Source: a virus. From it: a DNA stretch of 41,874 bases. Location: the IMG/VR virus record IMGVR_UViG_3300009285_000025. One strand, given 5' to 3'. Of the stretch, positions 1 to 41,874 are shown piece by piece. A model generated the notes under the pieces. It did not search any database. It was not told the origin of the DNA and was given only the letters and a program-made list of their open reading frames with translations. The position numbers were made by a program, and so were the translations under genes. Numbering within the stretch: position 1 is the first letter of the stretch; every line of letters begins with the position of its first letter.

Positions 1-77
1 ACAATGTTTAACGAATTCCATTTGCGAGCAATCTTTTTTAATCCAATTACACCACTTACAGCACGATATAACATTAT
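1..77. repeat. Terminal direct repeat, copy 1. Identical to 41798..41874, giving a circular-closure overlap.
   Basis: The first 77 nt (acaatgtttaacgaattcc...gatataacattat) recur exactly as the last 77 nt of the window. Confidence 0.95.
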
Positions 78-108
78 GTTCATAATCGTATATTTTCTGA
101 TTAAACAT
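1..108 (-). CDS. N-terminal 36 codons of a 48-aa Cys-rich ORF that wraps the contig junction and continues at 41797..41759.
   Basis: ATG at 108 follows AAGGA 7 nt upstream. It translates MFNQKIYDYEHNVISCCKWCNWIKKDCSQMEFVKHC with no stop before position 1. The frame continues through the junction to a TAG at 41759. Confidence 0.5.
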   Translation of the reverse strand, partial: MFNQKIYDYEHNVISCCKWCNWIKKDCSQMEFVKHC

Positions 109-110
109 AA

Positions 111-260
111 TTAGTCCTTTTTATTTGCTTTCATTTTATCTGATAATCTATCGGCATCTGATTGCTCTTTTCTATAATGCTTATCGACTAATACAGCATA
201 TATCCATACGATTATTCCTGCACTAAATATGGCTATCAGTCCTAATATTATTATGCTCAT
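111..260 (-). CDS. 49-aa small membrane protein (not in the ORF track); holin-like candidate.
   Basis: ATG at 260 is preceded by GGAG. It translates MSIIILGLIAIFSAGIIVWIYAVLVDKHYRKEQSDADRLSDKMKANKKD: one hydrophobic helix and a charged tail. Confidence 0.5.
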   Translation of the reverse strand: MSIIILGLIAIFSAGIIVWIYAVLVDKHYRKEQSDADRLSDKMKANKKD

Positions 261-288
261 AAATTTTCTCCAAGCAATAAAACGGATA

Positions 289-402
289 CTATGAGAGTAT
301 CTTATTCTCCACTTCTGTTATCTTTTTACCCTCTAAAAACTTTATAGCAATCGGCTCAACCTTTTCTCTGATATAATCCTTTGCGGGCTTTTCGCTAACC
401 AT
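289..402 (-). CDS. Possible 37-aa ORF.
   Basis: ATG at 402 gives MVSEKPAKDYIREKVEPIAIKFLEGKKITEVENKILS. The RBS is weak and the only support is that it fills a gap in a tightly packed operon. Confidence 0.2.
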   Translation of the reverse strand: MVSEKPAKDYIREKVEPIAIKFLEGKKITEVENKILS

Positions 403-409
403 ATTATTC

Positions 410-601
410 TTACCCATTGTTTTTATACTCCAATACTCCATAACTTAAAGGTGGCTTATTCTTACATTTCGGGCAAGTGCGATTGAAAAGCCCTACCGCC
501 AAAAATCGCTTACCGCAACCTATCTGAAGGCAGTTTCGCCACACTCTCTCTATTTTCGGCATTGCATAATTATCGTTATTTCTATGTCTCCATTTGCCCA
601 T
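410..601 (-). CDS. Hypothetical 63-aa zinc-ribbon-like protein.
   Basis: ORF track. It has Cys pairs CLQIGC and CPKC and is packed in the late operon. Confidence 0.5.
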   Translation of the reverse strand: MGKWRHRNNDNYAMPKIERVWRNCLQIGCGKRFLAVGLFNRTCPKCKNKPPLSYGVLEYKNNG

Positions 602-606
602 AAGTT

Positions 607-918
607 TCAGTTCAATAACAATTTATATATTTGCCCTATTATACCTGCAAAGTATCCTACTCCATTGTCCTCTACTGCTTTCTTTATAAATAGAAAATCA
701 GTATCATCTAATTCTATTTCATCTTTATCAAATCCAAATATCTTTGTTGCAAGGTCGTAACTTTTCAAGCTGTCTAACACATCAACCTTTCGATTTATAA
801 GTAATGACACAAGCACTGTCTTTACTTTTAATTCATCTTTACTATTAGAATTTGCAAGTATTGGGCGTCCATCAATGTCCGTTAAAATCACATTTAGCCC
901 CCTTATTAGTTTCGCCAT
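607..918 (-). CDS. Hypothetical 103-aa protein.
   Basis: ORF track. It is preceded by TTAGAAAGGAG on the minus strand. Confidence 0.6.
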   Translation of the reverse strand: MAKLIRGLNVILTDIDGRPILANSNSKDELKVKTVLVSLLINRKVDVLDSLKSYDLATKIFGFDKDEIELDDTDFLFIKKAVEDNGVGYFAGIIGQIYKLLLN

Positions 919-939
919 ATCATCTCCTTTCTAAAAATT

Positions 940-1086
940 CTATATCCATTCCCTTTTTTCAGGAATTACCTTTTCTTCTTCCTTTTTACCGCAATGCTTA
1001 CATTCTCTAATATGGTCAAGAGATGTCCCTATAAGTTTCTCAATCCAGCAATGCCCGCCTATTTTTAGGCATTCATTTTCAGTCAT
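940..1086 (-). CDS. 48-aa Cys-containing small protein (not in the ORF track).
   Basis: ATG at 1086 is preceded by AAGGTGA. It translates MTENECLKIGGHCWIEKLIGTSLDHIRECKHCGKKEEEKVIPEKREWI and lies directly after the tail-fibre stop. Confidence 0.45.
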   Translation of the reverse strand: MTENECLKIGGHCWIEKLIGTSLDHIRECKHCGKKEEEKVIPEKREWI

Positions 1087-1103
1087 TTATCTCACCTTAC
1101 TTT

Positions 1104-4025
1104 CTATCCTATCAATCCAGTTGCCTGTAGGTCAACAATTAAAGTTCCCAATACATCCGCCAATTCATCTATACTTGTAGCATTAGCATCAAAACTTCTA
1201 TCCGTAGTAACATTTGTTGGGGTGTATGCTGATGACTTAAATAATTTTATAATACTCCCATTTTCCGTTCTAAAGTGTGGAGCGGTATTCCCTGCCACAA
1301 TATCTGCCCCATATTGAATATAAGCATTTACAGGTGAACTGCTCGGATTAGTATTTGCAAGTAATTGCGTTAAGCACCCTATTCCACCGCCAGAATAATC
1401 TGTTCCTGCCGATAAAGTAGAGCCAATCGTTATATTCCCATCTTTTGTCAACTCAAATCTATCGACATCTGCGCCTGTTCTCATAATAATCCTACCCTCT
1501 TGAATATTAGGAGTAGTAGGATTACCCGCATTAAAATACCAGTTACCTCTTTGATTTGCTATAGCCGAATAAGTATTCCCTTTACCACCTATGGCGGGTC
1601 CGTAAGATGCCCCAAAAGATGTTGTAATTCCACAGCTAACTACCAATGCCCTTGCTGTGGAATCAACGTGAAGGGTATTTACATCATCAACAGAAGTTGA
1701 GACGCCATTAAACTGTAGCCCTTTGCCTAATCGTAATCTTGTTCCGTCAAAATCTCCCATAGTAGTCCAAGTAATTGTAGTGTCTATTGTGCCTGACAGA
1801 GCAGAATAATATGTTATTGTATTATTCTGTAATTTAATCATAGAAGCAGCGGCGGTTGTCTTATACTTCCAATCAGTGCTATAATAAACATTACTTGTTA
1901 GATACATTTTTCTCGGTTCTGCACTATTGCCCAGAATAATTGAATTAGAATGACTTTCAATAGCGTCAAATCCCGAATACCAAGTTTCTATGTCGGTAGT
2001 TTTAATACCAATACCATATCTGTGAAGATGTATGAAAGACGCCCCACTATCAATGGAATTAGATTTTAATTGCAATGCCTGATTTGTAGCATTACCACCA
2101 ATTAAAGTTTGCCCACTCGCCCTACCTAAAAGTAGGGCATACTGTGTATGGTCATCATCTGCAAGTCCCGTTAAAGCACCGTGGTCTGTAACACCGCCAC
2201 CAGTTGCATTAAGTGTAGTCCCGCTAATCGATAGATTAGTCCCAAGCGTTATTTCTTCAGCATCTCCAGCACCAGCAGTCGCCCTGCCAAGAAGCCGATT
2301 GTTAGTAGATACATTCTGTATTTTAGCATAGGTAACTTTATCGTTGCCGATAACTGTAACCCCAGCATTGTCATTAGTTACATCACCAGATAAGGTTACT
2401 GCTGTAGCTACACCAGAACCATTGCCTACAAAAAGTTTCGCACTTGCAAGTGCAGTAGGTAATAATGCTACCCAGCCACTCCCGTTATATTCATTTAACT
2501 CATTAGTAGTTGCATTGTAAATAATAAGCCCAGCTACGGGTGTGCCAATTAAATCCCTTTGAGCAGTAGTCATTCGTGGGGGTAAAAATCCCTGTGTAGT
2601 GCTGAACAGTTCAAGTATTGCCGAAGCCACTGGAAAACTCGCCCCGCTTGTTCTTATTATCATTGGCACGCCTGCAAAGGCATAATCCTCACCTGTATTG
2701 GCGTGTGTTACTCTGAAATATGAACCACTATTTATGAGCAATTCTACGTGCTTATCGCCCAGCCCATTTTGATATATCTTTACACCATTATTATTAGTAG
2801 GATTGTCATATAAATGTAATTCTTCCGTAGTTGCCGTTCCACCATATAAAATTTGCCCACCTGCCCTTCCCGCAAGTAACGCAAACTCCGTTTCAGCTTT
2901 ACCGCCTACTAATTCGCTGTTATCAACTATTCCGTCATTATCAGTATCGTAAACGGACTTTAGCATATCACCTACACCCGCCTCGTCTGCCCAGATAGGA
3001 TTAGCACCAATTCCCTGTGTTTTAAGGAATTGCCCACTCGTTCCGTAGCCAAGAGCCACCCAATTAGACCCGTTAAAATATAGTATATCACCCTGCGTAT
3101 TAGCACTCGCTCCGACTTGCTTAACGCCACCACTATTAAGAACAAGCATATCCGCACTTACCCAGCTATCCGTAGTAGTGCTACGTTTAAATGCCATTAC
3201 ATCTCCGCCACAATCAATAGTAAATAGCCCCTCACCATTTAAGTGCTGTGTTGCAGTAAGTTGGTCTAAATCTTGAAATAATATACGTGGCTGGTTATCA
3301 TTGATTAAAAGACACGTTCCATAGGCGGAGAATGCTGGAGATATACTCCCTAAAGCTAATCCTGTATGGGCATCGCCGACTACTAACCCCCTCTGCCAAA
3401 ATGAAGTAGATGCCGACCTAACAGAACTATAAGTATGTGATATATCTATATGTCCAGCACCAAAAGTTAGCTGTGCAGAATGAGTGTCCGTGAGATGATG
3501 TATTAGCAACCACGACTGCTGACCCGACCCGCTCTGTATAACACCGCCAACACCTAAATCTTGACCAAAGGCAACTTGAACTGTATAAGGGTCGCCGCTA
3601 CTAGCAACAGCTGGGTCAAGTGTAGTGCGTAGGAGTAGGCGAGAATTAGTTGGTGCTTCGAGGGAAAGAACTCTTGTCCCACTTTCAGCGCTAACTATGG
3701 TATTGTCAGTATCTCTGCCAATATATAAATGCCCATAACTTGCATCAAACCACATTCTTGGTTTATTTACGGTTAAGTCCCTTATGCCAAAGTTATGTGT
3801 TCCAGCCCTGCCAATATCTGTTTCTATACTCCACTTTGCAGAATTATTGCTCGCTAATACTAATTGTGCGGATTTAGATTGCCCGCCAGTGCTATTAGAA
3901 TTCTCTATAACTACCGCAGACGCCCCACTCGCCCCTCCGTCTTTAGTTATATGCAGTCGCTCTGTAGAAGTAAGAATAGTCCCTGTATCGCCAATCTGAA
4001 CATCATAGTTCGTATCTATTCGCAT
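1104..4025 (-). CDS. Tail fibre / tail spike protein (973 aa).
   Basis: It is the last large gene of the structural module. It carries fibre-type motifs DTDNDGIVDNSELVGGK and LTGLADDDHTQYALLLGRASGQTLIGG, the latter with a second copy (ETEFALLAGRAGGQILYGG). The rest is Gly/Ser/Thr/Asn-rich. Confidence 0.75.
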   Translation of the reverse strand: MRIDTNYDVQIGDTGTILTSTERLHITKDGGASGASAVVIENSNSTGGQSKSAQLVLASNNSAKWSIETDIGRAGTHNFGIRDLTVNKPRMWFDASYGHLYIGRDTDNTIVSAESGTRVLSLEAPTNSRLLLRTTLDPAVASSGDPYTVQVAFGQDLGVGGVIQSGSGQQSWLLIHHLTDTHSAQLTFGAGHIDISHTYSSVRSASTSFWQRGLVVGDAHTGLALGSISPAFSAYGTCLLINDNQPRILFQDLDQLTATQHLNGEGLFTIDCGGDVMAFKRSTTTDSWVSADMLVLNSGGVKQVGASANTQGDILYFNGSNWVALGYGTSGQFLKTQGIGANPIWADEAGVGDMLKSVYDTDNDGIVDNSELVGGKAETEFALLAGRAGGQILYGGTATTEELHLYDNPTNNNGVKIYQNGLGDKHVELLINSGSYFRVTHANTGEDYAFAGVPMIIRTSGASFPVASAILELFSTTQGFLPPRMTTAQRDLIGTPVAGLIIYNATTNELNEYNGSGWVALLPTALASAKLFVGNGSGVATAVTLSGDVTNDNAGVTVIGNDKVTYAKIQNVSTNNRLLGRATAGAGDAEEITLGTNLSISGTTLNATGGGVTDHGALTGLADDDHTQYALLLGRASGQTLIGGNATNQALQLKSNSIDSGASFIHLHRYGIGIKTTDIETWYSGFDAIESHSNSIILGNSAEPRKMYLTSNVYYSTDWKYKTTAAASMIKLQNNTITYYSALSGTIDTTITWTTMGDFDGTRLRLGKGLQFNGVSTSVDDVNTLHVDSTARALVVSCGITTSFGASYGPAIGGKGNTYSAIANQRGNWYFNAGNPTTPNIQEGRIIMRTGADVDRFELTKDGNITIGSTLSAGTDYSGGGIGCLTQLLANTNPSSSPVNAYIQYGADIVAGNTAPHFRTENGSIIKLFKSSAYTPTNVTTDRSFDANATSIDELADVLGTLIVDLQATGLIG

Positions 4026-7000
4026 TGCTTCTGTTAGTGCCCATCAACCGCCCAAATCGTTCCCCCGCAGATATATCTTCAGGCGTAGTAGCCATCATTA
4101 CACTTCTACTTATACCTGGCATTACGCCTTCTATTAAAGCTTGTAATCGCAATGGCGACATCCCAACCTTGCCCGCCAACTCTCTAACCCACATTGGTGT
4201 CCATTCCCTATACTGCCGTTCTGCGGGTTTTCGCTGTAATCCGTAAGGAACTATTTCTCTTCCAGTAAATAATTTCTTATTTACGAGTTGTTCTATCAGA
4301 GGCACACTCCAGCCAGGTATAGGTGTAGGAATGCCAATATCTTCAGTAAGTTTTGCCTGCGTGCCTGGAATTTGCCCTAATATCGTATCTGCTATACGGA
4401 GCGCAGCTTTAGGGTCTCTATCATAAATATAGTCAAGTATATATGTTGGAATTGTGCCAAACATAGCACCAATCTCAAACAATTTAGGAATAAGTATAAC
4501 TCTATCCCCAATATCAATCGTATAGTATCTTTGGCGGGCTATATTATTACGCCACGTAGGATTATCCCTATTAAGATACCATTCAATTACTGAAGGTGTA
4601 GTTATAAATGTAGCAGTAAGTAATGCAAACTTGCGAGGGTTTTCACCTATAAGGCGATATGCTCTGGACGCTCCCTGAACACCTGCGCCAAAAAATGGTA
4701 TCAACGTTCCTATCTGCCGAGAAATCATACCCTCTCTTGCAAAATTAACGGTTACCTCTCTTGCCATTTGTGCGGCTCGCAGAGGGTTTATGCCCTTCTC
4801 TCTTGCCCTAACAAACTCATTAAACCTTGATAATAATTCCCCCTCTTTAACTAACTGCTCATAAAAATTAGCTAATGATTTTATCCCATATACTTTAGCG
4901 GGCTTCTTAAACTGAGCCCCTACCATTTTTTCTAATTCTTCACGTGAAGTAAAATCGTAAAATGTGCTACCCTTCATCCCTAATAACTCAAACTCATCAA
5001 GATACTTCATTACTTTAGGGTCTTTTATAATACGCTTAAACGTCGTTACAGCTGGAGAAATCAAATTACTGCCCGTCTTGGATGCAAACATCTGCATTGG
5101 AACATCCCTTGCTATATTCCGCACCGCCCAAAATGCAGGATTTCTTGTTATAGACCATTGCAATGCTTTAGTAAGAACATTAGAAAATTTAAGAACAGCG
5201 TTAAGCTGAATAGGAGTAAATGCCCTTAAACTTTGTGCTAATTCCTTACCAACTATATCATTAGGATTTAGAGCAAAAGTTACTGGGGTGCCGTCTACTT
5301 TAGTTCTGATTAGATATTGCTCTGCCTCTTGGGACTTTCTCTCCATTTTACCTGTAATTCTTCTTGCCCATCCCTGCCTAACCGCTTCCTCACCAATAAG
5401 CGACTTCATTGTATTATTCTCTATTAGCTTATTTATAATGTAACGTTTACGGGATATAGATGTAAATATATTGGCAATCTCCGTTTGTCCTGTTATACCT
5501 TTCAACTCATCTACAAATTTTAGTGAAACGTCATCTTCAAGCCCCTCAAATACCCTCTCAAGCGGAACATACCATTCGGGCTTATTCAGATTGCCCAACG
5601 TATCCTTATTGATTATTTTGGCGTCATATAAGTCCTGTATCATTGCCCTCTCATTTTTGCGAATCTCACGCAGATATGGTAAAATCTGTTGTGCCTCGCC
5701 ATTTGCCTTCATTTCTTCTATAGTATTTAATGCTCGAGCTAACTCCTCTCTTACCGCTTTTTGTTTGAGCAACAACCTCTCATCCGCTGGCGTTTTCTTT
5801 AATTGTTCCTCTAACGACTTCAGCAATTCTGGGTTACGTTCCTGCATTGTCATTGCCTTTGCAAAGGCATCTGTCTTTACAAATAGCTTCTTTTTTTCAA
5901 GCCCCCTTATGATTTGTCCAAACGGCATACCGCCAATACGTTTAATATTGCCCGTTCTCATCAGTTCCGCATAAGAAATAAGCCCCTTCTCAAACTCCAT
6001 TGCAGTAGTCCCAGCTACCTGCTTGGCAGTATAGAACCTTTCTGTAATCTTTTTACTTATATCACGAGGTAGTAATTTATCAAAATAGTGCAAGTTGTTT
6101 GTAGTATTAAATCTGAATTTATCCCACCCACTACTTTTTATAACAGGTATTTTCGCTTTACCTACACTTTCAATCGGCTGTATTGACAGCCCCACGCCAG
6201 CCATTTCTGGCTCTGGACGAAGAACATCCTTACCTTCTATTTTACCTATCACTGGCTCACCTTTTAACTCTGGTATCTTTATGGATGGTTTAGTTGGCAG
6301 TTTAGTAGCGGGAGGAAGAGGGAGCTTCACTTCACCCTTTAATCTATTATGCAATTTTGTTAAATATTCAGATGTTACATCAGTAAATTTAGCCCCATCC
6401 CACCGTTTTACAGAAACTATGTTATTAGCGTTGGCTGGCTTTGTAATAGTTTCACCTTTCGCTTCTCCTATATTATTAAATTCAACTAAAAACTTACCTT
6501 TTGAGGAAGTTATATACTGTGTAGCACTCCCAGGAGTAGGAGCAAAGCTATTAGCTCTCCCAGCAACCCCTCCTTTATATACAATCTCTCCCGAAATAAC
6601 CTTATCAAGTTCTTTCTGTCCCATTCCACGCCAAGCCACCCCCTTTACAGATTGTAACTTTGGAGTATTGAAATAATTGGCATTTGGGGAAAACCCTGAC
6701 TGCTGACTTACCTTACTATCTATAAATTCCTTTAATCCCCCAGAAACCTCTCCGATAGGTTCGGTAGGAATAGGAGGGGGTTGTCCCTCAACTTTCGCCG
6801 TAGTAACCTCTTTAGGTAGTGGAATTCCCTCTTGAGCAGTAATGGGCTTAATTTCTTTTATTATTTCCGCTATCCGTTCTGGTAATGGCTTTGTTTCAGA
6901 TATTATCTGCTCTTTAGGTATTGGGATAGCTTCAGGTTTCTCTATCGGCTTAAATTCTGCCGTAGGTATTTCTCGTGCCATTGGACGACCAGCAACACCT

Positions 7001-7929
7001 TCCCTAAAAAATCTTTCCTTTGCCAACATTTCGGATAACTGCTGTGCTGTAAGTTTAGGTTTAGGGATAAGTTCAGATATTGGCTTTGTCCCAACCTCAC
7101 CTATTACTTTACCCAATCCAGCTTTTAGTCCTATGCCTACTGGCTCTAAAACCTTACCAGCCCCATATAATTCCGCTAATTCTGGCAGAGTTTTGGGTAT
7201 AACCCCTCTTGCCATAGTTCGCCACAATGCACCCCAAGTGCTACCCTTTTCAATCTGCTCTTCTGTGCCTTTTTCTAATGTTTCTGCTAATTTGCCAGTA
7301 ACAGGTAAGGGTGTTTCTACGAATGGTTTTCCTGCTTCAGCTAATCTCATTGCTGTTCTTATCTGAGGCGCTACATAAGAAAGAGCATCCTGATAATCTT
7401 GCTCATTAGAAAAATCTTGCCGTTGTGGTATATATCCCCCTCTCGCTTTTGCGTGTTCTATTTCCCCTTTTCGTTTTGCCTCAATATTCTCAAGTGTCCT
7501 TTTGGCTAAATCCCTTAACTGTGATGTCCCTTCACCCGTTACATAAAATTGCTCCACATCTTTTTGCAGTTGTTCTTTATTGCCAGCATAAGGCGTTAAA
7601 ATACCTAATTCTTTTACCCCACCCATTTCCTCTATCTTCCCCATCTCAGTAGCAAATTCTGGCGAAAGCATCTTCATTCTTTCAAACACTTCCGCTTTTG
7701 TTCGGATTGCTTCTTTCTTTAATTCAGGTGTAGGCACATCCATTTTAGGTTGCTCAAAAATCGGCTTCGGGATTGCTTCTTGCTTTGAAGGATATTTATT
7801 CTTAATCCGTTCCAATAAAGAACCGTCAGCTTTTTGCGGTATAGCTAATGGCGGTTGAGACGGCAAGGCGGGATACTTACGCTTAACACGTTCTAATAAA
7901 GTAGAAGAAGCAGTAGCAGTGTCATCCAT
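4003..7929 (-). CDS. Giant internal virion / DNA-ejection protein (1308 aa, T7 gp16-like by size and position).
   Basis: It lies between the putative core proteins and the tail fibre. It has an N-terminal LLER(V/I)K(R/N)KYP repeat and a Pro/Glu/Ile/Lys-rich linker. No enzymatic motif was recognised with confidence. Confidence 0.45.
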   Translation of the reverse strand: MDDTATASSTLLERVKRKYPALPSQPPLAIPQKADGSLLERIKNKYPSKQEAIPKPIFEQPKMDVPTPELKKEAIRTKAEVFERMKMLSPEFATEMGKIEEMGGVKELGILTPYAGNKEQLQKDVEQFYVTGEGTSQLRDLAKRTLENIEAKRKGEIEHAKARGGYIPQRQDFSNEQDYQDALSYVAPQIRTAMRLAEAGKPFVETPLPVTGKLAETLEKGTEEQIEKGSTWGALWRTMARGVIPKTLPELAELYGAGKVLEPVGIGLKAGLGKVIGEVGTKPISELIPKPKLTAQQLSEMLAKERFFREGVAGRPMAREIPTAEFKPIEKPEAIPIPKEQIISETKPLPERIAEIIKEIKPITAQEGIPLPKEVTTAKVEGQPPPIPTEPIGEVSGGLKEFIDSKVSQQSGFSPNANYFNTPKLQSVKGVAWRGMGQKELDKVISGEIVYKGGVAGRANSFAPTPGSATQYITSSKGKFLVEFNNIGEAKGETITKPANANNIVSVKRWDGAKFTDVTSEYLTKLHNRLKGEVKLPLPPATKLPTKPSIKIPELKGEPVIGKIEGKDVLRPEPEMAGVGLSIQPIESVGKAKIPVIKSSGWDKFRFNTTNNLHYFDKLLPRDISKKITERFYTAKQVAGTTAMEFEKGLISYAELMRTGNIKRIGGMPFGQIIRGLEKKKLFVKTDAFAKAMTMQERNPELLKSLEEQLKKTPADERLLLKQKAVREELARALNTIEEMKANGEAQQILPYLREIRKNERAMIQDLYDAKIINKDTLGNLNKPEWYVPLERVFEGLEDDVSLKFVDELKGITGQTEIANIFTSISRKRYIINKLIENNTMKSLIGEEAVRQGWARRITGKMERKSQEAEQYLIRTKVDGTPVTFALNPNDIVGKELAQSLRAFTPIQLNAVLKFSNVLTKALQWSITRNPAFWAVRNIARDVPMQMFASKTGSNLISPAVTTFKRIIKDPKVMKYLDEFELLGMKGSTFYDFTSREELEKMVGAQFKKPAKVYGIKSLANFYEQLVKEGELLSRFNEFVRAREKGINPLRAAQMAREVTVNFAREGMISRQIGTLIPFFGAGVQGASRAYRLIGENPRKFALLTATFITTPSVIEWYLNRDNPTWRNNIARQRYYTIDIGDRVILIPKLFEIGAMFGTIPTYILDYIYDRDPKAALRIADTILGQIPGTQAKLTEDIGIPTPIPGWSVPLIEQLVNKKLFTGREIVPYGLQRKPAERQYREWTPMWVRELAGKVGMSPLRLQALIEGVMPGISRSVMMATTPEDISAGERFGRLMGTNRSNANRYEL

Positions 7930-8969
7930 TATCTACCTCCCACTCCCTGCTCTTGTCTTATAATTTCCCTTGCATCTTCATCACTATATCCCCGTTCTAT
8001 AGTTAAATAATTGTATGCTTCAGTTATATCATCATCCCCATTTTGCGTAACTGCTGGCTGTCCAGTTTGTGCCAATAATTCTGTCTCTACTTTTGATAAT
8101 GGATATTTCTCTATTATTCGCCGAGACCTCTCCATTCCCGTATCGGCGGGCGGGATTGGGCTACCCTCCCTACTAACTCCACCCGTTAGCGGATTCATTA
8201 GCATTATGTTTATTTCATTCCATAGAATTTCCCTTTCCTTATCATTAGTAGCCATATCAAACGCCTTCATCAATCCTTCTAACCTCGCCATTTTTGACAA
8301 TTCATTAGATTTAGGGATTTGGCTACCTCTAAACTTTTCTCTCTCTAACTTTAACTGCTCCTGCTGATATGGACTTATCACTCCTTGCTGGGTTAATGCT
8401 CGGCTTTTAAGAGCAAGTTCCTCTTTCTGTAATGGTGTTATAGGATACATCATTTTCATATATTCTTCTGGATTTTCCCTATAATATTGCTGTATCGCAT
8501 TTTGATACCTCTTTTCTCTTGTCCCCTCCAATTGCTGTCTGGTTTGTGCTAATAAATTACTTTCCTCTCCTTGAGATTTACGCAATACATCACCTACTGT
8601 CGCCAATCCCTGTAACAATGTCTCTACGCTTTTAGGTTCTTCTCTTTGTGGAAATGGAGATATATTTTCAGGCAGTGTAGTCGAAAATGAAGGTATCCCT
8701 TTAGGAAACTTTGTCGGGTCATACGAAATACCCTGGTATCTGCTCGGAACATATCCAGCAAAATTATTTGTCTGAACGAGACCCTTTTCTCGGTTCTGAA
8801 TATTTATAATATTCGATAACGCCGAGGGCACAGTATCGGCAGTGGACGGCGGAGCAATACCCCCAATACCTAACTTCCCTAAATTCTCCATAGGGCCTTC
8901 TGTTTCGCCTGCTTCATACCATTGCTTTTGACCTCTACGTCCCAAGTAATTCCTAAAATCTATTGCCAT
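7929..8969 (-). CDS. Virion-associated hypothetical protein (346 aa from the MAIDFRNY start).
   Basis: The ORF-track frame was trimmed to the ATG at 8969, which has AAGGAG 8 nt upstream and does not overlap the upstream gene. The protein is Gln/Glu-rich. Confidence 0.55.
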   Translation of the reverse strand: MAIDFRNYLGRRGQKQWYEAGETEGPMENLGKLGIGGIAPPSTADTVPSALSNIINIQNREKGLVQTNNFAGYVPSRYQGISYDPTKFPKGIPSFSTTLPENISPFPQREEPKSVETLLQGLATVGDVLRKSQGEESNLLAQTRQQLEGTREKRYQNAIQQYYRENPEEYMKMMYPITPLQKEELALKSRALTQQGVISPYQQEQLKLEREKFRGSQIPKSNELSKMARLEGLMKAFDMATNDKEREILWNEINIMLMNPLTGGVSREGSPIPPADTGMERSRRIIEKYPLSKVETELLAQTGQPAVTQNGDDDITEAYNYLTIERGYSDEDAREIIRQEQGVGGR

Positions 8970-8982
8970 ATCATCATTCTCC

Positions 8983-9531
8983 TTAAAAAGCCGAACCAAT
9001 AGAAGAACCAAGCCCAGCACCTGTAAATCCTGTTTCCATAGTATTACCTGCTGACATTCCTAACCCCGCACCAACAGGACCGCCTAACAGAAATCCCGCT
9101 GCACCTCCTAACAATGCGCCTATCCCGCCCCTCTTCTTACGACTGGCATTAGCCATCTTTCTTTGCCATTCCAATTCCGCAGCCGTGCTGCCTGCTTGGG
9201 CTCTCATAGCACCTATCAATCTGGCTATCCTGTCTCGCTCTCCTTGACTATAAAGATTCTTCATCCTCTGTCCCTGCAATCCCATTCTCTCTGCTACTCC
9301 GCCTTGCATACCGCCAGCGGCTACTCCCCTGCTTTCAAGATTTTGCTGTAAGTTTGCAATCGCCGCCTGCCGTGCCGCATCCGTTTCGTAACCTGACTGC
9401 TCAATACCACGAACTGACGCCTCACGTTCAGCCGTTTCAAGCGGCGCAAATACACGATTATAATACTGCGTAGGGTCTTGAAACCACTGACGTTTTAGCT
9501 TTCCTTTCTTGCTGCTTCCAAATAATCCCAT
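8983..9531 (-). CDS. Internal virion protein candidate with a Gly-rich hydrophobic C-terminus (182 aa).
   Basis: ORF track. The C-terminus reads GGIGALLGGAAGFLLGGPVGAGLGMSAGN. Its position after the putative nozzle gene resembles T7 gp14. Confidence 0.45.
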   Translation of the reverse strand: MGLFGSSKKGKLKRQWFQDPTQYYNRVFAPLETAEREASVRGIEQSGYETDAARQAAIANLQQNLESRGVAAGGMQGGVAERMGLQGQRMKNLYSQGERDRIARLIGAMRAQAGSTAAELEWQRKMANASRKKRGGIGALLGGAAGFLLGGPVGAGLGMSAGNTMETGFTGAGLGSSIGSAF

Positions 9532-9540
9532 AAAATTCTC

Positions 9541-12063
9541 CTATTCTTTTATTAAATCAAAATCAAATATTATACTATAAAGAGTAAAGCCACTCGATGC
9601 GCCCGTTATAGTTAAAGCTAAACTAAAATAATCGAATTGTTCCTCTGACGCATTACAAACTACTTCCCATTTCCGCACTCCTCTACTATCACCAATAACA
9701 GTATCGGCATTTTTTGAATACCCACTTGTCAATACCGCTGTAGCATTACTACGTTGAGCAGACGATTGAAAATCATAATATCTGTCAACAGTTAAAGTTC
9801 CGTTAGATGTAGCAAGCACCAAGAAGGTTATAGTTTTCATCTGAAGGCGACCATTAAACCCCTGAACTATAGGACGTAACCATCCTGTTCGCCATTTTGT
9901 AGATATTCCTGTTCCTGCCAATGTATTGCCACTGAATAGCTGGTATATTCCACCAGTATTACTGTGTGCAAAATACAATGCTCCCGTATCATCTACACCG
10001 CCGAATGCAGTGAAATGTGTAGCACCAACATTTTTATTTATACTCCACGAGTTAGTTTTCCATTCGTATATAAATAACCGATTGTTTTTAGAGGATGGCG
10101 TGTCGGCACTTGTCTCTATACTTACAATGTAAAGCCCTCTATATGTAATACCCACTGCATTTTGCATTCGATTAGTTGTTACATCATCCCAAATCGTAGG
10201 ATTTATATCTTCCGATATACACCTCACGGTAGCGCCATCAAACCGATAAATCCCCGCCGATTTATTACGTGAAACGAAAAACATATAATCACTCACCGCC
10301 ACACTGTCTCCACTGCAACATCCGTAAGCACTTTCGACAGGACGCAACCTAAAGTTAGATGGTGTGTAACCAGTAACGGTATAAATTTTATCATCCTTCA
10401 TCACGATAAGCATATCTAAAAACACTGCAAGTCCCGTTATAGGAGTATTATTATCCCCTACACGCATAAAAAACGTATCAGGGAATATCTCTACGTTTGC
10501 TCCGTGAACCTCAGTATTAAGTGAACTGTCGCTAACTTCATCTCCAGCATTAGCAGAATAATATAGATATGACTGCCCTAAACGTGAACGTGCAGTAAAA
10601 CACCTGTCTCTCCATATTGCAATATATTGCGTGGGAGGAGAAGTGCCATTATTATTAGGCGCTTCCCTCAACTCTAAACTTGCATCAGCAGTATTATCTG
10701 TATACGTTGTCGTAGTATCATCATTTATCGTTGCTACATAATACCATCTTGTTGCATCTACTGCCCTCGTTCTGTAAATATTCCTTGCAGTTACACCAGA
10801 TATGCCATTGGACGTCCCCGTAGGAATATTACTTAAACTTCCCTGCTGGCTTGCCAATATTACAGTCGCAATTCCATTAGATGGCTTGGCTGTCGATTCC
10901 CTTGATGTATTACCCTCAAATATAAAACTAACCTTATAAGAATACGTTCCCGTCAATACCCCCGCCGCACCAACCGCTGCCGTCATAGGTTGAGAATATC
11001 TTGCCAATACGGCCGCACTCGCACCCCCACCCTCTAATGTCCCTAAAAAGTTATTGGCAGTGTCATATTTCCACTTAACAGTAATTGCGGACGTTGTCGA
11101 TAATCCAAACCCTACATTCTTACCTGACTGCGTTGCACCAAATTTAGAATAAGCAATATATAATGCTAATTCTCCATCCCTATATACCTTAACGGAATTA
11201 TTACCATCCTTCCATAACGAATAAATATGATAGCCATCGTTGTTTTTTAGAGGATATACGCTTGCCAATTCCACGAAATTGCTGTTAGACGGAGCGCCAC
11301 TAAAATACCCAACTGACAATGCGTCATCATATATCGCCAACACGCATATCTTTGCACCATCATCTATAAACATAAACGCAGGCGCTCTCGTTGCTGTCTT
11401 ATTTATACCACCAGAAGTAATACTAACATTAGCACTTATTCGTATAAATGACGTTCCCGAAACAGCAGAAGTATTTATTGTGTAATACGCTATCCCCGAT
11501 GAACCTTGTGCTGTCGTTAAAATACTACTTGCTACGCTCTCTGTAGGCGTCCCTACTTTTGTCCACGCTGGCGTGGAATCCGCAGGTAATGCCGCTGCGG
11601 TGTAAGTAGATATAGCCGTCCCGTCATTAGAATACGGCTCTTGAAATCCCATCCGTCTAATAGATGATTGATTGCCCAATCCCTTAATAGTTTTTGGCAC
11701 TATATCCTGCCCTACTGCAAACCTCAAATCATAAGCACCCGCAAACCTTTTCCTTGCTGTCCCCCCAACTGCAAGCGTTCCATTACTTCCTGAACTCGGA
11801 TATAATGTTGCAGTTGCTTCATCCACAACGGTTAATTCCCTTATACCTGAACTCTCATAAAACCTATCAAGCCCAGTAATAGATGTTCCACTTGCATAAG
11901 ATGTGGTAGCAAATCCACCGCCCTGCTTTAATGCACCCGCATCATCAAAATAGTCCACCTGTTCGCATACTATTGCTTCGTTCAGTTGCAATGCAGTGGC
12001 ATTCTTTGCCGTCTTTAATCTGCCCTCAAAATTATCTATCTTAAATACTGGCATAATTTTCAA
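9541..12063 (-). CDS. Large tail structural protein (840 aa), putative nozzle / tail tubular protein B-like.
   Basis: The call rests on size and position only: after the adaptor candidate and before the core proteins, as in the T7 gp11-gp12 order. No diagnostic motif was seen. Confidence 0.4.
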   Translation of the reverse strand: MKIMPVFKIDNFEGRLKTAKNATALQLNEAIVCEQVDYFDDAGALKQGGGFATTSYASGTSITGLDRFYESSGIRELTVVDEATATLYPSSGSNGTLAVGGTARKRFAGAYDLRFAVGQDIVPKTIKGLGNQSSIRRMGFQEPYSNDGTAISTYTAAALPADSTPAWTKVGTPTESVASSILTTAQGSSGIAYYTINTSAVSGTSFIRISANVSITSGGINKTATRAPAFMFIDDGAKICVLAIYDDALSVGYFSGAPSNSNFVELASVYPLKNNDGYHIYSLWKDGNNSVKVYRDGELALYIAYSKFGATQSGKNVGFGLSTTSAITVKWKYDTANNFLGTLEGGGASAAVLARYSQPMTAAVGAAGVLTGTYSYKVSFIFEGNTSRESTAKPSNGIATVILASQQGSLSNIPTGTSNGISGVTARNIYRTRAVDATRWYYVATINDDTTTTYTDNTADASLELREAPNNNGTSPPTQYIAIWRDRCFTARSRLGQSYLYYSANAGDEVSDSSLNTEVHGANVEIFPDTFFMRVGDNNTPITGLAVFLDMLIVMKDDKIYTVTGYTPSNFRLRPVESAYGCCSGDSVAVSDYMFFVSRNKSAGIYRFDGATVRCISEDINPTIWDDVTTNRMQNAVGITYRGLYIVSIETSADTPSSKNNRLFIYEWKTNSWSINKNVGATHFTAFGGVDDTGALYFAHSNTGGIYQLFSGNTLAGTGISTKWRTGWLRPIVQGFNGRLQMKTITFLVLATSNGTLTVDRYYDFQSSAQRSNATAVLTSGYSKNADTVIGDSRGVRKWEVVCNASEEQFDYFSLALTITGASSGFTLYSIIFDFDLIKE

Positions 12064-12947
12064 TACTGGTCATCTTCGGCTACTTGCGATATGTGAACCC
12101 CGCCATACTTTATACGACGTTCGATAAATGTTGTTAGCTTCGCCATCCCGTCAGCATACATCTTTGCACAAAATTCTGCTCTATCCTTATTGGGAATTTT
12201 GCCAGCTATAATCATTGCCGCATACCATTCCATTACATAATGAAAATCCTCTGGGATACTTGACACAATGCTATAAACAGAGGTGGCGTCTGGCGTTGTT
12301 GACCAATTACTACTCACAGTTGCCAATCGAGTAGAGCTATTATAAGCAGATATTGTTCGCTCTTGCCCTACCCCCGTTCCTGAAATTATCCGTATCTTTT
12401 CCCCTACATATAAAGCAGGTGGATAAATAGTTAAACTGCCCGCCGTTATAGAGGACGAACTTGCAAATGTTATATTACTTGCTGTCCCGCTTACTGCCGT
12501 AGCATAGTGCATAGGCGCAAGCATACGTATATATGTTATCTGAATATTAGTAGCAACCGTAGAAGACGGGGCAGGAGACAATCCTAATATATTCCCTCTC
12601 AAAAAGCATCTTTCTACAAACGAAGCATTATACCACCAATTTCGTTCAGACCTTCTAATCGCCCATAATATCGTTTCTGGTGTAGTGTCGGTTCTTTCAA
12701 TCAGGGTAATTTTACGGTCTTTTACAACATCTGGTAATGTATATTCCTCTTGGCTTGCTACAAATCCAAGCGAAGTATCTATTTCTTCAAAAAATGTCTC
12801 ATCAGCGTCAACAATGGACTGATATAATATCCCCTGCGCCTCATTCAAATAGACAGCCACCTCACTATCATTATCTACCGCCCCTTGCGTTGAGGGCTGG
12901 TTTGCCTTGCGTCTTGCGTTTGTTATTAGTGTTTGTAAATCTGCCAT
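12060..12947 (-). CDS. Putative head-tail adaptor / tail tubular protein A-like (295 aa from MADLQTL).
   Basis: The ORF-track frame was trimmed to the first ATG at 12947; the track start at 13013 is a GTG. The call is positional. The stop overlaps the start of the next gene by 4 nt. Confidence 0.4.
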   Translation of the reverse strand: MADLQTLITNARRKANQPSTQGAVDNDSEVAVYLNEAQGILYQSIVDADETFFEEIDTSLGFVASQEEYTLPDVVKDRKITLIERTDTTPETILWAIRRSERNWWYNASFVERCFLRGNILGLSPAPSSTVATNIQITYIRMLAPMHYATAVSGTASNITFASSSSITAGSLTIYPPALYVGEKIRIISGTGVGQERTISAYNSSTRLATVSSNWSTTPDATSVYSIVSSIPEDFHYVMEWYAAMIIAGKIPNKDRAEFCAKMYADGMAKLTTFIERRIKYGGVHISQVAEDDQY

Positions 12948-13407
12948 TTTTTTTATTCTTTCTTTTAATATTCGTAGAAGTTGAGGGTATCGACATTGAT
13001 ACAAAAGGAACACGATTGCCAGATACCCCTAAAAATTCACGCCTATTATCATCAGCTATATCTTTACATACATTAGAAAAGTTTCTATCCTTTTTTTCCT
13101 TCTCCGCACCTTGTTCTCTTTTTACCCACTTAAACGGGTCGCCCCCCCGATTTATATACACCACCCGTTGAATACGTTCAACTTCCCCTTGCCATATAGG
13201 ATACCTATTAAATGCCGTAAATATATAGGGCTTCTTAAATGCGGACATATCCCATACTTCCCAACGTTTACCAAAGTTATTCCACAGTAAATTAAAACTT
13301 GGGTCAATAGCCCGCAAGCCCGCCATAACGAAATCAGGCGGTATTCCCACGCCTGCGGGCAATTCCTTAACTCTATAAAGGTAACTATTTGGCATTGACA
13401 TTGACAT
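12871..13407 (-). CDS. Hypothetical structural-module protein (178 aa).
   Basis: ORF track. The basic C-terminal tail overlaps the next gene by at least 77 nt. Confidence 0.5.
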   Translation of the reverse strand: MSMSMPNSYLYRVKELPAGVGIPPDFVMAGLRAIDPSFNLLWNNFGKRWEVWDMSAFKKPYIFTAFNRYPIWQGEVERIQRVVYINRGGDPFKWVKREQGAEKEKKDRNFSNVCKDIADDNRREFLGVSGNRVPFVSMSIPSTSTNIKRKNKKNGRFTNTNNKRKTQGKPALNARGGR

Positions 13408-13798
13408 TGGTTGTATCCTTCGCTTTTACCTTTTCCAACTCTTTAGTCAGCCGTGCAATCTCCTTATCTTTTTCTGCTATAGGGTCAACCTTAGGAGGTT
13501 CGTTTACAGGAATACCCATCTCCTGTAATTTTCTCCACGCATCATAGAGGTAATTAAGTTCGTCTCTTTTCTTTACCATCGCTCTACGTTTCCCGTCTTC
13601 CCCATTTGTTGTAGCAAGGTCTATCTTTTCATTGAGGTCTGCTATATCTTTAGCGTATTCCTTCTCTCTATATTCAATCAGTTTTGCACGTTTGCGTAAA
13701 TTCTTGATTACATTTGCCGTCCTTACTTCCTCGCTCTCATACTTCGGCTTACATCTCTCGATTTCCTCTCTGCTAACATCTATTGTCCCTGCTACCAT
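13385..13798 (-). CDS. Coiled-coil hypothetical protein (137 aa).
   Basis: ORF track. It is Lys/Glu-rich with a heptad-like sequence and has AGGAGG upstream. Confidence 0.55.
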   Translation of the reverse strand: MVAGTIDVSREEIERCKPKYESEEVRTANVIKNLRKRAKLIEYREKEYAKDIADLNEKIDLATTNGEDGKRRAMVKKRDELNYLYDAWRKLQEMGIPVNEPPKVDPIAEKDKEIARLTKELEKVKAKDTTNVNVNAK

Positions 13799-13808
13799 AC
13801 TAACCTCC

Positions 13809-13848
13809 TAAAAAATTAAAACATAGGCGGCTGTATTAGCAACCGCCC
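13809..13848 (-). terminator. Rho-independent terminator after the 771-aa gene.
   Basis: The minus strand reads GGGCGGTT-gctaatac-AGCCGCCT followed by ATGTTTTAATTTTTT. Confidence 0.55.
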
Positions 13849-13881
13849 AATTCTGCTAAAGAGCTAATACTCTTTTACTTT

Positions 13882-16197
13882 TTATACACTACCCGCACTA
13901 TAGTCAATCCTAACACCAACTATAACGGCATCTACCGCTAATGTATCAGCAGCATGATTAGCATCACGATTTACCTGCACAGCAAGTAACTGCCCAGCAG
14001 TCAAAGCCGCAGTCGTAATACCAGCTGTTATATTAAGGTCATTAGCCGTTCCGTCAGTAGTATCAGTAACGGAGTTAGTCGTTCCAGCCCCCGCCAATGC
14101 ACCGCTTTCAGAAACTGCTAACGTTGTTAAGTCAAGACGGCAGTCATTTGCCACAGCGTTAGCCGCCCAGTAAATATATGCAGTCGCCGTTGACCCAGCA
14201 ACTATATTATCAGGCACTCTAAATGTGCATACAATCGCTTCATCACCATCAGCGTCTAAAGCCCAACCCCTAACTATACCTGCACCTACCTGCGCTATTG
14301 CTGGTGTGCCAGAGTGAGACGTAAATACATTATAAGGTATAAACTCACTCTTGGTAGGTCTTGCAGTTCCTACAAAAGTAATAGCGCCTGTAGCATTCGC
14401 AAATTGTGTATAGTTAGTCGTGCCATCAGCATCACCAACCTTCATTGCCCCTGAAGCAACATTTACTATCGTATTTGTAGCATCAGAGAATATCTTCAAG
14501 TCTGGTGTGCCAGAAACATTACCTATCGTTAAGCCGTCATTATCGTTTAAGTGTCCACCGCCATCTAAAGTAACAAGCTCATCAAATAACGACTGCCCAA
14601 CATCAACGTGCAATGCCTCTATATTAGTAGCACCTATCCTGACCGCATAGCTTGTCCCCGCACCTGGCGCCGTAGCGGCGTCAGTTATGTCTAATGCAGA
14701 ACCGTCTATAGCTGCTGCGTGCTGACCCGTATTGGCGAGGTTAAGCACTATACCCTTGCCAGCGCTTATTGATGTGCCTGAGGTCTGTATATCAAGCAAC
14801 CCCTCGCTTGCAGTTCCAGTCCACGCTGCGCCGTGAATGTAGATACCCCTACCAGTAACATTACCGTCGTGGTCTATTTCAAGAGTATCACTACCTGCAA
14901 CGCCATTGTTGTCGAGTAAAATCATACTCGCAGCGCCAGCTGTTTTTTGAATAAACACTGTCTCGGCGCCTGCTGCACCAGAACTATCCGTTAAGGATAC
15001 TAACCTATCCGTTCTTGTCCCAGCACCAGTTACAACTAATGCCCCACCAGCAACATTGCTTGTCATATTCAGGTTCAGAGCATCGCCTGTATTAGCACCA
15101 GAATAAGTAAGGGCTATTGCGTGTCCAGTAGATGCACCATTACCAAAGTTGATGTTCAGTGCATTACCAGCAATCGCCGCAGTTCCCATTGCTATATCAA
15201 TAGCGTGTCCATTTGTAGCAGAATTGCCTCTTGTAATGTCAACTATATCAGCCGCCGAAGCCGTTGATGTAGTGATATTGACATTACCATCAGTTACAGT
15301 TAAATCGCCCGTAGTAAGCGTTAAAGCATTCGTGCCAAGAGCTGTTCCAGCTATTGTAGTGTTGCCATCCTCACCCACCACCCATACTTCAGAGCCATCT
15401 TCCGTTACCGATATAGCACCAAAACCCGCCCCAGCAAGAGCCGCATCATACTCAATCCTAAACACATTACCTGTCGTAACCGTAGAGCCATCAATTAAAA
15501 CGCCATCGCCCGTTGTTGCGGATACCGTGCTTGACACATTACCGCCACTTTGGGTTAAACCAGCATTTAATGTCGTAGCTCCAGTTACCGCCAATGTGCT
15601 TGATAGAGATGTTGCCCTGCCAAGTGTGATAGCACCTGTAGATGTTCCGCCAAGTGTTATTGTTCCAGTGGTAGAAGCATCTACCGCCAAATTAACGGCA
15701 CCAGAAGCAGCCGACCTAACCGTAGCAGCCGTAAGTGTAGTTGCCGCAACATCTACGAATGTAGCGTTACCTGCAGCTGTAACCAACCAATTACCAGCAT
15801 TACCGGTAATATCGTTGCCAGTCCCCGAATTAGTTAGTGCAATCAATGCGCCTGCACCCGCACCCGCTTTATTGATTGTCATTCCGCCGAAGTTGTCGGA
15901 TTGCGTTATTGCGAGAACCACCTGAACAGAACCAGTAAGAGTTAAAGCTCCAGCATCAACTGTTATGGTTCTTCCCGCACCTGCACCACCACTATCATAG
16001 CTATCATCTAACGTTCCTGCACTACCAGATACGCCTATATTCGTCCAATTTGTGCCATTGTAACGTTTAACTGTCCCAGTCGTGCTATCCCAAGCAATAG
16101 ACGGATTTAAATTAGTTCCTGTAGGCAAATTCGCCGTAGTATAACTTACTAATTTCAGAACTTTTGTCGTTGGAACTTTCCCTATCTTTACACTCAT
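13882..16197 (-). CDS. Thr/Gly/Ala-rich fibre-like protein (771 aa), candidate head fibre or decoration protein.
   Basis: It lies immediately downstream of the capsid gene and is bracketed by hairpins. It contains long runs of short T/G/A/N/V repeats such as GNALNINFGNGASTGHAIALTYSGANTGDALNLNMTSNVAGGALVVTGAG. The C-terminal ~170 aa are more complex. Confidence 0.4.
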   Translation of the reverse strand: MSVKIGKVPTTKVLKLVSYTTANLPTGTNLNPSIAWDSTTGTVKRYNGTNWTNIGVSGSAGTLDDSYDSGGAGAGRTITVDAGALTLTGSVQVVLAITQSDNFGGMTINKAGAGAGALIALTNSGTGNDITGNAGNWLVTAAGNATFVDVAATTLTAATVRSAASGAVNLAVDASTTGTITLGGTSTGAITLGRATSLSSTLAVTGATTLNAGLTQSGGNVSSTVSATTGDGVLIDGSTVTTGNVFRIEYDAALAGAGFGAISVTEDGSEVWVVGEDGNTTIAGTALGTNALTLTTGDLTVTDGNVNITTSTASAADIVDITRGNSATNGHAIDIAMGTAAIAGNALNINFGNGASTGHAIALTYSGANTGDALNLNMTSNVAGGALVVTGAGTRTDRLVSLTDSSGAAGAETVFIQKTAGAASMILLDNNGVAGSDTLEIDHDGNVTGRGIYIHGAAWTGTASEGLLDIQTSGTSISAGKGIVLNLANTGQHAAAIDGSALDITDAATAPGAGTSYAVRIGATNIEALHVDVGQSLFDELVTLDGGGHLNDNDGLTIGNVSGTPDLKIFSDATNTIVNVASGAMKVGDADGTTNYTQFANATGAITFVGTARPTKSEFIPYNVFTSHSGTPAIAQVGAGIVRGWALDADGDEAIVCTFRVPDNIVAGSTATAYIYWAANAVANDCRLDLTTLAVSESGALAGAGTTNSVTDTTDGTANDLNITAGITTAALTAGQLLAVQVNRDANHAADTLAVDAVIVGVRIDYSAGSV

Positions 16198-16235
16198 TTT
16201 ATACTCCCTTATCCACTTATTTTTATTTCTTTATA

Positions 16236-16299
16236 TTAGAGGGAATTTCAGGATTAGCCCTCTAATAAATTTGGTGGGGAAGACAATCTCCCCCACCAA
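16236..16299 (-). terminator. Two tandem strong hairpins just downstream of the major capsid gene (attenuator or RNA stabiliser).
   Basis: On the minus strand, TTGGTGGGGA..TCCCCACCAA (16271..16299) forms a 10-bp stem. TTAGAGGG..CCCTCTAA (16236..16265) forms an 8-bp stem. Both are followed by A/T-rich sequence. Confidence 0.5.
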
Positions 16300-16309
16300 T
16301 TTACCTGTT

Positions 16310-17554
16310 TTACACTTCTGTTATATCTCTGACTACACCACCACTACCAGCAAGGTCAGTTACTATGTCATAATAGACATATTCAGTAACTTCATAGGCG
16401 TCCTTATTTAGAATACGGTTAAGACGGCTACCATCTTCAGCCATAAACCCTATTCCATCACTACCCTGTGCCAAGAACAAATGCTTGGCATCATAAATAA
16501 ACGCAGTATTCTTAGGGCAGTATTGAGACGCCAGCCAATCCATCGTGGTATTGCCATAACTATACTTCAACGATTGATGCCCCGCATTAAAGTTAAGGTC
16601 AGAATATCTTCTATCCTGTCTTACTAACGAATGATAGGCATTCAATACGCCATAGTTAGAAACCATAGTATTAGGCATACCGTCTGTTTTCTTATAGATT
16701 GCCTGAATAAGAGCATTGAGCTGGTCTTCAGACAAATCCCTATTCGTTCCGCCAAAGTCAATTACATTGCCATCCCACCACGTATTAGTTGCACGGGTTA
16801 TGCCCTGTAATGACGTAAGCAATCTACTGCCTGCACTGTCTATACCATCATAGATACCTTCTAAGCCCATAGCAACATTGCCACGTTCAGAAGTCCTATA
16901 AAGGAAGTAGTTCTGCGTAACAGTTTCAGCAGAGGTAAGTGTGATTTTATTGTTTATCATATCCACCTCACCAATTACCGAATCCGTTCCTACAGAACCA
17001 GCAGAACCGCCACTTGCTTCATTAGTCGAGAAATCACTTACAATCATTCCCCTTTCACACGCAGCAGCGTTGTCAACCGTAAAGAACGTATTCGCACCGA
17101 TTGACCCGCTTGCCTGTGTTACCTTGCATAATGCACCAGAACCACGTCCAAATAACCACACTTCCCTATCCTTCTTTATGCCCTTCGTTGTGCTATCTAT
17201 AAACGCTCCGATTGCCGTGCCAAATCCTTCAGGATTTCGCCTTGCAGCTTGCATTGCCTGCCCTGTTAATGCAAATCTGCCATAGGCAAATTTCAGCCCA
17301 ACTGTCGGCTTCGCCCAGAGCGGAACTCCAGCTGTTGGTAAATCAGCATTTTCCGCAATAGACAACCTGCCAGGGTTGTTTCCATACTTAACCCTCATCT
17401 GAACTGACAATCCTAACCCATCCACAGTAATAATGTCAGTTTTCTTCGACATTCTCTGCATAAACGGGTCGTTATCGTTTATTTCAGACACTATCGCACC
17501 TGCATATTTTTGGGTCAAACTATTACCCAAATCACTAATCACTCCTGTTGCCAT
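16310..17554 (-). CDS. Major capsid protein (414 aa).
   Basis: Its position directly after the scaffold gene and its size fit HK97-fold capsid proteins. It is followed by strong hairpins. Confidence 0.65.
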   Translation of the reverse strand: MATGVISDLGNSLTQKYAGAIVSEINDNDPFMQRMSKKTDIITVDGLGLSVQMRVKYGNNPGRLSIAENADLPTAGVPLWAKPTVGLKFAYGRFALTGQAMQAARRNPEGFGTAIGAFIDSTTKGIKKDREVWLFGRGSGALCKVTQASGSIGANTFFTVDNAAACERGMIVSDFSTNEASGGSAGSVGTDSVIGEVDMINNKITLTSAETVTQNYFLYRTSERGNVAMGLEGIYDGIDSAGSRLLTSLQGITRATNTWWDGNVIDFGGTNRDLSEDQLNALIQAIYKKTDGMPNTMVSNYGVLNAYHSLVRQDRRYSDLNFNAGHQSLKYSYGNTTMDWLASQYCPKNTAFIYDAKHLFLAQGSDGIGFMAEDGSRLNRILNKDAYEVTEYVYYDIVTDLAGSGGVVRDITEV

Positions 17555-17568
17555 TTTAAGTTTCTCCT

Positions 17569-18405
17569 TTATTCTTCTGAAGCTATTGACTGCTTAAGAC
17601 CTTCAACAAAAGAAGCCGTAGCTTCATCAAAACCTTTAGGTGCTGTTTGCTTTCCTGCGGGAGCACCACTACCGCCCTTTACTGTAGAAGGAACGGTTTT
17701 GCCCGCATTTGCCTTACTCTCAACATAAGAAGTCCTGCTTTTCTCTACAAGCCCTGCCATCTTTTTAGCCGCATTGGCAACAACTACAGACATAGGCATA
17801 GCCCGATTTCTGTTCAGTTCACCAGCAATAAAGTTATTGACAATATCCGCATATTCCTCTGACGCAAATATCCCCTCTCTAAAAATAGGGTGCTTTTGCA
17901 TCTCCGTATCAACTGCCTCGCTTGCCTTTAATAGCATCGACTCATCGTCTTGCTGTTTCTTCCACGCTAAAAGCTCATCTATTTTAGCCAGCTTTTGCTG
18001 TATTTCTGGAGGTAATGTTACGGGTTGCCCTGCTTTCGCTTGCTGAACATTCTCTTTTACTATCTGCTTTGCCTCTTCCGAACCGTAGATTTTCTTGAGT
18101 TGTTCGTAATACTGTTTCTGGAATGTCGAGTCCTGAAGTAGCTTGCCTACCCTTTCGTTAACCATTCCATCCAGATTACCATCAACTTCTTCGTAGAATT
18201 TCTCCAATTCGTTTTTCTTATCATTCACTTCCTTAAATCGTGCATAAGGAACTGCCTGCTCTTCCTTGCCATCACCCTGAATAGCGGTAGTATCGCCCCC
18301 ACCCTGCGTTTGCGTTTCAACATCCTGTGGTGATGCCGTTGTGCCAATGCCGTCTGCTGACGAACCAGACGTCCCTTTTACGTCAACTGCTTCTTCAATA
18401 CCCAT
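17569..18405 (-). CDS. Scaffolding protein (278 aa from MGIEEAV).
   Basis: It is acidic and Gln/Glu/Lys-rich with a helical look, and lies between portal and capsid. The start was trimmed to the ATG at 18405, which has AGGAGG 9 nt upstream. Confidence 0.6.
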   Translation of the reverse strand: MGIEEAVDVKGTSGSSADGIGTTASPQDVETQTQGGGDTTAIQGDGKEEQAVPYARFKEVNDKKNELEKFYEEVDGNLDGMVNERVGKLLQDSTFQKQYYEQLKKIYGSEEAKQIVKENVQQAKAGQPVTLPPEIQQKLAKIDELLAWKKQQDDESMLLKASEAVDTEMQKHPIFREGIFASEEYADIVNNFIAGELNRNRAMPMSVVVANAAKKMAGLVEKSRTSYVESKANAGKTVPSTVKGGSGAPAGKQTAPKGFDEATASFVEGLKQSIASEE

Positions 18406-18492
18406 TTTGCAGAACCTCCTAAATAAACATCCATTTTTATTTAACGCCAATTTAACGAGTGGATGACTCTCGCCATTAGGCGAACAATATTT

Positions 18493-18741
18493 TTACTTTC
18501 TAAGTCCCTTCAATGTCTGGGCTAACCGCTTTCGCCTTTTCATTAAAGGACTATCGCTTTCCTTTATTTCCATCTTTATCATAGGTATCTTTTTACCCAT
18601 CGGAACATTCAAGCCCTTATGCAATGCCCCCTTCTTTTTTATCGCTCCTGCTATCCAATTCTCCGCCATACCGCTACCTCCCTTCTTCATATACTTTTGC
18701 TTCGCCATTCCATTCATATCTGATACCATTCCTGTTGCCAT
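18493..18741 (-). CDS. Small basic conserved-looking phage protein (82 aa).
   Basis: ORF track. It contains a KKGALHKGLNVPMGKKIP motif and a basic C-terminus. Confidence 0.5.
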   Translation of the reverse strand: MATGMVSDMNGMAKQKYMKKGGSGMAENWIAGAIKKKGALHKGLNVPMGKKIPMIKMEIKESDSPLMKRRKRLAQTLKGLRK

Positions 18742-18747
18742 TAAAAA

Positions 18748-18936
18748 TTACCTCCAATGCCTTCCACATATCTGACAATAATATACAACCTCATCCTTTA
18801 TATTAAAAATACTAATCTGCTTATCCTTAACATCATTATTCCTAATACACTGATTCTTGCATTCCGAACACACCTTATCATAATCAGTATGCCTAATATC
18901 GACAACATTCTTAAGTTCCTTCATAAGGCGGTTCAA
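18748..18936 (-). CDS. Zinc-ribbon small protein (62 aa).
   Basis: ORF track. It has CSECKNQC and CQICGRHW Cys pairs. Confidence 0.5.
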   Translation of the reverse strand: MNRLMKELKNVVDIRHTDYDKVCSECKNQCIRNNDVKDKQISIFNIKDEVVYYCQICGRHWR

Positions 18937-21097
18937 TAGAATTCTGGTCTGCCTCTACCTGCCCTGCCGTAGGTTCAGGCGGATTTTCAGGATTAACCTC
19001 ACCTGCCATAGGCGACCTGCCCTCCATTCCCTTAATACCGCCGCCCGAGCTCTGCTGTGGCATTCCCATTGCCGCCTGTTGCATCATTTGCATTTTCTGT
19101 AATCCTAAAACCATCATTTGTTCCGTAAGTCCTGCGTGGTCATCAAAAGCCACCTGTATATCTTTCGGCAAATTACGATATTCTAATGTTTTCCTATAGG
19201 CATTCAGCACCGCAAGATGAATGGCGTGATTCTCAAATTCTCTCGGAATACATCTTGTCCCCTGCTTCATCATATTATTTTCTAACGTTGCGTTTTGTTC
19301 ATCCGCCTTTGCGTCTGCCATCATTTTCTTATCGCTACCTAATCCTAAATACTTTGTAATATATTGAGAATGCTGCGGATTTACAGAAGACAAGACCCCC
19401 ATCTGTATCAGTTGCACGACCTCCTGTCTTTTGGCAATAGGATTTTTAGGCATCGCCGAACCTTCTATTACCCTAACATCAAAATAATCCGCATCAGCAT
19501 TATCGCCCTTCAATGCCTTTGCACCAAATTTTACAACCTCTATAGCACTATCCCTACCACCAATTTTTACCTGCCTCTCCTCACTTACAAATTGGTCAAC
19601 TAATTGCAATATCATCCTGCCAACCTTAGACATCAACTGCTCCATATGTTTTGTAAGCGGATAAATTGTCCTATCATCTGCACCCACAAGCATTGATATG
19701 CCAACACCACTTTTAATACTGCCTGGCGCTATTCCCCTTGAAACCTCGTGAACGGAAAGCAAATCCTCCAAATCCCTGCGAGTCCGTGCAATCATATTAT
19801 CCCACTGTCCTAAATATGGCGGAGGCGCCATATAATGCGGTTCTTCCCCCCTCATCCCAGGTTGAAAAGTCCACACAACGTCTCTCTCGTCTGTCAAATT
19901 ATCTTTCTCAACTTTACTTTGTTTGGGTATCAACAACCGTCTAACTAAATGATTATTTCTATCCTCTGTTTCTTGCGACCTTGCACGATTATAATCCTTC
20001 TGCATAGGTATTGCCTGCTCAAGCGGCGTCATTCCGTAAACCCGCCCATTTATATTTAGATATGACAAGTGCAATATAGGTATCTGTTTATGATTATAGG
20101 GAATACCTGTATTCCACAACACCTTATCTCCAGTAACAACGATATATCTCCCTTCTGGATGCCGACCACTAACTCTTTCCCAATATTCGTGAACTATACA
20201 CAATCTATCATCACCCTTCAGTGATGCTGAAGAATTAGATGTATTGGCGGACTTGCCATCAACACCAACCAAATCCCGCATATATTTATGATATAGAAAA
20301 GTTGTATCGCTATCCTCGGGTTTAATATCCCTAACTGCATCTTCGCCGAACATATCCCTCAATTGTCGTATAGATTTCAACCTTGAAACTAATATCCACT
20401 CATAATCACCATCAGTTGAATACGGGTCAACCATAACTTCAAATGGCGACAATACCTCGCAGTCCACATCACCCTCTGGGATTTTATCTACAATCGGATT
20501 GCCATCTTCATCTAAAACGGGAATATTTATAGGCGTCTGTATCATCTCTACGCCATCCATCATTTCCCCGATGTCCTGCATTTGCATTTGCATTTGCGGA
20601 ACCTCCCTAACCCTTCCCTTATTTTTATTCCAAAATATATATATCCACGCATTCCCCGTTTCACACGCCCAGCTATATAACTTTTCCCTTACTACGCCCA
20701 AATCTAACAAATACTCATAATACTCCAAAAGCTGGTCTGCCAATCTTGCTCTGCCTTCATCTTCCGCCTCACTCGTTGCAGGAGATACATATAAAAGCGG
20801 AGCATTTTGCAATAACTTCGCAAGCGTCAACTCATACCATTTTATACAAAAGTTTATAGTATGGCGAACTCTATTGCTGGGCTTACCAACATAAAAGGGC
20901 GCTACTGAATTAGCAGATACTTTAGTGTAATGATTGCCAATTAAATATAAATGATTCTTAAACCATATTTGCTCGTAGGCGTCTTTAGAGGATTCTCTCG
21001 ACTCCCATCTACTCTTAACTAAATTAACGGCTTCTTCGTTCTGCGAAGACGTTCCCGCCGTAACATTCTCGGACTGCACACCAACGTCAATTTCCAT
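18911..21097 (-). CDS. Portal protein (728 aa).
   Basis: Its size and its position between terminase and scaffold support the call. The C-terminal tail is Gln/Met/Gly-rich. Confidence 0.7.
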   Translation of the reverse strand: MEIDVGVQSENVTAGTSSQNEEAVNLVKSRWESRESSKDAYEQIWFKNHLYLIGNHYTKVSANSVAPFYVGKPSNRVRHTINFCIKWYELTLAKLLQNAPLLYVSPATSEAEDEGRARLADQLLEYYEYLLDLGVVREKLYSWACETGNAWIYIFWNKNKGRVREVPQMQMQMQDIGEMMDGVEMIQTPINIPVLDEDGNPIVDKIPEGDVDCEVLSPFEVMVDPYSTDGDYEWILVSRLKSIRQLRDMFGEDAVRDIKPEDSDTTFLYHKYMRDLVGVDGKSANTSNSSASLKGDDRLCIVHEYWERVSGRHPEGRYIVVTGDKVLWNTGIPYNHKQIPILHLSYLNINGRVYGMTPLEQAIPMQKDYNRARSQETEDRNNHLVRRLLIPKQSKVEKDNLTDERDVVWTFQPGMRGEEPHYMAPPPYLGQWDNMIARTRRDLEDLLSVHEVSRGIAPGSIKSGVGISMLVGADDRTIYPLTKHMEQLMSKVGRMILQLVDQFVSEERQVKIGGRDSAIEVVKFGAKALKGDNADADYFDVRVIEGSAMPKNPIAKRQEVVQLIQMGVLSSVNPQHSQYITKYLGLGSDKKMMADAKADEQNATLENNMMKQGTRCIPREFENHAIHLAVLNAYRKTLEYRNLPKDIQVAFDDHAGLTEQMMVLGLQKMQMMQQAAMGMPQQSSGGGIKGMEGRSPMAGEVNPENPPEPTAGQVEADQNSIEPPYEGT

Positions 21098-21458
21098 TTC
21101 TATTCCTCACTAACAATTCCTCTTTCTCATAATTAGTCAAAGCCCTATCTTGACCGCCAATTGTCTGCACATAATGGTCATAATCATCCATACTCTCAAA
21201 CGCTATATTATTTTTAGTGTCAATCATCACGCCATCAGCATCCACCTTTACGTGGTCAGGAAGTTTTAAAATAATGTCGCTACTATTCGGAATATCGACA
21301 ACCTTTACATCTTGCTTGATATTATCATCATAATACGTTCCCTGAATACGAGTATATAATTCCCTACGTTCCCTGTATGCAAGGTCGCATACTTTATTTA
21401 TACACCACACTAAAGCAATAATCGTAATTGCCAATATACCTACAATCAGCTCTACCAT
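21087..21458 (-). CDS. Hypothetical protein with an N-terminal transmembrane helix (123 aa).
   Basis: ORF track. The N-terminus reads MVELIVGILAITIIALVWCI. Confidence 0.5.
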   Translation of the reverse strand: MVELIVGILAITIIALVWCINKVCDLAYRERRELYTRIQGTYYDDNIKQDVKVVDIPNSSDIILKLPDHVKVDADGVMIDTKNNIAFESMDDYDHYVQTIGGQDRALTNYEKEELLVRNRNGN

Positions 21459-21459
21459 A

Positions 21460-22146
21460 TTAGTAATCTACTCCTAACTGAAAATCATAGGGCGATTCCC
21501 ACCGAGAATTACCGTTACGTAAATTCCTCGCCATTCCCCTTATATGCTCAATATGTGGAGACACCCTACTTGCCAATTTACTGCCCACAACTCCTTGACG
21601 CCATCTCTTCTGCGGAAACAATTTTGCCATACATAAATAACGCAACGCATCACACAAATGGTCGTCCACTTTTCTTATCTTTTCTCTCTGCCTATCATCC
21701 TTTACAACGCCCCTTACGTCCCTACGTCTATAATTTCTCATCTGGCGGAGTAGTTTATCATTCCCCTCACCATCAGACAAAATAAGAAGCTGTGGATTAT
21801 TCCACTCAAGACCTACGGGTTTATCCTTATCAATACGCATTAAAGACGAAACATAATTATTCCCCGCATCTACCGAGTTGTCACCATCTATACAATAAAT
21901 ACCATTTGCAATATATTCTAATTTTACCTGACTTCCTGGGTCTATAACATAGGTTGGAAGCACACCATCGATTGCCTGATAAGATAAAAATTCCTTCGAG
22001 TGTTCAGCTACAATCTTATTCTCCGCTAAATAAGAACGATAAACAATCATATTCCCATAAAAATCCACTGCTCCCCAAACCGCAGCAGTAAAATACCCCG
22101 TATCGATAGCAACCCCATATTCCCATTCTGGATTTAGCACTATCAC
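21460..22146 (-). CDS. terL: Terminase large subunit, C-terminal nuclease domain, as a separate ORF (228 aa).
   Basis: It has RNaseH-like nuclease motifs VAIDTGYFTAAVWGAVD and DDHLCDALRYL. The GTG start at 22146 overlaps the upstream TGA (ATGTGA) and lies 5 nt after AAGGAGGAGGTG. Confidence 0.8.
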   Translation of the reverse strand: MIVLNPEWEYGVAIDTGYFTAAVWGAVDFYGNMIVYRSYLAENKIVAEHSKEFLSYQAIDGVLPTYVIDPGSQVKLEYIANGIYCIDGDNSVDAGNNYVSSLMRIDKDKPVGLEWNNPQLLILSDGEGNDKLLRQMRNYRRRDVRGVVKDDRQREKIRKVDDHLCDALRYLCMAKLFPQKRWRQGVVGSKLASRVSPHIEHIRGMARNLRNGNSRWESPYDFQLGVDY

Positions 22147-22997
22147 ATCGCCACCTCCTCCTTTGCTATCTGGTAAAACTCATCTACCTTTTTAGAGGAA
22201 ATTAAAATATTGTCAAGTTCTTGATATATAATCTTACTTCGTGTCGCATACTTGCCGTAAATTCTCGCCTGAATCTCATCATCACCCAATGTCCGCATAA
22301 ACCTTTTAATCTGCACATCCGTAAGTAGTGGATTATCCCATATCTCTGGACTGAATATCTGAGAATCAGTATCAAATTCTACTGTCCCCTGCTTATCCCA
22401 TATATCCGTATATGTCCAGTCCATCCCTTCAATCGGAACAATCGTCATCCACAGACACCCATCCGTTGCAACAAGGCGAGCAACTATTTCCGTAAATATA
22501 TCTCTTGGACATTCCTCATCAACCCAAGCCCAATCAATATTCGCACCCGCAAATGCCTCCCTGCCGCTCTCTGCCGACTTGAATCGGACAATACAGCCAT
22601 CTGTAGTATGTAATGTCCTATACCTTTTCTCATAAGAAGCAATTTTATCTTTAGGAAAGAAATCAAAAAAGCGTCTCTGGGCGACTTCTAATCCTTTAGA
22701 GAAATCAGTAGAAACAACCCACCCCTCATTAGGCATACGGATATTCTTGCGATACGGATGAGTACCAAGAGAAAACCGTCCACCTTCAACAGCTGCCCCT
22801 GTGGTTTTGCCTACCTTATTAGAACCAATTACATATCTAAACGGCTTCTGACACTGATGAAACGCTTTTGCCCATTCAAACGGCTCGTAAAAATCTATTC
22901 CCCTTGCATCTTTACGGCTTTTCAGTTCCGTCAGAAGTTCCGTTATCTCCTGAAGTTGCGGATTCCTTTTCGCCTTTTGCATCAGCATTCTCCACAA
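22143..22997 (-). CDS. terL: Terminase large subunit, N-terminal ATPase domain, as a separate ORF (284 aa).
   Basis: It has Walker A GSNKVGKT, Walker B IDWAWVDEE, a coupling motif TIVP and the domain-end motif RIYGKY. Confidence 0.85.
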   Translation of the reverse strand: MWRMLMQKAKRNPQLQEITELLTELKSRKDARGIDFYEPFEWAKAFHQCQKPFRYVIGSNKVGKTTGAAVEGGRFSLGTHPYRKNIRMPNEGWVVSTDFSKGLEVAQRRFFDFFPKDKIASYEKRYRTLHTTDGCIVRFKSAESGREAFAGANIDWAWVDEECPRDIFTEIVARLVATDGCLWMTIVPIEGMDWTYTDIWDKQGTVEFDTDSQIFSPEIWDNPLLTDVQIKRFMRTLGDDEIQARIYGKYATRSKIIYQELDNILISSKKVDEFYQIAKEEVAM

Positions 22998-23502
22998 TTA
23001 CCTCCACGCTCTTTACAATATCCCTACCCTGATTCATAATGCTACTCAGTATCGCAGGGTCAAATTTACGGAGACGAGATAAAAGCTCATCATCTGTCAG
23101 ATTTGATATAATCGTATTGTTAGTTACATTTATATTTCTCGGAACTTGCACTCGTGATGCCATTATCTTACCCTCACGAAGCAGCGCCTCTGCCGCCTTC
23201 CTTTGCTCATCTGGCTCGCCATTCTCCATTATATACTCCAGCTTTTTTATGGCGTTGGGCATTGCCGATTGAAGCTCTATGGGAATTCCCCTGTCTAATG
23301 TGGCCTTAAATTGGGGGTCATTACCACACCAATAATAATATGCACCACGAGTTACATTAGCCGCCTCGATTGCCTTCTGCACGGTAGAGCCACCCAAAAT
23401 CGCAGTAGCAACAATTCTCTTTCTCTCATCCGTCCAATCCTCAATAGGTATTATCTCATTCAACGGCAATGAATTAACTCCGCCTATCCTACCTGTCATC
23501 AA
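22912..23502 (-). CDS. terS: Terminase small subunit candidate (196 aa).
   Basis: It lies directly upstream of terL and overlaps it. It has an HTH-like segment GGSTVQKAIEAANVTRGAYYYW. Confidence 0.55.
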   Translation of the reverse strand: MMTGRIGGVNSLPLNEIIPIEDWTDERKRIVATAILGGSTVQKAIEAANVTRGAYYYWCGNDPQFKATLDRGIPIELQSAMPNAIKKLEYIMENGEPDEQRKAAEALLREGKIMASRVQVPRNINVTNNTIISNLTDDELLSRLRKFDPAILSSIMNQGRDIVKSVEVIVENADAKGEKESATSGDNGTSDGTEKP

Positions 23503-23518
23503 TTACCCCCTCCCTTGC

Positions 23519-23887
23519 CTATCTTGGAACCCCACGTCTGTTTTTTATATGATAAAGAACATTCACCGAATGATTGCCCGCAATATCGCTTCTTACCAAT
23601 AACCCTGTCCCTACGGGTAATTGCCATTCGGGTTCATCTACGAATGTCGTTTTAGCCAATATATAAAAATCATTACCAATTTGCACTCCTGACGTGTCAG
23701 TGAACCATATATTCCCTGCCACATTTGTCGATAGGGTAATTTTATCTACTACCACAATGCCCGTATTTGTTGCAACAGACGACGCTACGGCAACCCCCGT
23801 CGCCTCTGTCCCGCTTATCGCAGCCGTATAATCTTGGTCAAACGACAGAACCGTCCAACTCCTCCTCACATCACTTGATATTGTCAT
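23519..23887 (-). CDS. Hypothetical protein (122 aa).
   Basis: ORF track. It is the second gene of the late operon. Confidence 0.55.
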   Translation of the reverse strand: MTISSDVRRSWTVLSFDQDYTAAISGTEATGVAVASSVATNTGIVVVDKITLSTNVAGNIWFTDTSGVQIGNDFYILAKTTFVDEPEWQLPVGTGLLVRSDIAGNHSVNVLYHIKNRRGVPR

Positions 23888-24267
23888 ATTTTTACCTCAT
23901 CATTCCCTTTAATCAACTTAATGTTACCCTCTTCCTTTATCTCATCCCTTATAGCCATTAACGTATAGAGAACGGGAGCAACCATTGCCACCCTTTCACC
24001 CAACGGATTACTATCTACAATCTTTATCAATACATCTATCTCCTCATCAGTAAAGTCAATCTCACTAACATTATCTGCATTAAACTTTTCTCTGATTTTT
24101 ACTACCTTTTCCATACCCCCCTGAACTCTCGACATATCTATCTGCATCTTCAAAAACTCAAAAATTGTTATATCCTTGCCATCGCTCACCCTCGTTACCT
24201 TTTTATCCTGTATCCTCAACACGTCATTAGATAGTATCATTTTTCCATTCTCCATTTTCCTTATCAA
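23884..24267 (-). CDS. Hypothetical protein, first gene of the late operon (start ambiguous: 24267 TTG, 24255 ATG or 24240 ATG).
   Basis: ORF track. The ATG at 24240 has the best SD (GGAG 9-10 nt upstream). Confidence 0.5.
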   Translation of the reverse strand: MIRKMENGKMILSNDVLRIQDKKVTRVSDGKDITIFEFLKMQIDMSRVQGGMEKVVKIREKFNADNVSEIDFTDEEIDVLIKIVDSNPLGERVAMVAPVLYTLMAIRDEIKEEGNIKLIKGNDEVKI

Positions 24268-24342
24268 CTAAAATTCTTATTCTTATGCTCCACCTTTTCA
24301 GGCAAGCTCTTAAAAAAGGATGTGCCATTCTCCACAGTTCGC

Positions 24343-24370
24343 CTATCGACATCAGAACTATAAATCTTTA
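24343..24370 (-). promoter_or_regulatory. Sigma-28 (FliA)-like promoter candidate for the late operon.
   Basis: The minus strand reads TAAAGATT-N12-GTCGATAG. The enterobacterial FliA consensus is TAAAGTTT-N11-GCCGATAA. The site lies about 75-100 nt upstream of the first late gene. Confidence 0.4.
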
Positions 24371-24413
24371 ACAAAGTATGTGAAACTATTTTTAATTATT
24401 TATACGATTTTTG

Positions 24414-24442
24414 TTGACATAACTATAAACAGGCAGTATTAT
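24414..24442 (+). promoter_or_regulatory. Sigma-70-type early promoter.
   Basis: TTGACA (24414..24419), a 17-nt spacer, then TATTAT (24437..24442). Confidence 0.6.
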
Positions 24443-24449
24443 TCCTTTT

Positions 24450-24562
24450 ATGAAAACGCTTTATGAAAAGAATAATTAAAATTGCAGGGGGTAGGGCTAC
24501 ATCTCTCGCTATGTCGAAAGGCACGGCGGGGCGTTTTCATCCTACCCTCTGCTGTTTTTTTT
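24450..24562 (+). promoter_or_regulatory. Leader RNA element E1: interleaved helices A/A' and B/B' ending in a U-tract (terminator/attenuator).
   Basis: A 24450..24459 (atgaaaacgc) pairs with A' 24531..24540 (gcgttttcat). B 24484..24495 (gcagggggtagg) pairs with B' 24541..24552 (cctaccctctgc), 12 bp with one G-U. A T8 run follows at 24555..24562. Confidence 0.6.
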
Positions 24563-24583
24563 ATAGAGGGGGGGGCAAGTAAT

Positions 24584-25846
24584 ATGGTAGGCATAACGGC
24601 AAGGCAAAAACTTTTAGACGGGGATAATTTTATCGGGAACTATATCAGATATGCGAGCCAAAAAACCAGCGCAAAGGGTGTCTATCATTTAGCGATGGCA
24701 AAGTTATCCATAGCTACAATTCTCAATCATAATGTATATGTTGATGTAGGGACTCGGATATATCCGAACTTATGGATTTTGTTACTCGGCGCCTCTCGGA
24801 ATACGATGAAGACAACATCCTTAAACATAATGCGATATATTACTAATCGTATTCATAGACCTTGCACACCATACGAGCGGGACAAAGGGTTGTGCGATAT
24901 AAATGATGTAGGGTTCTGCACTAAATCGCACACGTTCTCGGCGCCAGCGTCATTTAGTTATGAAAAGATATTAGATGTATTGGCGGGAAGACCTTCGGCT
25001 TTATTTACATACAGCGAATTCAAATCGCTGATGGCAATGATTAACAATAATTATAATACAGAGCTTATGTCGTTTTTGACGGATATGTTTGACTGCCCGC
25101 CGATAATGGACAGAAGCACCCAAAAGGGCGAATTTGTCATAAAAGAACCGTATATCAATATAGGCGGATGTTCAACGATAGTATGGTTCACAGATTCTAT
25201 AAAAGAAGAGCATATCTCAGGCGGATTCCTCGCACGATTTATGTTTGTAATCGTAACCGAAAAGGTGCATAAGAAGAGCATCCACGACCTGACCAGTCCT
25301 TCCCAAAATGAAGAAAATAAGGTTGTTCACCAGCTCGAGGCAATTAAAGAGTTCGCTAAAACTGCCGGGCAGATGAGATTTTCTAAAGAAGCCGAACTCC
25401 TCCACCGCAAGTTTGAATTAGAGACGTTTGACAATACGCCGCCGATATTGGATGCCGTGATAGACCAGTATTGCACCTCTTGTATCAAGCTGGCTATCAT
25501 TTACGCCGCTAACGGGTTACGAGAGGAAATTTCTGCTGACGATATGGAGAATGCGATTAACGATACAAAAAGCGGTATCGTTGATTTATGCTCATTATTC
25601 TCTACGGGTAAAATTCAATTTACCGATTACGGCAAGAAATCACAAAAGATAGTCGAACTCATAGAACGTAAGGGCGGTAAGCTCTCAAGACGGGAACTCT
25701 TGCAATCATCCAATCTAAAGCTACAAGAATTTACACCTATCATAGATACTCTAATCCAAAGTGGCAGAATAGCACAGGTGCAGGACGGCAAACGTGGAGC
25801 ATATTCCTATACCCTTATGGAGAAATCATTATGCGAAAAGAGTTAG
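24584..25846 (+). CDS. DUF3987-like replication protein (helicase/initiator-like) with a C-terminal winged-helix (420 aa).
   Basis: RIYPNLWILLLGASRNTMKTTS, INIGGCSTIVWF and GGFLARFMFV fit my recollection of the DUF3987 pattern. The C-terminal ELIERKGGKLSRRELLQSS...GRIAQVQDGKRGAYSY looks like a wHTH. The start was trimmed from the track TTG at 24482 to the ATG at 24584, which follows GAGGGGGG. Confidence 0.55.
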   Translation: MVGITARQKLLDGDNFIGNYIRYASQKTSAKGVYHLAMAKLSIATILNHNVYVDVGTRIYPNLWILLLGASRNTMKTTSLNIMRYITNRIHRPCTPYERDKGLCDINDVGFCTKSHTFSAPASFSYEKILDVLAGRPSALFTYSEFKSLMAMINNNYNTELMSFLTDMFDCPPIMDRSTQKGEFVIKEPYINIGGCSTIVWFTDSIKEEHISGGFLARFMFVIVTEKVHKKSIHDLTSPSQNEENKVVHQLEAIKEFAKTAGQMRFSKEAELLHRKFELETFDNTPPILDAVIDQYCTSCIKLAIIYAANGLREEISADDMENAINDTKSGIVDLCSLFSTGKIQFTDYGKKSQKIVELIERKGGKLSRRELLQSSNLKLQEFTPIIDTLIQSGRIAQVQDGKRGAYSYTLMEKSLCEKS

Positions 25847-26187
25847 AAGAATTACAAGGGTTATTCGCCAAATACGAACTATACGACTACTTTGATATGG
25901 TATCCCGCTGGCTCGCCGATACAGACCTATACTCAAGCGATATTGCTCAATTTCTCGGCACCGGTAAATCCCAACTCTTGAAAGAAATAAGAAGTATGGT
26001 TACTAATAACCTCTTCAAAGTCCTCATCAGCGATACTATGCTTAATTCCGTTAAATCCCTTCAAGATATTGATAACCTTCGCTTCTGCCTGAATTACGAT
26101 AGTCGCTCCTGGCACCGTATCGCTCAGGCATTAAAAACCGCTAATTCTTATCAAAATACGCTATCCCGCTCCTTCTGTAGTATGTAG
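25831..26187 (+). CDS. Hypothetical 118-aa protein with a possible HTH segment.
   Basis: ORF track, with GGAG upstream. The segment SDIAQFLGTGKSQLLKEIR is HTH-like. The 3' end already contains two TGTAGTA repeats. Confidence 0.55.
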   Translation: MRKELEELQGLFAKYELYDYFDMVSRWLADTDLYSSDIAQFLGTGKSQLLKEIRSMVTNNLFKVLISDTMLNSVKSLQDIDNLRFCLNYDSRSWHRIAQALKTANSYQNTLSRSFCSM

Positions 26188-26391
26188 TAACTACCCCCCT
26201 ACCTATACCATAAAACCCTTAAATTTCAATAATTTAATAATTTATATACTACTACTACTACTACTAACTACACTACTACTTATACTATAACTATATATAT
26301 GATAGATACTTATGCGTAGTTTTACACATTACTACACTCCTTATGTAGTTACTACTTATACCCCTTATGTAGTAATGTAGTAAGTGTAGTA
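26176..26391. repeat. Iteron-like arrays: TGTAGTA repeats facing a (TAC)n/TACTAC array around an AT-rich core.
   Basis: TGTAGTA occurs at 26176, 26183, 26368, 26376 and 26385, with variants at 26344 and others. (TAC)5 at 26247..26261 continues as taactacactactac. TACTACA occurs at 26330. CCTTATGTAGT is present twice (26339, 26363). The core reads ctatatatatgatagat. Confidence 0.7.
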
Positions 26392-26818
26392 ACTTTAATT
26401 TTGCAAATTTCACAGATTCAGACCTGCAAACTCTGGCTATCTATCCTAAATACCGCCCCCCTTTATTCTAATCACTTTTCAAAATCTTAGGCACAGATGC
26501 AGAAGAGAGGGGGTATTGTCCCAATGACGCCACCCCCATAGGTAACCCTGTATGGTGTTACAGCGTTACAGTTATGCGGTATTAACATATATGGTAGTGT
26601 AGGTAGGTAGAAGTAGATAGGTGATGTTTCTTTACTGCCTATACGTTGGGGTTATATAGGGGCAAGGTAAGTAAAGAATGGCATAAAGGTAACTTCTCAT
26701 ATGGCATATAGGCAAGATTGCATACCTCGAGGTGTTTATCTCTACCTCTCTATCAACCGCCGTCCCTGTCTTTAGTGCGTTAGTTACTGCATTAAATACT
26801 ATCAAGGTCAAGGTATGA

Positions 26819-26840
26819 TATGTTGATAATATGTTGATAA
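26819..26840. repeat. 11-bp tandem repeat tatgttgataa x2, plus a partial third copy.
   Basis: Read directly: tatgttgataa tatgttgataa aatgtttaac. Confidence 0.8.
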
Positions 26841-26913
26841 AATGTTTAACTATCAAGTAATCACTGTTGCCCCCTGCCTATTCGCTATTTGCCTACGTTT
26901 GCATTATGCCTAT

Positions 26914-26933
26914 ATCCCTATCTATCCCTATCA
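26914..26933. repeat. 10-bp tandem repeat atccctatc(t/a) x2.
   Basis: Read directly. Confidence 0.8.
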
Positions 26934-27110
26934 CCTCATAATAACTATTGACATTTACGCCACTGCGTGGAGTTGCTCTACATTCAGCGACAGGGTCTCA
27001 AGTGTAGAATTACTTCCCTTTATCCATAGTTTGCGTCTGGCGGGTATCTACAAGCAATGTTAATTTCACGAATTTAAGGGTATGCCCTAAATCCTTGTAA
27101 ATTAAAGGGT

Positions 27111-27130
27111 ATAGGCAAATATAGGCAAAA
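27111..27130. repeat. 10-bp tandem repeat ataggcaaa(t/a) x2.
   Basis: Read directly. It shares the ATAGGCA core with five other dispersed copies in the region. Confidence 0.8.
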
Positions 27131-27200
27131 TCCTTGCATTATCAATAGATTAAAAGACATCACTACTTGGCAGTTGATGTATCATTCCTTGAAAAAGATT

Positions 27201-27250
27201 TTGCCTCTCACTTGCCTCTCACTTGCCTCTCACTTGCCTCTCACTTGCCT
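27201..27250. repeat. Perfect 11-bp tandem repeat ttgcctctcac x4.5.
   Basis: Copies lie at 27201, 27212, 27223 and 27234, with a partial copy at 27245..27250. TTGCCT is the reverse complement of the AGGCAA core at 27111..27130. Confidence 0.9.
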
Positions 27251-27750
27251 ATGCTTTGTCTCTATACTGCGTGCGGTCTGGTTGAAGTATCCTTCTTTTA
27301 TACCACTAATGGTATAAAATGTGTCAGGCAGTATTACTATTACTACCTATGGTATGAGTTAAGTATTTTTGCGTATTAGTTAAGTGAGATAGGGTAAGAG
27401 GGGACAGAGTTGTATAGTAGGTATGCAGTTTGGGTTCGGGTAATTTTTACAATTACTTTTTTTTGAGGTTTATAGAAGGTTCTACAGGTTTGGCAGTTAC
27501 AATCTTTTTGGTATGGATAAGACATATTGATATATTAGTATTTAGTTTTAATTTTGTCAAGTTAGCAGGTAAAAATAAATTCCCCTATATTATGGTTTTC
27601 TATACTACATATAGATAAAAACAATTCGTGTGTTCATACTAATAGTATATGGTATCTATATATTGTGTGATTAAAATTATATTATACTATATATGGTAGT
27701 TTTGTCAGTCAAACTATTTTAACTATTTTTACGAATTATGCAAATTATAT

Positions 27751-27778
27751 TTGTAATATCGCCGAGATGTGATATAGT
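27751..27778 (+). promoter_or_regulatory. Sigma-70-type promoter candidate with an extended -10.
   Basis: TTGTAA (27751..27756), a 16-nt spacer ending in TGA, then TATAGT (27773..27778). Confidence 0.4.
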
Positions 27779-27794
27779 CCTTATAGATTTAATA

Positions 27795-27906
27795 TGATAC
27801 GCATAGGAAGAATAATAATAAAGAGTAGAGCGGGAACGGGCATTTCTGTTCGTGGATGTATGTCTGCGGATACTATGCGTATCAACCGTCCCCGCTCTTA
27901 TTTTTT
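27795..27906 (+). promoter_or_regulatory. Leader RNA element E2, with the same interleaved A-B-A'-B'-U-tract architecture as E1.
   Basis: A 27795..27806 (tgatacgcatag) pairs perfectly with A' 27873..27884 (ctatgcgtatca). B 27827..27839 (agagcgggaacgg) pairs with B' 27886..27898 (ccgtccccgctct) with one mismatch. The sequence ttattttttat follows. Confidence 0.6.
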
Positions 27907-27919
27907 ATGGAGGTAGGCT

Positions 27920-28174
27920 ATGGAGTATATTACTAACTGCGTTTCGGGGAATGCTGAAGACCTTCAAAAGATGGTTGATTCTGCAAAGAGTATTACATAT
28001 AGAACCTTTACTAAATATGTAAAACCCTTCGTATTAAATGAGCTGTTCCCACAGTATGTAAAGGGCATACTGCATATAAAGGATGACTATTCAGTAAGTT
28101 TCTTCAAGGGTCGGTATCAGGGCAGACATTGTGTCTATGTTGAGCAAAGCGGGATAGAGTATATTTTTTGTTAG
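27920..28174 (+). CDS. Hypothetical 84-aa protein.
   Basis: ORF track, with GGAGG 7 nt upstream. It is the first gene after E2. Confidence 0.6.
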   Translation: MEYITNCVSGNAEDLQKMVDSAKSITYRTFTKYVKPFVLNELFPQYVKGILHIKDDYSVSFFKGRYQGRHCVYVEQSGIEYIFC

Positions 28175-28187
28175 AAAGGGGAATGAT

Positions 28188-28418
28188 ATGGTAAAGGTAA
28201 AATATGGTAAGAGGGAGCTTATACAGGCAGTGTTCGACAGCAAGAGCAAAGCTATAAGACGGGCGAAGTTCGTCAAGGGTTATGTAGTTATAGTCAAAAG
28301 TAATGGTAAATTTTATGTCGAAACGTCGCTTCCGTTGATAAGGGATTTTGAGCAAATAGTTTATAGGCGAGATAGAAGAAAGGATATAGAATATGACAAT
28401 AGATTATTGCGAAGTTGA
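28188..28418 (+). CDS. Hypothetical 76-aa protein.
   Basis: ORF track, with a TTAGAAAGGGG RBS cassette upstream. Confidence 0.6.
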   Translation: MVKVKYGKRELIQAVFDSKSKAIRRAKFVKGYVVIVKSNGKFYVETSLPLIRDFEQIVYRRDRRKDIEYDNRLLRS

Positions 28419-28695
28419 AGGATGTTGTCAGCGGTCAGCGTTGCGGTGGATAGACCATTATATTTGCTGGGGGCATTGGCTACTTTATGCTAACAATAAA
28501 CTCGATTTAAGAAAGGAATTTAACTTACCTGCGATAGTTAGAAGTGATAACCTCACGGGTCAGGATGAGGGCTTGGCGGATAGCACGGGGATGGGTAACA
28601 TTGAGGCAGATAAAGAGGGTGGAAGCGACACTCTAACTTCGCCCTCCACTGCCTCTGTAAATTGGGTTGCAGTTAAAGAAACCTTACTATTTTAG
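28393..28695 (+). CDS. Hypothetical 100-aa protein with a Cys/His-rich N-terminus.
   Basis: ORF track, with AAAGGA upstream. It contains CEVEGCC...HYICWGHW. Confidence 0.5.
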   Translation: MTIDYCEVEGCCQRSALRWIDHYICWGHWLLYANNKLDLRKEFNLPAIVRSDNLTGQDEGLADSTGMGNIEADKEGGSDTLTSPSTASVNWVAVKETLLF

Positions 28696-28707
28696 AAAGG
28701 AGAATAT

Positions 28708-29211
28708 ATGGTAAATGAAGTTATAGACATTTTAGCGTTAGCGTTAAATGAAGCGACACCATTTGATAACTCGCAAAAACAGGGACTGATAGTAGCTGAC
28801 GAAAAGGACGCTACATATTTTTCAGGATTGCTTGCTATGTGGCAAAACGAGATAGAGCGGAGGAAGGAGCAATGCCGAGAATATGTCGCACACGCCGAGC
28901 GGACTTTAGAGCGATTGCAATATCTTTGCAGTAATCAATTAGAGGATTGGACAGCAAAGGAATTGACAACCGTAAAAGGTAAAAGCATTAAGTTAGCAAG
29001 TGCTACAATAGGATTTAGGACGCAGAAAGATAAGTTAGTTATAACCGATAAGGACACATATATTAAATGGTGTGATGATAACAAGGTGGCGGGCTATGTA
29101 GTAGAGACCCGCACAATCATAACCCCTGCTAATGAGTATTATGAGAAGGAGGGCAAAGTGCCTGATGGTGTAAATGTTGAGAAGGGTTTTGAGAAATTTT
29201 ATGTCAAATAG
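28708..29211 (+). CDS. gam: Mu Gam-like / Gp157-like host-nuclease inhibitor (167 aa).
   Basis: An N-terminal coiled coil is followed by KGKSIKLASATIGFRTQKDKLVITD and a C-terminal VPDGVNVEKGFEKFYV, as in Mu Gam. It lies directly upstream of recT. Confidence 0.5.
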   Translation: MVNEVIDILALALNEATPFDNSQKQGLIVADEKDATYFSGLLAMWQNEIERRKEQCREYVAHAERTLERLQYLCSNQLEDWTAKELTTVKGKSIKLASATIGFRTQKDKLVITDKDTYIKWCDDNKVAGYVVETRTIITPANEYYEKEGKVPDGVNVEKGFEKFYVK

Positions 29212-29225
29212 AGAAAGGAGATAAT

Positions 29226-30281
29226 ATGACAAATGAAGTAGCAGTTCAAAATGAATGGACAGCCGAACAGATTAACTTAATCAAGTCAATGGTATGCAAA
29301 GGCGCTACTGATGACGAGTTTAAGCTGTTTTTATACTTCGGCAAAAAAACGGGGCTTGACCCACTGGCAAAGCAATATCATTTTGTAAAAAGGTGGAATA
29401 ATCAAACGCAGAAGGAAGAGGGGACGATACAGACGGGTATAGACGGACTTCGGCTGGTCGCTGAACGGACAAATAAATATGCGGGTAGTAGTGAACCGAT
29501 TTATGTTATAGACGAGAAAACACACCTGCCTATTTCGGCAACCGTAAAAGTTAGAAAGTTATTAGCAGGAACTGTTCACGAAGTGGGAGCTATTGCATTT
29601 TTTAGTGAGTATGTTCAAAAGAAAAAGGACGGAACGGCTATGTTTCTTTGGGCTAAAATGCCATTCCTAATGATAGGAAAATGTGCAGAGGCGCTTGCAC
29701 TACGCAAGGCATTCCCCGATGACTTGTCCAGCATATATGCAGACGAAGAAATGCAACAAGCAGATTCGATTAAAAATGTGGAAGCAGAGATAGTAGATAA
29801 AACGACTATGCCAAAGATTGACCAGATAAAAAATATGACATCTCCTGCTCCCGCAACTACTTCTATTGACGAGAAGCTATATGATAATGTGGCAGTATAT
29901 ATCAAAGGATTATCAATAAAAGAAGCGGATGACTTTAAGGATTGGATTATGCGAAAATTCAAGATAGGATTGCCTATGCTTGAAAATAACCAGCTACAAC
30001 TTGTTACTCAAGAGATAGAAAGGCGAGAGTTAGCTGTGGGTAAGCCATCCGAAGACGCTGATGATGTAGAGCCAAAAGATATGATACCTCTATCAGCAGG
30101 GCAGGCACAATCCTTGCACAAGCAGGCGAGCAGAAAGGGATTGCCTAATGCCGAATTATGTATAATGTTAGGGCTTGACAGCGAAGTTCAGCATCTAACG
30201 GGTATGCCTGTAAGCAAGACAAAACATAAAGAGACGCTTATAAAAATTGGAGCGATGGCTGATAAGAAGGAGGGGAAATAG
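29226..30281 (+). CDS. recT: RecT/Bet-family single-strand annealing protein (351 aa).
   Basis: Motifs LIKSMVCKGATDDEFKLFLYFGKKTGLDPLAKQYHFV, GIDGLRLVAERT and MIGKCAEALALRKAFPD match RecT/Bet. It sits between the gam-like gene and ssb. Confidence 0.85.
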   Translation: MTNEVAVQNEWTAEQINLIKSMVCKGATDDEFKLFLYFGKKTGLDPLAKQYHFVKRWNNQTQKEEGTIQTGIDGLRLVAERTNKYAGSSEPIYVIDEKTHLPISATVKVRKLLAGTVHEVGAIAFFSEYVQKKKDGTAMFLWAKMPFLMIGKCAEALALRKAFPDDLSSIYADEEMQQADSIKNVEAEIVDKTTMPKIDQIKNMTSPAPATTSIDEKLYDNVAVYIKGLSIKEADDFKDWIMRKFKIGLPMLENNQLQLVTQEIERRELAVGKPSEDADDVEPKDMIPLSAGQAQSLHKQASRKGLPNAELCIMLGLDSEVQHLTGMPVSKTKHKETLIKIGAMADKKEGK

Positions 30282-30284
30282 AAA

Positions 30285-30659
30285 ATGAGTGATATAAATG
30301 TAGTGTTACTTACAGGTAATTTGACTAAAGACCCTGAATTAAAATATACGCCAAGCGGTATGGCGGTATGCGATTACACTATCGCCGTGAATGGCTACAA
30401 AAAGGATAAGGCAGAGGGCGAGAAAGACCCCGTGTCGTTTGTCGATTGTGTTAGTTTTAACAAGCAGGCAGAGGCAATATCGCAGTATCAAAAGAAGGGC
30501 AGTATGCTAACTGTAAGTGGGGAGTTAAAACAAGAGCGATGGGAAAAAGATGGGCAGAAACACAGTAGAATAAAAATTATGGTCAGTCGGGTTAAGTTTA
30601 GCCAAAAAAGTAAGGATACTAAAGTAGCTGATAAATCTGATAGTGCTATACCATTTTAG
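30285..30659 (+). CDS. ssb: Single-stranded DNA-binding protein (124 aa).
   Basis: The OB-fold N-terminus reads NVVLLTGNLTKDPELKYTPSGMAVCDYTIAVN. WEKDGQKHSRIKI is present, and the tail ends in the canonical DSAIPF. Confidence 0.85.
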   Translation: MSDINVVLLTGNLTKDPELKYTPSGMAVCDYTIAVNGYKKDKAEGEKDPVSFVDCVSFNKQAEAISQYQKKGSMLTVSGELKQERWEKDGQKHSRIKIMVSRVKFSQKSKDTKVADKSDSAIPF

Positions 30660-30668
30660 AGGATTAAA

Positions 30669-31025
30669 ATGACAAATAAAGTTATGCTTGAATGTTTAGA
30701 ATGCTACGCCAAGATGTATGAGGCGATAGATAAAGGCATTAGGGCTTTGGAGCAGGACAAGGCATTTGAGATAGACCTTCTGAAAAAGAGGAAGGCGTCA
30801 GGGCTCGTAAATTCTACCCCGGCGCCTTCTGATATTATAAATGCTAAAGTGATTACAAAATGTAAGATATGTGGGCATTTAGTTGATAATCACTATAAGC
30901 GGCCATCTGGCTCTATTTGGACTTATCGAGATGATAAGGGGAAAATACAATGCAGTTGTATAGAATGTGAGCAGTGGAATGAACTATATGGACGTGAGAG
31001 GGTTAGCTTTAGAAAGAAGGAATGA
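30669..31025 (+). CDS. Hypothetical 118-aa protein with a zinc-ribbon-like C-terminal half.
   Basis: ORF track, with CKICGH and CSCIEC. Confidence 0.5.
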   Translation: MTNKVMLECLECYAKMYEAIDKGIRALEQDKAFEIDLLKKRKASGLVNSTPAPSDIINAKVITKCKICGHLVDNHYKRPSGSIWTYRDDKGKIQCSCIECEQWNELYGRERVSFRKKE

Positions 31026-31112
31026 TTGTGAACGGAGAGGGCGGAGTCGTGCGTGATGACTGCGATTCGCCCTCTGATATTTTTAATTAGATTAGAAAGG
31101 AAGGTGATAAAA

Positions 31113-31349
31113 ATGAGTAATACAATTACTATTCTCGAAGATGAGCGAGAAATTGAAAGTGTTAGATTTTTCGATACAGGAGAAGGATATATTAAGGGTG
31201 AACTTGGAATAGAAAAAATAGAAGTATATTCAGAAGATGGAGTGTATTCTAAACTTCCCTTTATCGCAGTATGGAAAAGTGGCAATATACTTGTAAGGGT
31301 TTCAGCTTTATTTGTAACAATCAAATATAGGGAGGTAAAAGATGCGTAG
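31113..31349 (+). CDS. Hypothetical 78-aa protein.
   Basis: The track frame was trimmed to the ATG at 31113, which follows TTAGAAAGGAAGGTG. Confidence 0.5.
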   Translation: MSNTITILEDEREIESVRFFDTGEGYIKGELGIEKIEVYSEDGVYSKLPFIAVWKSGNILVRVSALFVTIKYREVKDA

Positions 31350-31551
31350 AGGAATTGACGCAATCGATAATGATGGGCTTAATTGCTGGAAGCATAACGG
31401 GAATTCTAATAGTCCGTATACACAGCCAATATTCTGCGATGATTGTCAAATGCTATATGATGATTGCCCTTGTGATGAGGAAGTATTTTCTGATGTCAAG
31501 GGTAAAAGTTTTGAGGAGATATTAAAAGATGAAGATAGGGTTAATAGATAG
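31342..31551 (+). CDS. Hypothetical 69-aa Cys-containing protein.
   Basis: ORF track, with GGGAGG upstream. It contains CDDCQMLYDDCPC. Confidence 0.5.
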   Translation: MRRGIDAIDNDGLNCWKHNGNSNSPYTQPIFCDDCQMLYDDCPCDEEVFSDVKGKSFEEILKDEDRVNR

Positions 31552-31717
31552 AACTGGAAGGATAATTTTAGAAGCAAATAATTTAGCTGATGTTAAAATA
31601 AAATTTAAGGAACAGTTTCATAAAGACAAAGATATTGATGAATTCGATAGTATATGGACATTGCTTCTTGAGAATAATAGGATATTGGAGGTGAAAGATG
31701 ATAAATGTAAATGTTGA
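31529..31717 (+). CDS. Hypothetical 62-aa protein.
   Basis: ORF track, with GAGGAG upstream. Confidence 0.5.
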   Translation: MKIGLIDRTGRIILEANNLADVKIKFKEQFHKDKDIDEFDSIWTLLLENNRILEVKDDKCKC

Positions 31718-31922
31718 TTTTAGTAAAGCAGTTTTTACGGACATCCGTGCTGATGAGTGGGAGTTAGATAGTATTTGCTTGCCTAACATTCTAATTCTAA
31801 AACGCACAAAGGATTTGCGGAATTTCAGCGGCCACAAAGGGTTGAGCGTTCCATTTGAGAATTTAGGGATGTTCTCTGTTCGTAATTTGTCTATTTACCC
31901 AAAATATAGGAAGGAGAAATAA
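31698..31922 (+). CDS. Small protein, paralogue A (74 aa) of 34748..34984.
   Basis: ORF track, with GGAGG upstream. It is roughly 60% identical by eye to the 78-aa product at 34748 (shared NVDFS.AVFTD..EWELD.ICLPNILILK...VPFEN.G.FS.RNLSI.P). Confidence 0.6.
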   Translation: MINVNVDFSKAVFTDIRADEWELDSICLPNILILKRTKDLRNFSGHKGLSVPFENLGMFSVRNLSIYPKYRKEK

Positions 31923-31925
31923 GAT

Positions 31926-32201
31926 ATGGAAAGTAAAATTTGTAGTATATGTCAAAAGCCGACAGTCGATTATCAGGAATTTGATAGAGGTAAAAAGGGG
32001 ATAGAGATAAGATGTTCAGGGTGTAGTGAGGGATTGGCGAAGCATTGGCGTAAGGGGCGCATATCAGGAAAGACATTCTTTAGAAAAAAGGGGGATAGCA
32101 AGACAAAGTCGGGTAAAGATAGGATAAAGAGGAATGCTCTGGGGTTCGATACCGCCAAATTTGATGACCCTACAAAAATTAATGATGAGGATTTTGTTTA
32201 A
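31926..32201 (+). CDS. Zinc-ribbon small protein (91 aa).
   Basis: ORF track, with CSICQK and CSGC followed by a basic tail. Confidence 0.5.
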   Translation: MESKICSICQKPTVDYQEFDRGKKGIEIRCSGCSEGLAKHWRKGRISGKTFFRKKGDSKTKSGKDRIKRNALGFDTAKFDDPTKINDEDFV

Positions 32202-32221
32202 TTAGAAAGGAGAGATAAGCT

Positions 32222-32626
32222 ATGAACGAACAGGAATTCTTTGATAAGATTAGACAGTTAGTTAATGAGACAAATCCTGAAGCGGTAGATATTCTTATCG
32301 AAGAATTGGACAAAGCGAAATGGACGCATCCTTCGTGGGACACAGCAGAGCTTGATTTTTTATGCCAAGCGAAAGTATTCGCAATGCAAAGCAATTCTAT
32401 TCTCGGGTTAGTATGGTGTGCGTGGTGTAAGAAATATCTACGGATAGAAACCGCATCTGAAGACCACGATAAGCTTGCATTGGTGAACGTCAGCGATGGA
32501 ATATGTGCGGTGTGCAAATCGAGAGAAATTGCAGAAGCAAGTAGCCATAGCAAAGAGCAAGGCCAAGTTAGCGGTGAAGGTGGGGATTTAATGTCCCCGC
32601 CTTCTAATCTTGAAGGTGAGTTATGA
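32222..32626 (+). CDS. Hypothetical 134-aa protein.
   Basis: ORF track, with TTAGAAAGGAG upstream. Confidence 0.55.
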   Translation: MNEQEFFDKIRQLVNETNPEAVDILIEELDKAKWTHPSWDTAELDFLCQAKVFAMQSNSILGLVWCAWCKKYLRIETASEDHDKLALVNVSDGICAVCKSREIAEASSHSKEQGQVSGEGGDLMSPPSNLEGEL

Positions 32627-32805
32627 GAGGCATAATAAAAAATCTGCTCGACAGAATAAACAATACACTATTCCAATTCTGGTATAGCGGTTGGCTACGA
32701 GCGAAAAGTAGAGGTGGCGAATGGATTGAAGGCAAATACTACTATGCGTTTAGAATTCAATGCGTAACTGCCCCGCTTTTCAGAAAGCTGAAAAAACTAC
32801 TATGA
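32623..32805 (+). CDS. Hypothetical 60-aa protein.
   Basis: ORF track. ATGA overlaps occur at both ends. Confidence 0.4.
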   Translation: MRGIIKNLLDRINNTLFQFWYSGWLRAKSRGGEWIEGKYYYAFRIQCVTAPLFRKLKKLL

Positions 32806-33233
32806 CACAAAAAAGGGATAGATTAAGAGATGACGCATTAGTATTCCTAAAGTATATGCAGAAACATCATATAGGTAAAGTCAATGCAATCAAAGAGCCA
32901 ACACTTGCAAGGGATTATTTCATTATAGAAGTTATGGGTATGAAGCCGGGCGGAGTTTTCCCGTCAAATACGAGCAATGCCTTAAAGGTATCGTTCCCAA
33001 ATCACTGTCGTAAAATTAGAGCATACTGTCAATACTTGCGAGAGAATGGAATTGCCTGTATAATGTTTGGAGATGAGGGACTGTATATTCCCGCTACTCT
33101 TGAGGAAGGTTGGAATGGACTAAAGCCAATGAGGTCAAAGGCAATGAGTATGATAGTGCAGTATAATAAGATGAAGCGAATGCTACGGCAGATATTTAAT
33201 CCTGATTTATTTATAGAGCAAAAGTTATTTTAG
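32802..33233 (+). CDS. Hypothetical 143-aa protein.
   Basis: The track frame was trimmed to the ATG at 32802, which forms an ATGA overlap with the upstream stop. Confidence 0.55.
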   Translation: MTQKRDRLRDDALVFLKYMQKHHIGKVNAIKEPTLARDYFIIEVMGMKPGGVFPSNTSNALKVSFPNHCRKIRAYCQYLRENGIACIMFGDEGLYIPATLEEGWNGLKPMRSKAMSMIVQYNKMKRMLRQIFNPDLFIEQKLF

Positions 33234-33247
33234 AAAGGAGAGTAAAA

Positions 33248-33490
33248 ATGAAGGCAATTTTTAACTGGCTATTAGAACACATTTATCCTGAAAGGGCTTA
33301 TAGAAGGGGGTATCGTGAAGGGTGCTTTGCTAAACAAGACGAACTGCTTACAATGGAGTTTCCAGCACTTATGATGAAGAGGGCGACATACCTTATGAAG
33401 CGTGAATGTGATAAAGCGTTATTTGGTAATATCTCTAACAACAATCATATTGCTGGCTTAAAAGAATTGGTAGATGATTGTAAAAAGTGA
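33248..33490 (+). CDS. Hypothetical 80-aa protein.
   Basis: ORF track, with TTAGAAAGGAG upstream. Confidence 0.55.
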   Translation: MKAIFNWLLEHIYPERAYRRGYREGCFAKQDELLTMEFPALMMKRATYLMKRECDKALFGNISNNNHIAGLKELVDDCKK

Positions 33491-33544
33491 GATATTTTAG
33501 ATGTGTATATTATTTATAAGTTGAATTAGAAAGGAAAATGTAAG

Positions 33545-34123
33545 ATGAATAAAATAAAAACAATTTTTGAAAGGGACTGGAATGGGAATAGAGCGTGTAT
33601 TGATAAATATGTCGAGGGATTTGACTCTTTACAATTAAATGAGGCGGTGGCTACGGAGAAATTAGATGGAACTAATATACGAGTTACTGTTAGAAACCAC
33701 ATTGTAGTTAGGATTGAAAAAAGAAAGAACCCAGATAGAATACAAAAACATAGAGGTATAGAAGAGCCGTGGTATATTGATGCTTCGGAGAGTGATTCTT
33801 CGGATAAGTGGATTTTTGACGCAGTTCAGAATACTAATTTATCTCAAATTCCCGATGGTGAATGGAGTGCGGAGGCAGTGGGTAAAAATATACAAGGCAA
33901 TCCGTTAAATCTTGACAAAAATATTGCAGTATTCTTTTCATTAGGGCAATGTCCTATATTTGAAGATGCACCGATTACATACGAGGCATTGAGAGAGTGG
34001 CTTCCAAGTCAAAAAAGTAAATATGGGAATAACTGTTTGATTGAAGGTATTGTGTGGCATTGCAAAAATGGGGAGATGTTTAAGATAAAGACGAAGGATT
34101 TTAAGGGTGATGGGAGGAGATGA
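33545..34123 (+). CDS. Minimal ATP-dependent RNA (or DNA) ligase-like nucleotidyltransferase (192 aa).
   Basis: It has covalent nucleotidyltransferase motif I ATEKLDGTN, motif IV EGIVWH and motif V FKIKTKDF. Its size fits a stand-alone adenylyltransferase domain. Confidence 0.6.
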   Translation: MNKIKTIFERDWNGNRACIDKYVEGFDSLQLNEAVATEKLDGTNIRVTVRNHIVVRIEKRKNPDRIQKHRGIEEPWYIDASESDSSDKWIFDAVQNTNLSQIPDGEWSAEAVGKNIQGNPLNLDKNIAVFFSLGQCPIFEDAPITYEALREWLPSQKSKYGNNCLIEGIVWHCKNGEMFKIKTKDFKGDGRR

Positions 34124-34230
34124 ATAATTTCTTTACTTGGCACTATTGGAAGCCCGCAGTGATTTATATTATCTTGGGTATGATAGGCATAGTGTTAGGT
34201 TACGGGATTGTATATTTAATTTTTAGATAG
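34120..34230 (+). CDS. 36-aa single-pass membrane peptide (not in the ORF track).
   Basis: The ATG forms an ATGA overlap with the ligase stop. It translates MNNFFTWHYWKPAVIYIILGMIGIVLGYGIVYLIFR. Confidence 0.4.
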   Translation: MNNFFTWHYWKPAVIYIILGMIGIVLGYGIVYLIFR

Positions 34231-34246
34231 AAAGGAGGGGTGGAAG

Positions 34247-34732
34247 GTGATAGAAATTAAAGCACCTAATGAAATGGGGGAAGGTAGCAAGTCAATATTT
34301 CTTGCTGGCAGTATCGAGATGGGCAATGCGGAGAAATGGCAAGATAAAGTAGTGTCCCTGATGCGTGATACTAATTGGACGATTCTAAACCCCAGAAGAG
34401 ATGACTGGGATTCGTCTTGGAGTCAGAGTATCAATAATAAAAGGTTCGTTGAGCAGGTAGAATGGGAATTGGCAGGATTGGAGAAAGCAAATATAATACT
34501 TATGTATTTTGATAAGAATACTGAGTCCCCTATTACACTGTTAGAATTAGGACTTCATGCTCGTTCTCATAAGTTAATTGTAGTATGCCCCGAAGGATTT
34601 TGGCGTAAAGGTAATGTAGATGTTGTATGCAATATGTATAATATCCTACAAGTATCTACTCTCGAAGAAGTAGTGAATAATCTCAAATGTGAGGAGTTCA
34701 TCTGCCCTTGCCCTATAGAAATTAAACTTTAA
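34247..34732 (+). CDS. Nucleoside 2-deoxyribosyltransferase-like protein (161 aa).
   Basis: IFLAGSIEMG, ILNPRRDDWDSSW, VEWELAGLEKANIILMYF and SPITLLELGLHA fit the Nuc_deoxyri_tr2-type pattern. The GTG start lies 8 nt after GGAGG. Confidence 0.5.
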   Translation: MIEIKAPNEMGEGSKSIFLAGSIEMGNAEKWQDKVVSLMRDTNWTILNPRRDDWDSSWSQSINNKRFVEQVEWELAGLEKANIILMYFDKNTESPITLLELGLHARSHKLIVVCPEGFWRKGNVDVVCNMYNILQVSTLEEVVNNLKCEEFICPCPIEIKL

Positions 34733-34747
34733 GAAAGGAGAAATGAT

Positions 34748-34984
34748 ATGGTAGATGTGAACATTGATTTTAGTAACGCAGTTTTTACGGACACGCAGGA
34801 TAATGAGTGGGAGTTAGATGAGATTTGCTTACCTAACATCTTAATTCTAAAACACGCAGAAGGTCGGTATAATCACAGCGACCACGAAAGGTTGCACGTT
34901 CCGTTTGAAAATATAGGGATATTCTCTATTAGGAATTTATCTATTTGTCCAAATGAAAAAGGGGAGGTGAAAGATGGGAATTAA
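34748..34984 (+). CDS. Small protein, paralogue B (78 aa) of 31698..31922.
   Basis: ORF track, with AAAGGAG upstream. See paralogue A. Confidence 0.6.
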   Translation: MVDVNIDFSNAVFTDTQDNEWELDEICLPNILILKHAEGRYNHSDHERLHVPFENIGIFSIRNLSICPNEKGEVKDGN

Positions 34985-35267
34985 ATGTAAAGAGTGTAAT
35001 CAACTGATACCCCTATCTTATGCACAGAATGTTGCAGATAAATTAGAAAGTTTAGAAATAGCATTACACAGCAAGTTTGCGTCTCCTATACAATATATGG
35101 TTGTTGATGATAATGTTTATAAGCGGCTTTATAGGGATATAATTACTACAGGTGCTGATAACGTTTATGAATGCACTGTCCCTGCTGATTACGTTTTACG
35201 CTTGCGAGGCGCTGTTATATACTCAGATAAAATGTGGGATAGTTTAAGAGGGGGGATAAAAAGATGA
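34974..35267 (+). CDS. Hypothetical 97-aa protein.
   Basis: ORF track, with GGGGAGG upstream. It has an N-terminal CKEC. Confidence 0.55.
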   Translation: MGIKCKECNQLIPLSYAQNVADKLESLEIALHSKFASPIQYMVVDDNVYKRLYRDIITTGADNVYECTVPADYVLRLRGAVIYSDKMWDSLRGGIKR

Positions 35268-35434
35268 GTGGGAAATGTAAATCTCATAAATTTGCACTAC
35301 AGAGTAAATTGTTAATAAATGGTATAAAAATACCTTATTCCGAGAAGTGCGTAGAATGTGAAGAGAATATAGATATTGAGGTTAAATTATTGTGTAATGA
35401 TATGGTGCAAATTAAATGTGCTTACTCTATTTAA
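35264..35434 (+). CDS. 56-aa Cys-containing small protein (not in the ORF track).
   Basis: The start forms an ATGA overlap with the upstream stop. It translates MSGKCKSHKFALQSKLLINGIKIPYSEKCVECEENIDIEVKLLCNDMVQIKCAYSI. Confidence 0.4.
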   Translation: MSGKCKSHKFALQSKLLINGIKIPYSEKCVECEENIDIEVKLLCNDMVQIKCAYSI

Positions 35435-35443
35435 AGGTGAAAG

Positions 35444-35833
35444 ATGAAGATTAAATTTACAGTCGAGGGTCGCAATCCCGTTGGAATGTCCCGACCTCGC
35501 AAAGGTAAGTATGGGGATATATATATGCCGAGAGAGACACAGAATTATGAGAAGGTTATCGGCATATATTTTATGACAGCGGAGGGCTTCAGAGAATTAT
35601 TCCATAGAGTCAAAGGTATTAAGTCCCCTTTTATACGAATAGATATGCAGTGTTATTTTGATAGCAATATATACGCTGATACAGGGAATTGCTGGTCGCT
35701 ATTGGCAGATGCAATTTATAAGACATTAGGGTTGCCTCAAAATGTAGGAGATAAGAATTTTTACGGCACAATTCATAAGCCAGAGATAGATAAACAAAAT
35801 CCACGATTGGTTGTAGAGGTGATTATAGATTAG
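35444..35833 (+). CDS. Divergent RusA-like protein (129 aa), possibly catalytically degenerate.
   Basis: It shares the MKI(K/R)F(T/S) start and the general layout with the RusA at 37152. Where D-x-D-N is expected it reads ADTGNCWSLLADAIYK, and it lacks the DD pair. Confidence 0.3.
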   Translation: MKIKFTVEGRNPVGMSRPRKGKYGDIYMPRETQNYEKVIGIYFMTAEGFRELFHRVKGIKSPFIRIDMQCYFDSNIYADTGNCWSLLADAIYKTLGLPQNVGDKNFYGTIHKPEIDKQNPRLVVEVIID

Positions 35834-35856
35834 AAAGGAAGGGGGTGATATAGATT

Positions 35857-35943
35857 ATGTCATTTGTTGTATGTGCGATGATTGGGTTTTTTGTAGGATT
35901 TGTTGTTGGATTAACTATTTCTAAAAATAAGAAAGGAGCATAA
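35857..35943 (+). CDS. 28-aa membrane peptide (not in the ORF track).
   Basis: The ATG follows GAAAGGAAGGGGG. It translates MSFVVCAMIGFFVGFVVGLTISKNKKGA and lies immediately upstream of the SPFH gene. Confidence 0.35.
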   Translation: MSFVVCAMIGFFVGFVVGLTISKNKKGA

Positions 35944-35944
35944 T

Positions 35945-36868
35945 ATGATGTATTTTGTATGGCTACTAATAGCGGTTATACTATACTTTATAATTAAATT
36001 TACGATAGTGAGAATAGTAGAGGCGGGTGGCGGAATCAAGGCAAACAGATTGCTCATTACTAATATATCTCTGCTGGTATCTATAGCGATAATTATTGTT
36101 GCAACAATTAGTTTCTCGCTCTACCAAATACCTGCAGGACATATCGGAGTAGTGTATGAGTTTGGCTCAATTAAGGGGCAAATCACAGAAGGACTTCAAT
36201 TCATTCTGCCTTATAGAAAAGTCGTAATAGCTAATATACAGGTGCAAAGGCACGTGTTTGGGAGATTAGAATCGTTTAGCATAGAAACACAAACCGTGCT
36301 TGTAATGGCATCTCTTAATGTTAAGGTTAGCCCTGAGACAATTCAGGAGCTTTACAGAACTGTAGGGGTTAAATGGTTTGAGACATTAGTAGAGCCGAGA
36401 GTATCACAAAACTTTAAGGATGAAATAGTTAAGTATAAAAGTGTCGATATAGCCCCCAATAGAGAGGCAATTCGGCACACAGTTAGCGAGAAGTTGAAGG
36501 GCGAACTATCATCGTATTCCATAACTGTTGTTGACTTATTGCTTGACAACATAGATTTCTCTAACGCATTTGAAACCTCGATTGAAGCCAAGCAGATTGC
36601 TACACAAAGGGCATTGGAAGAGGAGCAGAAAATCAAAATTGTTAAGAACCAGGCTGACCAAGCCGTTGAGAAAGCAAGGGGGGAGGGAAATGCGATTTTA
36701 TCTATAGCTGAAAAACAAGCTGAAGCTAATAGGAAACTATCTGAATCATTAACACCTGAGCTCGTTCAGTATTCTCTGATACAAAAGTTGGGTGATAAGA
36801 TAGAGGTTATGATATTACCAGCAGGGCAAAATTTTATATTGGATAGTAGTATGCTGAAGAGAAAGTGA
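35945..36868 (+). CDS. SPFH / Band-7 (prohibitin/HflC-like) membrane protein (307 aa).
   Basis: Two N-terminal hydrophobic helices are followed by IPAGHIGVVYEFGSIKGQI, LQFILPY and ITVVDLLLDNIDFSNAFETSIEAKQIATQRALEEEQ. A coiled coil and a C-terminal LIQKLGDKIEVMILPAG complete the protein. Confidence 0.85.
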   Translation: MMYFVWLLIAVILYFIIKFTIVRIVEAGGGIKANRLLITNISLLVSIAIIIVATISFSLYQIPAGHIGVVYEFGSIKGQITEGLQFILPYRKVVIANIQVQRHVFGRLESFSIETQTVLVMASLNVKVSPETIQELYRTVGVKWFETLVEPRVSQNFKDEIVKYKSVDIAPNREAIRHTVSEKLKGELSSYSITVVDLLLDNIDFSNAFETSIEAKQIATQRALEEEQKIKIVKNQADQAVEKARGEGNAILSIAEKQAEANRKLSESLTPELVQYSLIQKLGDKIEVMILPAGQNFILDSSMLKRK

Positions 36869-36876
36869 GGTGAAAG

Positions 36877-37155
36877 ATGTGTAAATGTCCAGTTTGTGAA
36901 TGTAAATATTGTAGTTGTGATGAAGTGTCAATGTGTGAACAATGTAAAGTAGAGATAGCTTCACAACGTAAAGTAGAAGTTGCCTCACAACGTGAAATTC
37001 AGATTTGTATCAAATGCCTTCGGCGAGAGTTACGAACATTGGAAACTTTTGCATTTGTGGACATTGCTGATAATGATTGTAAGGACGATAACCATAAATT
37101 TGTGGCTATTCCTACTTTGATAAACTATAAAGATACAGCAGAGTATAAAAGATGA
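36877..37155 (+). CDS. Cys-rich 92-aa protein.
   Basis: ORF track. It begins MCKCPVCECKYCSCDEVSMCEQC and later has CIKC. Confidence 0.5.
   Translation: MCKCPVCECKYCSCDEVSMCEQCKVEIASQRKVEVASQREIQICIKCLRRELRTLETFAFVDIADNDCKDDNHKFVAIPTLINYKDTAEYKR
36946..36993 (+). repeat. 24-nt in-frame tandem duplication inside the Cys-rich gene.
   Basis: aaagtagagatagcttcacaacgt is followed by aaagtagaagttgcctcacaacgt (20/24 identical), encoding KVEIASQR / KVEVASQR. Confidence 0.8.
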
Positions 37156-37508
37156 AAATTAGATTTAGTATTCCCGTAAAGGCAATCTCTAATAATATAT
37201 TTTATAGCGGAATACACGGGTGGAAGAGGCAGTCGATTGCAGAAAGCTGGAGGCAGATGATAGATTGTATATTGGGTGAACAGAATGACAAAAACCTAAT
37301 TAAGCTGAAATTCCCTGTTGATATTACAATCACTGCCTTTTGTCGAGGTAGAATATTAGATAGTGATAATGTCTGTGCTAAAATTATTATTGATGGTATT
37401 AAAAATAATGGGTGGATAATTCCCGATGATGACATTCGTTATGTTAGAAAAGTAACCACACAAGCAGTTAAATCGCAAGAGGATAGCGTTGAGGTGATTA
37501 TGGGTTGA
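37152..37508 (+). CDS. rusA: RusA-family Holliday junction resolvase (118 aa).
   Basis: ISNNIFY, ILDSDNVCAKIIIDGI and IIPDDDIRYV match the RusA catalytic Asp motifs. The size is typical. Confidence 0.7.
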   Translation: MKIRFSIPVKAISNNIFYSGIHGWKRQSIAESWRQMIDCILGEQNDKNLIKLKFPVDITITAFCRGRILDSDNVCAKIIIDGIKNNGWIIPDDDIRYVRKVTTQAVKSQEDSVEVIMG

Positions 37509-37512
37509 GAGT

Positions 37513-37698
37513 ATGAGCAATCAGATATACACTCAACACGCAAGGGGTAGTGTTCACAAGGGACATAGATGCACCTTAAGATTTGCATATAGGGGTAAGG
37601 CGTGTGTGGATTGTGAATGCGGAGTTAAAAAGATAGTAACTATATTGAGAACTTTAAGAAAGGCAAATGAGGATAGTGTCGAGGTTGAAATAGAATGA
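37513..37698 (+). CDS. Hypothetical 61-aa protein.
   Basis: ORF track. It contains CVDCEC. Confidence 0.4.
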   Translation: MSNQIYTQHARGSVHKGHRCTLRFAYRGKACVDCECGVKKIVTILRTLRKANEDSVEVEIE

Positions 37699-37770
37699 GA
37701 ATATGGACATAGAGAATAAGATACTGTGCGGGTCTGCATTAGAAACTCTCAAGTATTGAAGGAAAATACA

Positions 37771-38367
37771 ATGAATAGACGATATATATATAGCAACGAT
37801 TGGAAGGATAAATGGAACAAGTTAATAATACTGGGCAGGGAAATTGTAGCACGTCTTCTGAAGCAATTCAGAATCCGTTCCTATCGTTGCACCCTGCCCT
37901 TTATTTGTTTCGGAGAAGATAGGAGAATGAGCAAAAATAAAAGAAGGGCTTATTTAATGGGGACATATAAAAAGTTTTTTGATTATGAATGTATGAATCC
38001 TTTATGTAAGAATGGACTAAATCCAGAAGTCCATCATATTACGCCTCTACAGGCAGGTGGTGTGGATGCCGTATGTAATTATATTTTGTTATGTCAAGAT
38101 TGCCACGATATTAAAGGTCTCCATAGTGAGTGGACAAAATGGGAATTTAAGCTAACTTATTGGAAATGCCAAGCCGAAATAAATAAATATGGAAGAGCTT
38201 TAGATACTTTACTTTATGTAAAAGGTGGTATAAAAGATAGTCAAACATTACAACATAGAATAGATGAGTTAAAGCAGGGCATTAACATTGAAATGGATGA
38301 AAATGAAGCCCTTGCCTCCACCTCTATAGGAAATAGGGGCATTATTCGAGGTTTATCGGGGCTGTAG
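37771..38367 (+). CDS. HNH endonuclease (198 aa; the start could also be 37927).
   Basis: It contains CMNPLCKNGLNPEVHHITPLQAGGVDAVCNYILLCQDCHDIKGLH. The ATG at 37771 follows GAAGGAAAA; the track start at 37726 is a GTG. Confidence 0.75.
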   Translation: MNRRYIYSNDWKDKWNKLIILGREIVARLLKQFRIRSYRCTLPFICFGEDRRMSKNKRRAYLMGTYKKFFDYECMNPLCKNGLNPEVHHITPLQAGGVDAVCNYILLCQDCHDIKGLHSEWTKWEFKLTYWKCQAEINKYGRALDTLLYVKGGIKDSQTLQHRIDELKQGINIEMDENEALASTSIGNRGIIRGLSGL

Positions 38368-38435
38368 GGCAATATTATTGACAAGACAATGTAATTAGAT
38401 AGTAAAAGCGTGTAACTTGCCAGAGGGGTATTAAA

Positions 38436-38741
38436 ATGCCCATAGATGAGATAACTGGATTAAATTATCAATTTTCATTTCAACTGGTTGGATTGTCCCA
38501 AATTTGTAGTAATTGTGGTCGATACTTTAAGCGTATACGGGGTAAGCAGAAATTTTGTCAAAAAGGGTGTAGATGGAATTATAATAATAGGAAAGATATA
38601 CGAATGGTAAAAAAAGGCACGAACGGAAGCAGTGAAATTGCGAGAGCAACTGAATGCGTCTTCTGTGCAAAAAAGTTTATAAGTAATAAGCAGACCGATT
38701 TCTGTTCGGAGCTATGCCACGAACTTATAAGCAAACCTTAA
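38436..38741 (+). CDS. Double zinc-ribbon small protein (101 aa).
   Basis: ORF track. CSNCGRYF...FCQKGC and CVFCAKKF...FCSELCHE form two similar modules. Confidence 0.5.
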   Translation: MPIDEITGLNYQFSFQLVGLSQICSNCGRYFKRIRGKQKFCQKGCRWNYNNRKDIRMVKKGTNGSSEIARATECVFCAKKFISNKQTDFCSELCHELISKP

Positions 38742-38768
38742 AAATTAGGGCAACTGTGGGATTTCTTC

Positions 38769-39425
38769 CTATGATGCAATGAGTTGAGGTCTGCTTTTAA
38801 TAACTTCCTTTATTCTTTGTAATGCTTTTATGTGTAGTTGGCATATTCTCGATTCGGACAACTGTAACATAACCCCTATTTTTTTAAGCGTATGGGATTG
38901 AATATAACGAAGCTCGATTATCTGCCCCTCTCGTTTTGGTAGATATTTGCACATATAATCTATCAACTCCGAAGGGAAGTAATCATCTTTGACTGACGGC
39001 TCTGTCGTATAGCCCTGACGGTCATCATTATTGATATTACGAGAGAAATATAATTGCTCTCTTGTTATACTTACTTTACGCATTATCGTATCATCACTTG
39101 GCAAGCGATTATGCTCTAATGTATATCCTTGAGAAAATGTATCTATCCGTTTTTGCGTATTAAATACATTTCTACTTTTTAGTAATCGTCTTAAGTAATC
39201 ATAAATCGCACCTCGTATCCGTATCCTTGCATATATGCCAAACTTTACATTTCTTGCTGTATCGAACTTATCAATAGCGTCAAGTAATCCCTTACTGCCC
39301 TCTTGTATAAGGTCATCTATCTGCACAGATTGGGGGACGGCTTTAGCAAAATGCGTTGCTTCATTTATCACAAGCGGTAGGTATTCTTTGACTATTGTAT
39401 CATGCTTCAAGATACTGCATTTCAT
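38769..39425 (-). CDS. FliA/sigma-28-like (group 3) sigma-70 family sigma factor (218 aa).
   Basis: Region 2 reads EYLPLV...IDDLIQEGSKGLLDAIDKFD...FGIYARIRIRGAIYDYLRR. Region 4 reads LPKREGQIIELRYIQSHTLKKIGVMLQLSESRICQLHIKALQRIK. Confidence 0.85.
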   Translation of the reverse strand: MKCSILKHDTIVKEYLPLVINEATHFAKAVPQSVQIDDLIQEGSKGLLDAIDKFDTARNVKFGIYARIRIRGAIYDYLRRLLKSRNVFNTQKRIDTFSQGYTLEHNRLPSDDTIMRKVSITREQLYFSRNINNDDRQGYTTEPSVKDDYFPSELIDYMCKYLPKREGQIIELRYIQSHTLKKIGVMLQLSESRICQLHIKALQRIKEVIKSRPQLIAS

Positions 39426-39436
39426 TCTGGGGGGAT

Positions 39437-39466
39437 ACTTTAAGTTAATTCAGAAAGGGCTGTCAA
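39437..39466 (-). promoter_or_regulatory. Sigma-70-type promoter candidate for the sigma gene, implying a near-leaderless mRNA.
   Basis: The minus strand reads TTGACA, an 18-nt spacer, TAAAGT, then 11 nt (ATCCCCCCAGA) to the ATG. No SD is present. Confidence 0.35.
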
Positions 39467-39524
39467 GGATTATTTATAAATAATATTAAAGATTTTACTT
39501 GACTTCTGACGATAGGGTATATTA

Positions 39525-39621
39525 GGTATCCAGCTATTAAGCGAAAATAAAAGGTTGGTGAATATCCGACCTAATATTTAAGTCCTCACAATCTTTAGCT
39601 GGATACCGTGAGGACTTTTTT
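39525..39621 (+). promoter_or_regulatory. Leader RNA element E3, with the same interleaved A-B-A'-B'-U-tract architecture as E1 and E2.
   Basis: A 39525..39536 (ggtatccagcta) pairs perfectly with A' 39596..39607 (tagctggatacc). B 39580..39589 (aagtcctcac) pairs with B' 39608..39617 (gtgaggactt). A T6 run lies at 39616..39621. There is an inner hairpin at 39552..39572. Confidence 0.6.
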
Positions 39622-39630
39622 ATTTGCATA

Positions 39631-39984
39631 ATGAATAAAAGTTACAGAGAGAATTATTTAATATCAAATCATTGGAAAGAAACAAAGAATAAATTTAGAC
39701 AATCTAAATTGTATAAAGGAAAATGCAGTATCTGCTATCGTTTAGTAAAAATAGATATTCATCATCTAACATATAAGAGAATTAGTAAGGAATATTTAAG
39801 CGATTTAATGGCAGTATGTAGAGAATGCCATAATCTAATACATAATCTACCTATAAATCAATCCATACGAGAAAAAACAAAACGAATAAAAAAAAGGATA
39901 AAGAAATGGATTAGACGAACTTACTGGGATAAAGGTAGAAAATGTCCCCAATACTATGAATTACCCAACTTAAGCTCTGGCTAA
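39631..39984 (+). CDS. HNH-like endonuclease (117 aa).
   Basis: CSICYRLVKIDIHHLTYKR...AVCRECHNLIHN gives a CxxC...HH...CxxCH pattern. There is no SD upstream. Confidence 0.6.
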   Translation: MNKSYRENYLISNHWKETKNKFRQSKLYKGKCSICYRLVKIDIHHLTYKRISKEYLSDLMAVCRECHNLIHNLPINQSIREKTKRIKKRIKKWIRRTYWDKGRKCPQYYELPNLSSG

Positions 39985-40011
39985 CGCTGATTAAGAGAAA
40001 GGAGTTAATCA

Positions 40012-40491
40012 ATGAATAAACATAATTTAGTATCAAGAGATAAATTACAACACTATAAGATATATAATCGCAGACATCCCCAATTAGCAGAACTTGAAAT
40101 GCTAAAGATTATTATGTATGATTTAGGAATAGTTCCAATCTATCAATCTATTATAGGTTCTATAATACCTGATATACTAATAAAAACGAAAGGTAAGTCA
40201 AAGTGTAATTTATATATTCAAGTAGATGGTGAATATCATAATTGCAGAGAGCAAATGCAAAAGGATATTCGGCAAGACGCATACATTCACAGTAAGGGGC
40301 ATTTAGTATTAAGATTTACCAATAATGATGTTTTTAATAATAAGCAATATGTAATAAAGCAAATCGAAAGTTACTTAAAAATGTTCCCTAAAATACATCC
40401 ACAGAGATTTCATTCACCGCAAAGTAGAGAGCGTTTTATAAAAAATATACTTGGAATTAAAAAGGAATATCAAGAGCTATTATTAAAATAA
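40012..40491 (+). CDS. DUF559 / Vsr-like PD-(D/E)xK endonuclease domain protein (159 aa).
   Basis: IPDILIKTKGKSKCNLYIQVDGEYHNCREQMQKDIRQDAYIHSKGHLVLRFTNNDVF fits the DUF559 pattern. AAAGGAG lies upstream. Confidence 0.6.
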   Translation: MNKHNLVSRDKLQHYKIYNRRHPQLAELEMLKIIMYDLGIVPIYQSIIGSIIPDILIKTKGKSKCNLYIQVDGEYHNCREQMQKDIRQDAYIHSKGHLVLRFTNNDVFNNKQYVIKQIESYLKMFPKIHPQRFHSPQSRERFIKNILGIKKEYQELLLK

Positions 40492-40492
40492 A

Positions 40493-40524
40493 AACTCTCA
40501 CCAATCGTGAGATTAGTGAGAGTT
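40493..40524 (-). terminator. Terminator at the end of the late (minus-strand) transcription unit.
   Basis: A 9-bp stem AACTCTCAC/GTGAGAGTT is followed on the minus strand by TTTTTATTTTAAT. A duplicated GTGAGA arm offers an alternative shorter stem. Confidence 0.55.
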
Positions 40525-40543
40525 ACCTTGAGAAGAGGGTTTA

Positions 40544-41029
40544 TTAAGAGTTAGGTTTAGTTATCATCTTCTTCACAAACTCAAATCCATAAACTAATAG
40601 ATGTCGCCACAACGCTTTAGTTCCCCAATCGGTCATAACAACTGCTCCGACATTTTTACCTATATCGGTTGTTGTCTCTAACGGAACGCCCATCAAATTA
40701 GTTACCACTCCAGCAAGTCCGCCCCAAGCAATGTCCGCCCCTACTTTCTTATAGTCCAATTTAGGTGTTCGTCCATCTGCCTCTTTATTCTTTGCCCAGC
40801 CGAGTAGCCCCGTCCCTAATCCAGTTAAAGCACCTATGCCTAATTGAATTAAAAACGAAGTCCCGCCTGTCGCCACACCTGTTGCGATTGTAGTTCCTAC
40901 TTCTCCCGGTGAACCACCCACCGCTCCAGATATGCCTTCGATTACACTTTCTACTACCTTACACCCCGCAATAAATGATAGCGGTATCAACATCATCATC
41001 CATAACTTAATCTTCATAATCTTTCTCAC
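40544..41029 (-). CDS. Lipoprotein with Gly-zipper-like hydrophobic segments (161 aa).
   Basis: It has a signal peptide plus lipobox (LIPLSFIAGC). Gly-rich stretches read GISGAVGGSPGEVGTTIATGVATGG and IGALTGLGTGLLGW. It is the last gene of the late unit. Confidence 0.6.
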   Translation of the reverse strand: MRKIMKIKLWMMMLIPLSFIAGCKVVESVIEGISGAVGGSPGEVGTTIATGVATGGTSFLIQLGIGALTGLGTGLLGWAKNKEADGRTPKLDYKKVGADIAWGGLAGVVTNLMGVPLETTTDIGKNVGAVVMTDWGTKALWRHLLVYGFEFVKKMITKPNS

Positions 41030-41039
41030 CTCACTTTCT

Positions 41040-41273
41040 TTAATTTAATTTTGTATATGTAATATTATTCTCGACAACCCTATCTCGTTTTGCCTGTGGA
41101 GTTACCTCTAACACCTCACCGCATAAACATATTATAGATTTAAGTCGGTGAGTTATAACTTCCTTATGTGTTACCATATCCTCTGGTGTAAATATCGTCT
41201 CATCCTCATATCTAAAAAAGCTATGTTCGTGTTTGGGTTGCTGTGGCTCTTCACTGATATGTATGTGTATCAT
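41040..41273 (-). CDS. Hypothetical 77-aa protein (from MIHIHISEE).
   Basis: The track frame was trimmed from the GTG at 41357 to the ATG at 41273. The upstream part overlaps a more convincing Cys-rich ORF in another frame. Confidence 0.4.
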   Translation of the reverse strand: MIHIHISEEPQQPKHEHSFFRYEDETIFTPEDMVTHKEVITHRLKSIICLCGEVLEVTPQAKRDRVVENNITYTKLN

Positions 41274-41274
41274 A

Positions 41275-41418
41275 TTATTCGTTTTCTGTAAAAATAATTT
41301 CTGCCTCACATTTTTCGTTACGACAGATAATATTACATTCAGGGCAATTATACTCACTACAGATAGGGCATTTCTGTAATACTATTGCCTTACATTTTAC
41401 GCACTTTATATCTGACAT
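41275..41418 (-). CDS. 47-aa protein with four Cys pairs (not in the ORF track).
   Basis: It translates MSDIKCVKCKAIVLQKCPICSEYNCPECNIICRNEKCEAEIIFTENE. The stop lies 1 nt before the next ATG. There is no clear SD. Confidence 0.4.
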   Translation of the reverse strand: MSDIKCVKCKAIVLQKCPICSEYNCPECNIICRNEKCEAEIIFTENE

Positions 41419-41528
41419 ATCAAATTTTGTAAATGGCAATCATACCTATCAATAATTGCCATAGAGAAATTGTGTTATTACAATCGATAGAAAAGAACAT
41501 AGATAGGTTTTTCATATTCTATTTATTC

Positions 41529-41741
41529 CTATTTCCCTAATCCGTCCATTTTTGTTTCTATCTTATCAAGGCGCCGTATAACTTCTCTGTAGCTATATTC
41601 CTGTGATGTCTCGATTTTCGCTAATCGCTCTGCGTGTGCATTGGCAAATCCCTGCAATGTCCATAGCCAGCTTAATATTATCCCACCGATAATTACAGTT
41701 ACAGCATAATAAACCCATTTATCTTTTAATGTCTCAATCAT
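41529..41741 (-). CDS. 70-aa single-pass membrane protein with a coiled-coil tail; holin-like candidate.
   Basis: ORF track. It has the TM segment VYYAVTVIIGGIILSWLWTL. Confidence 0.5.
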   Translation of the reverse strand: MIETLKDKWVYYAVTVIIGGIILSWLWTLQGFANAHAERLAKIETSQEYSYREVIRRLDKIETKMDGLGK

Positions 41742-41758
41742 CCTTACTATCCTTCATT

Positions 41759-41874
41759 CTAACCTAAAATTTCTATGCAATTATCTACTATCTTTTTACA
41801 ATGTTTAACGAATTCCATTTGCGAGCAATCTTTTTTAATCCAATTACACCACTTACAGCACGATATAACATTAT
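41759..41874 (-). CDS. C-terminal part of the junction-spanning 48-aa ORF (includes the duplicated 77 nt).
   Basis: The minus-strand frame from the repeat continues KKIVDNCIEILG and stops at a TAG (41759..41761). Confidence 0.5.
   Translation of the reverse strand, partial: NVISCCKWCNWIKKDCSQMEFVKHCKKIVDNCIEILG

Follow-up and report, generated by a model that had tools for sequence, protein, structure and literature searches.

Interleaved leader RNAs at the heads of rightward transcription units in a metagenomic phage: candidate transcription attenuators

Three RNA structures of common architecture are encoded at the heads of rightward transcription units in the 41,874-nucleotide stretch of viral DNA analysed here (the window). 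In each of them, named E1 (24450-24562), E2 (27795-27906) and E3 (39525-39623), four strands follow one another in the order A-B-A'-B' and are closed by a U-tract. Strand A pairs with A' and strand B pairs with B', and A' ends 0-1 nt before B' begins. This three-element architecture is real and non-random. The reading preferred here, to which we assign a probability of roughly 45%, is that E1, its paralog E2 and the analogous E3 are cis-acting leader RNAs that attenuate transcription at rightward early units. All RNA features and promoters described below lie on the plus strand.

The window of approximately 42 kb looks like the whole genome of an uncharacterised phage. Structural genes, among them those for an SU10-type capsid protein and a portal, occupy the leftward-transcribed left half, and early genes the right half, where transcription runs rightward. 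E1 stands ahead of a DUF3987 primase/helicase gene (24584-25846, plus strand). E2 precedes an operon of approximately 11 kb that encodes Gam, RecT, SSB, RNA ligase, deoxyribosyltransferase and other proteins. E3 precedes an HNH endonuclease gene, and a phage sigma-factor gene is divergent from it. A search for tRNAs and tmRNA returned none.

The distance from the U-tract to the first start codon of the rightward unit is only 9-21 nt in all three cases. Because this gap is too small for a second promoter, the primase gene, the recombination/replication operon of approximately 11 kb and the HNH gene need read-through of the structures in front of them. A search of the plus strand for strong hairpins followed by T-runs found E1, E2 and E3 only, besides one weak A/U-rich intragenic structure. 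Terminator-like signals on this strand are thus found at the heads of units and not at their ends. The need for read-through is the main argument for regulatory attenuators and against ordinary terminators and stand-alone sRNA genes.

The promoter of E1, TTGACA-17-TATTAT (24414..24442), matches the consensus at 11 of 12 positions and is the joint best in the scanned region 22000-41874. Its counterpart in a divergent metagenomic relative (L001, described below) is TTGACA-17-TATTGT, with an unchanged distance to the ATG. Promoter consensus and geometry predict that the E1 transcript starts at A24450. Upstream of the -35 hexamer lies an AT-rich motif resembling an UP element (24380..24407), which is kept in E2 at 27708-27734 (detected as direct repeat D2 and in the E1/E2 local alignment). 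When metagenomes were scanned with this E1/E2 upstream motif, E2 itself and unrelated promoters were returned. The motif also stands just 5' of an unrelated strong promoter in metagenome loci L021 and L022, and this recurrence marks it as a generic promoter element that is no part of the RNA.

Strand A of E1, AUGAAAACGC (24450..24459), would form the 5' end of the transcript and opens a 9-codon open reading frame (ORF; 24450-24479). Here ATGAAAACGC forms ten perfect pairs with GCGTTTTCAT (24531-24540), and the A/A' helix can be extended by three G.U pairs to 24462/24528. An A-rich linker, L1 (24460..24483), follows strand A. It contains AAGAAUAAU at 24468-24476 and may pair with the U-tract in the minimum free energy (MFE) fold. 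Two repeats reported in a first-pass annotation of this DNA are indeed present: the direct repeat TTTATGAAAA, at 24447-56 and 24460-69, and a linker 9-mer, AAGAATAAT, that E1 has in common with E2. Also in the A/T-rich linker, at about +22 to +33, are the -10-like hexamers AATAAT (24471-76) and TAAAAT (24477-82), which in such a sequence are weak evidence for a sigma-70-dependent pause element close to the promoter, as lambda Q antitermination uses.

Strand B of E1 (24484..24496) is the 5' strand of the predicted terminator stem. Twelve pairs, including one G.U, join 24484-24495 to B' (24541-24552), and a possible thirteenth pair, also G.U, uses 24540. The loop of this stem holds an inner hairpin (24503..24533), whose base overlaps the first 3 nt of A'; L001 has a hairpin of different sequence at the same position. 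Strand A', GCGUUUUCAU (24531..24540), lies within the predicted terminator loop, flush with B'. Strand B' (24541..24552) is identified as the 3' strand of the stem by pairing and covariation. The dinucleotide TG separates it from the U-tract, T8 (24555..24562). Next come a Shine-Dalgarno sequence (SD), AGAGGGGGGGG (24565-24575), and the ATG of the primase/helicase gene at 24584, which together occupy 24565..24586.

E2 repeats this layout in a somewhat altered form. Its strand A, UGAUACGCAUAG (27795..27806; inverted repeat I12), makes 12 perfect pairs with A' (27873..27884), which is followed by a 1-nt spacer before B'. Strand B (27827..27839) makes 12 of 13 pairs with B' (27886-27898), with one A.C mismatch. 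The U-tract, T6 (27901-27906), completes a B'/U-tract segment spanning 27886..27906, and is followed by an SD (GGAGG) and an ATG at 27920. Nucleotides 27875-78 of A' can alternatively pair locally with 27840-43. An ATG at 27794 opens a 40-codon ORF that ends at 27916 and overlaps strand A. The best sigma-70-like promoter, TTGTAA-16-(TG)TATAGT (27751..27778), would start transcription near 27785. Iteron-like repeats adjoin E2.

E3 is the most compact of the three. Strand A, GGUAUCCAGCUA (39525..39536), makes 12 perfect pairs with A' (39596..39607), which accounts for 12 of the 18 loop nucleotides of the predicted terminator hairpin and has no spacer to B'. The linker L1 is predicted to fold into a hairpin (39545..39579). 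Strand B (39580..39589) makes ten pairs with B' (39608-39617), and B' together with the U-tract (T6, 39616-21) spans 39608..39623, ahead of the HNH endonuclease ATG at 39631. There is no start codon in or near strand A. The best -10 hexamer, TATATT (39518-23), would put the transcription start inside strand A.

The coordinates and promoter of E1, the interleaving of A/A' with B/B', the 0-1 nt abutment and the U-tracts are all as first described. The proposal that strand A opens the transcript fares less evenly. It holds for E1, where it is supported by promoter geometry that is kept in L001. It does not hold for the other elements, as the predicted +1 of E2 is approximately 10 nt upstream of A and that of E3 may fall within it.

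The recurrence of the architecture is well beyond chance. The rule-based scan called for a T-run, for 8 or more B/B' pairs enclosing a loop no longer than 70 nt, and for an A' strand that ends 0-2 nt before B' and has at least 9 Watson-Crick pairs to a segment upstream of B. Applied to both strands, these rules return exactly three sites, which are E1, E2 and E3, all on the plus strand. The same scan of 150 dinucleotide shuffles gives a mean of 0.07 sites and a maximum of 1, versus the 3 observed. The claim that this structure recurs at three heads of rightward units is thereby borne out. Each element also folds better than 200 of 200 of its own shuffles, with z-scores from -4.7 to -6.4.

All three elements have a stem and U-tract typical of intrinsic terminators, with a gap of 0-2 nt and at least 5-6 U residues, and hairpin energies of -37.6, -33.9 and -14.8 kcal/mol for E1, E2 and E3, respectively. 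Their loops of 43 (E1), 46 (E2) and 18 nt (E3) are longer than the usual short loop, typically 3-8 nt, and a simple terminator scan limited to loops of 3-8 nt missed all three. In E1 and E2 the inner hairpin occupies most of the loop.

Comparison with a classical attenuator, in which the antiterminator shares nucleotides with the terminator stem, gives a different result. There is no overlap between A' and B, and 24540 is the only nucleotide that could be shared with B', through the optional thirteenth G.U pair. The suggestion that A/A' and B/B' form a classical antiterminator and terminator fails on this point, since with an overlap of 0-1 nt A/A' does not compete for the terminator stem. The overlap of A' is with the inner or middle stem of the extended hairpin, and amounts to 3 nt in E1, which is marginal, and 4 bp in E2. 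The strand order in all three elements is that of an H-type pseudoknot (S1a-S2a-S1b-S2b), and both helices show covariation. To span 10-12 bp, the tether from B to A' has 6 nt in E3, and in E1 and E2 approximately 8 nt together with a hairpin; the A-to-B linker measures 20-43 nt.

No known RNA family was recognised in the first-pass annotation, and this agrees with searches of the whole window with Rfam covariance models, which gave no match at the gathering score. Permissive searches returned chance-level matches only. The best of these at an element, ctRNA_pT181 on E3, scores 24.6 bits versus a gathering score of 56 (E = 1.5), and was rejected as an identity for E3.

Folding predictions indicate the order in which the two helices arise. 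In MFE folds of the growing chain, A/A' forms once A' has been transcribed in E1, E2 and E3. After B' emerges the B/B' fold wins in E1 (-26.4 to -41.2 kcal/mol) and E2 (-29.9 to -38.3 kcal/mol), while in E3 the A/A' and B/B' folds are level (-31.6 versus -30.7 kcal/mol). The nested MFE fold of E1 and E2 is a long hairpin that consists of B/B' as the lower stem, an internal loop and the inner hairpin. Together, B/B' and the inner hairpin make a two-stem hairpin of approximately 25 bp, with A' on the 3' side of the internal loop between the stems.

The earlier description left a choice between a pseudoknot and mutually exclusive helices, and this is the right question to ask. The nested folds exclude each other, with A/A' predicted to form first. 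Because A/A' and B/B' share essentially no nucleotides, however, exclusivity is not required. A rough estimate, obtained by adding the energy of the A/A' duplex, with a penalty, to that of the B/B' fold, places a pseudoknot of the two helices below either nested fold in energy.

E1 and E2 are diverged paralogs from the promoter region through the leader. Their local alignment, which extends from the AT-rich motif upstream of the -35 hexamer through the leader to the SD, scores 56, versus a mean of 23 and a maximum of 44 for shuffles (z = 8.1). The 9-mer that they share is accounted for by this duplication. E3 has no similarity to E1 or E2 that is detectable by alignment or covariance model, and is an independent or unrecognisable copy. 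The helix sequences had been called unrelated, which remains accurate for E3 and has to be withdrawn for the E1/E2 pair.

The phage lineage is an orphan, with no match at the nucleotide level and only remote protein matches in GenBank phage records and IMG/VR. No close relatives were found by megablast of GenBank phage records or by protein and DNA-pattern searches of IMG/VR, and the primase, portal and sigma genes, when used as tblastn queries, reach at most approximately 23-34% identity. Exact-protein look-up in metagenomes, on the other hand, recovers many relatives that are near-identical to the window. E2 and E3 are invariant in all relatives fetched, and L001 alone differs, in E1 alone, so that covariation between orthologs is confined to E1. 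Distant cousins, represented by L005-L008 (portal 29-33% identical) and MW202554 (portal approximately 22%), have no comparable element.

The changes in L001 bear on both helices of E1. All 12 B/B' pairs are kept despite four substitutions, through one compensatory change on both sides and two exchanges between G.U and Watson-Crick pairs. In A/A' there is one compensatory change from A-U to G-C, one improvement from G.U to G-C and two disruptions. A MAFFT alignment of E1, its L001 counterpart and E2 (n = 3 sequences) has standard pairs in 93.8% of cells and contains seven pairs that change on both sides, two in A/A' and five in B/B'. This level of covariation was reached by 0 of 500 shuffles. 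When the partners were slid by 1-3 columns as a control, 0-1 both-side changes and 38-48% pairing remained. Covariation from three sequences thus lends modest support to both helices, and the check for compensatory changes that the first-pass annotation had called for comes out in their favor. The G.U pairs point to an RNA of the plus strand and against a DNA-level signal.

A covariance model, also suggested at the outset, was built from E1, its L001 counterpart and E2. Run on the window and 11 other loci, it recovers nothing besides its own members and misses E3. With no homolog found elsewhere, the motif seems confined to one metagenomic phage lineage.

These properties can be combined into a mechanism for the attenuator reading, in which termination itself and its inhibition by A/A' are predicted events. 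A host-type promoter would fire at the head of a rightward unit, and approximately 100 nt downstream the B/B' hairpin and U-tract would halt RNA polymerase 9-21 nt before the first gene. The 5'-proximal strand A would pair with A', which is located in the terminator loop and ends where B' starts. As A' is transcribed before B', A/A' would form first, and the flexible loop would become a rigid duplex of 10-12 bp. This duplex would sit directly beside B' at the opening of the RNA exit channel. The short tether from B to A' would force B back along the duplex and into the channel beside A/A'. Docking of B onto B' would be delayed or blocked during the short U-tract pause, and read-through would result. 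Antitermination would act via the loop and steric hindrance, without competition for nucleotides of the stem. Occupation of A would free the terminator, and this might be achieved by a ribosome on the 5'-terminal AUG of E1 and E2, or by the binding of a protein or RNA to the A-rich linker. Once release or read-through has taken place, the two helices could coexist as a stacked pseudoknot.

A stricter version of the attenuator reading describes a ligand-free antiterminator whose 5' segment clamps the terminator loop by pairing within it, and which gates every rightward unit by a veto that can be lifted. In this version A/A', flush with the 3' strand, would veto closure of the stem via loop stiffening and exit-channel crowding. 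The device would be used three times in an orphan phage that encodes its own sigma factor, and a 70S ribosome on the leaderless AUG, or an early phage protein, would lift the veto and cause early shut-off. So complete a scheme is tentative, and we rate it as somewhat unlikely.

In favor of attenuation, part of A' also belongs to a local stem within the extended terminator hairpin of E2 and, if only marginally, of E1. Several observations count on the other side. The two helices could coexist as a pseudoknot that leaves termination unimpeded, since A/A' shares almost no nucleotides with B and B', and this pseudoknot has the lowest estimated energy. Two of the L001 substitutions weaken A/A', and transcription of E3 may start inside A. 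If A/A' always forms first, moreover, the terminator would be pointless without a trigger, and neither a Q- or N-like protein nor, in E3, a leader AUG was found to provide one.

Efficient termination might instead make each element the source of a short, stable, pseudoknotted RNA of approximately 100-115 nt, with leaky read-through supplying the mRNAs. The components expected of such a gene are there, as in each element a promoter is followed by a compactly folded RNA that closes with a hairpin and U-tract. Stacking of A/A' on B/B' would tuck the 5' end into a helix and protect the RNA, and both the estimated stability of the two-helix pseudoknot and the short B-to-A' tether suit a compact stacked form. 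The linkers have AAG-AAU-AAU-type triplet runs, and an A-rich (AAN)n linker with a U-tail would lend itself to binding by an Hfq-type chaperone or to pairing in trans. We nonetheless consider this explanation doubtful. Termination cannot be the main outcome where essential downstream genes have no other promoter, and three RNAs that have architecture but not sequence in common argue for a function in cis. It is improbable that the structures serve as 5'-UTR stability or processing elements, which would protect the mRNA from 5'-end-dependent decay or offer an RNase III site, with the U-tract serving as an A/U-rich stretch ahead of the SD that enhances translation. In E1 the predicted first nucleotide of the transcript is paired, as protection would call for, E1 and E2 have the two-stem hairpin of approximately 25 bp with its internal loop, and the SD and start codon are directly downstream. 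However, a plain 5' hairpin would suffice for this role, so that the placement of A' in the loop and flush with B' is left unexplained three times over. A run of U6-U8 that begins 0-2 nt after a GC-rich stem is the signature of an intrinsic terminator, and B/B' of E3 has only 10 bp.

A sub-variant of the attenuator reading makes translation of a leader ORF the signal, in the style of pyrBI or leader peptides, with the ribosome masking A, B or the hairpin. The candidates are the leaderless 9-codon ORF and a 39-codon ORF (24463-24582) in E1 and the 40-codon ORF (27794-27916) in E2. ORFs of 37-40 codons are open through the element in E1, L001 and E2, and leader ORFs stop 1-3 nt before the next start codon, which makes translational coupling possible. 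The leader AUG at the start of strand A is kept in E1, L001 and E2 even though the nucleotide opposite its A is not constant (U, A, A), and the 9-codon ORF retains its length and stop codon in L001 (MKTLYEKNN versus METPYGKNN). Set against this, four of the five nucleotide changes in the 9-codon ORF alter the peptide, the leader AUGs have no preceding SD, and the longer ORF shifts frame between the window and L001, so that there is no conserved protein. E3, with no start codon, is not covered. As an explanation for the motif leader translation is quite improbable, although the ribosome is a concrete candidate for the trigger, weakened as a general one by E3. The 39-40-aa ORFs were also considered as a small-protein gene and rejected, because indels shift the frame in L001 and the peptides agree at approximately the first six residues only. 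The reading that we credit least, and consider very improbable, is that the inverted repeats arose by chance or act in the DNA itself, for instance as protein-binding sites or as single-stranded DNA hairpins near an origin. A 10-bp inverted repeat within 100 nt is estimated to occur a few times per 42 kb, and iteron-like repeats are next to E2, but the shuffles yield 0.07 copies of the full architecture where three are seen. Three unlike repeats would each call for a protein of their own. Every element is encoded on the sense strand, with a promoter before it and a U-tract after it, and the G.U pairs and G.U/Watson-Crick exchanges of the helices work only in RNA of this strand.

Among known systems, the function of E1-E3 would be most like that of a transcription attenuator, and their overlap-free loop geometry departs from the classical kind. 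The trp leader, T-box and ZTP riboswitch platforms resemble them in being promoter-proximal leaders that place a terminator just upstream of the gene, and in having an alternative helix that forms earlier in transcription. In these classical attenuators, nucleotides of the terminator stem's 5' strand also belong to the antiterminator. In contrast, A' of E1-E3 is in the loop and abuts the 3' strand with an overlap of 0-1 nt, and there is no recognised sensing domain.

Phages offer parallels in layout. The lambda pR'-tR' arrangement (6S RNA) has a promoter-proximal terminator at the start of an operon, and the put RNAs of HK022 are cis-acting structured RNAs just after a promoter. In lambda and HK022, as here, one device is repeated at several operon heads. 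However, Q works by way of DNA and a sigma-dependent pause, and put targets terminators located further downstream and is not interleaved with one. Rfam searches of the whole window detect no put-like double stem-loop. The lambda pR'-tR'/Q logic that the elements had been said to recall therefore applies to the layout only, as no Q- or N-like antiterminator protein is detectable among the 41 ORFs scanned against Pfam and PHROGs. Many small ORFs of the phage are without any family match, and a novel antitermination factor is possible.

A 5'-terminal antiterminator strand has a precedent in Bacillus subtilis pyrG, where the G residues that begin the transcript base-pair with the terminator stem's 5' strand, in response to the level of CTP. 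These residues are pseudo-templated and prevent attenuation (Meng, Turnbough and Switzer 2004, as cited through PMC4448216). In the model for E1-E3, too, the antiterminator of a promoter-proximal terminator has the very beginning of the transcript as its upstream strand. Strand A, unlike the pyrG residues, is templated and pairs in the loop.

The closest precedent for antitermination without overlap is the 'tug-of-war' mechanism, in which a stable RNA structure directly upstream of a terminator suppresses termination (Bushhouse, Fu and Lucks 2026, bioRxiv 10.64898/2026.06.17.733018). Suppression depends on a short spacer, and the authors explain it by steric competition at the exit channel (bioRxiv 10.64898/2026.06.17.733018). 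The 0-1 nt abutment of A' and B', also without overlap, is comparable. The tug-of-war competitor is a ligand-binding aptamer upstream of the whole hairpin, whereas that of E1-E3 is a long-range helix with the 5' region of the transcript, which encloses B, fills the loop and has no aptamer or ligand. E1-E3 may act like this system, but with no aptamer recognised they are not members of it. A simple upstream hairpin, furthermore, has little effect on strong terminators (bioRxiv 10.64898/2026.06.17.733018), which counts against the attenuator reading. A regulatory fold inside the terminator hairpin itself is known from the HMP-PP (thiS) riboswitch, whose ligand-binding aptamer is embedded in the hairpin and whose alternative fold disrupts the base of the stem (PMC6478431). 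There, as proposed for E1-E3, a pseudoknot or alternative pairing decides whether the stem is completed. That riboswitch is a conserved and widespread family, whereas in E1-E3 the stem is untouched and one phage lineage carries the motif.

If the proposed mechanism is true, intrinsic termination would have a second natural form of control without overlap, one that operates in a phage transcription programme and not in a riboswitch. The mechanism would account, too, for the way in which a phage lacking a recognisable antiterminator protein meters the output of strong host-type promoters into its replication and recombination genes. The reach of these conclusions is limited for now by the occurrence of the motif in one metagenomic phage lineage only. 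The three copies, with unlike sequences and common geometry, form a natural mutational series for the effects of loop rigidity and of a 0-1 nt spacer. A further pairing was considered in which B' acts as an anti-SD. Enforcing A/A' in the fold leads B' to pair with the SD of E1 and of E2, though not of E3, and the match is judged to be incidental.

When the A/A' helix is enforced in silico in E1 or E2, the paralogous leaders of the primase/helicase gene and the ~11-kb operon, B' is freed from its terminator-like stem and pairs with the downstream Shine-Dalgarno (SD) site (within 24541-24575 and 27886-27914, respectively). In E1 this lowers the mean unpaired probability of the SD from 0.48 to 0.18, and in E2 from 0.72 to 0.28. 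Enforcing A/A' in silico in E3, the leader of an HNH endonuclease gene, does not yield this B'-SD pairing.

E1 and E2 also share an AT-rich motif, GT(G/C)AAACTATTTT(T)AA(T/C)TATTT(A/T)TACGA, located directly 5' of their -35 boxes (24380-24407 and 27708-27734). It is conserved above the remainder of the paralog alignment. In a different metagenome (locus L021, 893-917) the motif likewise lies immediately 5' of a TTGACA promoter, one unrelated to those of E1 and E2, so it is probably an UP element of the host group.

The primase gene and E2 are separated by a gene-poor stretch of ~2 kb (25846-27920) that carries many short direct and inverted repeats, including TACTAC runs and 20-nt repeat arms at 26264/26587. 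Promoter-like sites are dense here on both strands. The stretch differs in length by 128 bp in the relative L009, where the gene start is at 13443 versus 13315 in L010. About 530 nt upstream of E2 are five to six tandem copies of an 11-bp unit, TTGCCTCTCAC (27190-27263). Their helical-turn spacing gives them an iteron-like look, and a replication origin may lie here.

Within 38436-39425 the long rightward operon ends facing a convergent gene on the minus strand, that for the sigma factor (38769-39425), and the gap between the genes is only 27 nt and without a terminator. Read-through from the early operon would produce antisense transcription over the sigma gene as far as the E3 hairpin. This part of the genome has a single canonical terminator with a short loop: a perfect hairpin of 12-14 bp with a T-run after it, located on the minus strand between convergent genes (40493-40524). 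The E3 unit probably ends here as well. Grouped around the sigma gene are three nuclease genes, two for HNH endonucleases and one that is DUF559 endonuclease-like (37726-38367, 39631-39984 and 40012-40491). The 117-aa HNH protein encoded 3' of E3 is recorded with its exact sequence on 26 contigs, compared with 56-58 for neighbouring proteins. Gene callers frequently miss this gene even though the loci checked show no difference in its DNA.

The early operon encodes an RLIG1-type RNA ligase (33545-34123) and a nucleoside 2-deoxyribosyltransferase-like protein (34247-34732); an internal near-consensus promoter, TTGGCA-17-TATAAT (34469-34497), lies within the latter gene. The large terminase is apparently split into two adjacent, overlapping ORFs (21460-22997), one of ~197 aa with a Terminase_6N domain and the other of 228 aa. 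An identical split is present in the gene calls for three relatives (L002, L003 and L009).

Follow-up and report, generated by a model that had tools for sequence, protein, structure and literature searches.

The window analysed here is a stretch of 41,874 nucleotides of viral DNA (IMG/VR record IMGVR_UViG_3300009285_000025). Its two ends overlap exactly over 77 bp, so that the assembly is a complete circle of 41,797 bp; the overlap itself is an artefact of circularisation by the assembler. The phage is known only from metagenome assemblies, whose names (ANAN16) may point to an aquifer, and no close relative was found in the reference phage collection, in the plasmid collection or in IMG/VR. 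It encodes its own sigma factor. No integrase and no repressor was found among the 40 of the 59 ORFs of the gene map that were scanned against Pfam, which indicates a lytic life style.

In the ORF-based gene map, the largest intergenic gap lies at 26188–27919 (1732 nt), and the runner-up, at 24268–24583, has 316 nt. The latter is the junction proper between the gene arms, while the 1.7-kb gap is situated one operon further in, at a depth of 1.6 kb within the early arm. The gap is followed downstream by small early genes and, after them, by the genes of Gam (end protection), RecT and SSB. The features of the locus are the following (positions of the window, with the strand where one applies):

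24584–25846, plus strand: DUF3987 gene of helicase/primase type, coding for the presumed initiator (Pfam DUF3987, E = 1.4e-13; PHROG 'DNA primase', E = 2e-23)
25831–26187, plus strand: ORF of 118 aa overlapping the end of the DUF3987 gene, with the SD GGAG; an ORFan with a codon log-odds of about 0
26176–26395: cluster 1, 16 TGTAGTA-type heptamers, proposed iteron origin (from repeat counts, geometry and GC content)
26396–26634: GC-balanced spacer with GTTACAG twice (26557–26571), a GTAG-rich block (26592–26625) and the inverted repeats I2 and I23
26635–27260: cluster 2, 12 TTGCCTAT-type sites in both orientations, within local duplications
27201–27250: 11-bp tandem array, TTGCCTCTCAC in 4.5 copies (4.5 or 2.5 among strains)
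27296–27319: the only perfect hairpin or palindrome of the gap, with a 10-bp stem and a 4-nt loop
27440–27790: AT-rich block, 24.5% GC (the lowest in the genome), with sigma-70-like hexamer pairs on both strands
27751–27778, plus strand: promoter-like site, TTGTAA, a 16-nt spacer and TATAGT with TG (a consensus match only)
27795–27906, plus strand: leader 2 of the early operon, with the inverted repeats I3 and I16 and a stable fold

The gap is non-coding. A first-pass annotation of this DNA had described it as free of genes and dense in repeats, and it is indeed the sole long gap in the genome, with by far the highest density of short repeats. The same annotation had denied gene status to its four ORFs of 62–74 aa, and we concur: they have no SD, their codon scores are low and their comparison with Pfam gives nothing significant (best E-value 0.17), which rules out hidden small genes. 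The gene callers made no call within the gap in any of ten independent assemblies, and the codon log-odds of the best of the six frames has a mean of −0.09 in the gap, compared with 0.26 in the rest of the genome. TAA, TAG and TGA are each common in all six frames, so that no reassignment of a stop codon opens a reading frame, and we discarded that possibility.

All the repeats named in the first-pass annotation are present at the positions it gave. Nine of the 25 TRF rows fall within this 4% of the sequence (binomial p = 4e-7), and the number of near-tandem 9-mer events, eight against 0.31 ± 0.55 in 1000 dinucleotide shuffles (maximum 4), is the highest of the genome. The most enriched word is the GTAGTA family, with 15 of its 43 genomic copies in 26176–27919 (p = 1e-10). 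The five repeat families that had been distinguished do exist, but they are not all unrelated, since ataggcaaa (two copies), ttgcctctcac (4.5 copies) and the dispersed TGCCTAT have one core in common. Likewise, the dispersed TATGGTA copies are real, but the word is largely a start-codon context: ATATGGTAG is found at three real gene starts (24584, 34748 and, on the minus strand, 21458) and at two sites of the gap. The two gap copies of the gene-start motif ATATATGGTAGT (26587 and 27689) have neither an SD nor an open frame. Overall, direct repeats dominate the sequence of the gap, rather than complementary ones.

Cluster 1 begins at the stop codon of the replication operon, and the 118-aa ORF, coupled to the DUF3987 gene, overlaps at its end with the first TGTAGTA (26176). 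Allowing at most one mismatch, TGTAGTA occurs 16 times in 26176–26392 where 1.0 is expected, and these 217 bp contain 13 exact copies of GTAGTA. Two forward heptamers (26176 and 26183) are followed by a first AT-rich spacer (26205–26246, 17.5–20% GC), eight reverse heptamers (26247–26283), a second AT-rich spacer (26284–26315) and a mixed set of heptamers (26330–26392). The GC content of the cluster is 28%, and it is 17.5% in the 80-nt window at 26220. The cumulative GC skew has its minimum at 26.0–26.5 kb, but genes change orientation at 24.4 kb and the TACTAC array is C-rich, and both facts confound this minimum.

This layout resembles that of the SaPI origins, in which 6–12 penta- or hexanucleotide iterons lie immediately downstream of rep around an AT-rich centre, two or more on either side and in opposing directions, and are bound by a C-terminal winged-helix (PMC9371898). 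In cluster 1 too, many short repeats (5–7 nt in the two systems), well over six and far above chance, start directly 3' of the rep reading frame (26176–26392), and they are opposed around an AT-rich segment, two forward and eight reverse. Unlike in SaPI, the copies number 16, in three sets, rather than 6–12 in two, the 118-aa ORF sits between rep and the repeats, and another 1.5 kb of repeat-rich DNA follows. The SaPI initiator is a P-loop helicase with a C-terminal winged-helix, whereas in the DUF3987 protein, which has no detectable sequence similarity to the solved Rep structures, this domain is predicted only: residues 348–412 form an H-b-H-H-b-b segment (pLDDT 70–79) in an AF2 model that is poor as a whole (pLDDT 50), and the Foldseek matches, to winged-helix proteins (MCM, MarR), are weak (TM 0.35–0.39). 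In pRN1, too, the origin lies directly downstream of the primase–helicase gene (PMC4234260).

A comparable arrangement is present in an uncharacterised related phage contig, L074 (32% identity to this phage in TerL, 28% in the portal), where a VapE-like primase–helicase gene is directly followed, within 377 nt, by 14 GTATCCATG repeats, 12 of them exact and two with a single mismatch, which flank AT-rich spacers in both orientations. Two remote DUF3987 homologues were also considered: the DNA downstream of the gene has no repeats in one (L105), and genes follow directly in the other (L106).

The origins of lambda and of iteron plasmids consist of four or five iterons of 17–22 bp, an AT-rich region and DnaA boxes. 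The gap has a helically phased tandem array (11 bp, 4.5 copies) with AT-rich DNA nearby, and a few nonamers that look like DnaA boxes (TTATCAACA and TTATCCATA, each twice). However, the 11-bp units have half the usual length of an iteron, the array is outside any initiator gene, and its copy number varies freely between strains. DnaA boxes TTATCCACA with at most one mismatch are not above chance in the whole genome (17, against 13.3 ± 3.5 in shuffles); inside the gap there are four, none exact, where about 0.7 is expected.

The first-pass annotation had proposed an origin with iterons downstream of the DUF3987 gene. The reading as an iteron-type origin is partly supported by the repeat pattern, provided it is confined to the first 220 bp (26176–26395); the origin leaves the remaining 1.5 kb unexplained, and we thus share the view, expressed in the same annotation, that 1.7 kb exceeds the need of one origin. 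In this putative origin, the GTAGTA repeats would be bound by the DUF3987 protein, probably via its C-terminal winged-helix and possibly together with the 118-aa product; binding would cause the AT-rich spacer to melt, and the helicase would then load itself, as SaPI Rep proteins do. The lack of coding capacity, the repeat statistics, the geometry and the RNA folds are shown by the present analysis, while the binding of the protein and the firing of the origin are inferred.

The 118-aa product had been described as a small HTH-like protein. This description finds no backing in Pfam, PHROG or the PDB, where the product has no match, and a search of 1.84 billion representative proteins returned only the protein itself and two apparently spurious matches. 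The latter are large, unrelated repeat-rich proteins. The coding status of the ORF is uncertain because it is an ORFan with a low codon score; the pipelines called an antisense ORF of 60 aa at 25831–26187 instead. A structure model of the 118-aa product was too poor for use and was set aside.

The spacer that follows cluster 1 (26396–26634) contains, in its GTAG-rich block, the inverse of the TACTAC array, and its folding z-scores range only from −0.4 to −2.4. Next comes cluster 2, in which TTGCCTAT, with at most one mismatch, has its 12 copies between 26635 and 27252 (1.4 expected), and which contains five of the six genomic copies of TATAGGCA. Besides the 11-bp array, its local duplications are:

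26678–26723: a 23-mer in two copies
26818–26846: ATATGTTGATA in 2.6 copies, which include the two DnaA-box-like nonamers TTATCAACA
26913–26932: TATCCCTATC in two copies
27110–27129: TATAGGCAAA in two copies

The TTGCCT repeats are inverted across a 58-nt spacer (I14). We considered that the 11-bp array could be a switch of promoter spacing, and rejected this since the distance to the TATACT at 27263 is 12 or 23 nt. Cluster 2 is a putative array for a DNA-binding protein other than that of cluster 1. The AT-rich block is a candidate for an unwinding element, an early-promoter zone, or both; its promoter-like sites exceed shuffles by only about 2 sd. Together, cluster 2 and the AT-rich block would serve as an auxiliary origin, operator or packaging element, plus an early-promoter zone.

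The only unusual RNA folding within the gap is at its 3' end. The last 170 nt, on which the first-pass annotation was silent, form a putative promoter plus a terminator/antiterminator leader for the downstream operon. In leader 2, segment A (27795–27806) is followed by B (27820–27839), A' (27873–27884), which is a perfect 12-nt complement of A, and B' (27886–27905), which ends in a U-run (U6 at 27901–27906); the SD GGAGG and the ATG at 27920 come next. The fold amounts to −45 kcal/mol (z = −3.0), and leader 2 thus has the hallmarks of an intrinsic terminator, a G+C-rich stem with a U-run that folds well beyond shuffles. The same A–B–A'–B'–U-run design occurs three times in the genome, the other two occurrences being paralogous leaders outside the gap:

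24414–24562, plus strand: leader 1, upstream of the ATG of the DUF3987 gene (−52.7 kcal/mol, z = −5.8), with the promoter TTGACA-17-TATTAT, A 24450–24459, B 24484–24496, A' 24531–24540, B' 24541–24552 and T8
39525–39621, plus strand: leader 3, upstream of the ATG at 39631, with A 39525–39536, B 39580–39589, A' 39596–39607 and B' 39608–17 with the U-run

In all three leaders, the nascent RNA adopts the A:A' fold; in leader 2, this is the fold of the transcript that ends at A', and the full-length RNA folds as B:B'. In a strain whose leader 1 is about 20% diverged (L001), compensatory changes are found in both helices (24453A>G with 24537T>C, and 24492T>C with 24544A>G). These changes are seen in leader 1 only, leader 2 being invariant among strains, so the alternative pairing of leader 2 is proposed by analogy with leader 1. 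The 12-nt 5' box of leader 2 would pair with the terminator loop before the 3' arm of the terminator is made, and read-through into the Gam–RecT–SSB operon would therefore hinge on a kinetic choice between antiterminator and terminator. We infer attenuation at leader 2 on this basis.

Terminator/antiterminator leaders are known, for example, from the 'preemptor' attenuation of pT181 repC and from the ON riboswitch platforms of the pbuE type. As in these systems, an upstream segment pairs first and hinders an intrinsic terminator located just before the start codon, and the best fold of the full-length RNA is the terminator. In contrast, the A:A' helix does not overlap the arms of the terminator, but closes the loop that holds its 5' arm. 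The three leaders also share no sequence, and therefore have no common aptamer.

The 1.7-kb region is most likely a replication origin combined with a control region for early genes, that is, an element of a known kind rather than a new one, and it possibly also holds the genome ends. In the fuller form that we propose, to which we give an even chance of being correct, the gap is neither a gene nor an RNA gene, but cis-acting DNA that heads the early/replication arm of a phage of the lytic type, with three working parts: the origin in cluster 1, cluster 2 with the AT-rich block, and the leader. If this is true, a 220-bp fragment and a candidate initiator make a concrete and testable origin, which would be useful for handling and engineering such uncultured phages, and the layout of short opposed iterons directly after a helicase gene extends from SaPI Rep to phage proteins of the DUF3987 and VapE-like kinds. 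Both the recurrent leader design and the possible terminal repeat deserve attention; current understanding is not overturned.

A serious competitor, which we consider possible although less probable, is that the gap holds the physical ends of a linear genome, that is, a direct terminal repeat of about 1 kb that was collapsed by assembly, flanked by repeat arrays. In that case the repeats would not be iterons but sites for terminase or end processing, used in concatemer processing and in packaging, and the early promoters would follow as at the left end of T7; an origin in cluster 1 is compatible with this explanation. The concatemer junction of T7 likewise lacks genes over about 1 kb; it carries repeat arrays, three strong promoters and, ahead of the first gene, a hairpin. 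The nearest characterised relatives of the phage by MCP and TerL (24–29% identity, a distant relationship) are Arthrobacter Jasminevirus phages and LUZ24/tf-like podoviruses. The records of Jasmine and Adat are linear, with exact terminal repeats of 1330 bp and 1551 bp that sit exactly between the divergent early and structural arms, a point that the first-pass annotation had missed, and with (TATCC)n arrays, direct then inverted, 20–170 bp before the right copy of the repeat. Like the gap, the ends of Jasminevirus and T7 are about 1–2.5 kb of almost gene-free DNA with short direct and inverted repeat arrays, and the promoters and the first genes of the arm come next; here, the genes of Gam, RecT and SSB lie downstream, after the small early genes. 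A gene-free, repeat-dense region of 0.9–1.2 kb is also present at the arm junction of each of three portal relatives (L010, L014 and L020).

The gap differs from the Jasminevirus ends, however, in its position relative to the arm junction, which is here at 24268–24583, and in its repeat words. TATCC is not enriched in it (about six copies by hand count, against 5.4 expected from the genome total), and only the duplication of TATCCCTATC resembles the Jasmine arrays; TATCC arrays are real in Jasmine, Adat and L074, but we had to abandon them as an element shared by the lineage. The Jasmine repeat carries an Lsr2-like gene, while in our case the terminal repeat is hypothetical, since collapsed circular assemblies, the only ones at hand, cannot show one. 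Three of the 17 contig ends of other assemblies fall inside the gap (p = 0.03), but these breaks coincide with repeat arrays, and heterogeneity of copy number would explain them. As for the origin, the helicase of Jasmine is of the SNF2 type and not VapE-like, and for this reason we draw no link between Rep and iterons in that phage.

A bolder version of these ideas seems unlikely to us as a whole. The three leaders would be a new phage class of kinetic antiterminator, through which a phage factor times the replication, recombination and nuclease operons, and, as a separate matter, the 1.3 kb between cluster 1 and the leader would be a long non-coding terminal repeat, with several repeat families by which a podovirus lineage not yet described packages its DNA and processes the ends.

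It is improbable, in our opinion, that the gap is mainly a hub of transcriptional control with no origin function, in which arrays of operators around divergent early promoters are used by phage regulators to time the early and replication genes. The gene-free regions of L014 and L020 do carry palindromic operators (TCAACGCGTTGA, three to five copies) and a conserved promoter, promoter-like sites occur on either strand of the AT-rich block (on the minus strand, for example, CTGACA-16-TATAAT at 27708), the inversion of the TTGCCT repeats around their spacer would suit an operator, and the phage has a sigma factor of its own. On the other hand, no regulator was identified among the neighbouring genes, no minus-strand gene requires a leftward promoter here, and 16 packed heptamers with no recognisable promoter between them are atypical of operators.

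Decay is very improbable. The gap would then be decayed coding DNA without a function of its own, the remains of early genes that were lost, enlarged by slippage duplications; local tandem duplications are indeed numerous, and the two ATATATGGTAGT copies with no SD and no open frame, which share ATATGGTAG with three real gene starts, could be such remains. But the genome is otherwise tightly packed, so that junk is not tolerated elsewhere, and decay does not produce two dominant words that are enriched 9- to 16-fold with a symmetry of orientation. Moreover, different samples yielded about ten assemblies with an identical gap, whereas the neighbouring 5' end of the DUF3987 gene is mosaic.

Equally hard to credit is that the gap encodes one or more long structured non-coding RNAs, as the first-pass annotation had envisaged. 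Lying between a promoter-bearing operon and the strong terminator at 27906, the region is probably part of a transcript, as a long untranslated 3' or 5' stretch, and it contains some local inverted repeats. However, no Rfam 15 family matches at its gathering threshold; the one match at E up to 5, to the eukaryotic mir-204 family, scores 16 bits where the gathering score is 48.4, and we take it as chance. ARAGORN finds no tRNA or tmRNA gene. The many complementary segments ascribed to the central part do not fold unusually: z-scores are unremarkable on both strands in 26400–27750, mostly −2.5 to +1 in 150-nt windows. Direct repeats predominate. As there is a single perfect hairpin, a hairpin array like that of an IMG/VR group at 25% identity is ruled out here. 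The gap has no sequence similarity to relatives, and strains are invariant across it. A partition (centromere-like) site, also suggested earlier, finds no support, as no ParA or ParB domain is present in the 40 of 59 map ORFs scanned against Pfam.

It had been proposed to look for sub-blocks of the gap that are conserved in related phages. Distant relatives share no sequence with the gap, and close strains are near-identical across it, so that conservation is uninformative. The search of a big protein index returned only the same species, searches of IMG/VR with DUF3987 and RecT found no close relatives, and there is no DNA similarity to reference phages or plasmids. Two neighbours by RecT (L008 and L009) were discarded as comparators for not being syntenic, and MW202554 for having no comparable gap. 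The regions of the three portal relatives (32–36% identity) are analogous, with no significant similarity to the gap; those of L014 and L020 have only islands in common, namely the operators and the promoter box, and therefore no conserved RNA emerged from them. In ten further loci of the same species, retrieved from the protein index, the gap is identical except for the copy number of the 11-mer and one SNP. In other assemblies, the 11-mer array coincides with an N gap in one scaffold and with the beginning of one contig.

The first and last 77 bp of the window (1-77 and 41798-41874) are exactly identical, and the window is therefore a circularised complete assembly, that is, a complete phage genome with 41,797 unique bases and a GC content of 39.8%. 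The minus strand, read from 24267 to 289, carries the structural and packaging genes, among them those for the large terminase (which is split), a portal of the SU10/P22 type and the major head protein. The gap (26188-27919) is followed by small early genes and then by Gam, RecT, SSB, RNA-ligase-like, deoxyribosyltransferase-like, SPFH and HNH genes. Among the 40 ORFs (of 59 mapped) that were scanned with Pfam, none has an integrase, repressor or partition domain, and the reference phage collection, IMG/VR and the plasmid collection contain no close relative.

21460-22146, minus: nuclease part of the large terminase, 228 aa
22143-22997, minus: ATPase part of the large terminase, 284 aa
24584-25846, plus: DUF3987 helicase/primase-type gene
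25831-26187, plus: 118-aa ORF that overlaps the DUF3987 gene and has an SD
38769-39425, minus: sigma factor (regions 2 and 4)

The two terminase ORFs (21460-22997, minus) overlap by 4 nt and are called with the identical split in another strain; in the relatives L014, L020 and L074, TerL is a single ORF of about 490-530 aa that spans both parts. The division could be a genuine split or a programmed frameshift.

The gene-free stretch reported in the first-pass annotation is real. It covers 1732 nt in the ORF-based gene map, the second-largest gap being 316 nt, and its mean best-of-six codon score is -0.09 (0.26 outside). All three stop codons (TAA, TAG and TGA) are abundant in 6/6 frames, so that recoding opens no reading frame. 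The short ORFs of the gap (62-74 aa) indeed lack a ribosome-binding site, as had been noticed, and also lack any significant family match; gene callers run on ten other assemblies predict no gene there. The small HTH-like protein said to follow DUF3987, the 118-aa ORF, is less secure: its SD is present, but it is an ORFan with no homologues and a codon score near zero. Should it prove not to be a gene, the DNA without coding function would extend over 2.07 kb. Several pipelines call an antisense 60-aa ORF (25933-26115) in its place.

Every repeat listed from the sequence was found in the gap, which holds 9 of the 25 tandem-repeat rows in 4% of the genome (p = 4e-7) and eight near-tandem 9-mer events, against 0.31 +/- 0.55 in 1000 dinucleotide shuffles. 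Instead of five unrelated families, however, an unbiased word count gives two dominant ones. In cluster 1 (26176-26392), TGTAGTA occurs 16 times in 217 bp with at most one mismatch (1.0 expected); in cluster 2 (26635-27252), a second and distinct array, TTGCCTAT occurs 12 times under the same tolerance (1.4 expected), and this word joins the ataggcaaa pair, the ttgcctctcac array and the dispersed TGCCTAT copies. TATGGTA, described as a dispersed repeat, is present but is mostly start-codon context: ATATGGTAG marks the start of three genuine genes (24584, 34748 and, on the minus strand, 21458) and has two further copies in the gap, which lack an SD. The gap has only one perfect hairpin, and its central part, held to be rich in complementary segments, folds unremarkably on both strands. 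Four DnaA-box-like nonamers lie in the gap; genome-wide their number is not above chance. An exact 12-nt direct repeat, ATATATGGTAGT, with ATATGGTAG as its core, occurs at 26587-26598 and 27689-27700, 1102 bp apart; it could reflect chance, gene-start relics or boundary marks.

The reading of the gap as an iteron origin is partly supported: the support covers only the first 220 bp and comes from geometry and from a comparable layout in a single uncharacterised related contig. Cluster 1 begins where the replication operon ends, at its stop codon, and is arranged as follows.

26176 and 26183: two forward copies
26205-26246: first spacer, 17.5-20% GC
26247-26283: eight reverse copies, then a second AT-rich spacer, then a mixed set

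SaPI origins consist of 6-12 penta- or hexanucleotide iterons directly downstream of the rep reading frame, with an AT-rich centre and at least two opposed iterons per side, which a self-loading helicase recognises through the winged helix of its C-terminal domain (PMC9371898). Cluster 1 has every sequence feature of this description. For the DUF3987 protein, the structure model as a whole has low confidence (pLDDT 50); the segment predicted best (residues 348-412) has a winged-helix topology, and Foldseek gives weak matches to MCM helicases and MarR-type winged-helix proteins.

The layout of cluster 1 after a helicase gene has an independent example in L074, an IMG/VR contig which, by its identity to the window phage (TerL 32%, portal 28%, MCP 27%), belongs to the same broad lineage. 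At 1541-4368 of this contig, a gene for an 816-aa VapE-like primase-helicase is immediately followed by a 377-nt stretch with 14 copies of GTATCCATG (12 exact, two with one mismatch) in both orientations around AT-rich spacers, which looks like a textbook iteron origin. In the archaeal plasmid pRN1, the origin likewise lies just downstream of the primase-helicase gene (PMC4234260). In the one remote DUF3987 homologue with downstream DNA examined, no repeats follow the gene, which speaks against generalising.

The rest of the gap is best seen as a composite control region with only partly assigned components. Cluster 2 has an inverted layout, in which two AGGCAAA sites are opposed to five TTGCCT sites with a 58-nt spacer between them (I14), and the 11-bp unit of its array puts the sites on one helix face. 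The block at 27440-27790 is the most AT-rich DNA of the genome (22.5% GC in 200-nt windows), with promoter-like hexamer pairs on both strands, whose overall excess over shuffles is only about 2 sd. Cluster 2, the DnaA-box-like nonamers and this block are compatible with more than one function: they could be auxiliary origin sites, operators or packaging sites. No element of the gap is new in kind; a recurring leader design and a possible long terminal repeat stand out as the points of most interest.

The 3' end of the gap is an RNA leader, whose design is shared by two other promoter-proximal terminator leaders.

24414-24562: leader 1, upstream of the DUF3987 gene; box A 24450-24459, A' 24531-24540; -52.7 kcal/mol, z = -5.8
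27751-27778, plus: promoter-like site preceding leader 2
27795-27906: leader 2; box A 27795-27806, A' 27873-27884; -45 kcal/mol, z = -3.0
39525-39621: leader 3, upstream of the gene at 39631; box A 39525-39536, A' 39596-39607

In leader 2, a 90-nt hairpin ends in a U-run directly before the SD and the ATG at 27920. Box A of this leader (12 nt) is an exact complement of the loop segment A' (I16), which lies immediately 5' of the 3' arm of the terminator. When the RNA is folded up to the end of A', A:A' is the best structure in all three leaders; in the complete leader, the terminator is favoured in leaders 1 and 2, and both folds are about equal in leader 3. A kinetic antiterminator would work in this way, A pairing with A' first and the terminator forming later.

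The RecT cluster leads to ten more loci of this phage species, from ENA and JGI metagenomes, which are identical to the window from 25025 onwards except at one SNP and at the 11-mer array (4.5 or 2.5 copies; one scaffold has an N gap and one contig starts there). The gap being otherwise invariant among them, no covariation scoring is possible within it. Strain L001 (42-620) is about 80% identical to window 24448-25024, the initial 580 nt of the DUF3987 locus (the leader and the first third of the gene), and the next 9 kb are identical bar one SNP; the first part of this locus is mosaic on that account, with a sharp recombination boundary near 25025. Leader 1 of L001 differs at about 20% of its positions, but paired substitutions preserve both helices (24453A>G with 24537T>C; 24492T>C with 24544A>G). 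Leader 2 is invariant among strains, so it is by analogy to leader 1 that it may be read as an attenuator.

The main alternative, which is compatible with an origin in cluster 1 and which we consider possible but less likely than not, is that the gap represents the genome ends, a terminal repeat having been collapsed into the circle; a repeat collapsed in this way would resemble the gap, and the early genes that follow, Gam included, are in keeping with the left end of a genome. The characterised phages closest in head protein and terminase (24-29% identity) are those of Arthrobacter Jasminevirus, then LUZ24/tf-like podoviruses. Jasmine (NC_041875.1) and Adat (NC_042020.1) have linear records with exact terminal repeats (1330 bp in Jasmine, 1551 bp in Adat). 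These sit exactly where the early and structural arms diverge, and TATCC-type arrays, direct then inverted, lie 20-170 bp before the right copy. The portal relatives L010, L014 and L020 (32-36% identity) also have a 0.9-1.2-kb gene-free, repeat-dense region at the arm junction. The arm junction proper of the window phage, however, is the 316-nt gap 24268-24583, and the window has no TATCC enrichment.

L010 2510-3741: gene-free arm-junction region
L014 809-1744: gene-free arm-junction region
L020 1922-2896: gene-free arm-junction region

These regions have in common AACGCGT-type palindromic operators and tandem TATCC-like repeats, and include 11-bp phased CCCCAACGCGT repeats, TCAACGCGTTGA palindromes and a conserved promoter box; in both L014 and L020, the box GGGTTTTkGGAGTCmCGTTCCTCT precedes a TTGACA promoter, and the L010 region contains two tRNA genes (tRNA-Trp and tRNA-Ala). 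The terminal repeats of Jasmine (L100/L101) and Adat (L102/L103) carry an Lsr2-like gene and, like the 12-nt direct repeat of the gap, start with ATGGTAGAGGGG; the right copy starts inside an inverted repeat, CCCCTCTACC/GGTAGAGGGG, and the TATCC arrays lie just outside it.

Ten IMG/VR phages with portals about 25% identical (L029, L040, L044, L051, L064, L067, L068, L070, L072 and L088) have AT-rich gene-free regions of 550-700 nt, in gaps that precede the portal gene by 3.3-4.7 kb. These are series of different perfect palindromes, GTAGTTACTAGTAACTAC among them, and most end with a conserved box, CCCCGTTATGACCCnCCCACATATATATAATTAC (L029, L051, L067 and L070; a variant in L040 and L044). Last, two tandem G+C-rich hairpins at 16198-16309, immediately after the gene for the major head protein (minus strand), are probably a double terminator.

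Follow-up and report, generated by a model that had tools for sequence, protein, structure and literature searches.

The window, by which we mean the whole stretch of 41,874 nt of viral DNA that was analysed (IMG/VR record IMGVR_UViG_3300009285_000025), carries on its + strand a long early/middle operon with genes for Gam-like, RecT and SSB proteins. Directly upstream of the first gene lies the element considered here, E2. It lies on the margin of a 1.7-kb non-coding region that abounds in repeats and iterons. The first-pass annotation had described E2 as a leader of this operon built from two interleaved helices and a U-tract, and the identity of the downstream genes bears this out. The parts of the element and its surroundings are as follows.

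27751–27778, + strand: candidate sigma-70-type promoter, with −35 TTGTAA (27751–56), a 16-nt spacer and the extended −10 TG(27770–71)aTATAGT(27773–78)
27794–27916, + strand: leader ORF of 40 codons, from AUG 27794, 1 nt 5′ of helix A, to the stop UAG 27914–16
27795–27806, + strand: A, 5′ strand of the clamp helix, TGATACGCATAG (sequence and repeat search)
27807–27826, + strand: L1, linker of 20 nt, GAAGAAUAAUAAUAAAGAGU, 60% A and 20% G
27827–27839, + strand: B, 5′ arm of the terminator-like hairpin (sequence and repeat search)
27840–27872, + strand: L2, with a local hairpin H found by folding (27847–57 paired with 27862–72)
27873–27884, + strand: A′, 3′ strand of the clamp, within the B/B′ loop, CTATGCGTATCA; A/A′ duplex −16.9 kcal/mol
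27886–27898, + strand: B′, 3′ arm of the terminator-like hairpin; B/B′ duplex −21.1 kcal/mol
27899–27908, + strand: U-tract (tail), TATTTTTTAT = UAUUUUUUAU, the putative termination site
27909–27922, + strand: SD GGAGG (27909–13) and ATG (27920) of the first gene of the Gam/RecT/SSB operon

Reading of the sequence together with a repeat search recovered the two helices as they had been proposed: A pairs with A′ at 12/12 positions and B with B′ at 12/13, with a single A·C mismatch. Only nucleotide 27885 separates A′ from B′, which agrees with the spacing of 1 nt claimed earlier, and the predicted order of U-tract, GGAGG (27909–27913) and ATG 27920 on the 3′ side can be read directly. The strand order A, B, A′, B′ defines a crossing (pseudoknot) topology in which the two helices have zero nucleotides in common. 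The 3′ arm of hairpin H adjoins A′ with zero gap, and the 3′ part of L1 is able to pair with the U-tract. The promoter suggested earlier, TTGTAA(27751)-16-TGaTATAGT(27778), reappeared in a consensus scan with 9/12 matches plus the TG, and is a consensus match only; it predicts a transcription start at ~27785–27786. The leader ORF crosses A, B, A′ and B′ and stops 3 nt short of the main ATG. A second copy of A or B acting in trans was sought in the window and none was found, the one match with 1 mismatch, at 34181, lying inside a small hydrophobic ORF.

E2 had been regarded as the second copy of a design first seen in E1, and the topology of E1 is indeed identical. A third copy, E3, absent from the earlier note, also lies in the window.

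24414–24562, + strand: E1, of E2-like architecture, upstream of a DUF3987 gene
24414–24442, + strand: candidate promoter of E1, TTGACA-17-TATTAT (consensus scan)
24450, + strand: AUG of E1 at the predicted +1 (sequence)
24451–62, 24484–96, 24528–39 and 24540–52, + strand: A, B, A′ and B′ of E1, with an A′–B′ gap of zero, then U8
37793–37911, + strand: E3, the third copy
37793–37800, 37833–40, 37883–90 and 37892–99, + strand: A, B, A′ and B′ of E3, with an A′–B′ gap of 1 nt

When E1 and E2 are aligned, their promoter regions are in phase. The fold of E1 with A/A′ forced has −24.6 kcal/mol. In E3, A/A′ can be extended to 8+4+4 bp, and B′ is followed by UUUAUUUGUUU, the SD AGGAG and ATG 37927 of an HNH gene. 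An upstream extension of this gene across E3 was rejected, its codon score of −0.16 being non-coding-like. Conventional short-loop terminators stand at operon ends in the window (39580–39617 on the + strand and 40524–40493 on the − strand), and the interleaved design is therefore specific to leaders.

The composite scan looked for a large-loop terminator-like B/B′ with a T-tract, combined with a perfect A/A′ whose 3′ strand ends 0–2 nt before B′. It returned three elements on the + strand of the window (E1, E2 and E3) and none on the − strand, at thresholds that were chosen after E3 had been seen and that E1 and E2 surpass by a wide margin. In 100 dinucleotide shuffles of the window the mean was 0.02 elements and the maximum 1. 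A strict scan of the four closest loci gave four non-redundant matches on the gene strand and none on the other, against a mean of 0.0 in shuffles of these loci, and the same scan gave no match in 735 kb from more distant phage loci. Relaxing the scan added the elements L092 and L017b, at an overall level that is that of chance (32 on + vs 29 on −), and from the scans only the strict matches and the strongest relaxed ones were used. These scans demanded T-rich tails. Without the T-tract requirement, the strong promoter-proximal matches in the clade do carry T-rich tails, and the background in GC-rich loci is high (28 on + vs 35 on − in 735 kb).

Altogether six further elements were found on the gene strand in four distant relatives (L011a, L011b, L013, L017a, L017b and L092), whose DUF3987 proteins are 26–36% identical to that of the window. 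Some of their places are syntenic with those in the window: L011a and L092 lie directly upstream of a DUF3987 gene, as does E1, and L011b lies upstream of a Gam/ERF operon, as does E2. The claim that a preserved topology with unrelated helix sequences reflects selection on structure is thus strengthened by the third copy in the window and by the recurrence of the design, with other sequences, at equivalent places in distant relatives. Eight of the nine elements stand 8–45 nt upstream of a gene start, and L011b is followed by ~470 nt without a called gene. In all close relatives of the window, E2 and E3 are 100% identical. The one locus from the metagenome scan, L006, was set aside as irrelevant since the gene there lies inside an operon without a leader.

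Megablast of positions 27000–29500 against cultured phages gave zero matches, and tblastn with the DUF3987 proteins gave only relatives of 21–27% identity, in phages of Pseudomonas, Arthrobacter and others. For the 84-aa protein of the first gene, the Gam-like protein and the DUF3987 protein, an index of 5.8 billion proteins held only near-identical relatives. IMG/VR scans with the 84-aa protein and RecT returned nothing, nor did a scan of genome contigs for relatives, and for the L011 and L013 lineages closer relatives were sought in vain.

Comparison of the nine elements revealed a common architecture. The A′–B′ gap is 0–2 nt in 9/9 elements, and the 3′ arm of a hairpin in L2 ends 0–6 nt before A′. 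L1 is A-rich and G-poor, with a length of 16–50 nt. The B/B′ stability ranges from −17 to −26 kcal/mol and its loop from 20 to 63 nt (46 nt in E2). In E1, E2, L011a, L011b, L017a, L017b and L092, candidate promoters of TTGACA type are placed so that helix A (X in L017) lies at +1 or no more than ~10 nt from it. The helix sequences are unrelated among the elements, and a search for a loop or box conserved among them found none and no conserved core. Covariance models of Rfam 15 gave zero matches at gathering score in the whole window, L011, L013, L017 and L092; at E ≤ 10, positions 27400–28100 gave one chance-level match (S774, 20.6 bits vs a threshold of 48). No tRNA-like or tmRNA gene was found. 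Elements of this kind thus form a family defined by architecture, not by sequence, of which E2 is a member.

Pairing statistics show that the constrained molecule is RNA. The 18 helices of the nine elements contain 180 Watson–Crick, 23 G·U and 2 A·C pairs, and this excess of G·U over A·C means that the structure is RNA on the + strand. Folds of the + strand have −44.6, −41.5 and −36.7 kcal/mol vs −26.1, −29.5 and −31.7 kcal/mol for the − strand. Further evidence was obtained from L005, a diverged copy of E1 with compensatory changes in both helices, which again fits the earlier claim of selection on structure. Between the window and L005, each of the two helices differs by one compensatory change, two one-sided ones and one break; 96% of cells are paired vs 48–59% with the partners slid, a covariation that comes from two sequences only. 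L005 keeps the promoter hexamers of E1 with a diverged spacer between them. The long reading frame through E1 is interrupted by indels in L005, so that coding of E1 through the TTG-24482 frame was rejected. As E2 shows zero sequence variation in the five relatives sampled, its helices have no covariation of their own. Taken together, these results make us highly confident in E2 as a genuine and conserved leader RNA that acts in cis, and it probably controls the entry of transcription into the operon.

Predicted folding bears on how such control could work. The A/A′ helix is present in the MFE of the transcript ending at A′ in 8/9 elements, and a rough estimate of pseudoknot energy lies below both nested states in 7/9. 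Nested A-states and B-states of the relatives are nearly isoenergetic, as in L011a (−39.1 vs −39.4 kcal/mol). In L013 the clamp reaches 3 bp into B′, and in L092 the clamp state pairs also the 3′ half of B; in both, the clamp state, which overlaps or sequesters part of B/B′, is the nested MFE, so a clamp opposing the terminator fits these two better than a coexisting one. L017 has three mutually crossing helices with linkers of 2–6 nt, which makes the simultaneous formation of all of them doubtful. L017b and L092 have a weak U-tract, with the SD immediately behind it. B/B′ of E2 possesses the stem and U-tract of a canonical intrinsic terminator; the loop exceeds the canonical ~3–8 nt, and a consensus terminator scan does not call the site. 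Overlap of a helix with a terminator arm, as in the classical switches of trp, T-box and riboswitch expression platforms, is absent in E2 and partial only in L013 (3 nt) and L092.

Leader ORFs recur as well. An ATG stands 1–7 nt before A in 6/9 elements (binomial P ~0.002, post hoc), and 3/9 have no AUG at A. The ORF spans the whole element in E2, L013 and L017a, whereas the mini-ORFs of E1 and L092 stop 4–7 nt before B. If the predicted start sites are right, E1 and L011b are leaderless. The mini-ORF of E1 keeps its start, stop and length in L005, with 3/9 residues changed. For the leader ORF of E2 the codon-usage score is 0.084, between coding (0.36 ± 0.16) and off-frame (−0.52 ± 0.27) values, and its AUG has no SD, whereas the main genes carry strong SDs.

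Our preferred reading, which we hold tentatively and at somewhat less than even credence, is that E2 is a promoter-proximal attenuator made of a 5′ clamp and a pseudoknotted terminator and relieved by a ribosome. E2 would be a structured 5′ leader RNA of ~120 nt (~27786–27908, + strand), transcribed from a host-type promoter ahead of the Gam/RecT/SSB operon. The clamp A/A′ would tie the first nucleotides of the transcript to a stretch 0–2 nt 5′ of B′, the 3′ arm of a GC-rich large-loop hairpin, and would form once A′ emerges during transcription. Emerging right behind A′, B′ would pair with B inside the clamped loop, giving a compact pseudoknot in which B/B′ and the U-tract may act as a promoter-proximal intrinsic terminator, so that the default would be a stop before the first gene. 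Read-through would be expected if A is single-stranded while A′ and B′ emerge. The AUG of E2 opens a 40-codon ORF across the element, and a ribosome may therefore relieve termination; the likeliest agent would be one that starts from the AUG bordering A on its 5′ side (27794 in E2) and trails the polymerase through B and B′ in a pyrBI-like manner. Clamp formation would then also bury the AUG, and the decision would thereby be taken only once.

The pyrBI and trp leader-peptide attenuators are ribosome-mediated, with a leader ORF and a terminator before the first gene. The present elements resemble them in having a leader ORF near the 5′ end, which runs through the terminator (E2, L013 and L017a) or ends before its 5′ arm (E1 and L092). 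E2 differs in that it has no alternative helix sharing terminator nucleotides, that its leader ORF is without an SD and that regulatory codons are absent; its 5′ clamp has no counterpart in the pyrBI and trp systems, and the lack of the AUG in 3/9 elements is a further difference. The ambiguous codon score of E2, the absent SD, the non-conserved mini-peptide of E1 and the elements lacking an AUG count against the ribosome, and the atypical terminator loop of 46 nt counts against the attenuator reading as such.

The T4/T2 gene 32 mRNA pseudoknot is of H-type, with helices of 4–7 bp. Like the H-type leader pseudoknots, E2 shows the strand alternation 5′S1, 5′S2, 3′S1, 3′S2 and places crossing helices at the mRNA 5′ end, followed by an A/U-rich stretch and an SD. 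The helices here are longer (12–14 bp), a terminator-like U-tract follows the second stem, and the short linker (0–2 nt) joins the two 3′ strands, whereas in the H-type it connects stem 2 (5′ strand) with stem 1 (3′ strand). In P1 c4 RNA, a′ and b′ pair with a2 and b2 in trans, after processing, and block ant/icd translation. There too, blocks in the same order pair block by block to give crossing helices; in E2 the pairing is in cis, within ~110 nt and beside a U-tract. A literature search for a layout like that of E2 found no description.

The closest known mechanism is tug-of-war (TOW) antitermination, the natural examples of which carry the ZTP aptamer (Bushhouse, Fu and Lucks, bioRxiv 10.64898/2026.06.17.733018). 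In that study the spacer length was critical, the effect was independent of sequence, stable terminators were affected little or not at all by simple hairpins, and the T4/T2 gene 32 mRNA pseudoknot was among the blocking structures (bioRxiv 10.64898/2026.06.17.733018). Both TOW and E2 have a nascent structure without nucleotides in common with the terminator, at a spacer of 0–1 nt in TOW and 1 nt in E2. The TOW structure lies wholly upstream and adjoins a compact terminator at its base, on the side of the 5′ arm, while in E2 the helix adjoins the 3′ arm and is interleaved, with one strand in the terminator loop and the other at the transcript 5′ end. E2 matches no aptamer family and has no conserved sequence, and the E2 clamp may or may not oppose termination.

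Such an interleaved version of the tug-of-war, in which the clamp is a non-overlapping antiterminator, is an unlikely explanation, though it survives best after our own. Here A/A′ would form first and, lying 0–2 nt from B′ with B enclosed in its loop, would hinder the completion of B/B′ sterically or topologically; naked RNA would read through, and termination would occur only when A is masked or missing. The 0–2 nt spacing in 9/9 elements speaks for it, short spacers being a hallmark of TOW, as do a clamp that forms before B′ exists, the near-isoenergetic nested states in relatives such as L011a, and the clamp that reaches into B′ in L013 and pairs part of B in L092. Moreover, without common nucleotides there would presumably be no branch migration to displace a 12-bp clamp in time. 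Against this, simple hairpins barely affected stable terminators in the TOW study and B/B′ is very stable; the TOW block adjoins the base of the terminator (5′ arm), whereas here the contact is at the apical end (start of the 3′ arm). L1 and L2 are also long enough for coexisting helices, with the pseudoknot the lowest state in 7/9 elements, and clamp and terminator would both be opened by a ribosome on the ORFs that span E2, L013 and L017a, contradicting the logic of this explanation.

Termination might also be unregulated, which we consider less probable again. The pseudoknot would then serve to stabilise the mRNA from its 5′ end or as a module for its translation, burying the 5′ end against 5′-dependent RNases and leaving a U-rich standby site before the SD, or else a terminated RNA of ~115 nt would itself be the product. 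All elements have a paired 5′ end, with the pseudoknot as the predicted most stable state; the weak U-tracts of L017b and L092 with the SD immediately after, and the ~470 nt without a called gene behind L011b, likewise suit this explanation. It is opposed by the consideration that a simple 5′ hairpin would suffice to stabilise an mRNA, by the GC-rich stem with U8 (E1) or U2AU6 (E2), which is the 3′ half of a canonical terminator, and by the position of 8/9 elements 8–45 nt upstream of a gene start.

In the lambdoid pR′-tR′ late leader (6S RNA), Q antitermination leads transcription past a terminator ~100–200 nt from a constitutive promoter. E2 resembles this leader in that a promoter-near intrinsic terminator would have to be overcome for expression of the operon. 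It is improbable, slightly more so than the preceding explanation, that E2 is a promoter-proximal terminator relieved by a protein antiterminator (lambda pR′-tR′/Q or N/nut-like), with the clamp compacting the loop, protecting the 5′ end or insulating. Every early unit examined does begin with a promoter, a short leader and a terminator-like site, and the phage encodes a FliA/WhiG-like sigma factor of its own besides numerous early proteins without assigned function. Among the 25 proteins scanned, which are part of the proteome, none belonged to a Q, N or other antiterminator family, and the elements have no conserved loop or box for a sequence-specific protein. The module occurs at several early units, whereas pR′-tR′ serves one late unit, and its large loop is crossed by a 5′ clamp; the pairing of A′ with the transcript 5′ end, and the AUG there, would be left unexplained by a protein antiterminator.

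A role at the DNA level, with the repeats serving as operator half-sites or cruciforms, is scarcely credible, and so is their origin by chance as inverted repeats of AT-rich non-coding sequence, even with E2 bordering a 1.7-kb non-coding region rich in repeats and iterons, as the 23 G·U vs 2 A·C pairs mark a strand-specific RNA constraint, the shuffle expectation is 0.02 per window, the elements lie on the gene strand only, and the different helix sequences in all elements make a common DNA-binding specificity impossible.

On the usual view, a transcription attenuator depends on alternative helices competing for shared nucleotides. The tug-of-war architecture is the first exception to this rule and was described only in 2026 (bioRxiv 10.64898/2026.06.17.733018). 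The nine natural elements, from five phage lineages, share a different layout without overlap in spite of complete sequence divergence, the 5′-end clamp being interleaved with a large-loop terminator at a distance of 0–2 nt. It is conceivable, though we lean against it, that E2 and its relatives represent a new class of co-transcriptional RNA switch, in which a 5′-end clamp in the terminator loop gates termination without shared nucleotides, acting by topology or sterics and by the accessibility of the 5′ end; they would then be the natural interleaved counterpart of the engineered tug-of-war, at all early promoters of an uncultivated phage clade. Should the clamp gate termination, it would provide a simple, sequence-free design rule for RNA switches, and these phages would couple early transcription to the state of the transcript 5′ end, for instance to ribosome loading. 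Even if E2 is an ordinary constitutive attenuator, the elements form a class of structured RNA that Rfam lacks and by which the early promoters of an uncultivated clade of phages are marked.

The leader element E2, in which the first-pass annotation had seen two interleaved helices beside a U-tract, was borne out base by base when the sequence was read, and its promoter was listed by a consensus scan. The features are as follows:

27751-27778 (+): candidate promoter, TTGTAA-16-TGaTATAGT
27795-27806 with 27873-27884 (+): helix A/A', TGATACGCATAG with CTATGCGTATCA, a perfect 12-bp clamp at the 5' end of the transcript
27827-27839 with 27886-27898 (+): helix B/B', terminator-like hairpin arms paired at 12 of 13 positions (sole mismatch A.C); A' and B' are 1 nt apart
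3' of B' (+): UAUUUUUUAU, then GGAGG (27909-27913) and ATG (27920)

Both helices were recovered independently by a repeat search (I11 and I1) and, as the strands run in the order A, B, A', B', they cross in a pseudoknot topology. In the nested MFE fold, B/B' is lengthened by A-tract/U-tract pairs and accompanied by an inner hairpin (z = -3.2 to -4.4).

The window comes from the genome of a tailed phage: structural genes (small and large terminase, portal, podovirus-type major capsid protein) form a block on the minus strand and early genes one on the plus strand; no tRNA genes were found in it. The large terminase (21460-22997, -) seems to be divided or to match poorly: the similarity of ORF 21460-22146 to the PHROG terminase profile is confined to C-terminal positions 477-605 of 807 (E = 3.6e-4), and its neighbour, ORF 22143-22997, carries no functional annotation. 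The gene at 38769-39425 (-) codes for a FliA/WhiG-like sigma factor (Sigma70_r2/r4) that scores 139 bits with NCBIfam FliA_WhiG, short of the family cut-off; middle or late transcription is presumably under its control. E2 indeed lies upstream of the early operon, which codes for Gam-like, RecT and SSB proteins, as the final feature of a 1.7-kb non-coding region with repeats and iterons. This region (26190-27790) is packed with five 11-nt iterons TTGCCTCTCAC (27190-27263), TACTAC-type repeats (26245-26390) and GGCAAA/TATAGGCA repeats (26880-27135), carries several strong minus-strand promoter-like sites (e.g., 27708-27681, 11/12 matches), and probably serves as replication origin and control region. 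Further along, a GC-rich hairpin between two early genes (31036-31090; GAGGGCG...CGCCCTC, 20-24 nt loop, then TGATATTTTTAATT) resembles a partial, internal terminator that lacks the clamp, and the early operon includes, at 33545-34732, genes for an RLIG1-family RNA ligase (PF17720) and a nucleoside 2-deoxyribosyltransferase-like protein (PF15891), with a small hydrophobic ORF (34121-34230) between them.

The view of E2 as the second copy of a design also present in E1 held, the layout of E1 being the same, and a structural scan revealed a third copy, E3:

24414-24562 (+): E1, upstream of a DUF3987 primase/helicase-like gene; near-consensus promoter TTGACA-17-TATTAT (consensus scan); A 24451-24462, B 24484-24496, A' 24528-24539, B' 24540-24552, gap 0, then U8
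37793-37911 (+): E3, in front of the gene for an HNH endonuclease (SD AGGAG, ATG 37927); A 37793-37800 (extendable to 8+4+4 bp), B 37833-37840, A' 37883-37890, gap 1 nt, B' 37892-37899, then UUUAUUUGUUU

An ORF with its own SD opens at ATG 37771, in frame with the HNH gene, and contains E3; public gene calls use this longer form (198 aa), so that the annotated CDS takes in the element. By codon score (-0.16, coding chunks 0.36 +/- 0.16) the extension is non-coding-like.

The composite scan of the window gave three elements on the plus strand and none on the minus strand, against 0.02 elements per window in 100 dinucleotide shuffles. The element-finding scans demanded T-rich tails, with thresholds set post hoc; dropping the tail gave a high background in GC-rich phages, and the strong promoter-proximal matches in the clade were all still T-rich-tailed. 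Conventional short-loop terminators stand at the operon ends (39580-39617, +; 40524-40493, -), which makes the interleaved form specific to leaders.

E2 was invariant across all sampled relatives, and E2 and E3 were identical in the close ones (ANAN16-1 ENA assemblies; JGI 3300025167, 3300025117 and 3300025289). The nearest other DUF3987 proteins in an exhaustive protein search were only 26-36% identical; their contigs were fetched and scanned. The strict scan gave seven matches, all on the gene strand and in the closest relatives, of which four were non-redundant; in 735 kb from loci further removed it found nothing, and shuffles of the close-relative loci gave 0.0. With two strong relaxed-scan matches added, the number of elements in the relatives comes to six:

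L011a: immediately 5' of the DUF3987 gene
L011b: upstream of the Gam/ERF operon
L013: identical to the element of L014
L017a and L017b: two elements in one relative
L092: immediately 5' of the DUF3987 gene

The six differ in helix sequence from each other and from those of the window, so the earlier claim of unrelated helices under one topology extends to the family. Rfam gave no match in the window, none at E <= 10 around E2 and none in the relatives' loci; no close cultured phage was found.

Comparison of the nine elements defines the architecture. Helix A begins at, or within ~10 nt of, the predicted +1 of a TTGACA-type promoter. The A-to-B linker is A-rich and G-poor (16-50 nt; 16-25 nt in six), and the B and B' arms are GC-rich (8-14 bp). 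Between B and A' there are one or two local hairpins, whose 3' arm stops 0-6 nt short of A', and in every one of the nine elements 0-2 nt separate A' from B'. After B' come a T-rich tail, an SD and, 8-45 nt on, a start codon, L011b being the exception. In both L017 elements the place of the local hairpin between B and A' is taken by the 3' strand of an additional helix, X/X' (12-13 perfect bp); the 5' strand of this helix is the very start of the transcript and the order is X, A, B, X', A', B'. These leaders (4280-4392 and 706-801) thus have three mutually crossing helices with contiguous 3' strands (gaps 0-5 nt). As a rule, the last ~40 nt ahead of the U-tract consist of contiguous 3' strands whose partners lie upstream in the same order.

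Two relatives carry further signals. In L013 (4078-4136) a second, conventional hairpin, GGGCAGGCAGCUUGCUUGCCC, lies directly 3' of the element, followed by a U-rich run and ATG 4137, which makes this a leader with tandem terminator-like signals. In L011 (1160-1790) a terminator tail is fused to a promoter, TTTTTATTTGACAAGCTA, in two copies ~520 nt apart; the first copy, with its predicted promoter, would drive L011b, and this element is followed by ~470 nt without a called gene.

Contig L005 shares its E2 exactly with the window, but its E1 has diverged, with indels and an identity of 84% by MAFFT or 74% by BLAST. Over the stretch compared (L005 1-190, window 24410-24600) the -35 and -10 hexamers of E1 are preserved and about half of the spacer positions differ. 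Within A/A', one A-U pair becomes G-C, two G.U become Watson-Crick and one pair is broken; in B/B' one U-A becomes C-G, two changes are one-sided and the terminal pair is broken. Paired cells amount to 96%, against 48-59% with slid partners, which is suggestive of covariation from one sequence pair (n = 2) that carries no statistical result. As L005 is otherwise 96-100% identical, with divergence in the E1 promoter and leader only, the module is either mosaic or unusually fast-evolving. The promoter regions of E1 and E2 align in phase along their whole length. E2 has two ~8-nt insertions, and through one of them TATAG is present twice between the -10 and the AUG. The match hints that promoter and leader were duplicated together as a single module. 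An AT-rich motif of ~30 nt, AAACTATTTT..TACGA.., common to E1 (24383-24413) and E2 (27712-27741) 5' of the promoters, could be an UP element or a regulator site.

Folding predictions followed the order of synthesis. In transcripts ending at A', A/A' is in the MFE structure of eight of the nine elements, X/X' taking its place in L017b. With B' and the U-tract included, B/B' becomes the nested optimum in the elements of the window (margin 7-16 kcal/mol); in the relatives the two nested states are nearly equal in energy, and in L013 and L092 the clamp state remains optimal, overlapping or sequestering part of B/B'. A rough pseudoknot energy, taken as the clamp state plus B/B' stacking plus a 9.6 kcal/mol penalty, is below both nested states in seven of nine. 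The linkers are long enough for A/A' and B/B' to coexist, and a possible geometry has the local hairpin, A and B stacked coaxially along the continuous 3' strand.

An ATG stands 1-7 nt 5' of helix A in six of nine elements (binomial P ~0.002, post hoc), exactly 1 nt before it in E1, E2 and L011b. The E1 AUG coincides with the predicted +1; given the predicted starts, E1 and L011b would be leaderless. Mini-ORFs of 9 codons (E1) and 13 codons (L092) end 4-7 nt before B, and that of L011b has 6 codons. The ORF spans the whole element in E2 (40 codons, stop 27914-27916), L013 (56 codons, stop 5 nt before the main ATG) and L017a (51 codons); the E2 ORF has an ambiguous codon score of 0.084, against 0.36 +/- 0.16 for coding chunks.

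We tentatively favour, as a possible specific mechanism, a promoter-proximal attenuator. The clamp would form first and B/B' would then form next to it as a pseudoknot, so that transcription would terminate. A ribosome loaded on the AUG at the 5' edge of the clamp before A' synthesis would hold the clamp open, with B/B' masked or melted, and give read-through, in the manner of pyrBI-type attenuation; the clamp would afterwards bury the leader AUG.

The main rival reverses the role of the clamp, which would hinder the terminator without sharing nucleotides. It gains from the conserved 0-2 nt gap and from the overlap of the clamp with part of B/B' in L013 and L092. Its nearest precedent is the tug-of-war described by Bushhouse, Fu and Lucks (bioRxiv 10.64898/2026.06.17.733018), where structures 0-1 nt upstream compete with a terminator for the RNA exit channel and so suppress it, termination returning when the spacer is lengthened. 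In that study, however, simple hairpins barely affected stable terminators, and the attachment point differs, the structure lying wholly upstream of the terminator, unlike that of E2-type elements; we consider the reversed role somewhat unlikely. That the element is a 5' stabiliser or a small-RNA product is unlikely. Relief of the terminator by a protein antiterminator is quite unlikely; E2-type elements have no nut or qut box. DNA-level repeats or chance are very improbable: the 18 helices contain 180 Watson-Crick, 23 G.U and 2 A.C pairs and no other mismatch, and since DNA inverted repeats would lack this asymmetry of G.U over A.C, the structure is RNA.

The plus strand also folds 5-18 kcal/mol more stably than the minus strand. 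E2 alone is indifferent to strand, its lone A.C mismatch being G.U on the other; the plus strand is assigned because of its promoter, U-tract, SD and the family as a whole.

Full-text literature searches returned no description of this interleaved layout. The element appears to work like a transcription attenuator yet departs from the defining features of each specific family considered: it is without the short loop of a canonical terminator, its alternative helices share no nucleotides, and it contains no aptamer. It is very probably a conserved cis-encoded leader RNA, in which two, sometimes three, crossing helices stand beside a U-tract at early promoters.

Follow-up and report, generated by a model that had tools for sequence, protein, structure and literature searches.

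What is the role of the structured leader element, here termed E3, that lies directly in front of a pair of phage nuclease genes, and how might it govern the transcription of those genes? The element is found in IMG/VR record IMGVR_UViG_3300009285_000025, a complete, circular tailed phage genome of 41.8 kb with a 77-bp terminal overlap and a G+C content of 39.8%, which we analysed as a single stretch of 41,874 nucleotides (the window). The packaging, head and tail operon of this phage (small terminase, terminase pieces, portal and major head protein) occupies the minus strand, while the plus strand carries the primase gene and a long early block with genes for Gam, RecT, SSB, an RNA-ligase-like protein, a deoxyribosyltransferase and RusA. 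E3 itself falls within a 205-bp gap, with a minus-strand sigma-factor gene on one side and an AT-rich cassette (26-30% G+C) encoding an HNH endonuclease and a DUF559 nuclease on the other. With confidence that is about even, we propose that E3 is a promoter-proximal attenuator, in which the 5' strand of the leader clamps the loop of an intrinsic terminator and sets read-through into HNH/DUF559, a clamp that lowers termination being the favoured variant.

The E3 locus and its predicted promoter

The features of the locus are as follows.

38769..39425, minus strand: FliA/WhiG-like phage sigma gene, divergent from E3, with Sigma70_r2 and r4 domains
39437..39466, minus strand: TTGACA-18-TAAAGT, a promoter of sigma-70 type for the sigma gene, back to back with the E3 promoter
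39487..39494, plus strand: -35-like element TAAAGATT, matching the sigma-28 consensus at 7/8 positions
39508..39515, plus strand: -10-like element GACGATAG, matching the sigma-28 consensus at 6/8 positions, with a CGATA core
39525..39621, plus strand: E3, before the second HNH gene of the genome (HNH #2, ATG 39631)
39525..39536, plus strand: A, ggtatccagcta, the 5'-terminal strand of the predicted leader RNA, partner of A'
39537..39579, plus strand: linker L1, with the A-rich stretch gaaaataaaag and a 7-bp hairpin (39552-39572)
39580..39589, plus strand: B, aagtcctcac, the 5' arm of the putative intrinsic terminator
39590..39595, plus strand: linker L2, the 6 nt from B to A'
39596..39607, plus strand: A', tagctggatacc, the 3' two-thirds of the terminator loop, partner of A
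39608..39617, plus strand: B', gtgaggactt, the 3' arm of the terminator, contiguous with A'
39616..39625, plus strand: U tract, T6 (39616-39621) then ATTT, where a leader RNA of ~98 nt is expected to end
39631..39984, plus strand: HNH endonuclease ORF (HNH #2), 117 aa, without a Shine-Dalgarno (SD) sequence; phrog_8060 at E = 1.8e-10 and several other HNH PHROGs
40012..40491, plus strand: DUF559/Vsr-like nuclease ORF with a strong SD; Pfam DUF559 at E = 5e-10

Direct reading of the sequence bears out the helices described in the first-pass annotation. A and A' are exact reverse complements that form a perfect 12-bp helix, B and B' likewise form a perfect 10-bp helix that runs into the T6 at 39616-39621, and A' abuts B' with 0 nt between them, positions 39607 and 39608 being contiguous. 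The inner hairpin that had been placed after gaaaataaaag (39552-58 with 39566-72) is also present, with seven pairs, one of them G-U, and a 7-nt loop. Neither A/A' nor B/B' can be extended into the other helix and the two have no nucleotide in common; the order A-B-A'-B' has the topology of an H-type pseudoknot in which A'B' is one continuous strand. The E3 region folds well below its shuffles (z = -4.2 on the plus strand and -4.4 on the minus strand). Linker L2, at 6 nt, is the shortest among the seven elements of this kind described below and is, by our own geometric estimate, about the minimum needed to span a 12-bp helix.

A G+C-containing stem followed by a U tract, as in an intrinsic terminator, is found in E3 (a 10-bp perfect stem and T6ATTT) and likewise in three further copies of the element, Ea, Eb and Ec. 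At 18 nt for E3 and 45-51 nt for Ea, Eb and Ec, the loop is well outside the usual 3-8 nt, and a standard terminator scan misses all four because it requires a loop of that short length. The HNH start codon follows 9 nt past the T6 run and 5 nt past the T6ATTT tract; the preceding sequence, ttttttatttgcata, contains no SD, as had been noted before. This ORF has only a weak Pfam HNH match and was left uncalled in several assemblies.

The earlier failure to find a convincing sigma-70 promoter for E3 was repeated here, TTGACT-13-TATATT and TTTACT-18-TATATT being the only candidates found; the latter is a weak sigma-70-like sequence (9/12 matches) that overlaps the E3 promoter region. The suggestion that E3 might instead be read from a non-sigma-70 promoter fits the locus, as a FliA/sigma-28-like motif, TAAAGATT-N13-GACGATAG at 39487-39515, lies directly upstream of E3 and the FliA/WhiG-like sigma gene is adjacent. 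The consensus for E. coli sigma-28 is TAAAGTTT-n11-GCCGATAA (PMC2859248). The phage motif resembles such promoters in both elements and in its CGATA core, and differs from them in its spacer, which is 12-13 nt in the phage copies as opposed to 11 nt. The pattern TAAAGNTT-N10-15-CGATA matches two sites in the window, where 0.05 would be expected. The second occurrence stands upstream of the late operon.

24342..24370, minus strand: sigma-28-like motif, TAAAGATT-N12-GTCGATAG, upstream of the terminase/portal/capsid operon

No such motif was found in 1.1 Mb of DNA from relatives, which are likewise without the sigma gene. Another sigma-28-like site, at 18578 (minus strand), was not counted as a third, being a poorer match inside a small coding ORF. 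Ec is tentatively preceded by a weak motif, TGAAGGAAA-N14-CGATAT, at the same spacing.

The phage motif stands beside a FliA-like sigma gene. Unlike the sigma factor of the FliA system, its product is phage-encoded and 218 aa long, has no region-3 match in the profile search and scores below the family cut-offs in its best NCBIfam matches, which are FliA/WhiG; the homologues found are also FliA/WhiG proteins. RNA polymerase with the phage's own FliA-like sigma probably reads the E3 promoter, and from the co-occurrence of motif and sigma gene we infer that the factor drives both the late operon and the E3/HNH/DUF559 unit. The RNA is predicted to start at ~39522-39525, 7-9 nt past the -10 element, which would be the first base of A or just before it, and the leader from this start to the U tract would be ~98 nt long.

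Recurrence of the paired arrangement

A scanner for the order A, B, A' within 0-2 nt of B' and a T-rich tail, with a cut-off score of 50, gave four top hits across the whole genome (scores 60, 59, 55 and 50), all on the plus strand. Among 150 Markov shuffles one reached 50 once and none reached it twice, and the same four elements still led the list when the requirement for a T tail was dropped. Perfect 12-bp inverted repeats within 100 nt number two in the window against a shuffle mean of 0.5, and the two are the A/A' pairs of E3 and Eb (in Eb TGATACGCATAG and CTATGCGTATCA, at 27795 and 27873). The earlier view of E3 as a member of a repeated leader-type element, placed before the HNH/DUF559 pair and divergent from the sigma gene, is upheld, and the number of copies has to be corrected from three to four. 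The other three copies are these.

24450..24562, plus strand: Ea, with A 24451-62 / A' 24528-39 and B 24484-96 / B' 24540-52, then T8; before the primase gene (ATG 24584)
27795..27906, plus strand: Eb, with A 27795-806 / A' 27873-84 (perfect 12 bp) and B 27827-39 / B' 27886-98, then T6; before the early operon (ATG 27920)
37793..37910, plus strand: Ec, with A 37793-805 / A' 37878-90 (13 bp, 1 mismatch) and B 37833-40 / B' 37892-99, then TTTATTTGTTT; before the first HNH gene (HNH #1, ATG 37927)

A weak fifth copy is possibly present at 26267-26392. All four copies head a rightward gene block and are co-directional with the next gene, with the T tract on the coding strand; in each case the T tract ends 5-21 nt, and the stem 13-31 nt, before the start codon. 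Ea follows the strongest sigma-70 promoter of the genome, TTGACA-17-TATTAT (24414-24442), and its A strand begins at the predicted +1 of this promoter. The sequences of the four copies are unrelated, sharing A-rich and T-rich tracts only, so that no common protein site explains them; what the copies conserve is the pairing.

Related phages provided a second source of comparison. The phage is otherwise isolated, the nearest primase being 36% identical, and no close match to the sigma factor, the primase or the A'B' 22-mer was found in IMG/VR. By alignment of the primase we recovered 80 IMG/VR loci, which were scanned for the arrangement. The best-scoring elements among them belong to the closest relatives, L014, L015/L016 and L019, and are again unrelated in sequence. 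That of L014 (A:A' 13 bp, B:B' 16 bp) lies directly upstream of the primase gene, in the position of Ea, while those of L015/L016 and L019 have A:A' helices of 12 and 13 bp and B:B' helices of 11 and 14 bp, respectively. Good sigma-70 promoters stand immediately upstream of the element in L014 and L019. L019 has an extra 13-bp helix, A0, between the first transcribed nucleotides and the terminator loop, and A0 begins at the predicted RNA start, as A does in Ea and E3. Scores of at least 50 were reached by five hits in real sequence against none in shuffled sequence in 0.5 Mb of relatives' DNA, and by seven against none in 1.06 Mb. Taken with the four genome copies, those in the relatives make up seven elements, in which A:A' measures 12-13 bp throughout and B:B' varies from 8 to 16 bp, the gap between A' and B' is 0, 1, 1, 0, 2, 0 and 0 nt without any overlap, and the minimum lengths of L1 and L2 are 16 and 6 nt.

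The E3 intergenic region is identical in 12 of 12 related genomes, and its invariance means that support for the E3 helices from comparison comes only from the paralogous copies and from an orthologue of another copy. A scan for E3 orthologues returned one fragment from metagenomes and nothing from genomes. The informative orthologue is L166, a diverged version of Ea at 84% nucleotide identity in which both helices are kept. Relative to Ea it carries one compensatory double change in each helix (A:U to G:C in A:A' and U:A to C:G in B:B'), four one-sided changes that are wobble-compatible and two that are disruptive. Overall, 96% of cells pair, against ~50% when the partners are slid by 1-3 columns; in a shuffle control of these two sequences 123 of 500 shuffles reached the observed value, which is not significant. 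As only two sequences are involved and this control is not significant, we regard the covariation as supportive rather than decisive.

Folding, the proposed mechanism and its alternatives

The A:A' helix of E3, with A' transcribed, has a mean pair probability of 0.99, and RNAs ending at A' give mean values of 0.8-1.0 in six of the seven elements; in such an RNA from L019, helix A0 competes with A:A'. The A:A' duplex energies of the seven elements range from -13 to -20 kcal/mol, and E3 combines the strongest A:A' (-20.0 kcal/mol) with the weakest B:B' (-15.1 kcal/mol) of the four copies. For an E3 RNA with its 5' end at 39524, the A:A' and terminator conformers are iso-energetic (-31.3 and -30.7 kcal/mol, respectively), a full-length comparison that shifts by ~4 kcal/mol with upstream extension. 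In the other three copies, Ea, Eb and Ec, the nested fold with the terminator is favoured over the A:A' conformer by 6-16 kcal/mol, and L2 measures 31-37 nt; with a linker of this length and a more stable terminator fold, the two helices of these copies could coexist unstrained and the clamp need not oppose termination.

In the attenuator model, RNA would start at ~39522-39525 from the FliA/sigma-28-type promoter at 39487-39515, and its first 12 nt (A) would pair with A', the 3' portion of the terminator loop, immediately adjacent to the terminator 3' arm. From the order of transcription, A:A' would be expected to form once A' leaves the polymerase and while B' has not yet been made, and we consider that a 12-bp helix would outlast the fraction of a second until the U tract is reached. 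Because A:A' precedes B', the terminator must then fold, or fail to fold, against a pre-formed clamp. The clamp would in this way set the split between a stop that yields the ~98-nt leader RNA and continuation into the SD-less HNH gene and DUF559, most plausibly by lowering termination through steric or topological strain, as in the recently described 'tug-of-war' effect (see below). The reasons for favouring this direction are threefold: the only visible promoter for the primase gene and for the entire early operon is the one upstream of their terminators, so that some read-through must occur; A:A' is the only conserved feature besides the terminator; and the tug-of-war effect offers a precedent. 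With its strongest A:A', its weakest B:B' and its 6-nt linker, E3 would be the leakiest of the four copies if the clamp lowers termination. It may thus act as a fixed or a tunable attenuator, a leaky gate before two nuclease genes, one of which would also be poorly translated. No signal that might switch the element was found.

A broader proposal, which we consider possible and hold more tentatively than the attenuator model for E3 itself, is that these elements represent a new class of cis-regulatory RNA in tailed phages, independent of sequence and free of ligand. In this class a 12-13-bp helix between the RNA 5' end and the terminator loop, abutting the 3' arm, would mechanically decide whether the terminator folds; it would gate every rightward unit, with a strength tuned by the stabilities of the helices and the lengths of the linkers.

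Several other explanations have to be set against the attenuator model. The main rival reads the same geometry as a pseudoknot-capped terminator, in which A:A' and B:B' coexist and stack coaxially into 21-29 bp, and the clamp aids termination or is neutral to it. Such a structure would mainly serve to shield the unit from transcription arriving from upstream and to sequester the 5' end, so that the leader RNA and the mRNA 5' end resist nucleases, and read-through would then be set by something else. This seems to us rather unlikely, even if a good deal of the geometry agrees with it: the helices never overlap and are separated by 0-2 nt, A:A' is constant at about one helical turn, the linkers of all seven elements (L1 of at least 16 nt, L2 of at least 6 nt) are by our estimate barely sufficient to allow an H-type pseudoknot, A starts from the predicted +1/+2 in Ea and E3, as A0 does in L019, and judged by the sum of its duplex energies the pseudoknot would be more stable than any other state. 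Strong constitutive terminators would, however, starve the primase gene and the early operon, barring an antitermination factor that we have not seen. In a further reading the element would be recognised for processive antitermination, as with lambda pR'-tR'/Q, nut/N or HK022 put, and the terminator would gate the unit until a phage factor or the RNA structure itself makes the polymerase terminator-resistant. The put RNA is reportedly able to act alone, as nascent RNA. The order of promoter, ~100-nt RNA, terminator and genes, repeated at every rightward unit, would suit this reading, as would its general likeness to the lambda late region. We nevertheless hold it to be improbable, since no homologue of Q, N or another antiterminator was found among ~40 ORFs compared with Pfam or PHROGs (many of the ORFs having no family match), the copies have no conserved sequence in common, and the strict 0-2 nt adjacency of A' and B' suggests a local rather than a processive effect.

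It is also conceivable that the ~98-nt terminated product is itself the functional molecule, a small RNA in its own right that might serve as a decoy or an Hfq-type regulator, its place before HNH being incidental. A putative promoter of its own, a terminator with a U tail and an A-rich L1, with AAN/ARN-like repeats in Ea, Eb and L016, would be in keeping with such an RNA. So would a weak resemblance to ctRNA_pT181 (RF00242), which at 24.6 bits and E = 0.34 in a 301-nt search falls well short of the gathering score of 56, does not recur with Ea or Eb, and was set aside as chance-level. Given that all seven elements lie just before a co-directional start codon, those of the relatives having it within ~60 nt of the stem, and that the copies lack a common sequence which could define a shared target, we give this reading little credence. 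The least probable explanation, which we regard as very doubtful indeed, is an ordinary terminator of upstream rightward genes combined with a chance inverted repeat, or else an element acting at the DNA level such as a protein operator or a cruciform. B/B' and T6 alone would make a plausible terminator for transcripts running antisense through the sigma gene, but four recurrences in the genome and others in relatives, all with different sequences, exclude a common protein site, the covariation in L166 speaks for pairing, and the orientation always matches the downstream gene, with the T tract always on the coding strand.

Some more specific mechanisms were considered and rejected. Promoter-specific antitermination, with A free only in locally started RNAs, is not generally supported, the pair probabilities being insensitive to upstream extension except in Ea. 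Attenuation by a leader peptide was set aside as a general mechanism, as short AUG-initiated ORFs are present in Ea (AUG at +1, 9 codons) and in Eb and there is none in E3. Countertranscript control was discarded because no minus-strand promoter faces into E3.

Relation to known systems and wider meaning

The closest parallel to the proposed mechanism is the tug-of-war effect, described in a preprint by Bushhouse, Fu and Lucks, where stable structures that abut a terminator via a short spacer suppress termination without sequence overlap, an effect that fades as the spacer lengthens (bioRxiv 10.64898/2026.06.17.733018). The E3-type elements likewise place a structure against a terminator, with a spacer of 0-2 nt in all seven and no shared nucleotides. 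The structure in the tug-of-war systems is upstream, abuts the terminator 5' arm and is stabilised by a ligand, whereas in the E3-type elements it is formed by the RNA 5' end together with a strand within the terminator loop that abuts the 3' arm. A ligand pocket and conserved sequence are absent from the phage elements, and for them the effect on termination is our inference.

Classical attenuators (trp, the pT181 repC leader, T-box, PyrR) share with E3 a leader between promoter and gene and an upstream strand that pairs before the terminator is complete. In those systems the antiterminator has nucleotides in common with the terminator stem, and as the pairs 39525-36/39596-607 and 39580-89/39608-17 of E3 have none, E3 is not a classical terminator/antiterminator pair. 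It differs from them also in that no countertranscript promoter was found, and only some of the copies carry a leader-peptide ORF. A likeness to lambda pR'-tR' (6S RNA) is seen in the order of the parts, where a promoter is followed by a short RNA that terminates and by genes that depend on read-through, a pattern found here at each rightward unit; unlike in lambda, no Q-like protein was found in the phage. The 5' end of the lambda RNA is not known to pair with its terminator loop.

The HMP-PP (thiS) riboswitch resembles the phage elements in having a functional terminator loop: this terminator-embedded aptamer forms a pseudoknot with loop nucleotides that competes with termination (PMC6478431). 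The thiS RNA binds a ligand and has highly conserved nucleotides, many above 97% (PMC6478431), while the phage elements conserve pairing only. Conserved ligand-pocket nucleotides, as expected of a riboswitch, were not seen, the copies having neither a conserved sequence nor an Rfam match. The whole window gave no match to Rfam at gathering thresholds, and permissive searches of E3, Ea and Eb gave sub-threshold, inconsistent matches only; a search for tRNA and tmRNA found none. Our literature searches did not yield any account of a phage RNA whose 5' end pairs with a terminator loop, and the layout, with the start of an RNA paired to the loop of the terminator that precedes a gene, is apparently unusual and undescribed.

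If the attenuator model is correct, it would represent a natural setting of read-through, free of protein and of ligand, that works by topology and not by competing sequence, and it would extend the tug-of-war idea both to a new geometry and to phages. More generally, terminator loops, which are usually ignored, can hold conserved pairing information, and elements of this kind escape both sequence-based (Rfam) and short-loop terminator searches. The promoters described here also lend themselves to a testable scheme of transcription in this uncultivated aquifer phage, in which the early units and the sigma gene would be read from host sigma-70 promoters, and the packaging/head operon and the HNH/DUF559 cassette would subsequently be driven by the phage FliA-like sigma.

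A word-indexed protein search found no relatives of the HNH and DUF559 proteins. The sigma gene was also considered as a target of DGR-type diversification, an idea that was rejected on finding its differences to be mostly transitions and not adenine-specific. L013, the one diverged relative at this locus, has a different neighbour beside the sigma gene and is without E3, HNH and DUF559, and its organisation therefore suggests that the block of promoter, E3, HNH and DUF559 may be a separable module; the sigma-70-type promoter of the sigma gene is kept in L013.

Putative sigma factor alleles and the promoter of the gene

The window and the L005-type genomes differ at one locus, with all 77 differences falling at 38802-39297 within the sigma factor gene, including a 12-nt indel at 39016, and with identical sequence on both flanks. 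The two sigma factor products share 85% amino-acid identity. On sequence comparison this looks like two sigma alleles carried on one backbone, and the difference between them is probably a recombination patch. DGR-like change in the gene was also considered and was rejected, as the differences are mostly transitions. The promoter of the gene reads as follows.

39425-39466, minus strand: TTGACA-18-TAAAGT, 11 nt from the ATG, no SD

So short a distance from promoter to ATG, together with the missing SD, predicts that the sigma mRNA is nearly leaderless. The promoter layout is kept in the diverged relative L013, where the -10 element is TAAAAT.

Hairpins and reading frames at the leader elements

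At 40493-40524, a hairpin with arms AACTCTCAC and GTGAGAGTT marks the right-hand boundary of the AT-rich HNH/DUF559 cassette, the gene pair behind leader element E3. These arms are similar to the B/B' terminator stem of E3 (AAGTCCTCAC and GTGAGGACTT), and the boundary hairpin has a T tract solely on its minus strand. Two similar hairpins with inward terminator polarity therefore flank the cassette.

A 198-aa ORF (37771-38367, ATG at 37771) runs through Ec, the E3-type copy before HNH #1, in the same frame as the HNH #1 ATG at 37927, which has an SD upstream; gene calls for HNH #1 differ between assemblies, at 198 aa in some and 136 aa in others. In Ea, the copy before the primase gene, an AUG lies at the predicted +1 and opens a 9-codon ORF (24450-24479, MKTLYEKNN-stop), whose start and stop codons are retained in the diverged copy of L166 (METPYGKNN-stop). 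A possible reading is a leaderless mini-ORF that covers strand A.

The A..B..A'B' layout in other phages

An element at 1280-1392 of the related genome L019 (6902-7014 of L099) has a second perfect helix of 13 bp, GGTAAGATCACGA with TCGTGATCTTACC, which pairs the first nucleotides predicted to be transcribed with the terminator loop. Because this helix and A:A' are in direct order, the 5' leader is complementary to 26 nucleotides of the 32-nt loop. Weaker, sequence-variable matches to the same layout (scanner scores 41-44) occur in another group of primase-bearing phages.

2698-2800: L123, L124 and L126
1340-1450: L134 and L135
1877-1990: L138

Genome ends, non-coding stretch and gene content

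The two window ends, 1-77 and 41798-41874, repeat each other exactly over 77 bp, an assembly overlap showing that the genome is complete and circular, with a length of 41,797 bp.

A non-coding stretch of about 1.7 kb (26188-27790) contains TACTAC-rich repeats (26250-26400) and four copies of the 11-bp repeat TTGCCTCTCAC (27201-27263), and is probably a replication origin. A fifth, weaker A..B..A'B' match in the window, scoring 48, lies at 26267-26392.

The large terminase is seemingly split into two minus-strand ORFs within 21460-22997; a weak TerL match was obtained for the second (21460-22146) and none for 22143-22997. The early operon holds a 206-nt direct repeat of 78% identity (31698-31903 and 34748-34953), which probably stems from paralogous genes, and the following ORF.

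33545-34123: RNA-ligase-like ORF (Pfam RLIG1, E = 5.5e-13)
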